The notes below the pieces were generated by a model. It was given only the letters and a program-made list of their open reading frames with translations, was not told where the DNA came from and searched no databases. Below, one piece after another: positions 1 through 64,000 of a DNA stretch of 64,000 nucleotides. A program made the translations under genes and the position numbers. Source of the DNA: Phyllobates terribilis. Lineage: Eukaryota. Positions within the stretch are counted from its first letter, which is position 1, and each line of letters starts with the position of its first letter. The stretch covers positions 716,038,001 through 716,102,000 of the forward strand of contig NW_027362762.1 in the NCBI RefSeq assembly GCF_046119375.1, given 5' to 3'.

Positions 1-918
1 TTAACCTCCGCTAGAGCCTAAAATTAAGGGGAACCCCACGCCAATTTTTTTAATAATAAATCCTTTATTTTAATACTAAATGACAAGTACAGTAACCAAC
101 ACTATCACTGTACTTCATATATATGTGACTGACATGTTTCTATCTATTTAATCTATGTGTGAAGCTCTATTCTGTCTGTTATAAATTGTCGGGTACCGCT
201 GCTGAATTGCCGGCCGGCTTTTTTAAAGAGACGGTGCATGAAAACACTATTATTTTTTTTGATAAATCCTTTACGCTAAATGACAAGTAGAGTAAGCAGC
301 ACTGTCACTGTACTTCATATATATGTGACTGACATGTTTCTATCTATCTAATCTATGTGTGATTCTCTATTCTTTCTATTCTAAATTGTCAGGTACCGCT
401 GCTGAATTGCCGGCCGGCTTTTTTAAAGAGACGGTGCATGAAAACACTATTATTTTTTTTGATAAATCCTTTACGCTAAATGACAAGTACAGTAAGCAGC
501 ACTTTCACTGTACTTCGTATATATGTGGCTGACATGTTTATATCTATCTAATCTATGTGTGAAGCTCTATTCTTTCGGTTCTAAATTGTCGGGTACAGGT
601 GTATGCCGCTGCTGAATTGCCGGCTTTTCATGTTTCACTGTTGGCACTGTTCCCATCGATTTGGGCAATCACTGTAATGTCACAACCACCATGGCTGTGG
701 CATTACAGTGAGTGGCAGACAATCCCTGCATGATTGGTGCTCTAAATAGCACCAGACATGCAGGACACGCTTTTGGTGCACGAACAGTTATCGAACATAA
801 CCTCGAACAGCCGAATTTTTTGCAAATCGTTCGGGTTCGTCGAACAACTCGAACACCGCCCAAAACAGCTCGAATTTGAGATTGGCGAACAGTTCTAGTC
901 GAACACCGCTCATCTCTA
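1..918 (-). mobile_element. Terminal part of a non-autonomous hAT element (third copy of the 7311-12828 family); runs off the window start
   Basis: Collinear with 12111-12828 but with three rather than two 200-bp units. Ends in TIR ...gaacaccgctcatctcta at 918, followed by ttcacgac and then mid-transposase sequence of another hAT. Confidence 0.9.
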
Positions 919-928
919 TTCACGACCA

Positions 929-3301
929 GTGTCAGCAGGTGTCACCACTGCTTCTTCCGCTGTTGTGCGTGTAATAGAACCCCCTGGTGTGCATGCGAGG
1001 CAATCCCCTGTCCATACTGCATGCAAAGATGCCCCCTCCTCTCAGTCTTCACTTGTTATGGCAGTTTCTCAAGAAACAGAATCAACGTCCAGGTCCCACC
1101 ACAGCGTTCAATTGTCCATATCCCAGAGCTTTGAATGAAAGCGCAAATTCGCAGCCAACGCCCCACAGGCCACAGTCCTAAATTGGCACATTTCACGACT
1201 GCTTGCGTTGGAAATGCTGCCTTTTAGGCTGGTGGAGACGCAATCCTTCCGCAACCTTATTGCGGTGGCCGTCCCTCAGTACTCAGTCCCCAGCCGACAC
1301 TATTTTGCCCCATGTGCCATCCCTGCACTACACAAGCACGTGTCCCAAAACATCTGCCGTGCCCTCAACAACGCAGTTACTGGGAGAGTCCACTTGACAA
1401 CGGACACGTGGACAAGTGCTTGTGGCCAGGGATGGCACATCTCCCTGACGGCACACTGGGTAAACATAGTGGAAGCCGGGACCCTGTCAGACCTTGGGAC
1501 AGAACACATCCTCCCCACACTGTGGATTGCAGGCCGTATGTCAGTCAGAGTTGCCCCCACAGTCTACAGGTCCTGCGCATCATCCTCCTCCTCATGCTCA
1601 GCCTCCCTCTCAGATATCACCACATCAGTTACAAGCTGGAAGCACTGCAGTACTGCCTCAGCCAAGCGGCAGCAGGCTGTTCTGACACTCACAAGCTTAG
1701 GTGATAAAACTCACACTGCTTGTGAGTTGTGGACAGCTGTGAAAGAGCAGGTAGATCTGTGGCTGAGACCGCTGAACCTACATCCAGGCATGGTCGTGTG
1801 TGACAATGGCAGTAACCTGGTGGCAGCTCTGAGGCGAGGCGAGATCACACACGTACCATGCCTGGCTCATGTGCTTAACCTCGTGGTTCAGCGGTTTCTT
1901 AAATCGTACCCCGAGTTGCCAGATCTGCTCGTCAAAATACGTCGCCTGTCAGCTCATTTTCGGAAGTCGGCTACAGCTTCCGCCGCCCTTGCTGTGTTGC
2001 AGCAGCATTTGCAGCTTCCGGCACCCCGACTGGTGTGTGATTTCCTCACTCGTTGGAACTCTACCCTGCACATGTTGCAAAGGATTTGTGAGCAGAAGAG
2101 AGCAGTTCTGTTGTATCAGCTGCAACAAGGCCGTCGATATTCAGGTCAGACTCCACACATAAGACCTCAGGAGTGAACCTGGATGTCTGACATATGTACC
2201 ATCCTGACAAACTTTGAGGAGTCCACCAAGATGGTGAGTGGCGATGACGCCATCATTAGCGTCAGCATCCCACTTGTCTGTCTGTTGCAACGCTCTCTGC
2301 AGAGAATTAAAGAGGAGGCATTGCAGCCAGATTATGATGAGATGGATCAAGAAGCCGTAATGGGCGATTACATACAGCCCAGCCTCATATCATCCCAACG
2401 TGCATTGGGGGACAATGAGGCAGAGGAGGAGGAGGAAGAACTGGAGCTGGTATCATGCGCTGTAGACGGTAGTACCTGTACAACAGTCATACAGTCGGTT
2501 CAGCGTGGGTGGCCTGAGTGCAGGGGGGAGGAGGAGGAGGAGAAGAGCATGGTCAGTCGTCATCTTGGTGAGGACACGGAAGTCTTGCCCATTACCAGTC
2601 TGGCACGCATGGCTGACTTTGTGTTACTCTGCCTTAACCTTGACCCTCGTGTTGTCAAAATGTTGGGTGACAGTCATTACTGGTTGGTGACATTTTTAGA
2701 CCCCCGCTGCAAGGAGAACTTTCACTCTCTTATTCCTGAGGTGGAGAAGTCTACAAAAATGAGGCAGTACCAGAAGGCCCTTGCTGCAGAACTGTTAAAA
2801 AAATTCCCATCTGAACACGCTAGCGGCAGAGGTCACAGTTCGGTGACCAACCAAGGTGTACAGGCGAGAGAGACGCAACTCCAATCCAGCAGAGGCAGGG
2901 GAAAACTGTCAACGTTCTGGGACAGTTTTCTGAGACCCGTCCAGCTTACAGGCCCTGAGGCGCGGGGTACTCTCACAAGGAGTGTAAAGTTTCAAAAGAT
3001 GGTGAAGGAGTAACTTTCTGACTGTACCAGCGTCCTCCGTGATTCCTCTGTGCCTTTTAATTATTGGGTATCCAAGCTGGACACTTGGAATGAACTCGCT
3101 CTGTATGCCTTGGAGGTCCTGGCCTGCCCTGCCACTAGCGTGTTATCGAAGCGTGTTTTTAGTGCCGCTGGGGTAATTATAACTGATAAGCGCAGTTGCC
3201 TGTCAACTGACAACGCTGACAAGCTGACCCTTATCAAAATGAACAAGGGCTGGATTGGGCCAGACTTCTCATCACCACCAAATGACAGCAGAGTAACATA
3301 A
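929..3301 (+). pseudogene. hAT (Ac-like) transposase pseudogene
   Basis: ORFs 929-1138, 1208-2176, 2183-3013 and 3050-3301 share one frame, broken by three in-frame stops. Motifs: HLTTDTWTS (first D), VVCDNGSN (second D), HVPCLAHVLNLVV (CxxH), TRWNST, LDPR, CPATSVLSKRVFSAAG (SERxFS, E replaced by K), and the dimerisation region. Confidence 0.95.
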
Positions 3302-3574
3302 AGTCAAATCCACTGTGTTATTTTGGGAGGTGTATTCCCATGCACTGCTTCACACTCACACATGGGTATACGCCTCCTCATTTCGGCTGTATTTTGCTCT
3401 TCTCCTTATCCTTAGCCTCCACCACTACTATACCACCAGGGTCACCGTGCTCCGTGTTGCCAGCATTGCAAGTTCCTCTGTCCTAATTTTTAGCTGCTTT
3501 TGCTTGGAAGGCAGAGTCAAAGACTATGGGAGACACCCTTCCCAATAGTGGGAATAATGTTTTTAATATGCTGT

Positions 3575-4630
3575 ACTGCATGGCTCTTGTAAGGGGCATG
3601 AAAACCATCTTGTTCAGCTACTCTAAACTCCACGTCTCTTCCAAGGGGCATTAAATCCATCTTTTCAAGCTACTGCGACCTCCACCACTTTTCCAAGGGG
3701 CATTAAAACCATCTGTTTAAGCTACTGCAACCTCCACCAGTTTTCCAAGGGGCATTAAACTGTCTTGTTAAGCTACTGCGACCTCCACCACTTTTCCAAG
3801 GGGTATTGATATTGTCTTTTTATTCCACTGCGACCTCCACCATTCTTCCAAGGGGCATAAAAACTGTCTTGTTAACCTACTGTGACCTCCAAGTCTCTTT
3901 CAAGGGGCATTAAAACCGTCTTGTTAAGCTACTGCGACCTCCACCATTCTTCCAATGGGCATTAAAACTGTCTTGTTAAGCTACTGCGACCGCCACCACT
4001 TTTCCAAGGGGCATTAAAACCGTCTTGTTGAGCTGCTGCGACCTCCACCATTCTTCCAAGGGGCATTAAAACCGTCTTGTTAAGCTACTGCGACCTCCAC
4101 CACTATTCCAAGGGGCATTAAAACCGTCTTGTTGAGCTACTGCGACCTCCACCATTCTTCCAAAGGGCATTAAAACCGTCTTGTTAAGCTACTGCAACCT
4201 CCACCACTTTTCCAAGGGGCATTAAAACCGTCTTGTTAAGCTACTGCGACCTCCACCACTTTTCCAAAGGGCATTGATATTGTGTTTTTATTCCACTGAG
4301 ACCTCCACCATTCTGCAAGGGGCATTAAAACCGTCTTGTTAAGCTACTGCGACCTCCACGTCTCTTCCAAGGGGCATTAAAACTGTCTTGTTAAGCTACT
4401 GCAACCTCTACGTCTCTTCCAAGGGGCATTTAAACCGTCTTGTTAAGCAACTGCAACATCCACCACTTTTCCAAGGCGCATTGATATTGTCTTTTTATTC
4501 CACTATGACCTCCACCATTCTTCCAAGGGGCATTAAAACTGTCTTGTTAAACCACTCTGAATTCCACAGCTCTTCCAAGGGGCATTGAAATGTTGTTTAT
4601 AATTAACTCTAACCTCCATGACTCTTCCAA
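3575..4630 (+). repeat. 52-bp tandem repeat, about 20 copies, in the 3' region of the hAT element
   Basis: Unit ttccaaggggcattaaaaccgtcttgttaagctactgcgacctccaccactt; period read from ccaccact at 4201 and 4253. Confidence 0.95.
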
Positions 4631-5199
4631 CAGGCATTGAATTTCCTCCTAATTTTAGTCAGCTGTTGCTTTTCAATGCATAGGCGAACACTAAGGGAGA
4701 CCCACTCCCCAATAATGGGTAGAAGGTTTTTAGCATGCTGTAATCCACGTCTGTTTCAAGGGGCATTGCAGTTCCTCATAATTTTTGGAAAGCCTTCCAT
4801 TCACTGCTTAGGCCAACAGTGCACAGGAGACCCAGTTGCTATAAATGGAAAAAACGGTTTAGTTAAGGCCCTCTGACCTCCATGTCACTTCCAACATTTT
4901 TGGTATGCATTGCACTCACTGTATGCCCTATAACTGTGTAGCCGAACCGCTCCTTTTGGTACAGAAACATATCCAACAAGACATGTGTGGTTGACTGGCC
5001 AGATATTGATGTGAATGGTCCCTGTTCCTCCTGCTCTTTCTCCTATGCCACCAACTCATCCATCATTCATCACCTGAAGCTTTGTTTTAATAGGAGTCAT
5101 AGAACTGGGATAGTAGCAGGAAAACATCCAGCAATCCTCGGAGGAGGTAGGATATGCGCCAAAGCGCTGACCACCTCAGGCCTAGCCGCTACTTCATAC

Positions 5200-6228
5200 A
5201 TGCGCTTGCATTCCAAGAAAACAAAGCAGATGCTAGCTTCTATCATCATCATCATGCTCCTCACCTTGGCACTCTCAACTCCCCTGATGGAGAAGCCAGG
5301 GCCCACCGGAGGAGTCTGATTCTCTGGTGCGCTCGTCCAATGCTGCCCTAAAGCAGGCCAGGCTAAGAAAAGTGTGGGGGAAGTTGACAGGAGAAATAGG
5401 GGTGGCTGGGGATCGTTTATGGACACCCGGCCGCCCCTAGGCGGCTGGGGACCGTGTGTGGACACCCGGCCGCGGGGCAGCTAGGGACCGAGTATGGACA
5501 CCCAGCCGCCCCCTGGCAGCTGGGGACCGAGCGAGGACACCCGGGCGCCGGGCGGCTGGGGACTGAGTATGGATACCAGGCCACCAAAGCAGCCATTATG
5601 TGGTGGCCGGCGTCTGCCTCCACATGCCTAAAAGGCCCAATTTGAAGTGCAAGCAAGCTAGCAGTATGGTATTGCAGCCTGGGGGTGGGTGGGTGGCAGG
5701 TTGCACACTTACGCTTGCATTCAAAGAAAACAAAGCAGATGCTAACTTCTATCATCATCAACATGCTCCTCACCTTGGCACTCTCAACTCCCCTCATGGA
5801 GAAGCCAGGGCCCACTGGAGGAGTCTAGTTCTCTGGTGGGCTCGTCCAATGCTGCCCTAAAGCTTGCCAGGCTAAGAAAAGTGTGGGGGAAGTTGACAGG
5901 AGAAATAGGGGTGGCTGGGGACCGTTTATGGACACCCGGCCGCCCCCAGGCGGCTGGGGACCGTGTGTGGACACCCCGCCGCGGGGCGGCTGGGGACCGA
6001 GTATGGACACCTGGCCGCCCCCTCGCGGCTGGGGACCGAGCGTTGACACCCGGCCGCTGGGCGGCTGGGTACTGAGTATGGATACCTCGCAGCCGAAGCA
6101 GCCATGAGGTAGTGGCCAGCTTCAGCCTCCTCCTAACTAAAAGGCCCCATTTCAAGTGCAAACTAGCAGTATGGTATTGCAGTCTAGGGGTGGGTGGGTG
6201 GCAGGCTGCATACTTGTGCTTGCATTGC
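5200..6228 (+). repeat. ~510-bp tandem duplication, each copy holding a 39-bp GC-rich minisatellite
   Basis: cgcttgcatt at 5203 and 5712. Unit ggacacccggccgcccctaggcggctggggaccgtgtgt repeated at about 5420-5580 and 5930-6085. Confidence 0.85.
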
Positions 6229-7310
6229 AAGGAATGGGGGAGATACAATTGAACACTGCCCTGGGACAAGGACTTGAACGGGGATAGTTGCAAGTCTGCA
6301 TCTTCTGATGCGGCAAGGATCACTTCTGATGGGCACACTTTTAGGCAGTGACCTGGGTGTCAGAGATGCTTCCAGAGGTCTTCTCCGTGCTGTTCCCATG
6401 TCTTTTCAGCACTGTATGCATGTGTCACACAGCACATGGCCAGATAAGATTGTAAAATGTTAAAATGACATTTCCCGGTGAATGCATTTGTCACGGTTGA
6501 AAGCAATACAAAAGTGCAAAAACGCATAAAAAATGCTACTTGTGAACATAGCCCAAGGTGTGGAAGAGTATTTTTGTTTTTGGGTATTTATTTTACCTTA
6601 TACACAAGTCTTTACCCTGGAAAGGAAGTTCCTTAACATATTTCACAGGAAAACCGTTTCAGTTTAGTTTTTGAACAATTTATTGTAAGCCCGTAAAAGT
6701 GGCTTAATACCTCTGACCACGTTGTTGACAGCAGTGACCTGGGAGTCATAAATGCTTCCTGGGGCGATACCCATGCTCTTCCCATGTCATTTGAACACTG
6801 TCACTATCGTTTTTGGCACTTTTTAGGCTTTCTACAGACTGCCGGGGGTGCCGCCGCAAAAATGCTCGGGTCTCCCATAGACTAACATTGGGCTCGTTGC
6901 TCTGGTCGAGCACCCGAGTATCACGGTGAGCTGGGCCCGAGCTTCGAGCACCCGAGCATTTTAGTGCTCGCTCAACACTACTCACAAACCATTGCTCCTG
7001 GAGAGTCTGCCAGCACAGTCAGCACTCAAGTGCGGACAGAACATCGCAGACACATTTTCAATCTACCTACACAGGGATGCTGAAACTCTGTGTAACCCTA
7101 CCTAAAACAACATGTGACTTGCAGCATACAGAATGCAGAGTGGTAGGGTAGGGTGACCAAGGCTCTGTGCTCTACCGCAATGCCTAATTGTATCGGCTGC
7201 TGCCTGCTGCTACAGATATAAGTGGTGGTTGCTGTGAGTGGGCCCCACAATGTGAGTGGACCAGGGGCACTGCCTTTTTGGGGAAGCGAGCCCAGTTTAT
7301 TCCTCTTAAC

Positions 7311-10300
7311 TAGTGTTGAGCCACCCCCGTAGTGTTCGGGTTCGGTTCGGTTCGTCGAACACCGGGATGTTCGAGGAACTGTTCGTCGAACTGTTCGTCG
7401 AACACCTTAGAACACCGTCGAACACCGTTAAAACCAATGGCAGGCAAACAAAAACACATAGAAACACATAGAAAACACCTGCAAAGGTGTCCAAAAGCTG
7501 ACAAACTGCTCAGAAGACACTCTGTTTAAAAAAGCCGGCCGGCAAATTCAGCAGCGGCATACACCGGTACCCGACAATTTAGACAAGAAGGAATAGAGCA
7601 TCACACATAGATTAGATAGATAGAAACATGTCAGTCAAACATATAAGAAGCACAGTGACAGTGTTGGTTACTGCATTTGTCATTTAGTGTAAAGGATTTA
7701 TTAAAAAAAATATTAGTGTTTTCATGCACCGTCTCTTTAAAAAAGCCGGCCGGCAATTCAGCATCTGTACCCGACAATTTAGAACAGAAAGAATAGAGCT
7801 TCACACATAGATTAGATAGATAGAAACATGTCAGTCACATATAAGAAGCACAGTGACAGTGTTGCTTACTGTACTTGTCATTTAGTGTAAAGGATTTATT
7901 TAAAAAAATAATAGTGTTTTCATGCACTGTCTCTTTAAAAAAGCCGGCCGGCAATTCAGCAGCGGTACCCGACAATTTAGAACAGAAAGATAGAGCATCA
8001 CACATAGATTAGATAGATAGAAACATGTCAGTCACATATATATGAAGTACAGTGATAGTGTTGGTTACTGTACTTGTCATTTAGTATTAAAATAAAGGAT
8101 TTATTATTAAAAAAATTGGCGTGGGGTTCCCCTTAATTTTAGGCTCTAGCGGAGGTTAAGCAGACGGCTGGGGCAGATGTTTGAAGCCTGGGAAGGGGGT
8201 AATACCCACGGAGCTTCCCAGGCTACTAATATCAGCCCCCAGCTGAATACATAGCCTTTACTAGCTATTAAAATGGGGGTCCCCCCCAAAAAAATGACGT
8301 GGGGTCCCCCCTAATTTAATAGCTAGCAAAGGCTAGGCAGACAGCTGAGGGCTGATATTAATAGCCCAGGAAGGGAGCCATGAATATTGGCCCCCTCCCA
8401 GGCTAGAAACACCAGCCGTCAGCCGCCCCAGAAATGGCGCATTCATAGGATGCGCCAATTCTGGCACTTAGCCTCGCTCTTCCACGCTGCCCTGGTGCGG
8501 TGGCAGGGGGTAATAGGGTTGGGGTTGATGTCAGCTTATAATGCCAGCTGACATCAAGCCCAGGTTAGTAATGGAGAGGCGTCTATAAGACACCCCCATT
8601 ACTAACCCCATAGTCAAAGTTAAAAAAAACACAAACACCCAGAATAAAGTCCTTTAATTGAAATAAAGACACAATCCTTTATTGTTCTAAATTAAACCAT
8701 ACCTACCATCACGCCCATTCCAGCTGAAGCCAACGATCTCCTGCAATAAAAGAAAAATAATAAAGCAACCTCATCCTTACCTTTCCATGGTTCCCACGAC
8801 AGCTTCAGCTCTGCTACATCGAGATGACAGGCTGGACCGCAGCAGAACGCCGCCATCCAGCCTGTCATCCCGCAGACACTGAGAAGCGCAGGCTTGCTTG
8901 CGCTGCTCAGCGTCTCTCTGTGACGACATCCAGATGAGCCGAGTTCATGTCCAATGAACTCGGCTCACCTCATGCACGTCACTGACAGCGTGGGAAAATT
9001 CTCACGCTGAAGCGCTGATTGCAGGAGAATTTTCCCACGCTGTCAGTGACGTGCAGGAGGTGAGCTGAGTTCATTGGACATGAGCTCACCTCATGCACAT
9101 CACTGACAGCGTGGGAGAATTCTCCTGCAATCAGCGCTTCAGCGTGAGAATTTTCCCACGCTGTCAGTGACGTGCATGAGGTGAGCCGAGTTCATTGGAC
9201 ATGAACTCGGCTCATCTGGATGTCGTCACAGAGAGACGCTGAGCAGCGCAAGCAAGCCTGCGCTTCTCAGTGTCTGCGGGATGACAGACTGGATGGCAGC
9301 GTTCTGCTGCGGTCCAGCCAGTCATCTCGATGTAGCAGAGCTGAAGCTGTCGTGGGAACCATGGAAAGGTAAGGATGAGGTTGGTTTATTATTTTTCTTT
9401 TATTGCAGGAGATCGTTGGCTTCAGCTGGAATGGGTGTGATGGTAAGTATGGTTTAATTTAGAACAATAAACAATTGTGTCTTTATTTCAATTAAAGGAC
9501 TTTATTCTGGGTGTTGTGTTTTTTTTAAATACTTTACTAGAAATTCATGGCGGTCATGTCTAATACTGGCGTGACCCCATGAATTTTGGGCTTGGGGCCA
9601 GCTGATAATACCAAGCTGGCCCTAACCCCTTTATTACCCAGTGAGCCACCGCACCAGGGCCCTGGATGAGTTGGGTACAGCGCCAGAAGATGGCGCTTCT
9701 ATGAACGCGCCATTTTCCGGGGTGGCTGCGGACTGCAATTTGTAGCGGGGGGGGGCCCAGAAAGCTTGGGCCTCCCTGCGCTGCAGATTCCAGCCCCCAG
9801 CTGCCTAGTTGTACCTGGCTGGACACAAAAATAGGGCGAAGCCCCACGTACTTTTTTTTTAATTATTTCATGAATTTCATGAAATAATTAAGAAAAAAAG
9901 GCCTTCCCTATATTGTTGTGTCCGGCCAGGTACAAATAGGCAGCTGGTGGTTGGGGGCAGCCCGTTCCTGCCTGCTGTACCTGGCTGGACACAAATATAG
10001 TGCGAAGCCCCACTTCAATTTTTTTAAATTATTTCAGGAAATTCATGAAATAATTTAAAAAAAATTGACGTGGGGCTTCGCACTATATTTGTGTCCAGCC
10101 AGGTACAGCAGGCAGGAACGGGCTGCCCCCAACCACCAGCTGCCTATTTGTACCTGGCCGGACACAACAATATAGGGAAGGCCTTTTTTTCTTAATTATT
10201 TCATGAAATTCATGAAATAATTAAAAAAAAAGTACGTGGGGCTTCGCCCTATTTTTGTGTCCAGCCAGGTACAACTAGGCAGCTGGGGGCTGGAATCTGC

Positions 10301-12828
10301 AGCGCAGGGAGGCCCAAGCTTTCTGGGCCCCCCCCCCGCTACAAATTGCAGTCCGCAGCCACCCCGGAAAATGGCGCGTTCATAGAAGCGCCATCTTCTG
10401 GCGCTGTACCCAACTCATCCAGGGCCCTGGTGCGGTGGCTCACTGGGTAATAAAGGGGTTAGGGCCAGCTTGGCATTATCAGCTGGCCCTAATCCCGAAA
10501 TTCATGGGGTCACGCCAATATTAGACATGACCACCATGAATTTCTAGTAAAGTATTTTAAAAAAAACACAACACCCAGAAAAAAGTCCTTTAATTGAAAT
10601 AAACACACAATTCTTTATTGTTCTAAATTAAACCATACTTACCATCACGCCCATTCCAGCTGAAGCCAACGATCTCCTGAAATAAAAGAAAAATAATAAA
10701 GCAACATCATCCTTACCTTTCCATGGTTCCCATGACAGCTTCAGCTCTGCTACATCGAGATGACAGGCTGGACCGCAGCAGAACGCTGCCATCCAGCCTC
10801 TCATCCCGCAGACACTGAGAAGCGCAGGCTTGCTTGCGCTCCACAGTGTCTCTCTGTGAGGGCATCCAGATGAGCCGAGTTAATGTCCAATGAACTCGGC
10901 TCACCTCATGCACGTCACTGACAGCGTGGGAAAATTCTCCTGCACTCAGCGCTTCAGCGTGGGAGAATTCTCACGCTGAAGCGCTGAGTGCAGGAGAATT
11001 CTCCCACGCTGTCAGTGACGTGCAGGAGGTGAGCTGAGTTCATTGGACATGAGCTCACCTTATGCACGTCACTGACAGCGTGGGAAAATTCTCCTGCACT
11101 CAGCGCTTCAGCGTGGGAGAATTCTCACGCTGAAGCGCTGAGTGCAGGAGAATTCTCCCACGCTGTCAGTGAAGTGCAGGAGGTGAGCTGAGTTCATTGG
11201 ACATGAGCTCACCTTATGCACGTCACTGACAGCGTGGGAGAATTCTCCTGCACTCACCGCTTCAGCGTGAGAATTTTCCCACGCTGTCAGTGACGTGCAT
11301 GAGGTGAGCCGAGTTCATTGGACATGAACTCGGCTCATCTGGATGTCGTCACAGAGAGACGCTGAGCAGCGCAAGCAAGCCTGCGCTTCTCAATGTCTGC
11401 GGGATGAGAGGCTGGATGGCAGCGTTCTGCTGCGGTCCAGCCTGTCATCTCGATGTAGCAGAGCTGAAGCTGTCGTGGGAACCATGGAAAGGTAAGGATG
11501 AGGTTGCTTTATTATTTTTCTTTTATTGCAGGAGATCGTTGGCTTCAGCTGGAATGGGCGTGACAGTAAGTATGGTTTAATTTAGAACAATAAAGGATTG
11601 TGTCTATTTCAATTAAAGGACTTTATTCTGGGTGTTTGTGTTTTTTTTAACTTTGACTATGGGGTTAGTAATGGGGGTGTCTTATAGACGCCTCTCCATT
11701 ACTAACCTGGGCTTGATGTCAGCTGGCATTATAAGCTGACATCAACCCCAACCCTATTACCCCCTGCCACCGCACCAGGGCAGCGTGGAAGAGCGAGGCT
11801 AAGTGCCAGAATTAGCGCATCCTATGAATGCGCCATTTCTGGGGCGGCTGACGGCTGGTGTTTCTAGCCTGGGAGGGGGCCAATATTCATGGCTCCCTTC
11901 CTGGGCTATTAATATCAGCCCCCAGCTGTCTGCCTAGCCTTTGCTAGCTATTAAATTAGGGGGGACCCCACGTCATTTTTTTGGGGGTGTCCCCCATTTT
12001 AATAGCTAGTAAAGGCTATGTATTCAGCTGGGGGCTGATATTAGTAGCCTGGGAAGCTCCGTGGGTATTACCCCCTTCCCAGGCTTCAAACATCTGCCCC
12101 AGCCTTCTGCTTAACCTCCGCTAGAGCCTAAAATTAAGGGGAACCCAACGCCAATTTTTTTAATAATAAATCCTTTATTTTAATACTAAATGACAAGTAC
12201 AGTAACCAACACTATCACTGTACTTCGTATATATGTGGCTGACATGTTTCTATCTATCTAATCTATGTGTGAAGCTCTATTCTGTCTGTTATAAATTGTC
12301 GGGTACAGATGCTGAATTGCCGGCCGGCTTTTTTAAAGAGACGGTGCATGAAAACACTATTATTTTTTTTGATAAATCCTTTACGCTAAATGACAAGTAC
12401 AGTAAGCAGCACTGTCACTGTACTTCGTATATATGTGGCTGACATGTTTCTATCTATCTAATCTATGTGTGAAGCTCTATTCTTTCGGTTCTAAATTGTC
12501 GGGTACAGGTGTATGCCGCTGCTGAATTGCCGGCTTTTCATGTTTCACTGTTGGCACTGTTCCCATCGATTTGGGCAACCACTGTAATGCCACAACCACC
12601 ATGGCTGTGGCATTACAGTGAGTGGCAGACAATCCCTGCATGATTGGTGCTTTAAATAGCGCCAGACATGCAGGACACGCTTTTGGTGCACGAACAGTTA
12701 TCGAACATAACCTCGAACAGCCGAATTTTTTGCAAATCGTTCGGGTTCGTGGAACAACTCGAACACCGCCCAAAACAGCTCGAATTTGAGATTGGCGAAC
12801 AGTTCTAGTCGAACACCGCTCATCTCTA
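7311..12828 (-). mobile_element. 5.5-kb non-autonomous, palindromic (foldback-like) hAT element with 8-bp TSD
   Basis: Imperfect TIRs tagtgttgagc... and ...gctcatctcta. Perfect TSD ctcttaac at 7303-7310 and 12829-12836. 7311-7525 matches the reverse complement of ~34850-35065; the last ~150 bp match the reverse complement of 24297-24445. The interior ~7530-12538 is an inverted repeat centred on 10041. Confidence 0.95.
7526..8110. repeat. Three ~200-bp tandem units in the element arm; homologous units at 76-630, 12170-12520 and 13145-13500
   Basis: ctaaatgacaag recurs at 76, 276 and 476; the same unit appears inverted here. Confidence 0.85.
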
Positions 12829-12836
12829 CTCTTAAC

Positions 12837-15651
12837 TAGAGATGAGCGGTGTTCGACTAGAACTGTTCGCCAATCTCAAATTCGAGCTGTTTTGGGCGGT
12901 GTTCGAGTTGTTCCACGAACCCGAACGATTTGCAAAAAATTCGGCTGTTCGAGGTTATGTTCGATAACTGTTCGTGCACCAAAAGCGTGTCCTGCATGTC
13001 TGGCGCTATTTAAAGCACCAATCATGCAGGGATTGTCTGCCACTCACTGTAATGCCACAGCCATGGTGGTTGTGGCATTACAGTGGTTGCCCAAATCGAT
13101 GGGAACAGTGCCAACAGTGAAACATGAAAAGCCGGCAATTCAGCAGCGGCATACACCTGTACCCGACAATTTAGAACCGAAAGAATAGAGCTTCACACAT
13201 AGATTAGATAGATAGAAACATGTCAGCCACATATATACGAAGTACAGTGACAGTGCTGCTTACTGTACTTGTCATTTAGCGTAAAGGATTTATCAAAAAA
13301 AATAATAGTGTTTTCATGCACCGTCTCTTTAAAAAAGCCGGCCGGCAATTCAGCAGCGGTACCCGACAATTTATAACAGACAGAATAGAGCTTCACACAT
13401 AGATTAGATAGATAGAAACATGTCAGCCACATATATACGAAGTACAGTGATAGTGTTGGTTACTGTACTTGTCATTTAGTATTAAAATAAAGGATTTATT
13501 ATTAAAAAAATTGGCGTTGGGTTCCCCTTAATTTTAGGCTCTAGCGGAGGTTAAGCAGACGGCTGGGGCAGATGTTTGAAGCCTGGGAAGGGGGTAATAC
13601 CCACGGAGCTTCCCAGGCTACTAATATCAGCCCCCAGCTGAATACATAGCCTTTACTAGCTATTAAAATGGGGGACACCCCAAAAAAAATGACGTGGGGT
13701 CCCCCCTAATTTAATAGCTAGCAAAGGCTAGGCAGACAGCTGGGGGCTGATATTAATAGCCCAGGAAGGGAGCCATGAATATTGGCCCCCTCCCAGGCTA
13801 GAAACACCAGCCGTCAGCCGCCCCAGAAATGGCGCATTCATAGGATGCGCTAATTCTGGCACTTAGCCTCGCTCTTCCACGCTGCCCTGGTGCGGTGGCA
13901 GGGGGTAATAGGGTTGGGGTTGATGTCAGCTTATAATGCCAGCTGACATCAAGCCCAGGTTAGTAATGGAGAGGCGTCTATAAGACACCCCCATTACTAA
14001 CCCCATAGTCAAAGTTAAAAAAAACACAAACACCCAGAATAAAGTCCTTTAATTGAAATAAAGACACAATCCTTTATTGTTCTAAATTAAACCATACTTA
14101 CTGTCACGCCCATTCCAGCTGAAGCCAACGATCTCCTGCAATAAAAGAAAAATAATAAAGCAACCTCATCCTTACCTTTCCATGGTTCCCACGACAGCTT
14201 CAGCTCTGCTACATCGAGATGACAGGCTGGACCGCAGCAGAACGCTGCCATCCAGCCTCTCATCCCGCAGACATTGAGAAGCGCAGGCTTGCTTGCGCTG
14301 CTCAGCGTCTCTCTGTGACGACATCCAGATGAGCCGAGTTCATGTCCAATGAACTCGGCTCACCTCATGCACGTCACTGACAGCGTGGGAAAATTCTCAC
14401 GCTGAAGCGGTGAGTGCAGGAGAATTCTCCCACGCTGTCAGTGACGTGCATAAGGTGAGCTCATGTCCAATGAACTCAGCTCACCTCCTGCACTTCACTG
14501 ACAGCGTGGGAGAATTCTCCTGCACTCAGCGCTTCAGCGTGAGAATTCTCCCACGCTGAAGCGCTGAGTGCAGGAGAATTTTCCCACGCTGTCAGTGACG
14601 TGCATAAGGTGAGCTCATGTCCAATGAACTCAGCTCACCTCCTGCACGTCACTGACAGCGTGGGAGAATTCTCCTGCACTCAGCGCTTCAGCGTGAGAAT
14701 TCTCCCACGCTGAAGCGCTGAGTGCAGGAGAATTTTCCCACGCTGTCAGTGACGTGCATGAGGTGAGCCGAGTTCATTGGACATTAACTCGGCTCATCTG
14801 GATGCCCTCACAGAGAGACACTGTGGAGCGCAAGCAAGCCTGCGCTTCTCAGTGTCTGCGGGATGAGAGGCTGGATGGCAGCGTTCTGCTGCGGTCCAGC
14901 CTGTCATCTCGATGTAGCAGAGCTGAAGCTGTCATGGGAACCATGGAAAGGTAAGGATGATGTTGCTTTATTATTTTTCTTTTATTTCAGGAGATCGTTG
15001 GCTTCAGCTGGAATGGGCGTGATGGTAAGTATGGTTTAATTTAGAACAATAAAGAATTGTGTGTTTATTTCAATTAAAGGACTTTTTTCTGGGTGTTGTG
15101 TTTTTTTTAAAATACTTTACTAGAAATTCATGGTGGTCATGTCTAATATTGGCGTGACCCCATGAATTTCGGGATTAGGGCCAGCTGATAATGCCAAGCT
15201 GGCCCTAACCCCTTTATTACCCAGTGAGCCACCGCACCAGGGCCCTGGATGAGTTGGGTACAGCGCCAGAAGATGGCGCTTCTATGAACGCGCCATTTTC
15301 CGGGGTGGCTGCGGACTGCAATTTGTAGCGGGGGGGGGCCCAGAAAGCTTGGGCCTCCCTGCGCTGCAGATTCCAGCCCCCAGCTGCCTAGTTGTACCTG
15401 GCTGGACACAAAAATAGGGCGAAGCCCCACGTACTTTTTTTTTAATTATTTCATGAATTTCATGAAATAATTAAGAAAAAAAGGCCTTCCCTATATTGTT
15501 GTGTCCGGCCAGGTACAAATAGGCAGCTGGTGGTTGGGGGCAGCCCGTTCCTGCCTGCTGTACCTGGCTGGACACAAATATAGTGCGAAGCCCCACGTCA
15601 ATTTTTTTAAATTATTTCATGAATTTCCTGAAATAATTTAAAAAAATTGAA
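12837..15651 (+). mobile_element. Inverted, truncated copy of the 7311-12828 element (mirror of ~10015-12828)
   Basis: Starts with TIR tagagatgagcgg straight after the TSD. Mirrored ORFs have coordinate sums of 25665/25667 (12477-12773 vs 12892-13188; 10713-10913 vs 14754-14954). Homology stops at 15651. Confidence 0.95.
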
Positions 15652-18600
15652 TCTAATCATTGTCATCATCTTTAGGTCAATGAAAATCTGTAGTGATCTA
15701 TGCCTATTTCATTTTGACAAATGTAAGTTTTGCCAAATGTGTAGAGAACAATGTGGTCCACTTGGGAATGACAAAGTCACCTGCTGAATACTCTCTTGAC
15801 ACAGTACAGTATGCTGAAAGCCAGAAAACTGAATCAGTTCTTGCCACTGGTCTAATCTGCTTACTCAAAAGTCCATAGGGTCTTGGCTTAGGGTATCTTC
15901 TAGAGAAAAGACACATTCCAGTTGTGTTGTGAGTCTGATTGTACAGATTTGCATTTCTGTTTGCTGATCTGCGTTAGCTTGGAGCAATGGCTGAAAAATA
16001 TCTTGTCTCACCAGAGATCTCCTGGTGAGACATGTGGCTGCATGGCATCTGCTCATCAAAAGTTTTGCTGAGCAAGAAATACAGCTGATCTAGGTAATGT
16101 GCCAGTTTTGACACCCAATTTTATTTTTTTTCTTTTCCAGGTAGAAGGGAGAGGGGAGAAAACAAAACCACAGAAACGAAAAATTGTCTGGTCCTAAAGG
16201 GGTGAGAGGAGCTTAGCTACGAAACCAAATGGCCAGATGTGATGCTGTTTTTGGAAGAATTCAGCCATTTTTTCAAGATACTGGACAGCCCTTTGAAGCA
16301 GAAATATAGTATAAGAAAATTCATCTTCCTAGCAGAATTTAATTAAATCTGGTGTAAGACATAAGATTGAATATATATTGTATATTACAAACTGAAACAC
16401 TTGAATACAGCTATGTGAAATACTTGCTAGACCATTAATAGCAAACCTAAGTCCAATAAGTTCCATGTTTAGATGTTGAAGGATCAACCTACCCAGTGAG
16501 ACGTACAGTCATCCCAAATTTTTACATTTTATGCTATTTGAGCTTTGTATCAGATTTATGTTCCCTAGAAATTGCTTAGTACATTATAAAGTATGAATTC
16601 ATTTTAATGTACTTCACAGAAAATCAGCCTGGATTTGAGAGCATGTTGTGAATTTTAAAATCTTCAGTATGCTCTATTCTGTTGTAGATTTTGTGCAGGT
16701 TTTACCTACTGTATTGTGAAAAGTGAAATCTGCAAAAATGGACATAGCAATATACTCTATAGTCGGGAACAAATCTTATGAAATATTAATTTGATGGCTT
16801 CGCTGATTTTTCCCAGTGAATTTGATTTACAGGGAATCATTTTTCCATGAATCTCAAAGCTTTTCTCTGATTGTCCTGAGAAAAGGCGTATAGCACTTGT
16901 AAGTTTCCTAAGACTGTGCTGAACTTTTTTTGGGCTGTGTGCAAACACAGACTTAATAATATCCAGTCTCCCTCAATGTATCTATCTGGATGAAAAGGAA
17001 GGTAACCTGATTTTTTAAATTTATGCATTAATTTATTTTTTTAAAACTTTCTCCCCTTGCCAAAAACTGTAATGCAACCCTAAGATGTGATGTTACTAGG
17101 TAGGTATGTGCTTAAAAAATAATTTGCATCAACAGTATTGTTGTGGCACATCCACTCGTTAAATTTAATTATTAAACCAGTTGTAAAACCTTAACCTCTT
17201 TTTATTTTATTTAATTTTTAAGGTATCTTTTCTATGAAGAAAAATGTAAAGTAACCAAAAATAATACTTTGCAAATCAGGTACACGTAGGTTCGCACCTG
17301 GAACTGAAAATACAGCAGCAGCGTGCTGTATGGTTGATACGATTAATAAATTGGACTATCAAAGCAGGTATAAAAAAAATGTAAATGTCCATCATGTAAA
17401 CGATTTAAAAATAAATATAATTGCACCACAGTACTTTCCAAAAAAATAACGGGACAAGAAAAGCTGGTTAGCCTTACGTCCCAAAAGCAATCACCCGCAT
17501 CAGATCACTGTATCAGGGTGGCATGTATGGTTTAAACATTGGACTTCTATAACAAAGAAGTATGCAATAACTTTTATCAACACGCAGTTTGCAAGATATA
17601 TAGCTGATTTTAAATTTTTAAATTCTTGGGATTTGTAATTTGTGCATATGCATATATGTACATGGTTTCACAGTCTATTACACACAAGCCTAGTTTCCAT
17701 AATTCTTCTTTATTAGCAAAATTAGGATGACGGGAACGAAACCGCCCTTTTGGTTTGTAGTTGCAGTGTGTAAAGATTTTAAAAATGCTGTTATTAAGGT
17801 GTTGTTAACCGCTTCCCGACCGCCCACTGTACATAAACGTCGGCGCTGCCTGGGCTCTGTGCAGCGCTGACGTTTATGAACAGTCGGTGGTCCCGCAGCC
17901 CTCAGGACCACCAGCGTCCTGCAAGTGCTGCGGTTGCGGTTCAGAGCGACAGCTCTGACAGGGGACATCATCGGGACCTGATAGGATCAGGTCCCAATGA
18001 TGTTAACACTTTGCTATCTTCTATATGCCGCGATCTATAGTGATCGCAGCATATAGAAGATAGTGAGAGGAGAGGGGGTCGTCCACTTACCTTTCCGACG
18101 GCCCCCTGATGTCTTCCAGGACCTGCCATTGTTATGGCAGCTGGAGGTCACATGACCGCCTCCAGATCTGCCATATATGGTGTCCTGCTGAGCTCAGCCT
18201 GCAACTGAGTCCAGCAGGAGACAGTGTGAAACTGTAAGCAAAGTTCTCATGCAATGTCTTTTGCATTGCATGAGAACAATGATTAGAAAATAAAAATTAA
18301 TGTCCCATACAGGGACTAATTAAAAATGTAAAAAAAAGTCTAAAAAATGTTTTCAAAGTGTTAAAAAAAATCCCCAAATAAATAAAAATAAATTAATAAA
18401 ATATTAAACCAATAAATCCGTATATTTATGCAAAAACAAAAAAAGTACACATATTTGGTATCGCCGCATCCGAAACAACCGATCTATAAAACGTTCACAC
18501 TAATTAACTCCTTCTGCGCACACCGTAATAAAAATAAATAAAAAATGGAGCAAAAAACTATGCTTTTTCATCATATTTCCAAACAAAAAGTGGAAAAAAA

Positions 18601-19476
18601 TGCTATCAAAAAGCAAAATGGAAATAAAAATGGTACCACTGAAAACGTCATCTTGTTCCGCAAAAAAAAGCTGCCATACAGCTCCATCAGCCGAAAAATA
18701 AAAAAGTTAGAGCTCTCAGAATAAAGCGATGCAAAAAAAATATTTTTTCTATAAAAATTTTTTATTGTGTAAAAAAGCCAAACATAAAAAAAATACAGTA
18801 AGTGTAGTATCACTGTAAATGTACTGACCCGAAAAATAACGCTGCCTTATCACTTATATCACACGCAGAACGGCATAAAAAGAAACTCAAAAAACAATTC
18901 CTGAATTGTTGGTTTTTGTTAAATTTACCTCCCAAAAAACAGAATAGAAAGTGATCAAAAAATGTCACGTACCCAAAAATGATACCAATAAAAATGTCAA
19001 CTCGTCCCGCAAAAAACAAGCTGTCAGATGACTCTGTCGGCTGAAATATGGAAAAATTATAGCTCTCACAATGTGGCGATGCAAAAACTAGATTTTGCAA
19101 AAAAAGCATCTCTTAGTGTGTAACAGCTGTCAGTCATAAAAACCCGATATAAATCTGGTATCTCTGCAATCGCACCGACCCGAAAAATAAAGTAATCTCA
19201 TCACTTATACCGCACGAGGAATGGCGTAAATAATAAATAAAACCAATTCTTCACCTGCTACTGATTTAGTTACATAGTTACATAGTTTATAAGGCCAAAA
19301 AAATACAAGCGTCCATCCAGTTCAGCCTATTTCTTGTGCACTGCAGCTATTCCGCAGCGTTGATCCAGGGGAAGGCAAAAAAAAACCCATGCAGTATAGG
19401 CCAATTTACATCATTGAGGAAAAATTCACTTCCCGACTCCAATCTGGCAGTCAGATTAAATTCCTGGATTAATTAA

Positions 19477-22262
19477 CTAAGCATAAGATGTAATATTATT
19501 GTTCTCAAGAAAGGCGTCCAGGCCTCTCTTGAACTCATTAAGTGAGTTGGACATCACCACTTCCTCTCCCAGAGAGTTCCAGAGTCTCACGGCTCTGACC
19601 GTAAAGAATCCCCTTCTATGCTGGTGCAGGAACCTCCTTTCCTCCAGACGCATAGTGTGCCCCTTCGTCTTTGTCACCATCCTTGGTATAAACAGGTCAT
19701 GGGAGAGATCTCTGTACTGCCCCCTGATGTATTTATACATGTTTATGAGGTCTCCCCTAAGCCTTCTCTTTTCCAACGTAAATAGGCCTAATTTTGACAA
19801 CCTCTCTGAGTATTCTAGTCCCTCCATTCCCTTTATTACCTTAGTCGCTCTACTTTGTACCCTCTCTAGCTCCAATATGTCTTTCCTGAGCACCGGAGCC
19901 CAGAACTGTGCACAATATTCTAAGTGCGGCCTTACCAGCGCTTTATACAGAGGAAGAACAATGTTCTCATCATATGCCCCTATTCCTCTTCTGATGCATG
20001 CCATGACTCTATTTGCCTTTGCAGCTGCTGCCTGACACTGGGCACTCCAATTTAATTTGCTATTAACCAAGTCGCCCAGGTCCTTCTCCATGTCAGATTT
20101 CCCCAACGGTTTCCCATTTAATATGTATGGGTGACTGCTGTTTTTCTTTCCCATGTGCATGACCTTACATTTATCGGCATTGAACCCCATTTGCCATTTT
20201 TTGGCCCAACTCCCCAATTTATCTAAATCCTCCTGCAGCTGTGCCCTATCCTCATCTGTATTAACTACTTTACAAAGTTTAGTATCATCTGCAAATATTG
20301 CTATTTTACTATGCAACCCTTCCACTAGATCATTAATAAATATATTAAATAATATAGGGACCAAGACAGACACTTGAGGCACCCCGCTAGTAACCCTGAC
20401 ACACCCTGAGCTTACTCCATTGATAACCACCCTCTGCTTTCTATCACTCAGCCAGCTATTTACCCACTTGCACACATTATCCCCCAGACCAAGCATTCTC
20501 ATTTTAAATACCAACCTTTTGTGTGGCATGGTATCAAACGCTTTGGAGAAGTCAAGGTATACAACATCCACTGACTCTCCCCGGTCCAGCTGTGAGCTCA
20601 CCTCCTCGTAAAAGGCGATCAGGTTTGTTTGGCAGGAGCGATCCCTCATGAATCCATGTTGATATGGAGTTAGACAGTTATTATCATTAAGATATTCTAC
20701 AATAGCATCTCTAAGAAATCCTTCAAACAATTTACCCACAAGAGACGTTAAGCTGACTGGTCTATAGTTCCCAGGGTCACTTTTAGACCCCTTTTTGAAT
20801 ATTGGTACCACATTTGCTTGGCGCCAGTCTAGTGGGACAGTCCCTGTCCATAAAGAGTGCTTGAATATAAGATACAGCGGTCTGTCTATCACATTACTTA
20901 ATTCTTTTAGTACCCGGGGGTGTATGCCATCTGGGCCTGGTGACTTGTCTATTTTGATATTATTTAGGTGTTTCTGAACTTCCTCCTGGGTTAGGTGGGT
21001 GATATTTAGCGGAGGGTTTACTTTATCACTCTGCATTTCCTCCGATAAATTGTTTTCTTTTGTGAAAACAGTGGAGAAGAAGCTATTGAGTAGGTTTGCT
21101 TTACCCTCTTCGCCCTCTATGATTTTACCCAGGTTATTTTTCAATGGACCAACTCCATCAGTTTTAATCCTTTTACTGTTTATATAGTTAAAGAACAGTT
21201 TGGGATTCGTTTTACTTTCCTTGGCAATTAGTCTCTCTGTCTCCTCGTCTCCTCTTTTGCTATTCTTATTTGTTTCTTACAGATTTTGTTTTTTTCCCTA
21301 TAAGATATTAGCGCATCCTCGCTGCCTTCTTGTTTAAGTTTACCGAAAGCCCTTTTTTTGTTTTTCATTGCCCTCTTGACTTCCTTATTTAGCTACATTG
21401 GCTTCCTCCTATTCCTAGCCCTTTTATTCCCATAAGGTATGTACCTTCTACAGTGACTATGTAGGACTGTTTTGAAAATTTCCCATTTTCTATCCGTGCT
21501 CCTATTACTTAAGATACTATCCCAGTCTATAAGGTGAAGGGCATCTCTTAGCTGATCAAATTTTGCCCTCCTGAAGTTCAGTGTTTTTGTGACTCCCTTG
21601 CTGGGCACCCTACTGAAGCACATGTGGAATTGTATAATGTTGTGGTCACTATTTCCCAGGTGCCCTCCGACCTGCACCTCAGTTATTCTGTCTGGCCTGT
21701 TAGTTAATATTAAGTCTAAAAGGGCCGTCCCTCTAGTTGTTTCCTGCACAAGTTGTGACAAATAATTGTCTTTGATAATTGACAGAAACCTGTTTCCTTT
21801 CTGAGATCTACAGCTTTCGGTTTCCCAGTCTATATCGGGGTAGTTAAAGTCCCCCATAATAATCACCTCGTTATTTTTTGCTACTTCGTCTATTTGTCTC
21901 ATTAATAGACTTTCCGTGGCTTCTGCTATATTTGGAGGTTTATAACAGACTCCTATGATAATTTTATTATTGTTTTTTGCCCCATGTATCTCCACCCATA
22001 AGGACTCGACCTCCTCATTTCCCTCCCATGCATCCTCCCATATTGTAGGCTTTAGACACGTCTTTACATATAGACAGACTCCACCCCCTTTCCGACTTCT
22101 TCGATCCCTTCTAAACAGACTGTAACCCTGTAAGTTAACTGCCCAGTCATAGCTTTCATCTAACCATGTCTCGGTTATTCCCACTATGTCATAGTTACCT
22201 GTAGATATTTCTGCTTCCAGTTCATGCATCTTGTTTGTCAGGCTCTTGGCATTTGCTAGCAT
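19477..22262 (-). pseudogene. CR1 ORF2 (APE endonuclease + reverse transcriptase), disrupted
   Basis: APE motifs GITETW, GDFNYPDI, LDLILTN, SDH in 21393-22262; RT motifs YRPVSL, LDFSKAFD, FADDTK in 19477-21144. Visible lesions are a TAG stop at 21393-21395 and an 8-bp duplication at 21239-21254. Confidence 0.95.
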
Positions 22263-22441
22263 GCAGTTTACACGATTTTGTTTTGTTCCAATCTTCTCCC
22301 TGTGGATTGTACTAGAAATTTACTTACCTCCCTTCCAAGTATCTTGTCTTGGACCTTCTTTGTCGCACTTCACATCTTTCATTAGTATGTTCTCTGGTTG
22401 CATGTTCGTGTCCGGCGTTTTTCTTCCCATCCCCTCTTCTT

Positions 22442-23402
22442 CTAGTTTAACGCCCTCCTGATGAGTGTTGCGAGTCTCCTGGCGAATGTGTGTTTCCCGG
22501 GTTTGTTGAGGTGTAGTCCGTCTCTGGCAAGGAGTCCGTCATAGAGGTAATTCACACCATGGTCCAGGAATCCAAATCCTTGTTATCTGCACCATAGTCT
22601 CAGCCAGTTGTTCACATCAAGGATCATGTTCCATCTCCTGACGCCATGACCGTCTACTGGAAGGATAGAAGAAAAAACTACCTGCGCATCCAGTTCTTTT
22701 ACTTTCTTCCCCAATGCTTCAAAATCCTTGCAGATTGTCGGTAGGTCCTTCTTTGCCGTGTCATTGATGCCAACATGTATCAGAAGAAATGGGTGGACAT
22801 CATTCTGCAATGATGAGCTTCGGTATCCTATCGGTAACATCCTTGATCTTCGCCCCTGAGAGGCAGCATACTTCTCTTGCGGTTATGTCCGGTCTGCAGA
22901 TAGCTGCTTCTGTTCGTCTCAGTACTGAGTCTCCCACCACCACCACTCTTCTTCCCTTCTTGGCTGTCCTTTTTCTTGTCGTTTCTGGGTGTTTCTGGGT
23001 ACTCTTTTCTTTTTTGCTTGCTGGTAGTTCCTCATCCTTAGGTGTGCCATCTTCGTCCTCCACAAGTCCTTGGAATCTGTTTCTCAGTTGTGTGGTTGGT
23101 GGTGTCTCCATGGTCTTCTTGCTTCTTTTGGTCACTTGCCTCCACTTGTCTTCCTCTGGAGATTCTCTGACGCTTCCTTCACTTTCCGTGACCAGTAGTG
23201 ACGCTTCTGTTCTGTCCAGGAAGTCTTCATTTTCCTTGAAGAGTTTTAATTTCGCAATTCTTTCTTCCAGTCCCCGCACCTTTTCTTCTAAAAGAGCCAG
23301 TAGTCTACACTTCTGGCAGGTGAAGTTGGTTTCAGCTTCTGGTCGATCTGTGAACATGTAGCACATGTTGCAGCTCACCATGTAGGTTGTCACATCTGCC
23401 AT
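22442..23402 (-). pseudogene. CR1 ORF1 (Cys-rich zinc finger, coiled coil, SGNH/GDSL-type esterase), disrupted
   Basis: SCNMC...TCQKC, VVVVGDSVLR, HVGIND and downstream DGLHLN. Frameshift near 22800 and a stop at 22583-22585. An esterase domain in CR1 ORF1 is established knowledge. Confidence 0.9.
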
Positions 23403-23493
23403 GCTGTTCCTTGTCCCTGCTGACTTGATGTCTGTCTTCTTGTGATACCCTAGGATAAACAAATTAAACAAATTCGCGCGCCGTCAGGCACGC

Positions 23494-23880
23494 GGTTTGG
23501 CGATGCTCTCCAAGCAGCTGGTCCCGGCTGTACCCAATGATCTTCTAGCTGAAGGAGACTCTTCGCTTTTCCCAGAAGGCACCTGGAATATGCAAATTGT
23601 CCTCTTAAAGCTTCAATCCCTGGTTTGGCGATGCTTTCCAAGCAGCTGGTCCCGGCTGTACCCAACGATCTTCTATCTGAAGGAGACTCTTCGCTTTTCC
23701 CAGAAGGCACCTGGAATATGCAAATTGTCCTCTTCAAGCTTCAATCCTTGGTTTGGCGATGCTTTCCAAGCAGCTGGTCCCGGCTGTACCCAACGATCTT
23801 CTAGCTGAAGGAGACTCTTCGCTTTTCCCAGAAGGCACCTGGAATATGAAAATTGTCCTCATCAAGCTTCAATCCCTGGT
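23494..23880 (-). repeat. Three 128-bp tandem units at the CR1 5' end
   Basis: gcgatgct starts at 23500, 23628 and 23756. Confidence 0.9.
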
Positions 23881-25145
23881 TTAGCTTCAATCCCTGGATT
23901 TGTTTATTATGTCTCCCAAAGATCGCAGTAAGGCTCTGCTTATCCTGAGATCTGCGCTGAGCACTTACACCAGAGTTTCCATGTAAATATCTGAAATAGA
24001 TCAAATCAGATGGAACCCATGACGGAAGAATCCCTTTAATGTGGCAGATATAGGCCACTGTGGATGCCATCTGGCCTGTGATCCCACTGTGTCAGTTTTT
24101 TTAGGCGTGCAAAAAAGTGCGGTTGACCACAGTTTTGTGCACTTCTGAAAAAAAGAACACCGCTAAATAGAGGCCAGACGGAGTCCAGAGAATCTCTGCT
24201 GCCTCATTACAGTGAATGGATCCTGCAGGGGTTTCATCTGAATTACATCACTTGGAAATTTAGATGGAAACCCCGATGTAAGTGCTCAGTCTAGAGTAGA
24301 GATGAGCGTTGTTCGACTCGAACTGTTCGCCAGTCTCAAATTCGAGCTGTTTTGGGCGGTGTTCGAGCCGTTTGGCAAACACGAACGATTTGAGAAAAAT
24401 TCGGCTGTTCGAGGTTATCTTCGATAAGTGTTCGTGCACCAAAATCATAACTGGATTTTTTCTCAGTAATGATGAAAATTAATGTTAATCCGCAGTTTGA
24501 GTGTACAGCGGGGCGGGGGGAGGGGCAGGGGATGGATCTCTGCAGGAATAATGAAGATCTCCATTTTTTTTTCTCTTTCCCGCATTTACAGTGGGGAGGT
24601 GCAATCTGTCAGCCTATCAGCAGCGCACACACGGAGCGAAGTGCTTTTTTTCACACAAGCAAGGGCATGTGTCATTGGCAGTGTATGTCACATGTCCTTG
24701 CCCTATAAGACCAAGCCATTTTCCCCGTCGCCACCATTTTCTCACTGCTGCAGCTGAGTGTTAGACGACACCGCTGTTGCTGTGTTAATTTGATTGTTAA
24801 TTTCAAGCCAATTTTCGCACAAATCTACAGATAGCTTGGGAGTAGGGAATAGTTGTGATTGCAGTCCTTTTAAGGACTAGGTTACAGCATTTCCTACAAC
24901 TTTTATCAGGCAGGTCTGTGCTCTTAAATAGATAGGTTGTGGGAGTAAAGACTAATTGTAATTGCAGTCCTTTTCAGGACTAGGTTACATCAGTTCCTAT
25001 CAGTTTTTGCCAGGCAGGTCTGTGCCAGTGCTGTGCAAGTTTTTTTCACAGCGTTTGGCTGAATCTAGCAAAGCTAATCCTTTTCGGCCTATTGCAGAGT
25101 GTGTTAGTCAGTGGAGTAGCCTATCTGTTTTGCAAGACATACCAC

Positions 25146-26580
25146 CTCTGAAAAAATATTTGGGCTTCTAGCAGTGTGTGGGATTTGTTCTATTAGTTCA
25201 TCTATACTGACCTCCATCAGGTTGCAAACTGAATATAATTTTTTTCTGCATCTAGCTCTGATAAAATATTTGGGCTTCTAGCAGTGTGTGGGACTTGTTC
25301 TATTAGTCCATCTATACTGACCTCCATCACGTTGCAAATTCAAAATAATTTTTTTCTGCATCTAGCTCTGAAAAAATATTTGGCCTTCTAGCAGTGTGTG
25401 GGACTTTCTCTATTAGTTCATCTATACTGACCTCCATCAGGTTGCAAATTAAAAATTATTTTTATCTGCATCTACCTCTGAAAAAATATTTGGGCTTCTA
25501 GCTGTGTGTGGGACTTGTTCTATTAGTCCATCTATACTGACCTCCATCAGGTTGCAAACTGAATATAATTTTTTTCTGCATCTAGCTCTGAAAAAATATT
25601 TGGCCTTCTAGCAGTTTGTGGGACTTTCTCTATTAGTCCATCTATACTGACCTTCATCAGGTTGCAAATTAAAAATAATTTTTATCTGCATCTAGCTCTG
25701 AAAAAATATTTGGCCTTCTAGCAGTGTGTGGGACTTGTTCTATTAGTCCATCTATACTGACCTCCATCACGTTGCAAATTCAAAATAATTTTTTGTCTGC
25801 ATCCAGCTCAGAAAAAATATTTGGCCTTCTAGCAGTGTGTGGGACTTTCTCTATTAGTCCATCTATACTGACCTCCATCAGGTTGCAAATTAAAAATATT
25901 TTTTATCTGCATCTAGCTCTGAAAAAATATTTGGCCTACTAGCAGTGTGTGGGACTTTCTCTATTAGTCCATCTATACTGACCTCCATCAGGTTGCAAAT
26001 TAAAAATAATTTTTATCTGCATCTAGCTCTGAAAAAATATTTGGCCTTCTAGCAGTGTGTGGGACTTTCTCTATTAGTCCATCTATACTGACCTCCATCA
26101 GGTTGCAAATTAAAAATAATTTTTATCTGCATCTAGCTCTGAAAAAATTTTGGCCTTGTAGCAGTGTGTGGGACTTTCTCTATTAGTCCATCTATACTGA
26201 CCTCCATCAGGTTGCAAATTAAAAATAATTTTTTGTCTGCATCTAGCTCTGAAAAAATATTTGGCCTTCTAGCATTGTGTGGGACTTTCTCTATTAGTCC
26301 ATCTTTACTGACCTCCATTAGGTTGCCAACTGAATATATTTTTTTTCTGCATCTACCTCTGAAAAAATATTTGGGCTTCTAGCTGTGTGTGGGACTTGTT
26401 CTATTAGTCCATCTATACTGACCTCCATCACGTTGCAAATTCAAAATAATTTTTTGTCTGCATCTAGCTCTGAAAAAATATTTGGCCTCCTAGCAGTGTG
26501 TGGGACTTGTTCTATTAGTTCATCTATGCTGACCTCCGTCAGGTTGCAAATTGAATATAATTTTTTTCTGAATCTAACCC
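25146..26580 (+). repeat. 110-bp tandem array, about 13 copies, upstream of the transposase
   Basis: ctctga recurs at 25146, 25256 and 25366; repeated ORF translations are offset by 440 and 661 bp. Confidence 0.95.
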
Positions 26581-26674
26581 AGTCAATAGTTTTGGCCTAA
26601 TACCACAGTTTGGCCACTCAGCTCTGCTCGGTTCCCATCCATTGTTTTTTTGTGCAAATTAGTTAACCACCAAA

Positions 26675-29600
26675 ATGAGGGGAAAAAGGCCTGCTGCTGG
26701 TGGAAAGGGGAATAGGCGTGTTGGGAAGGGGAAAAAATGTTGTGTCCATGGGGTAGGTGTTAAAGCAACAGTAACATCTGCAGAAGAAAGACCATCTTCC
26801 AGCCAAACTAAAATGTCTACTTCTTTTAGCGGACAATGTGATAAGATCCCTTTCTTACGGCCACACAAATCGCTACAAATTCCAGATGAGGCAAAAAAAC
26901 AGCAGGTGCTTCAACGGATATCAAGTGTTCCTTTAAGTGGGCTCTCCTCCACATCAACTTCAACATCACAAATACTCCAGTCCTCAAAAGTGTCACCCCA
27001 ATTGCACTTGCTTCCTCACAGCTCCCAAATCTCCAGCTGCCCGTCTGAGTATGAGGTAGAACAGATGGTTGAGTCTGCAGAGCAGTTTACTCATACTATA
27101 GCCTGGGAATCAGAGGTCGGCTCCAGCGCTTCTGTGAATCCAGACGAGGAAATGATCTGCACTGATGCCCAGAATCTTTATGAGTCAGATCCAGGACCAG
27201 ACGCTGAAGGTTCTGACCATAATGTAGACCCTCATTCCCAAACTGTAACTCCTGTTGGTGGAGACAATGAGGAAGACGATGATGAGACTCAAATACCTGA
27301 TTGGAGTGACAACTTTAGTTTTTTGTCAGGGCAGGAACAGGTTGGCTCTGAGGACGACGGGTGTGATAACACAGGGTGATGATGATGAGGTTGGAGATCC
27401 CACTTACTGTCAACCCACAGTCAGCCAAGAGATGAGGTCAGCAGAGGAGGTGGAGGAGAATGCTAGTGACAACGAGGTCAGGTTGCGCCTTCCTGGACAG
27501 AGACGTAGTATTGGAAGCACGTCAACAACAGCATCCTCAAACACAACTCTGCCTCTCACCACAAGTCGTGGTGGCCCTTCAGGTCGCATGGGTGCTAAGC
27601 CTTGCATAGCCTGGGCATTTTTTCAGATCGATAAAATGACCCAACTCGTGTTATCTGTAACATTTGTCAGCAAAAGCTAAGTAGAGGCCAAAAAATACAT
27701 AGTTTGAGTACTTCCTGCATGAACCGGCACACGGACATGAAGCATAAGTTGCAGTGGGAAGCTCACTGTGCTACAATGCGGCCTAGCCAGCCGGGCCAAC
27801 CACCGTCTGCCATATCTTGTGCATCCGTGGCCTCTTCATCCTCTGTGACTGGGGGGACAGCAGTCACATCTGTTTTGGGGCGCAGACCTGCCACCTCTTT
27901 ACCCGCAACAGCCAGCGTGATTGGCAGGTCATCATTTTCTTTGGAGGTGGTAACACCAGCTGGTGTTGAGCGCTGTCCGACATTGATAGCACCACCTTTG
28001 GATCAAGGCAACCTAACATGTCCGCCTGCATCTTCCTCACAGACCGGCAGTTTGCCGGGGACACCCTTATCAACCCCGTCTAAGCACAATAGCCAGCACT
28101 CGGTCCCTCAGATGTGGACAAGTAAAAGACCATTTCCTCCTAGCCATGAGAAAGCTAAGAGGTTGAATTTCACCATCTGCAAGCTCTTGGCTACAGAAAT
28201 GCTGCCTTTCCGCCTGGCGGACACAGAGGATTTTCGAGACCTTATGTCCGTCGCAGTGCTCCAGTACCAGATGCCGAGTCGGCACTACTTCTCAAAGAAA
28301 GCTGTGCCTGCGCTCCACCAGCATGTCGCACACAACATTACCGCTTCTTTGAGAAACTCTGTGTGTGACCGGGTGCATTTCACCACAGACACTTGGACGA
28401 GTAGGCATGGACAGGGGCGTTACATGTCGCTGACTGGGCACTGGGTAACTATGGTTACAGCAGGACAAGGGGCTGCTGTCCAAGTCTTGCGGTCCCCACG
28501 AGTTGTGCGTCAATCCTCTTTATCTCAAAGTTCCTCCACTGTTTCTGCCTCCTCAACCTCCTCTCGGTCCTCCACCTGCACCCAAAGCTTGTCTGGTCAT
28601 GCCACAAGCTTTCTAACTGCGCAGAAGGGATCCTGCACACCTCCTTACTATGCTGGCAGTAGGGCTTAACGTCATCAGGCGGTTTTTACTTTGAAATGTC
28701 TGGGAAATGTGAGTCACACAGCTGAGGAGTTGTGGTCAGCTCTGGAGAACCAATTTCATGAATGGTTGTCTCCACTGGACCTGAAACCAGGGAAGGCCGT
28801 GTGCGACAATGTTGCAAACCTGGGTGCGGCCCTTCGCCTTGGCAATGTCACACACGTGCCTTGTATGGCTCACTTGTTGAACCTGGTTGTCCAGCAATTT
28901 TTAGCCCACTATCCCGGACTAGATGGCCTTCTGCAGAGGGCACTGTCGCTGTGTGCTCACTTCCGCCGTTCGCATCCCGCAGCTCAGCGACTTACATCTC
29001 TACAGAAGTCGTTGGGCCTGCCACTTCACCGGCTAAAATGCGATGTGCCTACCCGGTGGAATTCAACTCTGCACATGTTGCAGCGACTGTGGCAGCACCG
29101 ACAAGCCCTCGTGCAATACGTTCTGACGTATAGCCTGGGCCAACGAGATCCAGAGGTGGGGCAATTCACGCTGGAGGAGTGGTCTCAGATCAGGGACCTA
29201 TGCACCCTTCTGCACAGTTTTGAAATGGCGACGAAGATGTTTAGTGCTGACGATGCCATTATCAGCATGACTATTCCGGTGATTTACATGCTGGAGCACA
29301 TGTTAAACAGAATTCGGAGTCAGGTGGTGGCACAAGAGGAGGCGGAGGAAGTAGAGGAGGAGGAGTTGTATACGGAAGGGCTAACATCTGCAAGGTCCAG
29401 ACGGTCGGCAGCACCAAGGCGGCAGGCATGTGAGGGTGGGGGAGATGGTTTTACCAGGGCACATGGTAGCAGCCAAACTAGTAAGGAAGGTGCAGGAGCC
29501 CAGGAAGAAGTGGAGGACGAACTGATGGAAGACTCATCAGATGAGGGAGACCTTGATCACATTTCGGTTGTGCGAGGTTGGGGGGAGAGGACAGAGGAAG

Positions 29601-30391
29601 GAAGCATGATTGATACCTCACCACCAACACAACAGGGACTTGGTGCTCCAGGATGCGCAACACACATGAGTGCCTTCTTGCTGCTCTACCTGCAACATGA
29701 CCCTCGAATTGTGAGAATTAGAAATAATCCTGACTACTGGGTTGCCACACTGTTAGATCCCCGGTACAAATGTAAATTTGCAGAAATTATTCCTGCCATA
29801 GAAAGGGATGCACGCATGCAGGAGTATCAGCAGAGACTGTTGCAGAATCTTACATGTGCTTTTCCACAAAACACCAGTGGTGCACGTAGTGAATCTCACA
29901 GTTCCAACTTGCCAACCGTGGGACCGTCGAGTGTTCAGCACTCAAACCGTAACAGAACCACATTATCTGCTGGTAACATCAATTTTGCGGAATCATTTCA
30001 CCACTTTTTTAGCCCATCCTTTGCAAGGCCACAGGAGACAAGAAGTCTGACAAATAGTCAACGCCTAGAGACAATGGTACAGGAGTATCTCCAAGTAAAC
30101 ATTGAAGCCATGACTGTGTCACTGGACCTTTGCTCTTTTTGGGCTTCCAATCTGGATAAATGGCCGGAGCTAGCCACTTACGCCTTGGATATCTTGTCAT
30201 GCCCCGCCGCCAGCGTTCTGTCTGAACGTGTGTTCAGCGCTGCTGGTGGTGTGCTGACAGGTAAGCGCACGCGGCTCTCCACTGATAATGTAGACAGACT
30301 CAAGCTCATAAAGATGAACAAATCATGGAACGAAATGACTTTTCTACCCCTGTGTCATCCTGGGGAGAGTAAAAGCTTGATGATTGGTTAA
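26675..30391 (+). pseudogene. Long hAT transposase pseudogene with BED-type zinc finger remnant
   Basis: Basic N-terminus, acidic/Ser-rich region, AWAFF...C..C...TSCMNRH...H (BED-like), VHFTTDTWTS, VCDN, HVPCMAHLLNLVV, CDVPTRWNST, LLDPRYK, CPAASVLSERVFSAAG. Frameshifts near 27375 and 27650; in-frame TAA at 28667-28669. Confidence 0.95.
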
Positions 30392-30420
30392 AATCACCTC
30401 ACCAACCGTTTTAAGCTTTC

Positions 30421-30790
30421 AAATTACTAATCATGTTTATCTGTATCTTGGCTGTAAAATAATTTGTGCTTTGTAGCAGTGGGCAGCACTGATTCTATTA
30501 GGCCATCTATAATAAGCTCCACCAGATTTAAAATGACTAATCATGTTTATCTGTATCTTGGCTGGAAAATAATTTGGGCTTTGTAGCAGTGTGCAGTACT
30601 GATTCTATTAGGCCATCTATACTAAGCTCCACCAGATTTAAAATTACTAATCATGTTTATCTGTACCTTGGCTGGAAAATAATTTGGGCTTTGTAGCAGT
30701 GTGCAGCACTGATTCTATTAGGCCATCTATACTAAGCTCCACCAGATTTAAAATTAATAATAATTTTTAGCTGCATCTAGCCCGGAAAAT
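30421..30790 (+). repeat. About three 110-bp tandem units downstream of the transposase, related to the 25146-26580 array
   Basis: Period 110 (30421, 30531, 30641). Shares ttgggct..tagcagtgtg...ttctattag.ccatctatact with the upstream unit. Confidence 0.85.
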
Positions 30791-30917
30791 AATTTTGGGG
30801 CTCCGAGATGCGCAAGACACATAAGTGCCTTCTTGCTGCACTACCTGCAACATGACCCTCATATTGTCAGAATTCGAAGTAATCCTGACTACTGGGTTGC
30901 CACACTCTTAGATCCCC

Positions 30918-32287
30918 CAAACTTTCAATCAACCTTTTCATTTTAATAAAGACCAAAAAAATGGTCATTTTTTAAATTATAAGCATTAGCAGGTTATTAG
31001 AAACTGAAATCAAACAGTTTTCAACTCAAAACTTTATTCTAGGTGATGTTACATTTTCACATAGGACCCCTTGTTCGAAAGGAGCTTCTGAACTCTCTCG
31101 TCCATTGAATTTGTCAGGTTTTGGATGGTTCTGCTTCAATTGTTTTGCATGAGGACAGAATACCCTCCCAGAGCTGTTGCTTAGATGTGAACTGCCTCCC
31201 GCCATCATAGACACTCCTTTTGATGATGCTCCAGAGGTTCTGAATGGGGTAGAGGTCAGGGGAGCATGGGGTCACACCATAAGTTTGTCCCCTTTTATGC
31301 CCATATCAGCCAGAGATGCAAATGTTTTATGTGCAGCATGAGATGGTGCATTATCAAGCATAAAAATGATCTTGCTGTGGAATACACGGTTCTTCTTCTT
31401 GAACTATGGCAGGAAGTGCTGTTTGAGAAACTCCACATACATTATGGAGTTCATCTTTACCCCATCAGGGATCCTAAAGGAGCCGACAATCTCTCTCCCC
31501 ATGATTCCAGCCCAAAACATTACTACACCTCCTCCTTGTTGGCGCTGTAGCCATGTTTGCGTGGGGTGTCCATCAACCAGCCATCCTCCACTCCATCCAT
31601 CTGGACCATCGAGCGTTGCACGGCACTCATCCGTGAACAAAACAGTTTTGAAATCAGTCTTCATGTAATGTTTGGCCCACTGGAGCCGTTTCTGCTTGTG
31701 TGAAGTGGATAGAGGAGGTCGACAGGATGGCGTATGCACAGCTGCAAACCTCTGAATGACCCTGCATCTTGTTGTTCGGGGGACGTTGGAGGCACCAGCA
31801 GCTTCAAAAACTTGTCTGCTGCTATGACAAGGCTTTTTTGCCGCTGCTCTTTTAACCTGACGTAATTGCCTGTAGGAAAGAGTCCTCAATTTGCCCTTAT
31901 CAGCACGCACACGTGTGTACTGTGTATCAGCTACATACTTCTTGATTGCCAAGACACTTCATCCTGATCATCGCACAATGTTGATTGTAGTCATGCCTTG
32001 ACCTAAACACTCCACAATTTGTTGCTTCTCAGCAGCCGACACATCCTTTTTCTTTCCCATTTTGGCAGAAAATGTAGGCTGCTTAATAATGTGGGACAGC
32101 CTTCTTAAGTAGTCTTGCCTTTTATTGGACACACCTGCCAAACTAATTAGCACAGGTGTCTGCAATTACTTACAGTGATATAAAGAGCCCTGACACACAT
32201 CACCATCAATGAGTTTAACTGACAAACAAACAAATTCTTCCCTTATCACTCCTAAACACTTTTTGCATAATAATTTGGAACACAGTG
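30918..32287 (-). mobile_element. Tc1/mariner element lacking one TIR; decayed transposase about 31024-32060
   Basis: TIR ...taatttggaacacagtg followed by TA at 32288-32289. MGKKKDVSAAEK HTH start, VLFTDE, MLDNAPSH and PDLYPIQNLW motifs. Confidence 0.9.
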
Positions 32288-32359
32288 TACATGTGCTTTT
32301 CCACAAAAGACCATTGGTTCACGTAGTGAATCTTACAGTTATAACTTGCCAACCGTGGT

Positions 32360-34050
32360 CTGTATGGAGTTGTTCAATAAAGGGCCCAAAATTAAGATAA
32401 CATAGATGGGAGAGGTCTCTATGAATAGGAATTCCTAAGCATTTGATACCCTGTGAAGGCCAGGCAAAGGGAAAGTTGGACTGGATGGAATCCTGTATGG
32501 ATTTGGGGAGGGAGACATCGAGGGCCTCAGACTTCGCTGCATTGATTTTAAAATTTGACCATGTAACAAAGTGATCTATTTCAGCCATAACAGCATGGAT
32601 GGATATATGTGATTGAGTGATATATACTAGGACATCATCAGCAAATACAGAGCACTTGTACTCAGTGCCTCCCACCTCATTCCACCTAATATTGGGGTTA
32701 TGGCGAATTGATGAGAGCAGGTGCTCCGTCACTAGGATGTATAAGAGAGGGGACAGAGGACATCCCTGCCTTGTCCCATTGGTGATTGTGAAAGGTGATG
32801 AAAATGTTCTGATGCACCCCCTGGGCCTTGAGACACCCAGAGCCAGACCCTTTTTGGTGGATGCTGGTGGTTGTAGTCTCCGTGGCGGCGACCCGGTTCC
32901 GTGGCTCAGGGTGGTCAAACCAGTGGCGGAACTATTTATGTGGTTTTGATGTTTAAATGTCCGACTACGCCAACCGTGGATTGCGGTCAGAGTGAACCGC
33001 CGCTGCAGGGCAGACCGCTGAGGCTGGTGTTGTGGGTGCAGCAGAGCGCAGCATAACTCCCCACGGGAGGAGTATAGCCTCAGGGCAGTGTATGCAGAGG
33101 ATGGGGGTGATGGTGCAGGGCAGCAGCAGTAATGACACGGAGTCAGTGATGCAGTCCAGGGCCTTTACTCACAGTTCTTATTATCCAGACCACGTCTGCA
33201 GGTAACGGCTGCCCACGTCGTACTGTGCTCACCAGGTGAGGGGCTCAGACAACTCCCAGATAACTTTGGAGCGCTTCACAGGACCCCCTTTGTGTGTCCT
33301 TTGTCTGGCCTTTCTTACCAACCCTTCTGTCCGGCTGCCTTGGGCCTCCTCTTGGTAAACTTGGCGCCAGTTTCCCTGACCCTATGTGGTGCCTTCCTAG
33401 CGGGTGTAGAGAGGGGCTGCGCCACATAAAATGTCACAGCCTCCGGTTTCTAGCTGAGGGTCGTTTCCTGCCTCCACTAGTTTCGGGGACCGGTCTCCCC
33501 CTTTGGCCTGACCCCTCCACGCAGGTGTATTCGGGCGTGCGGTGTCGACTCGCCCGTCCGCACCCCTGGGATCCCTTCGTTCCTCGTTCCTGGAGCCTTC
33601 TCCGCTCCTCTTCCTTCCTTCTCCCTCTTCCAGGCCTGGGCCTCTGTTACTAGGCCCGCCTCCGGAGCAGAGCTCATGCAGAGCCCCTGCTCCCTGTCAC
33701 TTCTGCTCAGACTTCTCTGCACTGGACTAAGATGGTGCCCACCTTTTATACTCCCTTCTCAATGCACCCAGGAACTGCTTCCTCCCTGCTCCTGCACTAC
33801 AGGATTCCCCTTCCTCATTGTTCCCTCCCCCCACTCCAGCCAGGGACAGGGACTATCGTGCCCATCTCAGGGGCATATTGGTCGCCCTGCCCCACTGCAA
33901 TGTGGTGTAATGCATGCAGGTGTCGGGTCCTGATCCACACTCCATCCTTACCTGAGAGTGAGATATCACACCTCTGGGTGAGGTGCAATACCTCTGTAGC
34001 AACCGAGCCCTCAGGGTGCTACAGTTCCATTTATCTTCAGCCTAGGTGAC
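32360..34050 (-). mobile_element. L1-clade ORF2 (RT) fragment, interrupted by a solo LTR
   Basis: NGTRQGCPLSPLL and FADDVL motifs in ORF 32319-32918. The frame rejoins across the LTR as RLKINGT-FSSPF. Confidence 0.85.
32810..34023. mobile_element. Solo LTR (~1.2 kb, probably Gypsy-type)
   Basis: TG...CA ends with short inverted termini tgatgcaccc/gggtgctaca. 4-bp TSD gttc at 32806-32809 and 34024-34027. Confidence 0.85.
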
Positions 34051-35559
34051 GTATTGCGATACAGTGCCGTGATTTTTGCTATAAAAGGGTCCCCTAGACC
34101 CCTACCCCAAGCTTTTTAAGAGAATCATATATGGCGTGCCAGGAGACTCTATGGAATGCTTTCTCAGCATCCAACGAGAGTATCTAATTACAAATTTTTA
34201 ACTGCATCTAGCCCAGGAAATACTTTGTGCCTAGTAGCAGTGTCTGCTAGTCAGCGGATTATCCCGGCTGTTAAGCAAGCTACACCACCTGTAGTTTGGA
34301 CACTTAATTTATTCAAAGGAAATGCTTCAGGACCACGGGATACTCAGTGAAGAGCATCAGGAGGCACCCCAAGGCATAGGGGCTGGGACTGGCAGTAGGA
34401 TGCCTTGCGGTGGACAGCCGAGCTCGATCCTTATAAAAGCTTTTTAACTGCAGCAGCTTTAGTGGACGCTACTGGAGCTGGAATTACGCGGCTGCTGGAA
34501 TGAGACTTGCCCTCCAATAGATCCTTGTAAATGGATTTAAAGTGTATTCATTCAAATTAGAGAGACAATTTAAATTAAAAAGCTTAGAGCTGCCTCCACC
34601 ACAGGAGGGCTCGCTTGACCCACCAGCAGACAGGCACCAGTATTGGGAGAGGGGGGCTGGCCGTCAGGGTTCACCGCGGCTCTGGCACAAACCCGGCGAC
34701 ACGGAGGTGGCACGGGCAGGAGCGGACTGGCCGTGTCGGCTTCTCACTTTTTGGATTTTAGAAGGGCATGACATGCCTATATCTGTGTCTCCCCCTCATT
34801 TTACTCCTCCACCTCTTTTCTTTTCGCATGACTATATGTACTTGTCACTTTTCCATGTGTTAGTTGTGTCTTCTGAGCAGTTTGTCAGCTTTTGGACACC
34901 TTTGAAGGTGTTTTCTATGTGTTTCTATGTGTTTTTGTTTGCCTGCCATTGGTTTTAATGGTGTTCGAAGGTGTTCGACGGACAGTTCGACGAACAGTTC
35001 GGCGAACACACGGGTGTTCGACGAACCGTACCGAACTCGAACACTACGGGGGTGGCTCAACACTAGTCTAGAGCGCCGGATAAATGTTACTTAAAATGTT
35101 CCCAATAAAAGCTTCAAATCAGTCCTCAAAAAAGCTAGTCCCCACTCAGGTCCGTCATCTGTTAAAAATATAAGGGACTTCCAAGTTACTGGTAGCAGAA
35201 AGGCTCTGGAAAAGTGAAATGGCCCTTGCCCCCCTAAAGAAATTCAGAAAATTTTGTGCTCCCAAATCCAAATGCCTATTCTACAATAATTTGTTCTCCA
35301 ATTGTCAAATAGCGCTCCGTCCCTCCCTGATCTCGCCGTATGGCTAAACAGTACGATACAGCCACATATGGGGTATTGCCACTTTTAGAAGAAATTGTGT
35401 GACACATTTCGGCACCATTTTTACACATAGCCCTGTGTGAAAATGTAAAATCTGAGGGTAAAACATTTTTTTTGTGGTAAAAATACAATTATGTTTTCTT
35501 CACTGCCCAATGGTATAAATTTAAAAATTAAAAAATACTCACTACTTCCCTAGTTGAAT

Positions 35560-37150
35560 TTCTTTAGAGGTGTAGTTTACAAAATGGGGTCACTTGTGGG
35601 GGTTTCTGCTGTTTCGGCATGTCAGTGACTCTTCAAATGTGACATGGTGTCTGCAACCTATCCCAGCCAACATAGCACTCCTTTCTCTTCCGAACCCTGC
35701 CGTACACCAAAGCAGTGGTTTTCCCCCACATATGAGGTATCGGCGTACTCAGGAGAAATTGCACAACAAATTTCATGGTGCAAGATCTCCTGTTATCCTT
35801 ATGATAATGCAAAATTAGGGGATGAAAAACATTTTTTGTAGGAAAAATGTGAAAATTTTATTTTTTACGGCTCAATATTTAAACTTCTGTGAAGCACCTT
35901 GGGGTGCAAGGTGCTCACCACACATCTAGATAAGTTCAATAAGGGGTCTAGTTTCCAAAATGGTGTCACTTGTGAGGGGTTTCTACTGTTTAGGCACATT
36001 AGGGGCTCCCCACATACGACATGGCGTCCGCTATTTATTCAAACAAATTTTACATTCAAAAAGTCAAATGGCGCAACTTCCCTTTCGAACCCTGCAGTGT
36101 ACCAAAATAGTGGTTTTCTCCCACATATGGGGTATCGCCATACTCAGGAGAAATTGCACAGCAAACTTCATGGTGCAATTTCTCCTGTTACCCTTATGAT
36201 AATGCAAAATTAGGGGATGAAAAACGTTTTTTGTGGGAAAAATGTGAAAATTTTATTTTTACGGCTCAATATTATAAATTTCTGTGAAGCACCTGGGGGT
36301 GCAAGGTGCTCACCACACATCTAGATAGGTTCCCTAAGGGGTCTAGTTTCCAAAATGGTGTCACTTGTGGGGGTTTCCACTGTTTAAGCACATCAGGGGC
36401 TCCCCACATGCAACATGGTGTCCGCTAATTATTCAAGCAAATTTTACATTCAAAAAATAAAATGGCGCTCCTTCCCTTCCAAACACTGCCGTGCGCCAAA
36501 ACAGTGGTTTTCTTCCACATATGGGGTATTGCCGTGTTCAGGAGAAATTGCGCAATAAATTTCATGGTGCAATTTATCCTATTACCCTTATGATAATGCA
36601 AAATTAAGGGATGAAAAATGTTTTTGTGCGAAAAATGTGAAAATTTTATTTTTACAGCTCAATATTATAAACTTCTGTGAAGCACCTTAGGGTTCAAGGT
36701 GCTCACCACACATCTAGATAAGTTCACTAAGGGGTCTAGTTTCCAAAATGGTGTCACTTTTGGGGGGTTTCCACTGTTTAGGCACATCAGGAGCTTTCCA
36801 AACGCAACATGGCGTCTGCTAATTATTCAAACAAATTTTACATTCAAAAAGTCTAATGGCGCTCCTTCCCTTCTGAACCCTGCAGTCCACCCAAACAGTG
36901 GTTTTCCTTCACATATGGGGTATCAGCGTGCTCATGAGAAATTGTACTACAAATTGTGTATTCCATTTTTTCCAGTTACCCTTGAAAAAATGAAAAAAAT
37001 TGGTTCTAAATTAACATTTTTGTGAAAAAAAGTTAAATGTTCAATTTTCTTCCACATTCCAAAAATTCCAGTGAAACACCTGAGGGGTTAATAAACTTCT
37101 TGAATGTGGTTTTGAGCACCTTGAGGGGTGAAGTTTTTAGAATGGTGTCA
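35560..37150 (+). repeat. ~390-bp tandem repeat, about 4 copies, inside the TTAA element
   Basis: gtgctcaccacacatctaga at 35911, 36306 and 36699. Confidence 0.85.
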
Positions 37151-37462
37151 CTTTTGGGTATTTTCTGTCATAATGGCCCCTCAAAGTCACTTCAAATAAG
37201 ATGTGGTCCCTAAAAAAATGTTTTTTGTAAATTTTGTTGGAAAAATGAGAAATCGCTGGTAAACTTTTAACCCTTTAAAATGCAAGCGATATCAAAGAAA
37301 TTTTACCTCTATCATGAAGTGCAATATGTCACGAAAAACATTCTCAGAATCAGGGGAATCCGTCAAAGCGTTCCAGAGTAATTACTTCATAAAGTGACAG
37401 TGGTCAGAATTGAAAAAATTAGCCCGGTCACGAAGGAAAAAACAGGCTCTGGTGCGAAGTGG

Positions 37463-38146
37463 TTAATTAGTCTGTTAGGATTATGGTTTGTTCACTATGA
37501 TCATTAGGAAAGGCTAGGTGATGCAAATTTCCCAGCTGTATAAATACCCCGCCTCCTCTAACCTTGAGCTAAAAAACAGCAACCATGCCTAGTACTCTGA
37601 AAATGAAAATGGTGGAGGTCCACAAAGCAGGAGAAGGCTATAAGAAGATAGCAAAATGTTTTCAAGTTACCCTTTCCTAAGTTCGAAATGTAATTAAGAA
37701 ATGGCAGTTAACAGAAACAGTGGAGGTCAAGATACGGTCTGGAAGATAAAGCAAATTTTCAGTGAGAGCTGCTCATAGAATTGCTAGAAAGGAAAATCTG
37801 AATTCCTGCTTGCTGCAAAAGACCTTAAGAAAGAAATAGCAGACTCTAGAGTTGTGGTACATTGTTATACTGTTGAGAAACACCTGCACAAATATGGCCT
37901 TCATAGAATAGTCATCAGAAAAAAACCTTTCCTGCATCCTGACTGTAAAATTCAGCATCAGAATTATGCAAAAGAACATCTAAGCATTCTTGATGCATTT
38001 TATAAACAAGTCCTGTGGACCGATGAGGTAAAAATAGAACTCTTTGGTCAAAATTATCAAATGTATGTGTGGAGAAAAAAGGCAGCAGAATTTCAGGAAA
38101 AGAACATCTCACCATCCACAAAGCAATATGACTTTGCTGACCATAA
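37463..38146 (+). mobile_element. Internal Tc1 fragment, duplicate of 54829-55511
   Basis: About 95% identical by eye, with the same 3' truncation and the same 21-bp non-Tc1 tail. HRIVIRKKPFL and VLWTDEVKIELFG motifs. Confidence 0.9.
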
Positions 38147-39084
38147 AAAATTGGCCTGGTCACGAAGGCAAAAACAGGCTCTGGCGCGAAGTGGTTATTG
38201 TAGTATATCACAGATCAATTAAGTCACAAAACTCTGCAAGTAAAGCACTTACCTATGTCACTTGATTCTTTGGATTATTATTCACAGTATGACTACCACT
38301 CCCATTTTCAATGTGTTTCAACACTAATGCTGCAGTACAACACAACCCAATTTTGGCCTTTTCTGTCTCTATTTTGAATGAGCATTTGAATCCCAATGCT
38401 TCTATGTGGCAGACCCTCATTCTCAACTTTGATAGACCCCTCCTTTTTGCTTTGACCATGTGATGTGATAGATGCAGGCCATTATGTTGAAGCCAGTCTG
38501 GCCGAGCCTGTTGTCATTAGACTTTTCTGTGACTCTTTAGCTATATGAGAAATGGAGCAGAGCATTTATTTGTTTTGGCTGATCCACGTGAATCAAATTT
38601 TAAAGTGTTCAAATTCATTGGAATCTGAAAATTTCAGGAACTTTGACTTGACAATTTGATTACATTTAATACTTTACATTATATGGACAGATGAATTTGG
38701 CCACCTACACATAACACCTACAACAGTTTTTATGACGCTTTATTCTTAATCTATAGACATTACAAGATTTTAGAGTGCGTGTGAGAATTTTTGCTTATAA
38801 TTTAGAAAAGCATTTGTGAATTCAGACACTGATGTTGAATGAGCTAAGCTCATAATCTGCCTTCTAGTTGAGACAAATCGATTCTGGAAGTGCTCTCGTG
38901 AAAGTAAGAGTAACCAAAAAAATTGTTGGATCTTCTAAATATGGTGCAATCACATGGAGGATATTCCACAAGGGATTAATATTTGTAGGTTTATTAAAAA
39001 ATCATAAAACTGTGAATACATATAAGGGACGTGGATATACAAAAAAAAGGGGGGAGGAAAGGGGATCTTAAAGAAGATGACAGT

Positions 39085-39345
39085 CTTCTAGTTCATCCCA
39101 AATGTGTTCAAAGGGGTTGAAGTCAGAGCTCTGTGTGGTCCAGTCAGGTTCTTCCATACCAAACTCCCCAAATAATGTCTTTAAAGACTTTGCAGTAATA
39201 CTGGAATAGAAATGCTTTTCCCCAAAATGTCACCACAAAGTTGAGAGCATACAATTGCCAAAAATGTCTTGCAACTCTGAAGCATTAAGAAATCTTTTCA
39301 CTAGAACAGAGCTATACCAAACCCTGAAAACAGCCCCATAGCATT
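39085..39345 (-). mobile_element. Old Tc1 transposase fragment
   Basis: The reverse strand resembles the C-terminal Tc1 region (degenerate LDHTEL.LQPL.THLG.. / SPDLNPIEHLW-like segment). Confidence 0.5.
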
Positions 39346-40554
39346 TTACAAAAAGCAAAGAAAAACTACTCATCACTCACAGGTTAGATGCTTTTTGAAA
39401 GGCCTACTTACTCATTTCAAGCTTATGCATATTGTAATCCAAGAAAATAGACATAAATTGCACAGACAATAAAGCATCTTTGTTAAAATGAAGACATTTC
39501 TTTATTGATATTCTTTAAAACATCAAAGAATATTCCATGCAGTTTGCTCTAGTCCATGTAGTTTTCTATAGATCAGATGGACTGTAGAAACCAGCGCGGA
39601 CATGATGTTTTAAAGGATAATAAAGAAACGTCTTCATTTATGCCAAGGTAGTGGAATGCCTATTCCTTGTAGCATAGCATTATTCTTCTTCTACTACACT
39701 TTACAGTTGGCAGGCAGGCAACAAACTACAGGCATTTACCAAATCAATCATTAGACTGCCAGACAGAAAGTAGCATTCATCATTCTACAGAACATTGCCA
39801 CTTCTTCAGATTCCAGTGGTGGCGTGTTATACATTACATCATCCAGTGCTTTGAGCGATGGTAACTTTTATGCATTATGCATCAGCACATCTTTTATTGC
39901 AGCAAAATGTAAAAAATTATTTCAGGTAGAAATAACACGCTAATATGAGCTTTTTCTTTGAATCTACAAATAAGGACTATGCTTGGTCTTAAACGCTTAA
40001 GAAATGCTCATATTAGCATTTAATTTATACCTAGAAGGATTCTTTTAATTTTTGCTGGAATAAAGATATTTTTTACTCTTGTCTGTGTCCACTAATGACA
40101 AATATCTGTATCTTTTTTAATAATATAAGACTGAAAAGACACCGTTTTCTTTCTATTATTTTACATATTTAATTTTTTTTTCTACTTTTCTTGTTTCATG
40201 CCGATAACTCGCACCCCTTCTCAGTGCTGTCCTACTCACTGCATTAACTACTCTGCTCCATCCAGTGTCCGGCCATCATGTTGAACTGCCTCTGCAGAAC
40301 TCCCAGCGTCTACAGCACTCCCAGCTCTGCTGCATTCCCCTGTTTCTGGAGAGTCTCCACCATAACTATAGGGAGGCACTGCCAGACACTGAAGGGATGG
40401 GAGTGCCATCTGCAGACATGGGCAGCTCTTATTTTAACCCTTGATATCTCTGACTGGGTTGTGACTACAGCAGCAAATCTAGTTTCACTTTGAATCTGAG
40501 AATCTCAGCTTCTTAGATCATAGGCTGAAGTAGGATTTGCGAGATGTACACCAC

Positions 40555-41061
40555 TAGGGATGAGTGAGTATACTCGTTACTATTCGGTACTCGCCGAAAA
40601 GTATGGTACTCGGACTACTCGTTACTCCCCGAGTTTCCTTGTGATTACTTGCTAGGAGTAACGAGTACAATGTAAGTCAATGGGAAATGCGAGTAAGCCA
40701 AGTAATTGTCTGCTGGAGCCTATAAAGCGGTCTGGGGGTTGAGGAAAAGGCTGAAATGGGTGCATGATTGTTTAAAAGCCGGCGGTAAAAACAATCACTC
40801 AGCCCCATACTCGCTTCCCCGCAGCCTCTCATCTAGATCCTCCGCTCCACCACCGCCTCCCATCCCGATCCTAATGCACCCATTTCAGCCTATTCCTCAG
40901 CCCCCAGACCGCTTTATAGGCTCCAGCAGACAATTACTCGGCTTACGCGCTTTTCCCATTGACTTACATTGGACTTGCTAATCGTAACGAGTACACGAGT
41001 ATTGGGACCTACTCGTTACGAGTATAGCGAGTCCGATTATTTCACTACTTGCTCATCCCTA
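40555..41061. mobile_element. ~500-bp hAT-type MITE
   Basis: TIRs tagggatgagtgagta... and ...cttgctcatcccta. 8-bp flanks tacaccac/tacaccat (7 of 8 match). tactcg/cgagta subterminal motifs and an internal inverted repeat. Confidence 0.8.
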
Positions 41062-43261
41062 TACACCATTCGTCTGACTCCAGCCTATCTCCTCATTAAG
41101 AAGATGAGCCGAGGATTGTCTGTGGGACAGTGAAAAGCAGAGGGGCCCAAGAAGTGTTCAGTAAAGAGAGTATAAATATATATTTTTTAACCTCTTGATA
41201 GCCCTATATGTTTCAGCAAAATGGCAGCCAGCAAAGGAATTACAAAAAGTCCAGAGTTTGGCAGAAGTGGATTTTTGTAATATTCAGATAGAATTTAATT
41301 CCACTCAAATATATTCGCTCATCTCTAATTATAATTAGAGTTTTTTTTCCAGTACATTTATTAATTTAACTTTCAGTACCAAGAAACAAAAAAAGTGATT
41401 TATACCCCTACAATTTCTAAACTCTTGTACAAAAGCATCACATTTTTCAGCTTTCAAAAAAAGCCTTTGTGTTCATGATACACTTGCACATGACTACCTG
41501 ATCCAAAAATAACTGTGGAAATTAGCTTTCCTGTATCAACTTTCAGTATTTCTAAGGCAGACTATCTCATTACTAGGAGAGAATGGATTGCAACAAAGAG
41601 ACAAAATAGTCTAATACTTCTTGCTTCCTCTGACTCTACATATCATTTGTTCTCTCTTGCCAAAAAATCATAAATGTGAACAAGTAGTAACACAACCCTC
41701 ACTAGATTTAGTGCAAATATATTTACATAAATATCACTACCATTATAGCTCAGAGAAAATGAACAATACACAAAGAAAATAACTGTATACCTAATGCAGC
41801 AGCAACAAAAAATCACCAATACTCTGATAAATCACTGCATTTTTTCTGCTAAGCAAGGATTCTCTAGTTGATATTGTGTTGAGATTAAAGGACATTGCGG
41901 GTAAATATGCCATAAAATCAACAAAGCAGACCTGCCAATTTTTTATTGACACGTCAATATTTCATTGTTTATTCAGAGCAGACAGGGACTATCAGCACAG
42001 TTGATAGATTGGCATTCTACCCACTGTCTGTTTAACCCTGAAAGTCAAGAAGACCACTTGTGCATCCATTCATTTGTTATTCCACTGTAAACATTTTGTA
42101 CAGATTTGGGTAGCTATTTTATGAAGACCATTTTTTTCAATATTCAAATATTATTTTTGAAAATATTTTATTAGTAGACCATCATATCAATGGCAAAACA
42201 TATAGATTTAGGTGTTTCTTTGCTCTCACTTTACTTGCCATTTGGCTCAATCTACAGTATGAAAAGCTCCACTTAGCCCAGAACCTTTTTCCACATCCGA
42301 AAAACCTTTACGTTTATTTATTATGCTAAAAAAAGAACAAGCATAAGCGGCAAGTCTAAAAAAGAGAAAAAAAGAACTTTCAGTCCATCTTGAGTTTTCC
42401 ACCTTGTGCTTGTTGCACCATTCAATATGACATAATGATGTAATAATAACTCTTGTTGTAGTAATATAATTCCATTTATTTACCTTCATTTACTATATGT
42501 ACCTTGATTTTTGTCACACAGCACATGGATCGATAAAGTAGCATTAGAGTAGAATGGTTGTTTTCACATATCCATTAAAATCGCAGATCATATAATGAGT
42601 TCCATGTGAGTATTAAAGCCTATTTGGATCTGTAAAGAAAACAGATGAAACCCAAAAGACATACTTTGGGGGCAATTCATTGTTCATACTTGTGGCTGGC
42701 ATACATTTCTGGAGTAAGTTACGGTGGAGTGGAGAAATTAGTAGGTGAAGCAAATTACGCCTATTTAGTTACGCCCCATTTTTCCCATATCCTGCACATG
42801 CTACACCCACATTGGCAAAGCTGGAAGAAACTATCATCAAAATGCCAAAAGTCACAATATTTTGCTGCAATTGCAGAGTTATGCAAAATAATTGTGACTT
42901 ATTAAGGTGATTATTTCTGATGTAAACACCTTAATGAATCCCGTTGCTTTTAAGAGTTCCAACTGAATTTAATCCGCTTTTAAATGATACATCACTGAGC
43001 CAATGGATAAAAAGTTCAGAGAGTCTACCTGCTTCAGTAAAAATAAACAAATGGGAAAAGAAACACATGCAACCAGGATGCATCTAGGATGATTCCTGAG
43101 AAAAAAATCATTCAGTTCTCTTGCATGGTAACATGCACATGGATGTGTAAATGCAGACTTTAGGCTCAATTCACATGTCCAGTAATCATCTGTTTGAAAT
43201 GGATTCATTAAAAAAAGCAATTGTATCAGTGTCAAACTGATGAAAAACTGATATACTTTAA

Positions 43262-43455
43262 GGCCACGTTCACAAGTTTAGTATTTAGTCAGTATTTTAC
43301 CTCAGTATTTGTAAGCCAAAACCAGGAGTGGGTGAAAAATGCAGAAGTGGTGACGTGTTTCTATTATACTTTTCCTCTGATTGTTCGACTACTGATTTTG
43401 ACTTACAAATACTGATGTAAAATACTGACCACATACTGAACATGTGAATGTGGCA
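43262..43455. mobile_element. MITE with TAA TSD (PIF/Harbinger-like)
   Basis: taa|ggccacgttcaca ... tgtgaatgtggca|taa, with aaatactga/tcagtattt subterminal repeats. Confidence 0.7.
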
Positions 43456-46400
43456 TAAAATTGATTCATTCACATTGACTTCATTGATTTAACAAACGGA
43501 TCCAGCTGAACAGAGATATTTTAGCCAGAAAAGAAAAGGTTTGTGCATGTACAAGTTTTTTAAATGCCTAAAAAACCTGGTTACTGCCACTTTGGTGATG
43601 TCTGCCCCTAATTTTTGGAAATGTGTAGAATCATGGTTGGGTCTCCTTCATGTGTGTTGCGTGTAGCAGTAGGGCTCCCAGACCGGCAGGCCGCTACTTA
43701 CTTTCAGTCAACTACCTGTGTTACTATCTTTAAATTTTTGTACCACTAGTACTCTATGAAACTGATCAATCACCCATCTCGTTTTAATTTGAAAGGTTTT
43801 AAAAAAAATTTAAATAAGGTGCATTGCATACTTATTGAAAGACATGTGTCTTTTACCAATCCTTTGTAAGTGTTAAAAAGCATTAAGCATGGCTTGATAA
43901 ACATTACATTTATCTAGGACATTTTTCTCTCTATTGTGTCATAGACAATATTAAGATTTCTAAAGCCACTGGTGTGAAGGGACATTCACCTCACTCTCCC
44001 TCCTCCCCTCTAACACAAATGTTCAGTAAGGAAATCAAGAGCTGACAGTCTGAGTCTCCCAGAAGTTAGACTGGTATAATGGACATAAAGAAGTTGGAAA
44101 TTAGGTTTAGTTGGATAGTGACAATCCTAACTAGAATGCAGACAGCTTCTTTTGGAAATGAAAGACCCCTGCAGTACCAACGAGGGTGTATTTTGTGCGT
44201 AGACAAAGAGTTATAGATTGGACATGTAATTAAGTCAGAAAATGTATTTTAAGTGGGTTGGATAACATATTTACATGTGTTTACACATAGATAACAAAGT
44301 GGAAAAGGCTTTGCCTCCAAGAAATACATCCTGAATCACACCTCGACTCCCTCATAGGAATTGTTATACATTTACAGTAGACGGCTGTCTCTAAAAAAAA
44401 TTATGAATATTGGAGATTGTTTAAATTTGATAGTACTGGTACATACATTTTAAGCTTCAGGGCTAACAGGAGAAGAATAAGCATATTTTTTCATAGTTGT
44501 GACACCTGCCTATAAGCCACAAATCCATAGTGTCCAGATAACTGACCCTAGTCGTGTCATGTTTGGTCTCTGCGGAAAGATAAAATTCCAAAGGAATTTA
44601 TGGTGGTGATCTCAAGCTTCTGTGATCATCCAAAGTGGAGACATTGTTAATGTTGGAAATTTCATAAAATTCTGGAGGGCTGAAGACATCCCTAAACCCA
44701 ACACACATGAGTTTATCATGGGAGAGTGTGTGGGTGTAACTCAGATGCTGATAAAAGGTCAAGACAAATTATGATCTGTGTTCGGATTCATGCATATGCA
44801 TAGGCGTATGCATGAATCCCATTCACTGAGTGTCCACAATCGAAGTGCTCTCCTTTGGCTAAATTAGTAAGTTTGTTTTGTTATTCCTTTTTATTTATGT
44901 AACTGTGTATGTTGTATTGTTTTTCCCCCTTTGTAAAATCTTTTGTATATTTTTTAATAAACACTGCCTATCGTTTTGGATTAAATTTAATAGTTCTGAT
45001 CCTTTTGTTCTGTAACCTGCACCCAAAAGCCATACGCTACCAGAACCAGGCCTCCAGTCGGCCTGTATAAAACATGACTGGCAGAGAGTAGTGCTTGGGT
45101 TATCGTGGAGTTCGCAGTGACCATATCGGGGGTATATACATATATTCAATGGGTTGGAATCAGAGTTTTACACCTTATACTCATTGTTAGTTTCCTGATA
45201 ACCGGCCTGTTAGTGGAAACAGCCTGTGGCATCCTCTGTAAATCATTGGTCAATAGTGTAATTGTGTGGACAACAGGGGGCAGAAGAGAGCTGTTCACTC
45301 CTAAGATAACAGTGGACGGGTTAAACCATGAGCCCCCTGGCTGCAATCTTTAACATAGTAAATGATATTGCATTGCTCACACAGGAATAGATCATTTTCT
45401 TCTACCTTTGACAGCAAATAACACAAGCATAAATGTAGAGACACAACATGGTGGGAACCCAGCCTTAGATGTGTTCCTTGAGACAGAAATAACAATCAAG
45501 AATAGAAATGAGTGAATTTATTTGAGTGTAATTTAATGCTCCTCAAATTTTACAAACATTCGTATTCTCGAGTAAAACAGATTTTTTTTGTAATTAACTC
45601 AGAGCAAATTTAGCAAAATGGTGGCTAGCTGCAGCAGCCATTTTGCTGAACCACGGAGAGTAAGGCAAACAATTATAAATAGTACTAATCTCATGGCTCA
45701 TCTGTCCCACCGACACTACAGCCCATCATCCAGTCTTCCGCACCTCTTCTTCTTCCCTTTACCTATTATGCAGATTGTCTTCGGCCTTTTCATTCCAGAC
45801 CAGGACTCCAGTTATAGCAATGACTAAAAACATTAATTTAGCACCTAGTCAGACATATAATAATACAAGATTGTCAGTCTTGCACTCAAAAGTTTCTACA
45901 CCGAGTTCATTTGATAAACTGGAAGCAACTTCAGTTAAAGGGAATCTGTCACCACTTTGGAGCTATCAGACCTCTACTATGGGCATACAGGATATAGAAA
46001 AGTAAATCTATACATACCTGTATGGCCCATAGTAGAGGTCTGAATGCAGGAAATGTAATTTTATCTCCTAGGATTTTCACAGACTTGGCGTCCCCCAGAT
46101 GCCAAGCAATCCAAGCCCATCTGTTTATTATTCCACCAATTCCCCGCCTATGGAAGAGGGATAGAGGCTCTTTATAAAGTCATGGCTCCTGACTGCTGGA
46201 GGGTTTCATTGTGACAACATGCAGTGTTTGCCTAAGCAATTTTTTTTTCCAGAAGCTTTGGTTTGATTTTCACCTGGCCTGGTTAACTTGCTTTTGTCAA
46301 CTCTGGCCACTCGCAATCCACAAGAGGGAGACTATATCTTACAAATTGGAAGGTAACACACTCAGAGCTATCTCCCATAATGTTGTTTATATATTTTTTT

Positions 46401-47360
46401 TATGCTGTTAGCAATGGTCAGAGCTTATCGGGATGAGCTGTGCTGAACTGAGATAGATTATTTCTGTTTTCTGTAAAGGTGGCTTTGTACCCTGTACCAA
46501 GCCCACATGTCCAGTCCTTCTTATTACAGCCACAAGGAATGGCTAAATACTCTTCATGCTTCATTCATCGATTTACCTAACATTGCAGCCCACGGAGAGT
46601 CAGGTAAGTTCTCTCTATGAAGTAATGTTTGCATGTTTTTTTTACACCTTCTTATCCTTGTCTTCCTTGTGACAGTGCCCACCACAACATTTTTTTCTTA
46701 TATTTTTACCTTTCAATTCTTTATAAAGTCATGGATCCTGGCTGATGAATGACTGTATTGTGATACCCATTGTGTTCCATCTAAGAAAGCTGTTTTCCGG
46801 AGGTTGACTGTGAAGGAAATATATAATTGTAAGAGAAACTATAATATCATTAAAATGACTAGTTAAGGCTGCATTCACATACTGACTCTACACAAAGGAG
46901 ATAATATCTGCCTACTTTTATTGCAGGAACTCAGAACCACATGGGGATCTCCTTGGTCATCCTGGAAATATGAGAATATGGTCAGGACTATAAAAAGCTG
47001 GGTGGCGCAAAAAGAAGTGGTTCATATGTGAGGGCTACCTAGGAGGCTGATGTGTTTGATGAGTGGTGGCAGTGCATTTGAAATCTGGGTGTGTCAAGGA
47101 GTGATTTATTCTCACTTTATAGCCCAACAGAGGTTGAAAGCTGGATTGAGAGGAGATAAATTAACCCTTGCAGGTACACCAAATGTCAAGTGCTGAGAAG
47201 TGTGTATGTCACATTGACATTTCGATTTAGACCTAGTTTGGAAATTTGCTCTCATCAGCAATGGCATTTTACAATCTTTAAGAAGGAGACAATAGATTAC
47301 AAAACAGGAGTGTTATGCATGGCTGTGAAAACCTTTTTTCCTGAAGTTGACCAGAGTCAA

Positions 47361-49067
47361 TTAACATAGAGCATTAAGTTAGCTAAATTTAGCAGCAACT
47401 TTAAAAGGGGTTGTCCAAGTTTAGAAAAATATGGCTGCCTTATAAAGTTAAGCTTGGTCTGATAACGTTTACAAAGTGGGGCTACATATTTAGATTTTTA
47501 TTCTTGCTTAGCTTTGGGTAATTTTGACTAGAAATGTAGCAATAAAATGGAGAAAAATAATCTATGCTGGGACAGTCATATCCCAAAATGTAATATTTTT
47601 TTCAGTAATGCAAAGAAAACCCCACCAGATACAGACAAATTAAAAACATGCACAAAACCAATGTGTCACAATGAGAATAACAGTCAAAGCTTAAATAATG
47701 AGACTAGAGGCTCCCTCACAGGAGGTATCATTAAATATCCAAGGAAAACCACCTGGAACTGTTAGACAAACATGCAACCAACAAATGCAAAAAATACAAG
47801 AATTTTGCCGATGTGCGTGGAGATTTCTTTATCCCTCAAATTTTGCATACGGACAGGAGCTGCCTGCGGCCCTGACACTGCGGAATAGCTGCACGACTTC
47901 TGGTCATTATGTAAATGAGCGGCACCAGAGAAGTTGACATGCTGCGGGTCTGAAGGACGCGCTGCATGTCAGTTTCCATGGGTGATCCGCAGGTGCACAG
48001 AGACGGACATGGGTGTTCTAGAAATCTCACCCAATATGCTGTAACATCTGGCCGCTGCGGGTTTGACGCGCCATAACACGCAGCGGCTCCTGACCGAGTG
48101 CACATACTCATATAATTTATCACACTTATTTTCTTCTCTGGACTGGTATTTATCAAATGTGATAATTTACATTTTTCTTATTATAAGTATTTCTCATTTT
48201 ATATTGGATGCTGTGCCATTCTTTCCATCATCATTTATATTGATATAAGTATGTATTTTGATATATGTATTATCATCATAACAAAAGTTCTTGAGTAGAG
48301 ATATGTGAATAAATATAATGAATTTGGGATTTATGCAGCAGGCATCTATAGATAGTCTATAGGTAGAACATGCGATATCATCCAGGGTAACCCATAATGT
48401 TTTCACAACATATAAAAGATTGGAGAGAGACTCTCTGGGGTTACCCTTTTGTTTACCTTATTATTCTAAGTATGTAAGGTGTAGCACAGTAGTTACTTTT
48501 AGATACCACAAAACTATTCTAAAATGTTGCAGTTTTACAGCAAAAACTGGGGTGTTTTGATGCAATTTCACAGTAATCATGACAAGATATCATGATTTGA
48601 CCCTACTATGTGAAAAAAACCTACAGGTGTGCTCTACTCATACAAGCGTTCCAGCCTGGTTCAGGTGATTTCATTCTGTAGGAGCTATGTTAGCATAGAG
48701 CATTAAGTTAGCTAAATTTATCAGCAACTTTAAAAGGGGTTGTCCAAGTTTAGAAAAATATGGCTGCCTTATAAAGTTAAGCTTGGTCTGATAACGTTTA
48801 CAAAGTGGGGCTACATATTTAGATTTTTATTCTTGCTTAGCTTTGGGTAATTTTGACTAGAAATGTAGCAATAAAATGGAGAAAAATAATCTATTCTGGG
48901 ACAGTCATATCCCAAAATGTAATATTTTTTTCAGTAATGCAAAGAAAACCCCACCAGATACAGACAAATTAAAAACATGCACAAAACCAATGTGTCACAA
49001 TGAGAATAACAGTCAAAGCTTAAATAATGAGACTAGAGGCTCCCTCACAGGAGGTATCATTAAATAT
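47361..49067 (+). repeat. ~375-bp direct duplication (47361-47738 and 48690-49067)
   Basis: Constant offset of 1329 bp; two or three substitutions seen; identical peptide translations at 47547 and 48876 apart from one residue and the end. Confidence 0.95.
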
Positions 49068-51359
49068 GTTAATTAAAAGCTGTATGGATTAAAATCTCTG
49101 TTGTATGATGAAATTATGCTTGCTTCTGTGATTCCATCCAGCTCTGCAGATGGGGAAACCATGATCTAATCCTCGGTTAAAATTACTAAAATTAAATATT
49201 TAGCAATTTTTGCTATTTGATTTATTCATGTAATTGAGTATAACATATTTGTGGATTTACTATAGGTAATTGATGTCTTTATTCCCAAGACTTTTTGCTG
49301 TGTCATTTTTATTATACTTAGTTTCCTACGGACACAGTTCATTATGTCACAAAGAGATCCTTGGAGTTGACCTTTCTACCCATAGGATGCTCTGATTATT
49401 AAAATGTAATACCAGGGTGACTTGTACTTTATCCTTATATTGTGGTAGGGAGAGACCCTATATACTTCTAATTTTATTAAATACTTAAACATTTTGGTGA
49501 CCCATCCACATGCCTTTTTTCCAGGGTTTATTTTTCACATTGTATATAGTTTAATGCACTTATTATTCGAAGGACCCTGATTCATTATGTCTCCAAGGAA
49601 TCCAAGGTGTTGACCTTGCTACCTATAGGGTAATCTAATTATTATCCACAGCTTTCTAGGATTTATGGGTCAGTTGAACATCTTAGGAGCCTGCACCCTT
49701 CTTCACCAATCCACACATACATTTTTTATTATATATTGCATTCAGTCTATGTCCATTCAAAGCTAAACTGCATATTTTAAAAATACCAAAATATAATATC
49801 ATATCAGTATTAGTAAAACATATTTTTTAATACTTTAAATCAAGATCCAAAAAGTATTTAGTGAAAATCTCAATGAACATTTTATTAGAGAGATGATAAA
49901 CAATAAAGATAACGTGCAGTCTACCCTTCCATACTAATTAAAATAGTTCCATACGGTATGAAAACATCATGGATACAGAATATCATCCTTGATTAAGCAG
50001 CTACAATGAATATGAAGTAGCTCTAAGGCTGGATGTGAAGAGAGAATAAAGGAAACAATTAATTAGATTTAACTAAGATATCAAAATAATGTGTATTTAG
50101 ACAATGTATTTACTTTATTCGTACAACTGTGTTTTTTTAATTCTTCCACTTTACATCTTTTTTATGGTACTAACGCCTATTGTAGTAGGAATTTTGCTGG
50201 CAGAAGCAAATATTCCCATGTCTCTTAACATCTAACATTGATACCAAGCCACCCGTAAATCCTTCTGACTGTGAGATAATGAGAGTATTGCAGGCTAGCA
50301 ATAGCGGTTAAAATTTGTGCACTAATTTAATTTTAGCTAAGCAGTGATATTGCTAATTTATTAAATGATCTGGTGTTTTTTGTTCTTAATATAATTATTG
50401 TATGCCATATTGTATCATTTTTCAATTTATGAATGATTTGTGTAAAACATCTCTCATTGCCATAGGTAGAAATGACTACCTCTATTCTTTTGTTGTTGTA
50501 ATAAATGAGCAAATCACAATTCAGTTAACCCCTCGTTGACAATGATTTATTAATTTCATGCAGAAATCTCTACCTAGAAGTAATTTTGCATCCCAGTGAT
50601 TGTTAGCTTGCATCTTCCTTCATTTACAATTCATGTTAGATTTCTCTAGGCAATTGACAAGACACTCTAGGGACAAGATACAATTTACATGAAATAGGAT
50701 GATTCTTATATAGTTGTTTTTTTTTGCCAAATCAGACTACATATCAATTCAATAGGAAATAAAGTTACAACCTCAGTACTCGTTGCTTATAACATGTAAA
50801 TAATGTCAATCATTGGTTTGTTTAACTAGAATTTTGCTTTTAAACACCTATGTCCTAAATTAAGAAAAGCATGTTTGCTAGTCTGGTTCTGACATGTCAT
50901 GATACCTTCTTGGGCTTAAATTCCTGTGTAGCAATAAAGATCAAATTCACTGGCTGCAGCAAGCCTCCGTAGTGTTCAATGAATGGCTACAATAATACAT
51001 TAATTTTTTACAAATTTCATGCAAGCTTATAGAATATTTTTTTTTATTATTATTTTATCATCATTATTGCATTGTTAGTAGCTGGTCAATTACATCATCT
51101 ACTTGGTCTATTGAGCTTCAACATTCTACCACCTTAGGGTAAACAATCAAAAAGCGCCAACTCAGCTCCGATGACATCATCCTACTTACCATTGCATCAC
51201 CTACTTTTATAAATTCTCTCTGTGGAAGATATGCAGTTTTAGGATTTTTTAGCTTAGTTTCTTAGCATATTGACATATTTTTATAAGTCTTTTTTAAATC
51301 TGCCTCGTTCTTCCATTAACAATGCAGATAGGTTTGCTACATATTTGGAGTAGTCACTT

Positions 51360-53600
51360 TTGAGTCACAATGGCTAAACCTGACTACTATGATAAAGAAA
51401 GCCTACAACCTGTGTTTTGGCTGCAGAATAGGAGATCAGGAAAAGAGTTGGGCACCACACAAATGCTGCAATAGATGTACATCACATCTTATCCAGTGGT
51501 TGCATGTGAAGGGGCAATCTATGCCTTTTGCAGTCCCAATGATTTGGAGAGAACAAACTGATCACAATACAAATTTCTATTATTGCATGGTGGCCCCTAT
51601 TAGGAAAGGAGTTTCAAGGATGAAGAAGTGAACTTTACAGTATCCAAATATTCTATCTGCAATTTGCCCAGTACCAAAAGTGAACTGAAAGATATTATTA
51701 CAGATTTGGATCTGCCCAAGGCAGGAATAAATGAGAAATACAGTAGTTCAGAGTCCGTGCTGCCCAAGGTTCAAACGTATGATCACACACAAAGGTGAAG
51801 CAAGAACACAGTTTATGTAAACACGTTTCAATGTTTTCAAACCTCTTCCTAAGGACCAAACCACAAGAGTAAGGCTGAGCTTTTAGGTTCCAGGCTAAAG
51901 CAGTGAAATCTCCTAGCGAGCAATGTTCTGATTTCTTTGTTCTGCAACAATGATAAAGATCTGGTCCAATACTTCTTCATGGAGTGTGATCTTGTGGCAT
52001 GCTACAACATCAACAGTTTTATGGAATCTTGGAAGATAAGTCATAATCAAAAGGAACGGAATCTTTTGTTTGAGTCATCCAAAACAAGCCTAAAAGCCAT
52101 CGTGCTGCAAAATGGCAATGAGTTACCTTAAATTCCAGTTGGTTATGCAGTGCACATCAAAAACATTTTTGGCCCCTCTGTGGAGACTTAAAGGTGATTG
52201 CCCTATTACTTAGTCTACAGGGTGGATGTGTAAGTCGTGTACCCGAAGTGATCTTCAGGACACGGCGGAGACACGGGCGATAAAACCAACTCTTACACAG
52301 AAGAACAAAAGAACTATTTTACATATTTAAATGAATATTTTTAACTGGACAATAGAAAACATTTAACATTACGCAGACATTAGCCAATGGCTGGAACCAC
52401 TGTGCTATATGATACCCAAGCAATCTGTATTTACTATTTTTCTATAGATTCGCCTGCTGGTGCGCCTGTCTAAACTGGCCACCTATTACCGTTATACATC
52501 CTGACAATTAAGTTTACAATCTTACAAAAATTTCCTCCATTTCCCCAACAAAATTTCGCTGTCCTTTCCTGAAGAACACTTCCGGTACACGACTTACAAC
52601 TGTCAACTGGGAAATCTCTTGAGCACATTAACTAAGTCCCTCCCACACTGGAGCTAGATCAATCAACTCTCCTTTGGTTGTTGGGCAAATTTCACTATTA
52701 CTACCCTCTAACAGCATGCACTGAACTCCCTATAATCAATATATTAATTGCTTATTCTTACATCCCTATATGATCATTTAATACAGTGCATTTTAAATCA
52801 CACAGAATTAAAACCTTAAATCAAAATATATACACAGTCTTTCAACAAGTACAGTGTTATACTGGTGTGGATACAGGTTTACACAATTATATCACTCTGG
52901 TGAACCAACACACATCTCACATATACACAAAGTGTTGCTGCTTTCTGTGTGAGAGGGATAGTCGTGCAAGAAAATATCACTACAATAAAAGAGACTGACC
53001 TATCCGATATTCACTTCAGCCAGGGAGTACAATTGTTCTGTATCCAGCATTTGTTGACCCATATAACTTTTTGTTACCACCATTGCATATCAGGTTGGAC
53101 CTAATGAAGAACTTTGTAAAGGCAATGGATAAAAATGCAAAAGCATTCAAGTATCTCATTGATAAATTTCCATGGTTGAGTGAGCAAAGATAAAGGATGG
53201 AGTCTTTATTGGACCTCAGATTCGTACCATTCTTCAAGATGAGGAGTTTCTCAGTATGTTGCAGGGCAAGGAAAAGGCTGAATGAGTAGCATTTGCATTA
53301 GTAGTAAATAATTATTTGGGAAACTCAACAGTAGATAGCTATGAAGAGTTGGTGGAAAATCTACTCAAAACATATAAGGACCTTGGCTGTAACATGTCCT
53401 GAAAAATTCATTACTTACATTCACATGTAGACTTCTCTCCACCAAACTGCGGAGCAGTGAGGGACGAGCATGGTGAGAAATTTCTTTAAGATATTGTGGC
53501 TATGAGAAAAGATATCAAGGAAAGTGGAATCCATCAATGCTTGCAGATTACTGTTGAACAATTGTAAGAGATGATCCAATGCAGAAGTACAAGAGACAAG
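51360..53600 (+). pseudogene. Decayed DNA-transposon transposase, probably Chapaev3/CMC-type, with an internal insertion
   Basis: Peptides FGCRIGDQEKSWAPHKCC, MPFAVPMIWRE, SSKTSLKAIVLQNGN, YTKCCCFLCE.DSRA, LPPLHI.LDLMKNFVKA, GAV.DEHGE. The superfamily assignment is from recall of the family and was not searched. Confidence 0.65.
52229..52598. mobile_element. 370-bp element with 32-bp terminal inverted repeats (TG...CA), within a ~690-bp insertion (to 52921)
   Basis: tgtaagtcgtgtacccgaagtgatcttcagga versus tcctgaagaacacttccggtacacgacttaca (2 mismatches). No clean TSD. Confidence 0.55.
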
Positions 53601-54572
53601 CAAAAAAGAGTTGTCACTGACAGGACAACAGAGGACAAAATTTTGTAGTGCAATTTCGGTAACTGATTATAATTCATAATAGTGTTTAGACATGTTTTAG
53701 TTATTTGAATTGTTGCTAAGTTTCCTTCAAATAAATATCAGAAAATATGCAACAATATATTCAGCATCTTTATATTAGCAAAAATCATAATGTTTCAAAG
53801 TACGGAAACATTTATGCATTAATTATATGTATCTCAACAGGTAGACTGTAAATGCTTTTTCCAGGTTGCATCGGTTGATATTGGGGTAATGTGTGGCACA
53901 ATATGTAAATGCCCCCCCTTTTCTTCACCCAGCCCGGTCTACCTAACATCTGTTTTTTCCTGTAATCACTGATACCTGCACAGGAAAACCACATGGTGAG
54001 ACTGTTCGATTTTTTATAACTTTCATTAGTTGTAGGAGACTAATACCAGTGTGCTTGTTCTTCCCCCATCTGGTTCTTCACTGTAGGAACAGATGATGTA
54101 CCTGTGAGACCACATACTTTTCAGTCATCTACTTTTATTTGTCTATCTTGTTAGTTTAAGCCCTTTATTTTTTAACTGTTTATTAATTAAAAGTTATATT
54201 TTAACACTATACATTCTATAGTGTACATGCTGAGATATCTAGTTACTGATAGGTAGACTGCCTATCTTGTTCAATTTTTTTATTAATTATATGTAGCAGT
54301 AAAAGGAAAACTATTTGATATGATAGAGACAACAGCAAACTAAAAATTTTCATTGTCAGATTTGAATTCAGGAGATCAAAATCATTCAGAAATGGATCAT
54401 TTCTTAACTGAACCTGACAACATTTGAAAATATGTAGAACAGTGATTAGAGTGAGTGGTTCCATCAGGGCTTTTGTTAGAATCATGTTTTTCAGAGATTT
54501 AGACAGAACTCCTGAGAAAAGTGCTTGGCAAAGAGCACAGAATAAATGTGAACTGGTGAACTGAGTCTTATA

Positions 54573-55490
54573 CAGTGGCATGCAAAAGTTTAGGTATCCC
54601 TAGTCAAAATTACGGTTATTGTGAACAGTTAAGCAAGTTGAAAATGAAATGATCTCTAAAAGGCCTAAAGTTAAAGATGACACATATCCTTTGCATTTTC
54701 TGCAAAAAAAAAAAATATTGTTCCTTTTTATACTTTAAAAATTACAAAAAGGAAAATGGGCCGATGCAAAAGTTTGGGCACCCGTGGAGGTTTGTGTGCT
54801 TAGACAACTTTAACCAAGGTTTCAGACCTTAATTAGTCTGTTAGGATTATGGTTTGTTCACTCTCATCATTAGGAAAGGCTAGGTGATGCAAATTTCCCA
54901 GTTGTATAAATACCCCGCCTCCTCTAACTTTGAGCCAAAAACAGCAGCCATGCCTAGTACTCTGAAAATGAAAATGGTGGAGGTCCACAAAGCAGGAGAA
55001 GGCTATAATAAGATAGCAAAACGTTTTCAAGTTACCCTTTCCTAAGTTCGAAATGTAATTAAGAAATGGCAGTTAACAGGAACAGTGGAGGTCAAGATAA
55101 GGTCTGGAAGACGAAGCAAATTTTCAGCTAGAGCTGCTCATAGAATTGCTAGAAAGGAAAATCTGAATTCCTGCTTGCTGAAAAAGACCTTAAGAAAGAT
55201 TTAGCAGACTCTAGAGTTGTGGTACATTGTTCTACTGTTCAGAAACACCTGCACAAATATGGACTTCATAGAAAAGTCATCAGAAAAAAACCTTTCCTGC
55301 ATCCTGACTGTAAAATTCAGCATTAGAATTATGCAAAAGAACATCTAAGCATTCTCGATGCATTTTATAAACAAGTCCTGTGGACCGATGAGGTAAAAAA
55401 CGAACTCTTTGGTCAAAATTATCAAATGTATGTGTGGAGAAAAAAGGCAGCAGAATTTCAGGAAAAGAACATCTCACCATCCACAAAGCA
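54573..55490 (+). mobile_element. 3'-truncated Tc1/mariner element
   Basis: ta|cagtggcatgcaaaagttt 5' TIR with an internal repeat (gcaaaagtttgggcaccc at ~54766); transposase remnant to WTDE. Confidence 0.9.
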
Positions 55491-55985
55491 ATATGACTTT
55501 GCTGACCATAAGAGCTTACATACTATCTAAGAGTAAGAGAGAGATGAACCCACTGATCATAAGATCTTATACTCTAAAAGAGAAATAGAGAGAAAGAACC
55601 CTGCTGATTATAAGTACTTACACCGCTGATCTGTAATGGCCCAGATATTGACCACCATTGTGCAAAGTATGATAACCACTAGATGTAATAACTGCGGGGC
55701 ATTATGGAGAAGAATGCATGGCAAAAGAGAGAGGCAGAAATCCACTCTCTGATGCTTCAGCAGCATGGGAAAAGATTTTTTTTGCAAACCGCGAATTAAA
55801 TGTCAAAGTGTTTGAATTAGTGTGAAACCATGAATTTAAGGAAAATTTGACTTAAAATTCATGCTCCGATGATCAATCTGATCATCTCTAGTCAGTACAA
55901 CTACATGGATGACAGATTTAATTTTTTTTATGTTTTGCTACGTTTACACACTAAAAATGCTTTTTTAAAAAAAATAAAATAAATA

Positions 55986-55988
<3 letters not shown>

Positions 55989-56044
<56 letters not shown>
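55989..56044. repeat. (AT)n microsatellite, about 28 units
   Basis: Direct reading. Confidence 0.98.
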
Positions 56045-56047
<3 letters not shown>

Positions 56048-56771
56048 AAGGCAGAACTAGTCATTATGCTGGGGGACACTCACTGCACCTGGTCAATTAA
56101 AGCACACCAGCCACGTTTTCCAGTATTTCACAATCCAGCAGTTTATTACACGTCACTACTGCTTATCACCGAGTCCAACTCAGTGGCTCGCCGACATACA
56201 CATATAATGTCCAGGAACCTTTCAAGTGGCAGACACTTGGCTCCAGTTACAGCCCCCAGCAAAGTAACATATCAATGTCCATATAATGCAGTGTTTTACC
56301 TTTGCGGAGTTTTAGCTGCTTCAGTCGGATTTGTTCTGCCATCACTGTCACTTTATGGCTTCCCAGATGGGGGTCTCCAGCCCTCGTTCCTTCAAAGGCT
56401 ACTGGTATGTTTTATCACCTAACATCCAGCTTCTGCCTTCCAGGACTCTTGCCTTCCAAGCCTCTTGCCCTCCAAGGCTACTGTGTTTGCTTACACATAA
56501 GGATCCAGCCTCTGTCTTTCAGGCTTCACCAGGCTTCACCAGGCCTCACCAGGCCTCACTAGGCCTCACACTCTAACGGTGTCCAACACAGGGAACAGGC
56601 CTCACGCCTTTCACACCTGTTTCAAAACTACCATGGTTTATATATCTTCCAATGCACACAGGACCAGTGCTGATGTCACAGTCATGTGATCAGTCCCCTG
56701 AGGGGGAGGTACATGGTCAGCCAAAACACATCCTGGACCATTACAGTAATGCCGCAAGCCGCTGCATTACA
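56045..56771. mobile_element. Probable solo LTR (~730 bp)
   Basis: tgtaa...ttaca ends flanked by atat on both sides (56041-56044 and 56772-56775). Confidence 0.65.
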
Positions 56772-56779
56772 ATATATAC

Positions 56780-57080
56780 AGCATGTATTTTTTTGCAGCA
56801 CTACATTTTGAGAGCTATAATTTTTCTATTTTCTGCAGACAGAGTCATGTCAGGGGGTTATTTTTGTGGGAGAAGTTGAAGCTTTTATTTGCCCAATTTT
56901 TTGTGTCAGCTTTATTTCTTTGATTTTTTTTTGTCAGTTTGATTCTTCATTTATGTAGTTTTTTTATGTTTTCCTTCTTTTGCACGCTAAAAACAATTTT
57001 ATAGAAAAAAACGTTATTTGCATTGCCGTATTCTGAGAGGTATAACTTTTTTTTTCTTCTAACAAAGCTAAGGCTTTTCA
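56780..57080. mobile_element. Diverged fragment related to the TTAA element, in opposite orientation
   Basis: ~56790-56880 (ttgagagctataatttttc) is a diverged reverse complement of ~18990-19085. Confidence 0.5.
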
Positions 57081-57084
57081 TGTA

Positions 57085-58641
57085 CACTGCTCAAAAAAAT
57101 AAAGGCAACCCTCAAATAACATATCCTAGATCTGAATGAATGAAATATTCTCATTGAATACTTTGTTCTGTACACAGTTGAATGTGCTGACAACAAAATC
57201 ACACAAAAATCACCAATGGAGGCCTGGATTTGGAGTCACCCCCAAAATTAAAGTGGAAAAACACACTACAGGCTGATCCAACTTTGATGTAATGTCCTTA
57301 AAACAAGTCAAAATGAGGCTCAGTATTGTGTGGGTCTCCACGTGCCTGTATGACCTCCCTACAATGCCTGGGCATGCTCCTGATGAGGTTGCGGATGTTC
57401 TCCTGTGGGATCTTCTCCCAGACCTGGACTAAAGCATCCGCCAACTCCTGGACAGTCTGTGGTGCAAAGTGACGTTGGTGGATGGAGCGAGACATGATGT
57501 CCCAGATGTTCTCAATCGGATTCGACCTGAGGAACGGGCGGGCCAGACCATAGCTTCAATGCCTTCATCTTGCAGAAACTGCTGACACACTTCAGCCACA
57601 TGAGGTCTCGCATTGTCCTGCATTAGGAGGAACCCAGGGACAACCACACCAGCATATGTTCTCACAAGGGGTCTGAGGATCTCATCTCGGTACCTAATGG
57701 CAGTCAGGCTACCTCTGGCGAGCACATGGAGGGCTGTGCGGTCCTCCAAAGAAATGCCACCCCACACCATTACTGACCCACTGCCAAAACCGGTCATGCT
57801 GAAGGATGTTGCAGGCAGAAGATCGCTCTCCATGGCATCTCCACACTTTGTCATGTCTGTCACATGTGCTCAGTGTGAACCTGTCTTCATCTGTGAAGAC
57901 TACAGGGCGCCAGTGGTGACTTTGCCAATCCTGGTGTTCTGTGGCAAATGCCAAGCAACCTGCAAGGTGTGGGGCTGTGATCACAACCCCCATCTGTGGA
58001 ATTCGGGCCCTCATAACACCCTCATGGAGTCGGTTTCTAACCGTTTGTGCAGACACATGCACATTTGTGGCCTGCTGGAGGTCATTTTGCCGGGCTCTGG
58101 CAGTGCTCCTCCTGTTCCTCCTTGCACAAATGCGGAGGTAGCGGTCCTGCTGCTGGGTTGGTGCCCTCCTACGGCCCCCTCCACGTCTCCTGGTGTACTG
58201 GCCTGTCTCCTGGTAGCGCCTCCAGCCTCTGGACACTACGCTGACAGACACAGCAAACCTTATTGCCACAACTCGCATTGATGTGCCATCCTGGATGAGC
58301 TGCACTACCTGAGCAACTTCTGTGGGTTGTGGAGTCCGCCTCATGCTACCACGAGTGTGAAAGCACAACCAACATTCAAAAGTGACCAAAACATCAGCCA
58401 GAAAGCATTGGTACTGAGATGTGGTCTGTGGTCCCCACCTGCAGAACCACTCCTTTATTGAGTGCGTCTTGATAATTGGCAATAATTTCCATCTATTGTC
58501 TATTCCATTTGCACAACAGCATGTGAAATTAATTGTCAATAAGTGTTGCTTCCTAAGTGGACAGTTTGATTTCACAGAAGTTTGAGTTACTTGGAGTTAT
58601 ATTCTGTAGTTTAAGTGTTCCCTTTATTTTTTTGAGCAGTG
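57085..58641 (-). mobile_element. Full-length Tc1/mariner element (1557 bp) with frameshifted transposase
   Basis: ta|cactgctcaaaaaaataaagg ... cctttattttttttgagcagtg|ta. [18 protein letters not shown] and MQDNARPH motifs. Confidence 0.95.
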
Positions 58642-60039
58642 TATTTTCATATGACTTTTTGATGTCCTTTTATTCAACCTTTTGTTCAGGGTTATGATGA
58701 AAAAAACATAAATTTGCTGTTTATTATCTTTTTATTGTCTTCATTACAGTGGTTAAATAATTTTACATAAATATGCAAATTTATTGGTGTAAATATTATT
58801 TTTTGAGACTTCTTTCTTTTTTTATTTATTTAAATCGTTTTTACAATTTTTTAAAAAACTTTTTTACATTGTCCCTCTCTGGAACTTAAACCTTTGTTTG
58901 TCTGATCTCTTTTCTAATACCCTGCAATAATCATGGCCATTGTACTTGGCAGACCTTGGCAGACCTGGAGATCATCATTTGACTTACAGTTGCCATGACA
59001 ATCGCATCACAGCCAATGAGATGAGAGAGTAAAACTGAGCATTATTGTGTGGCCACTATTCCTGTGCTTGCATAATCACCATGATGCATTGATACTTCCA
59101 TTTATAAAAAGTACTAACAAAATGTGACATAGCAGTACACTACATGTTGGAAAGCGGCTAAAGTTTTAGCTCCATCCAAGAAAAGTAGAAATGAGCAGAT
59201 CACTTTGCACAACCCTAGTCTGTGATCAACGTCAGTGCTCTCTGGTCATGGACAAGTGCTGTGTGAATTTCCTGACCTTCTAGGTTCCCCGATGTGGCAT
59301 TTGACTTGCTATTCTGGCACGACATCATCTGTGTGTGTGCAGCACACATGTGCCGTCTCGTCAGCCTCGATATTCACAAGCTGAGCCTGGGATCCTCGAG
59401 TATAAAGAAAATTGTGCAGCATCTGTCTACAGCCAGAACTCACTTACTTGGATTCAAACAAAATATTAAGCAAATATTGCTTTAACTTCACCAGAGGGTG
59501 GTGTTTGGTTTAATGGGTGCATGTGCCATGTAAGAGCAAGGTCGTTGTTGGAATGCATTCAACATCATCCTAAGTGCTCACTTGAGAAACGTTGATGAAC
59601 TGTGAGGTGAACCCATAGCCTTGTCCTCCTACACAGACCTTCAGCAATCATCTGGTGCCAGAAACCAAGTTGATCAGAACAAGCTACCACACCAAAACAC
59701 CCATTACAGAAGAAAGTGGTATGTTCCCAAGCAACAAAGAGCTATCAAAGATCCATCAAACACTGACGTTAAAGAATAGCAAAACCAATTGAGTTTGGGG
59801 TCTGAGGGAAAAAAATATTTTCACAATCTATTTTAATACTTTAATCAATCATTAGGCTCACTTCCACACATGGACACAACTGTGATTACAAACGTGGATG
59901 GAAATTGGAACGGTTAAACGAATGTGTAAAAACATAAATGATTGAATGAGGCCTTATTAAAGTTTATTCCAGAGAATTACTTTAATGCAACTTTTGGATT
60001 TAGAAAACGGGAAAAAAATGCTTTTAACTATGCCATAAT

Positions 60040-60480
60040 TATGCCATAATGTGCAATGAAATGCTACCCAGAAATGGTAATCGGTATCCTTGCTGGAAAG
60101 TGTATGAATTATGCAGTATGAAATTCTTCATTAAAGCAGGTAAAAAAAAAGAAGGAAAAACAACTTTTGCCATTGATTTAACAAAGGAAATCTTGGAAGA
60201 GCTGAATAAAAGAAAAGGAAAACCAGACTGATTACTCATCAAGCTATCCTGTTGCAGAAGATGATTGCAATTCAGAATCAAATATCACAAAGTGGAAAAA
60301 TTAAAGAGCCCGTGAAGGACTTTCTGACAAACGCATGCTTACAGAGTGGTGAAGAACAGGTTCATTTAACATCTTCCTCAGACTCCAAAAGCGAAATATC
60401 AATTCAAGTGAGACAAAATGATGGTTGTCCTAAAGTTTGTCATAGGAGAAAGAAAATGACAGTATTTCATGAAAGTTAAG
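60040..60480 (+). pseudogene. Possible very old piggyBac transposase C-terminal remnant
   Basis: Weak resemblance of WKVYELC...DLTKEILEEL and QVRQN...CH..KKM to the piggyBac C-terminal Cys-rich region; not verified. Confidence 0.25.
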
Positions 60481-63251
60481 ACTATTGTTAAACTGCAAAC
60501 CTTTTTATTACTTCTGTATTCCCCATGTTTTGATCATCACTTTTTAATATTTAGCTGCCCTTCACGGCCAGGTTGATGCTGACCACAGTACAAGTATCCA
60601 GAGGTTTTTTGGTTGGATGCAGCATTGAAAGTGAACAAAAAGCAATTATGGTGTATGCAAAAACATTAAGATTTGTAAAATCTGTAAGTCATAAATCTGC
60701 CAAATAAATGACATATGAGATGAGACCAGTGTAAACTGGTATACTCTGCATTTCTACAGTGTTATGGTAGGCAGCAATCATGTATTGTATACTTTCCCCT
60801 TGAAAACTCCATCAACAGGGCAAATACTGGAAAACAATTGCTTTAAATAGTTGTTTCAAAAAGGCAAGTCTTTGCAATACTTTTATGAATGTATAGAGAG
60901 TGAAAAGAAAAACACAGTTCAGGTCTTTCTTTCCTGGGTAGCAAAACATGGCACCAATATTTTTTTTTATAAAAATAGGTTCACTGTTATAGATGAATGA
61001 ATTTGTATGACTGGAATTGAATTGTCATTGAATTTTAGACAAATTTGTATTCTCTAGAATCTCCAGGTCCGTAGCTGCTAAAAAATGTAATAGTTTTGTC
61101 ACATATCATAATAAAATGAACAAGATGAATATCAGATTTATATTTAAATACATTGATGACTAAAATAAATAAGTGTGCACATTCAAAAAACACCACTCCA
61201 ATATCTCACAAAACAAATTCAATATATTATTGCAACATGCTAACAAAATGTCTGACACCCTGAAATTTACATCCCAACCACTGTGTGGCCACACATGGTC
61301 GCATATAGCATAGATGTCTCGTCACTATTGCAAAAACTTGTTTTGTTTCTTTTCAAAGATGATCATCTAGAGCTATACATCTGAAGATACTGTATATCAA
61401 GTCAAGATTAAATGTAAGAAAAGACACAAATTTTCCTTACAATGTTATCCTTTTCTATGTATCAAACTCTATTTCTATCTTTTTAATGCCTTGCTCTACT
61501 GCATGCTCAGCTTTTGTGCTTTTTATACTGATATTTTTTCTTCTCATACGTTTTCTATTTATCAATGTAGCAAAGATTAATTGTTTTCCACAACTAATTA
61601 TGACTAATAATTTTCATGTAATGATACAATAGAAGACAATGTTTGAATAGTAAACTAAATTGTTATTAAAATATGTTATAAAAATGGTGATGAGAAACAA
61701 TTATTTTCAGGAGAAAGTAATAAACTGTTAAAACAGATACTTCATTCCTAGATCAAAGCCAAAAGGCATTTGGAAACCAGCTTCTTAGTGTCAGCTCCCC
61801 AAGTAATTTGCATTCAATTTGCTTGTTTATTTAAATGAGCAATTTGGGAAATGACTGCACGGAGCAATATGAGATAACAAAGAACTGACTTTGGCACAGT
61901 TATGTTGCTTCACCGTATCGATCGTTTTCTCTCAAACTAATTTTGGTTGCAACATTTTACATGAAGTGCCATATCCTTGACAGGCAATATAACATTGCTG
62001 CTGTTTCATCTGTCCAACGAGGGACATTTAATATTAGTGAAATAGAAATGTGTTTATCGATAGGAAGAACTCTTAATTTTGTAAAATACTTAAATGTAAA
62101 ACTTCAAAATATGAACCAGAATTTTCCTTTCAACACCCAAAGTTATTAAGGGATTACATTTATTCATTTTTTAAAAGACATATTTTCATAACTATTGTTC
62201 ATCCTTAATAAAGTATATCTATTTCTTGCACTATATTTTGAACTTTCTATTGCATTTCTGCATGTGACCTAGAACTTTATGGAACAATCAGCACCTCTCA
62301 ACCTGATTTCTATAGGGGCAAAAAAGTCTCTTATTTGGCTGAAATATTAATGGGAAAGACATAAAATACCCTGCAATGCCTTTACCCATTCTTAAAAAAC
62401 TCTGTTTTACTACTGTTTTAATTTACCTACTGGGAATTAAAAATGGTCTACAATGGTTTTTTTTGAGGGTATAGCCAAGATAAAATATCTGAGTGACAGC
62501 GTGGCAAATCAGGGATGTTTATTGGCAGAGTCGATTTTTTGATGCGAACAAGCTGGAACCCAAAACATGAACCCAAATTTTAAATGCAGAACAAATTCGC
62601 TCAACACTAGTAGCTACATCACTAGACCCTGTCTAATTACCCCCCTTTTTAACCAGATAACCTTGACAAAGGCCAACACGGCCGAAACGTTGGATATTAT
62701 CGATACACACTGATCGGGGAAGAATAAAAAAGTATTTTATTGCTCAAAGAAACCTTCTATCTCATCATTTCAGTGACAAAGTTTCCCTCATATGTTACTG
62801 GTCCCTGTATATACCCCAAAAAATAACCAATTTGGAAGATACAATTACATTTTTGAATCCGTTCTTCTATGACTGTAGTTTACATTGACCATTGTACTTG
62901 TACTTGGATGTTGTGCGAAGCTGACACCAAAACTTTGGCGACTGAACCTATAAAATGTTGTTTGGAACATACTTACCTTCCATTTTCAATATATCAATCT
63001 ATGAACATGAGCAGGAGAAATATTTTGATAGATGTAAAAGAAAAACTCAATAAAATGGATTAGAAAAAATATAATGTTTTTATTATCGCTATTAATGTTT
63101 TATTATACTATATATATCATGGAGTAAAGACTTTTTGCTAAGAGTCACAATAAAGTTTCAGAACATTTTCACTGGACGTTAGTCGTATAAATACTGGGTG
63201 GAGATATTATCCTTAAACTGGGTCCTACTTCCTGATTACTGCATGTTATAA

Positions 63252-63674
63252 GGCCTCCGCCACACGTCCCTGTTTCCAGTACACATGGTATTCGTTTTTT
63301 CACAGATACCATACGTACCCATTATAACCTATGGTGCTGTGCACATGTCCATATTTTTACATGAACCATGCAAAACACATGGAGACATGTCCATTTTTTT
63401 CTGGCAGCACAGATGGAAATGGGCCAATACAAGTCTATGGGTCCATGATAAACACATACAGCACACGGATGGTGTCTGTGTGCTGTCCATGTTTAACCTT
63501 GCAAAGTATAGGAGAAGCTTTGTAATTTATTACTTTCTTTATCCATGCTGGAAAGACACTGATAACACACTAATGGCAAAAATGGACACACGGATGACAC
63601 ACTGATGGAAAACACTGATGACATCGTTACCGGTTTTTCACATACGTGACTTATATGGATGTGTGAAGGAGACC
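63252..63674. mobile_element. MITE with TAA/TTA flanks (PIF/Harbinger-like)
   Basis: taa|ggcctccgccacac ... gtgtgaaggagacc|tta, with an internal inverted repeat. Confidence 0.7.
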
Positions 63675-64000
63675 TTAAAGTGCTTTAAATAAGACATAAT
63701 TGTTTAGGGGGTCCTGGTACATGTTTTACATTAGCATCTGGGTGATCAGGTTTTGCTACTGCTGCACATATTTTAAACACATTTATATTGAATTCTATGG
63801 CTTGGATATGTCACGATATTTCTTGGAAAAGATTGATTTGATATATTGCAGTCTATTCTTAGAAATATATCAAGTGAAAAACAATTCTAGGGTGTTAAGA
63901 ATCTCTATAAGAGCCCTTTTTACAACATTTTTCTCAATAAAATTGATCAGTTTTATAGCTTTTCATTAAATCTAGCTGTGATGTTTTGCATAAAACATTG

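Follow-up and report, generated by a model that had tools for sequence, protein, structure and literature searches.

The window, which is the whole stretch of 64,000 nt analysed here (Phyllobates terribilis, GCF_046119375.1, NW_027362762.1, positions 716,038,001–716,102,000, forward strand), holds a complete 5.5-kb hAT element (element E), an 8-bp target-site duplication (TSD), and an inverted, near-identical copy of the right half of the element, an arrangement that produces a 5.6-kb palindrome (Table 1). The palindrome, first reported in a first-pass annotation made from the sequence, is confirmed as present in the assembly, and its coordinates as first given were right to within 1–3 bases by BLAST and global alignment.

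Table 1. Features of the palindrome locus and of related hAT copies in the window.
Feature	Position	Strand	Remarks
Right part of another E-type copy	1..918	+	runs off the window start; right end at 918, followed by TTCACGAC
Left copy of the 8-bp TSD, CTCTTAAC	7303..7310	+	identical to 12829–12836
Element E, complete non-autonomous hAT, 5,518 bp	7311..12828	+	TSD on both sides
Left terminal inverted repeat, TAGTGTTGAGCC	7311..7322	+	second exact copy at 35054–35065, minus strand
Inner palindrome of E	9747..10336	.	282-nt arms, 99% complementary; centre 10041/10042; AT-rich hairpin tip
Right terminal inverted repeat, TAGAGATGAGCG, read inward	12817..12828	-	9/12 bases match the left repeat
Right TSD of E, 8-nt loop of the 5.6-kb palindrome (junction J2)	12829..12836	+	spacer CTCTTAAC
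Inverted copy of the right 2,815 bp of E (10014–12828)	12837..15651	+	intact right end, no left end
22-bp AT-rich hairpin	15598..15650	+	3' foot is the end of the inverted copy; -18.8 kcal/mol, z -6.2
Junction J3, inverted copy to unique DNA	15650..15652	+	apparent 2-nt AA overlap, no TSD
Unique right flank	15652..18500	+	no repeat match within the window
10.8-kb relative with the same ends as E	24297..35065	-	8-bp TSD CTCTAGAC at 24289–24296 and 35066–35073
Transposase reading frame of the 10.8-kb relative	27704-30391	+	one in-frame stop, 28667–28669

Element E contains no open reading frame of ≥100 aa; it encodes nothing and is therefore non-autonomous. Internally it is a diverged foldback, with a left half (7311–10041) and a right half (10042–12828) that are 90–96% alike in inverted orientation, and the centre of its inner palindrome folds strongly (9990–10095, -47.8 kcal/mol, z -16). 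On its left side, E matches the left end of the 10.8-kb element over 210 bp at 90% identity, the match starting exactly at 7311; on its right side, 148–294 bp are matched by the right end of that element and by the copy at 1–918. Exact copies of the right terminal repeat occur at 907–918, 12837–12848, and 24297–24308. The TSD at 7303–7310 fits the hAT target pattern nTnnnnAC, and a chance match between the 8 bases following the right end of E and the 8 preceding its left end has a probability of ~1 in 65,536. The 8-mer is found three times in the 64 kb, the third copy (50222) being unrelated.

The assignment to hAT in the first-pass annotation was borne out by the 8-bp TSDs, the element ends, and a relative with a hAT transposase. 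Duplications of 8 bp surround both E (CTCTTAAC around 7311–12828) and the 10.8-kb relative (CTCTAGAC around 24297–35065), and the terminal inverted repeats (TAGTGTTGAGCC/TAGAGATGAGCG) are short and imperfect, with 9 of 12 bases alike. The terminal inverted repeats of hAT elements begin YARNG, and the ends here read TAGTG/TAGAG. Further, CGAACA/TGTTCG repeats occur 5–7 times per 250-bp end, compared with 0.18 per 250 bp in the window, and are candidate transposase binding sites of the subterminal kind expected of a hAT element. The transposase was examined on the 10.8-kb relative, which shares both ends with E, rather than on E itself, and is predicted to have the RNase-H-like core and C-terminal dimerisation domain of hAT transposases; an open reading frame at 28691–30391 matches Pfam PF05699 (Dimer_Tnp_hAT, 1.5e-13), and the homologues are frog BED-finger hAT transposases carrying a BED finger, PF27039, and PF05699. 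As this relative has the same ends, its own 8-bp TSD, and a hAT transposase, the family of E is placed in hAT.

Compared with itself in reverse, the region 10014–15651 is 99.61% identical over 5,642 columns (BLAST), and identity collapses past 10014/15651. Global alignment outward from the junction (10014–12828 against 12837–15651) found four substitutions (12309/13356, 12307/13358, 12105/13560, and 11983/13682), one 2-bp indel (14060–14061, about 11604), and two 1-bp homopolymer indels (10337 and 10064); the sites of difference listed by the first-pass annotation were all recovered, and the two homopolymer indels were additional to its list. Loop flips were considered as a source of these differences and rejected, the sites not lying at inner-palindrome centres. 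The only non-palindromic spacer is, as had been claimed, the 8-mer of the far flank, 12829–12836 being the same CTCTTAAC as 7303–7310, so that J2 consists of the right end, the TSD, and the inverted right end with zero bases lost. The spacer itself is non-palindromic, and it forms the 8-nt loop of the perfect hairpin into which J2 folds. Two intact ends separated by the TSD only are what double insertion into the same target leaves behind. J2 is known from the assembly alone, the element being too abundant for contigs of the sequencing runs to inform on it, and a path of only 68 nt linking nodes of very high copy number would probably be lost from cleaned contigs.

The two arms carry rare variants in common at 13013/12652 and 13851/11814. 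The window's base at 12652 accounts for <1% of the summed family contig depth and that at 13851 for <5%, and the copies nearby in the window have the common base at each of the two sites. The sequence comparison thus supports the arms as each other's closest relatives, and since they share these rare variants while other copies are only ~95% alike to them, the inverted copy probably derives from E or from an immediate sibling. For three of the four substitutions (the paired 12307/12309 and 12105), the 2-bp indel, and the indel at 10337, both arms have states that recur in another copy within the window; the inverted copy is therefore a separate physical copy and not a set of reads used twice.

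The far side of the inverted copy is of a different nature. It stops inside the element at 15651, at the foot of the 22-bp hairpin and 27 nt past the inner-palindrome centre, having covered 51% of the 5,518-bp element. The 8 bases after 15651 are TCTAATCA, and neither a third CTCTTAAC nor an inverted left end was found beyond the copy (the neighbours of the 8-mer at 50222 are unrelated). The first-pass annotation had described two nearly identical elements joined tail to tail, and its account of the junction holds; the second copy, however, is limited to the right 2,815 bp of 5,518 bp, without a left end and without a third TSD, so that the locus does not comprise two complete elements. In its bounds the copy matches a composite insertion made by alternative transposition with aborted re-replication, a partial copy with a transposase joint on one side (J2, exact) and a repair joint on the other (J3, with no TSD, at a hairpin foot, inside the element). 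Beyond J3, the assembly runs on for 48 kb past the palindrome, and word depth in the right flank is 10–27, compared with about a million in the element. A self-search of the window gave no match to the right flank and only a local tandem repeat in the left flank, and the idea that the flanks belong to another repeat, from which the empty site could be read, was therefore rejected.

Contigs of four public runs were placed on 12600–16600, where only contigs of the flank are informative. Those of three runs start to fit at 15650. To the left of this position, a contig from the likely source sample (run X1) has 1,072 nt of other, low-depth sequence, and a contig from another individual (run X6) has 393 nt. 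These contigs point to a second allele, in the likely source individual and one further individual, in which different unique sequence (at least about 1 kb) lies to the left of 15650. Words spanning J3 (15651/15652; two words sampled) occur only in run X2 of the source sample, that is, in one of the three source runs and in no other individual. The structure appears to be heterozygous in the sequenced animal and absent from at least one other individual, and the variant appears to be still segregating. Alignment coordinates are the basis for the 2-nt overlap at J3 and for the host DNA taken to be lost. An empty site in which the left flank would run directly into 15650 was rejected, as the TSD ends in AC and the shared sequence starts with AA.

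Where the second copy came from, and in what order the events took place, is inferred; the best reading, adopted tentatively, is that a locally derived copy entered the same target in inverted orientation and later lost part of its length to a hairpin-centred deletion. E (7311–12828) would first have inserted normally into CTCTTAAC, as the TSD on both sides shows. A copy from E, or from its sister-chromatid copy, would then have been integrated in inverted orientation into the same 8 bp by the hAT transposase, placing an intact right end directly after the right TSD of E and creating J2, a step suggested by the exact end–TSD–end geometry. The expected first product would be a full tail-to-tail dimer, an unstable palindrome of roughly 11 kb with three TSDs. 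The second copy may subsequently have broken at its own inner hairpin and been rejoined, with a 2-nt overlap, to host DNA lying further to the right; this would have created J3 and presumably removed the left half of the copy, the third TSD, and a stretch of host DNA of at least about 1 kb. E and an inverted right half would remain as a near-perfect palindrome of 5.6 kb, for which the sequenced animal appears to be heterozygous. A second step, whether deletion or aborted replication, is required because the second copy has neither a left end nor a third TSD and ends at a repair-type hairpin joint. The full dimer, the third TSD, and the left end are all absent here, which makes the first product a hypothetical one, and this sequence of steps needs two events where its main rival needs one.

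That rival, which we consider somewhat unlikely, is alternative (sister-chromatid) transposition in one step, with re-replication aborted. In it, the transposase would join the right end of the sister copy to the TSD boundary of E, and the fork would copy 2.8 kb inward, stall at the inner hairpin, and abort, after which the broken end would fuse with another further right, leaving a 'fractured' inverted copy and an adjacent deletion from a single event. This single event would account for the absent third TSD, the loss of host DNA, and the end of the copy at a replication barrier; both arms come from one and the same element, and the anatomy is that of published Ac cases (a transposase joint, a partial inverted copy reaching an arbitrary internal point, and a broken-end fusion; bioRxiv 10.1101/2020.01.07.897926). 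The published cases, however, involve two nearby elements and distant targets, and the resident's own 8-bp TSD is not known to serve as the target; by the sequence in hand, this route and a dimer followed by deletion are inseparable.

It is improbable that the inverted copy was made by a fold-back chimera or a mis-join and that the true locus is E followed by the unique sequence of the other contigs. Palindromes are known sequencing trouble spots, J2 comes from the assembly alone, words across J3 are confined to one run, and contigs of run X1, from the source sample, pass from 15650 into different unique sequence, an observation that a heterozygous structural variant explains equally well. Against this, a random fold-back point would not coincide exactly with the element end plus the 8-bp TSD, the arms differ at four substitutions and one 2-bp indel, other copies in the window show both states at most of these sites, J3 words exist in contigs built from reads, and the assembly extends 48 kb beyond the palindrome.

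Fold-back repair of a break is a general mechanism that yields inverted duplications. Here, a resected break in the right flank would have folded its 3' end back on chance complementarity by the end of E and copied the right half until synthesis halted at the hairpin, the end then being joined to the other side of the break. This transposase-free route, which we regard as very unlikely, covers the truncation, the deletion, and the overlap at J3, and the repair of breaks is known to generate inverted duplications with short inverted repeats at their centres (PMC3315005). It demands, however, that the host DNA after the TSD begin by chance with the complement of the last bases of the element (about 1 in 64 or less), the sole case in which the loop would be precisely the TSD and the arm would begin right at the end of the element, and it leaves unexplained why the fold-back fell there.

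Palindrome arms undergo conversion, and a reading in which insertion and truncation are ancient, gene conversion between the arms of an old inverted pair has kept them alike, and the 99.8% identity is due to homogenisation as in sex-chromosome palindromes is just as poorly favoured: the paired change at 12307/12309, with both states in the family, resembles a conversion tract, but the source animal appears to be heterozygous for the structure, which at least one other individual appears to lack, and the inner arms of E, at similar spacing, have diverged to 90–96%. The same process bears on the recency that the first-pass annotation drew from the likeness of the arms. Near-identity alone is no proof of recency because arm-to-arm conversion can maintain it; the event is nonetheless probably recent because the arms are closest relatives and the structure appears to be polymorphic.

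The locus likely captures an intermediate of palindrome decay, in which a break fell at a hairpin foot and host DNA was lost. A broader proposition, which we hold to be doubtful, is that the family repeatedly reuses the TSD of a resident copy, always tail to tail, and so seeds large, unstable palindromes that are resolved by hairpin-centred deletions removing neighbouring host DNA; were it true, structural polymorphism in a giant amphibian genome would have a driver specific to this family. Possible routes for such reuse include the capture of a second end by transposase at the resident right end and self-targeting between sister chromatids, and a tail-to-tail bias, if general for the family, would imply targeting by the resident end. 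The locus is also a natural place to ask if long inverted transposon copies feed amphibian small-RNA silencing.

End-to-end junctions in the same target are of a kind already known from P, hobo, and Ac/Ds, and the single case here is a well-preserved example rather than a new principle, in which a hAT family of a very large frog genome makes the junctions that P/hobo make in Drosophila and Ac/Ds in maize. As the first-pass annotation had stated, double insertion with the TSD retained between the copies is on record for the Drosophila elements P and hobo (McGurk and Barbash 2018, PMC5932611), with head-to-head P dimers described earlier (Tower et al. 1993, as cited in PMC5932611), and inverted dimers are rare, probably being selected against because of cruciform formation (PMC5932611). 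The frog locus shares with these systems, of which hobo is itself a hAT element, two copies set end to end with the 8-bp TSD kept between intact ends, and differs in that the second copy is half an element with no outer TSD, that E itself is an internal foldback, and that the host genome is very large and repeat-rich. In maize, Ac/Ds composite insertions with fractured inverted Ac, including the 'Ac killer' alleles p1-ww-id1 and id4 (bioRxiv 10.1101/2020.01.07.897926), are likewise hAT, with a transposase joint and 8-bp TSD on one side, a partial inverted copy (2–4 kb) running to a repair joint, and flanking DNA lost or gained. Those cases involve two nearby elements, distant insertion sites, and large flanking duplications, whereas in the frog the target is the resident's own TSD and inverted host DNA is absent. 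Lastly, J3 resembles the deletions ascribed to centre breaks and hairpin processing at palindromes (PMC3315005 for interrupted palindromes in bacteria), with one end at the hairpin base of the palindrome centre and minimal overlap at the other joint, a likeness that we infer from position alone.

As assembled, the stretch 10014-15651 is 99.61% identical to its reverse complement over 5,642 columns, bearing out the near-perfect palindrome described in the first-pass annotation, and its arms differ, as described there, at only a handful of sites. Aligned outward from the junction, they are distinguished by four substitutions (12309/13356, 12307/13358, 12105/13560, and 11983/13682), one 2-bp indel (14060-14061, about 11604), and two 1-bp homopolymer indels (10337 and 10064), and the match breaks down past 10014/15651. 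The spacer between the arms (12829-12836) is CTCTTAAC, the same 8-mer, without mismatch, that lies at the far end of the first element (7303-7310), as had also been noticed; the one remaining copy in the 64-kb window (50222) lies among unrelated sequence. In single-stranded form, the junction is predicted to fold as a perfect stem closed by an 8-nt loop.

The first element, E (7311-12828), is a complete, non-coding hAT element of 5,518 bp with the duplication at either side, and by the tests applied belongs to this superfamily. Internally, E is a foldback whose diverged halves are 90-96% alike, and it possesses a tight inner palindrome (centre 10041/10042, 282-nt arms, 99% complementary). Palindromes, including this inner one, are nested within E at several scales, and its tandem units (121, 154, 166, and 198 bp) are each themselves an inverted repeat. 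An independent 10.8-kb relative in opposite orientation (24297-35065) shares with E the 12-bp ends TAGTGTTGAGCC and TAGAGATGAGCG and, at 90% identity, the subterminal 210 bp of the left side and 148 bp of the right side, and is bordered on each side by its own 8-bp duplication, CTCTAGAC. The transposase frame inside this relative possesses a DTW catalytic-type motif, is interrupted by a single in-frame stop (28667-28669), and has as its best homologues BED-finger hAT transposases from dendrobatoid and other frogs (68% to the Anomaloglossus homologue, with Ranitomeya and Dendrobates also among the best matches). A third right end of the family, at 918, is followed by TTCACGAC, and the three family flanks in the window all match nTnnnnAC, the hobo/Hermes target pattern. 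CGAACA/TGTTCG repeats number 5-7 per 250 bp in the ends, compared with 0.18 per 250 bp in the window. Likeness between E and this autonomous-type copy is confined to ends of ~150-210 bp, the interiors being unrelated, and Tc1-type HTH and reverse-transcriptase fragments are nested in the latter at 31404-32918.

Summed contig word depth, which is not a copy number, is about a million in the extremely abundant family interior compared with 10-27 in the unique flank. Across 12600-15681 in three individuals, the element ranges from 0.6 to 3.9 million against 10-27 for adjacent unique DNA, which suggests that few repeats of the genome are more abundant than this non-autonomous family; in a run from a related species (X9) the family occurs at far lower depth. 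Elsewhere in the window, a ~507-bp element (40555-41061) with hAT-like ends TAGGGATGAGTG and TAGGGATGAGCA and flanks TACACCAC and TACACCAT (7/8 bases matching) is probably a miniature hAT relative from another family; 12-mers similar to its ends also occur at 6980, 41327, 45503, 59186, and 62609. The tandem unit in the left flank of E contains shorter 75-bp sub-repeats.

Coding and tandem-repeat features of the window
Feature	Position	Strand	Details
hAT transposase reading frame	27704-30391	+	Pfam hAT dimerisation domain, 1.5e-13; inside 24297-35065
LINE-type reading frames	19477-22262	-	Endonuclease PF03372, 1.5e-17, then reverse transcriptase PF00078, 1.4e-29
Tc1/mariner-type transposase fragment	57709-58575	-	HTH_Tnp_Tc3_2, 7.6e-15
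Tandem unit, ~509 bp, two copies	5195-6234		88-89% alike; left flank of E

The second arm of the palindrome, arm 3 (12837-15651), is an inverted copy of the right 2,815 bp of E. In the assembly it opens with an intact right end immediately 3' of the right duplication of E, but it lacks a left end, and the next 8 bases, TCTAATCA, form no duplication. The reading of the structure as a two-element dimer thus stands for the right end, the 8-bp duplication, and the inverted right end, but not for arm 3, which is partial and without a left end or third duplication. Arm 3 extends 27 nt beyond the inner palindrome centre and ends at the 3' foot of a predicted 22-bp AT-rich hairpin (15598-15650; -18.8 kcal/mol, z -6.2). 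Contigs of other family copies, from this species and a related one, leave the sequence within the same hairpin (15602, 15608, 15622, and 15631), a hint that across the family breaks recur, or the sequence varies, at its tip. At 12652/13013 and 13851/11814 both arms carry a base found in <1% and <5%, respectively, of the summed family depth, with the common family bases present in the other copies in the window. Because the arms share these family-rare variants and other family copies are only ~95% alike, the source of arm 3 is judged to be E or an immediate sibling, and no random family member.

Eight runs of the same species, drawn from three samples, contain most of 12600-16600, and contigs from these samples and one related species were placed on it. 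The right-flank contigs all start fitting at 15650: a 1,430-nt contig of run X1 (depth 8.5; from sample S1, the probable origin of this DNA) continues leftward into 1,072 nt of other sequence, a 713-nt contig of X6 (S3) does so for 393 nt, and a contig of X5 (S2) starts at exactly 15650. Since its depth is low, this other sequence is unique DNA and not the repeat of E, and therefore the source animal and at least one further animal carry an alternative allele, in which 15650 is preceded by different unique DNA over about 1 kb or more. Two words sampled from a 60-base search centred on J3, the joint of arm 3 to unique DNA (15651/15652), were both found only in X2, another S1 run; both were missing from X1 and X3, and no S2 or S3 run was listed. 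As X1 covers 15650-16007 yet contains neither word, the sampled words must span the junction itself. We read this as J3 being present in reads of a heterozygous source animal, with the structure undetected in the other two animals, and the variant appears to be segregating. With arm identity reaching 15651 and the other allele fitting from 15650 on, J3 has an apparent 2-nt AA overlap, as expected of end-joining. In the unique right flank, contigs of different individuals end at like spots (16007/16012 in X1 and X6, 16170/16190 in X5), which probably mark heterozygous small variants.

The junction between the two right ends (J2, 12829-12836) has, as assembled, exactly the geometry that hAT integration into the 8 bp already flanking E would leave. 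The simplest account of J2 by a wide margin is a joint made by transposase, since a random fold-back, whether in vivo or in a library, would miss the combination of element end and duplication. J3 bears the marks of a repair joint: internal position, minimal overlap, hairpin foot, and no duplication. Of the two transposase-based routes that fit, our tentative preference is for a same-target inverted insertion followed by deletion at the hairpin. The inserting copy of E, supplied by the sister chromatid or by a local hop, would enter the same target inverted and produce a tail-to-tail dimer of full length, with three duplications and a roughly 11-kb palindrome; a deletion starting at the hairpin would then take away the distal half along with the third duplication and neighbouring host DNA. 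This route is placed first partly because double insertions that preserve the duplication are on record for both P and hobo, head-to-head P dimers among them (PMC5932611). A possible but less likely route is alternative transposition that joins the right end only, in which re-replication would abort on reaching the hairpin, leaving a broken end that fuses further right, as described for maize Ac composite insertions, which carry fractured inverted Ac copies (bioRxiv 10.1101/2020.01.07.897926).

That arm 3 is an assembly artefact is improbable. A random library fold-back would not fall on an element end and duplication, and states at the arm-difference sites are mostly known elsewhere in the family (three of the four substitutions, the 2-bp indel, and the 10337 homopolymer indel; the arm 3 base at 13682 is absent from the one copy alignable there), which argues for a separate physical copy rather than the same reads assembled twice. 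Transposase-free fold-back repair is more doubtful still, as it would need host DNA directly behind the duplication to match the element end by chance. That the pair is old and was homogenised by gene conversion is similarly remote, given the apparent polymorphism.

In how the structure works, it resembles a same-target double insertion (TE dimer), unlike which it does not comprise two complete elements and three duplications, and we therefore class it not as an ordinary dimer but as either a truncated one or a composite insertion. Both kinds are already known, and the host group is new; the details worth keeping are the derivation of the second copy from the resident, the truncation at a hairpin foot, and a variant that is apparently segregating.
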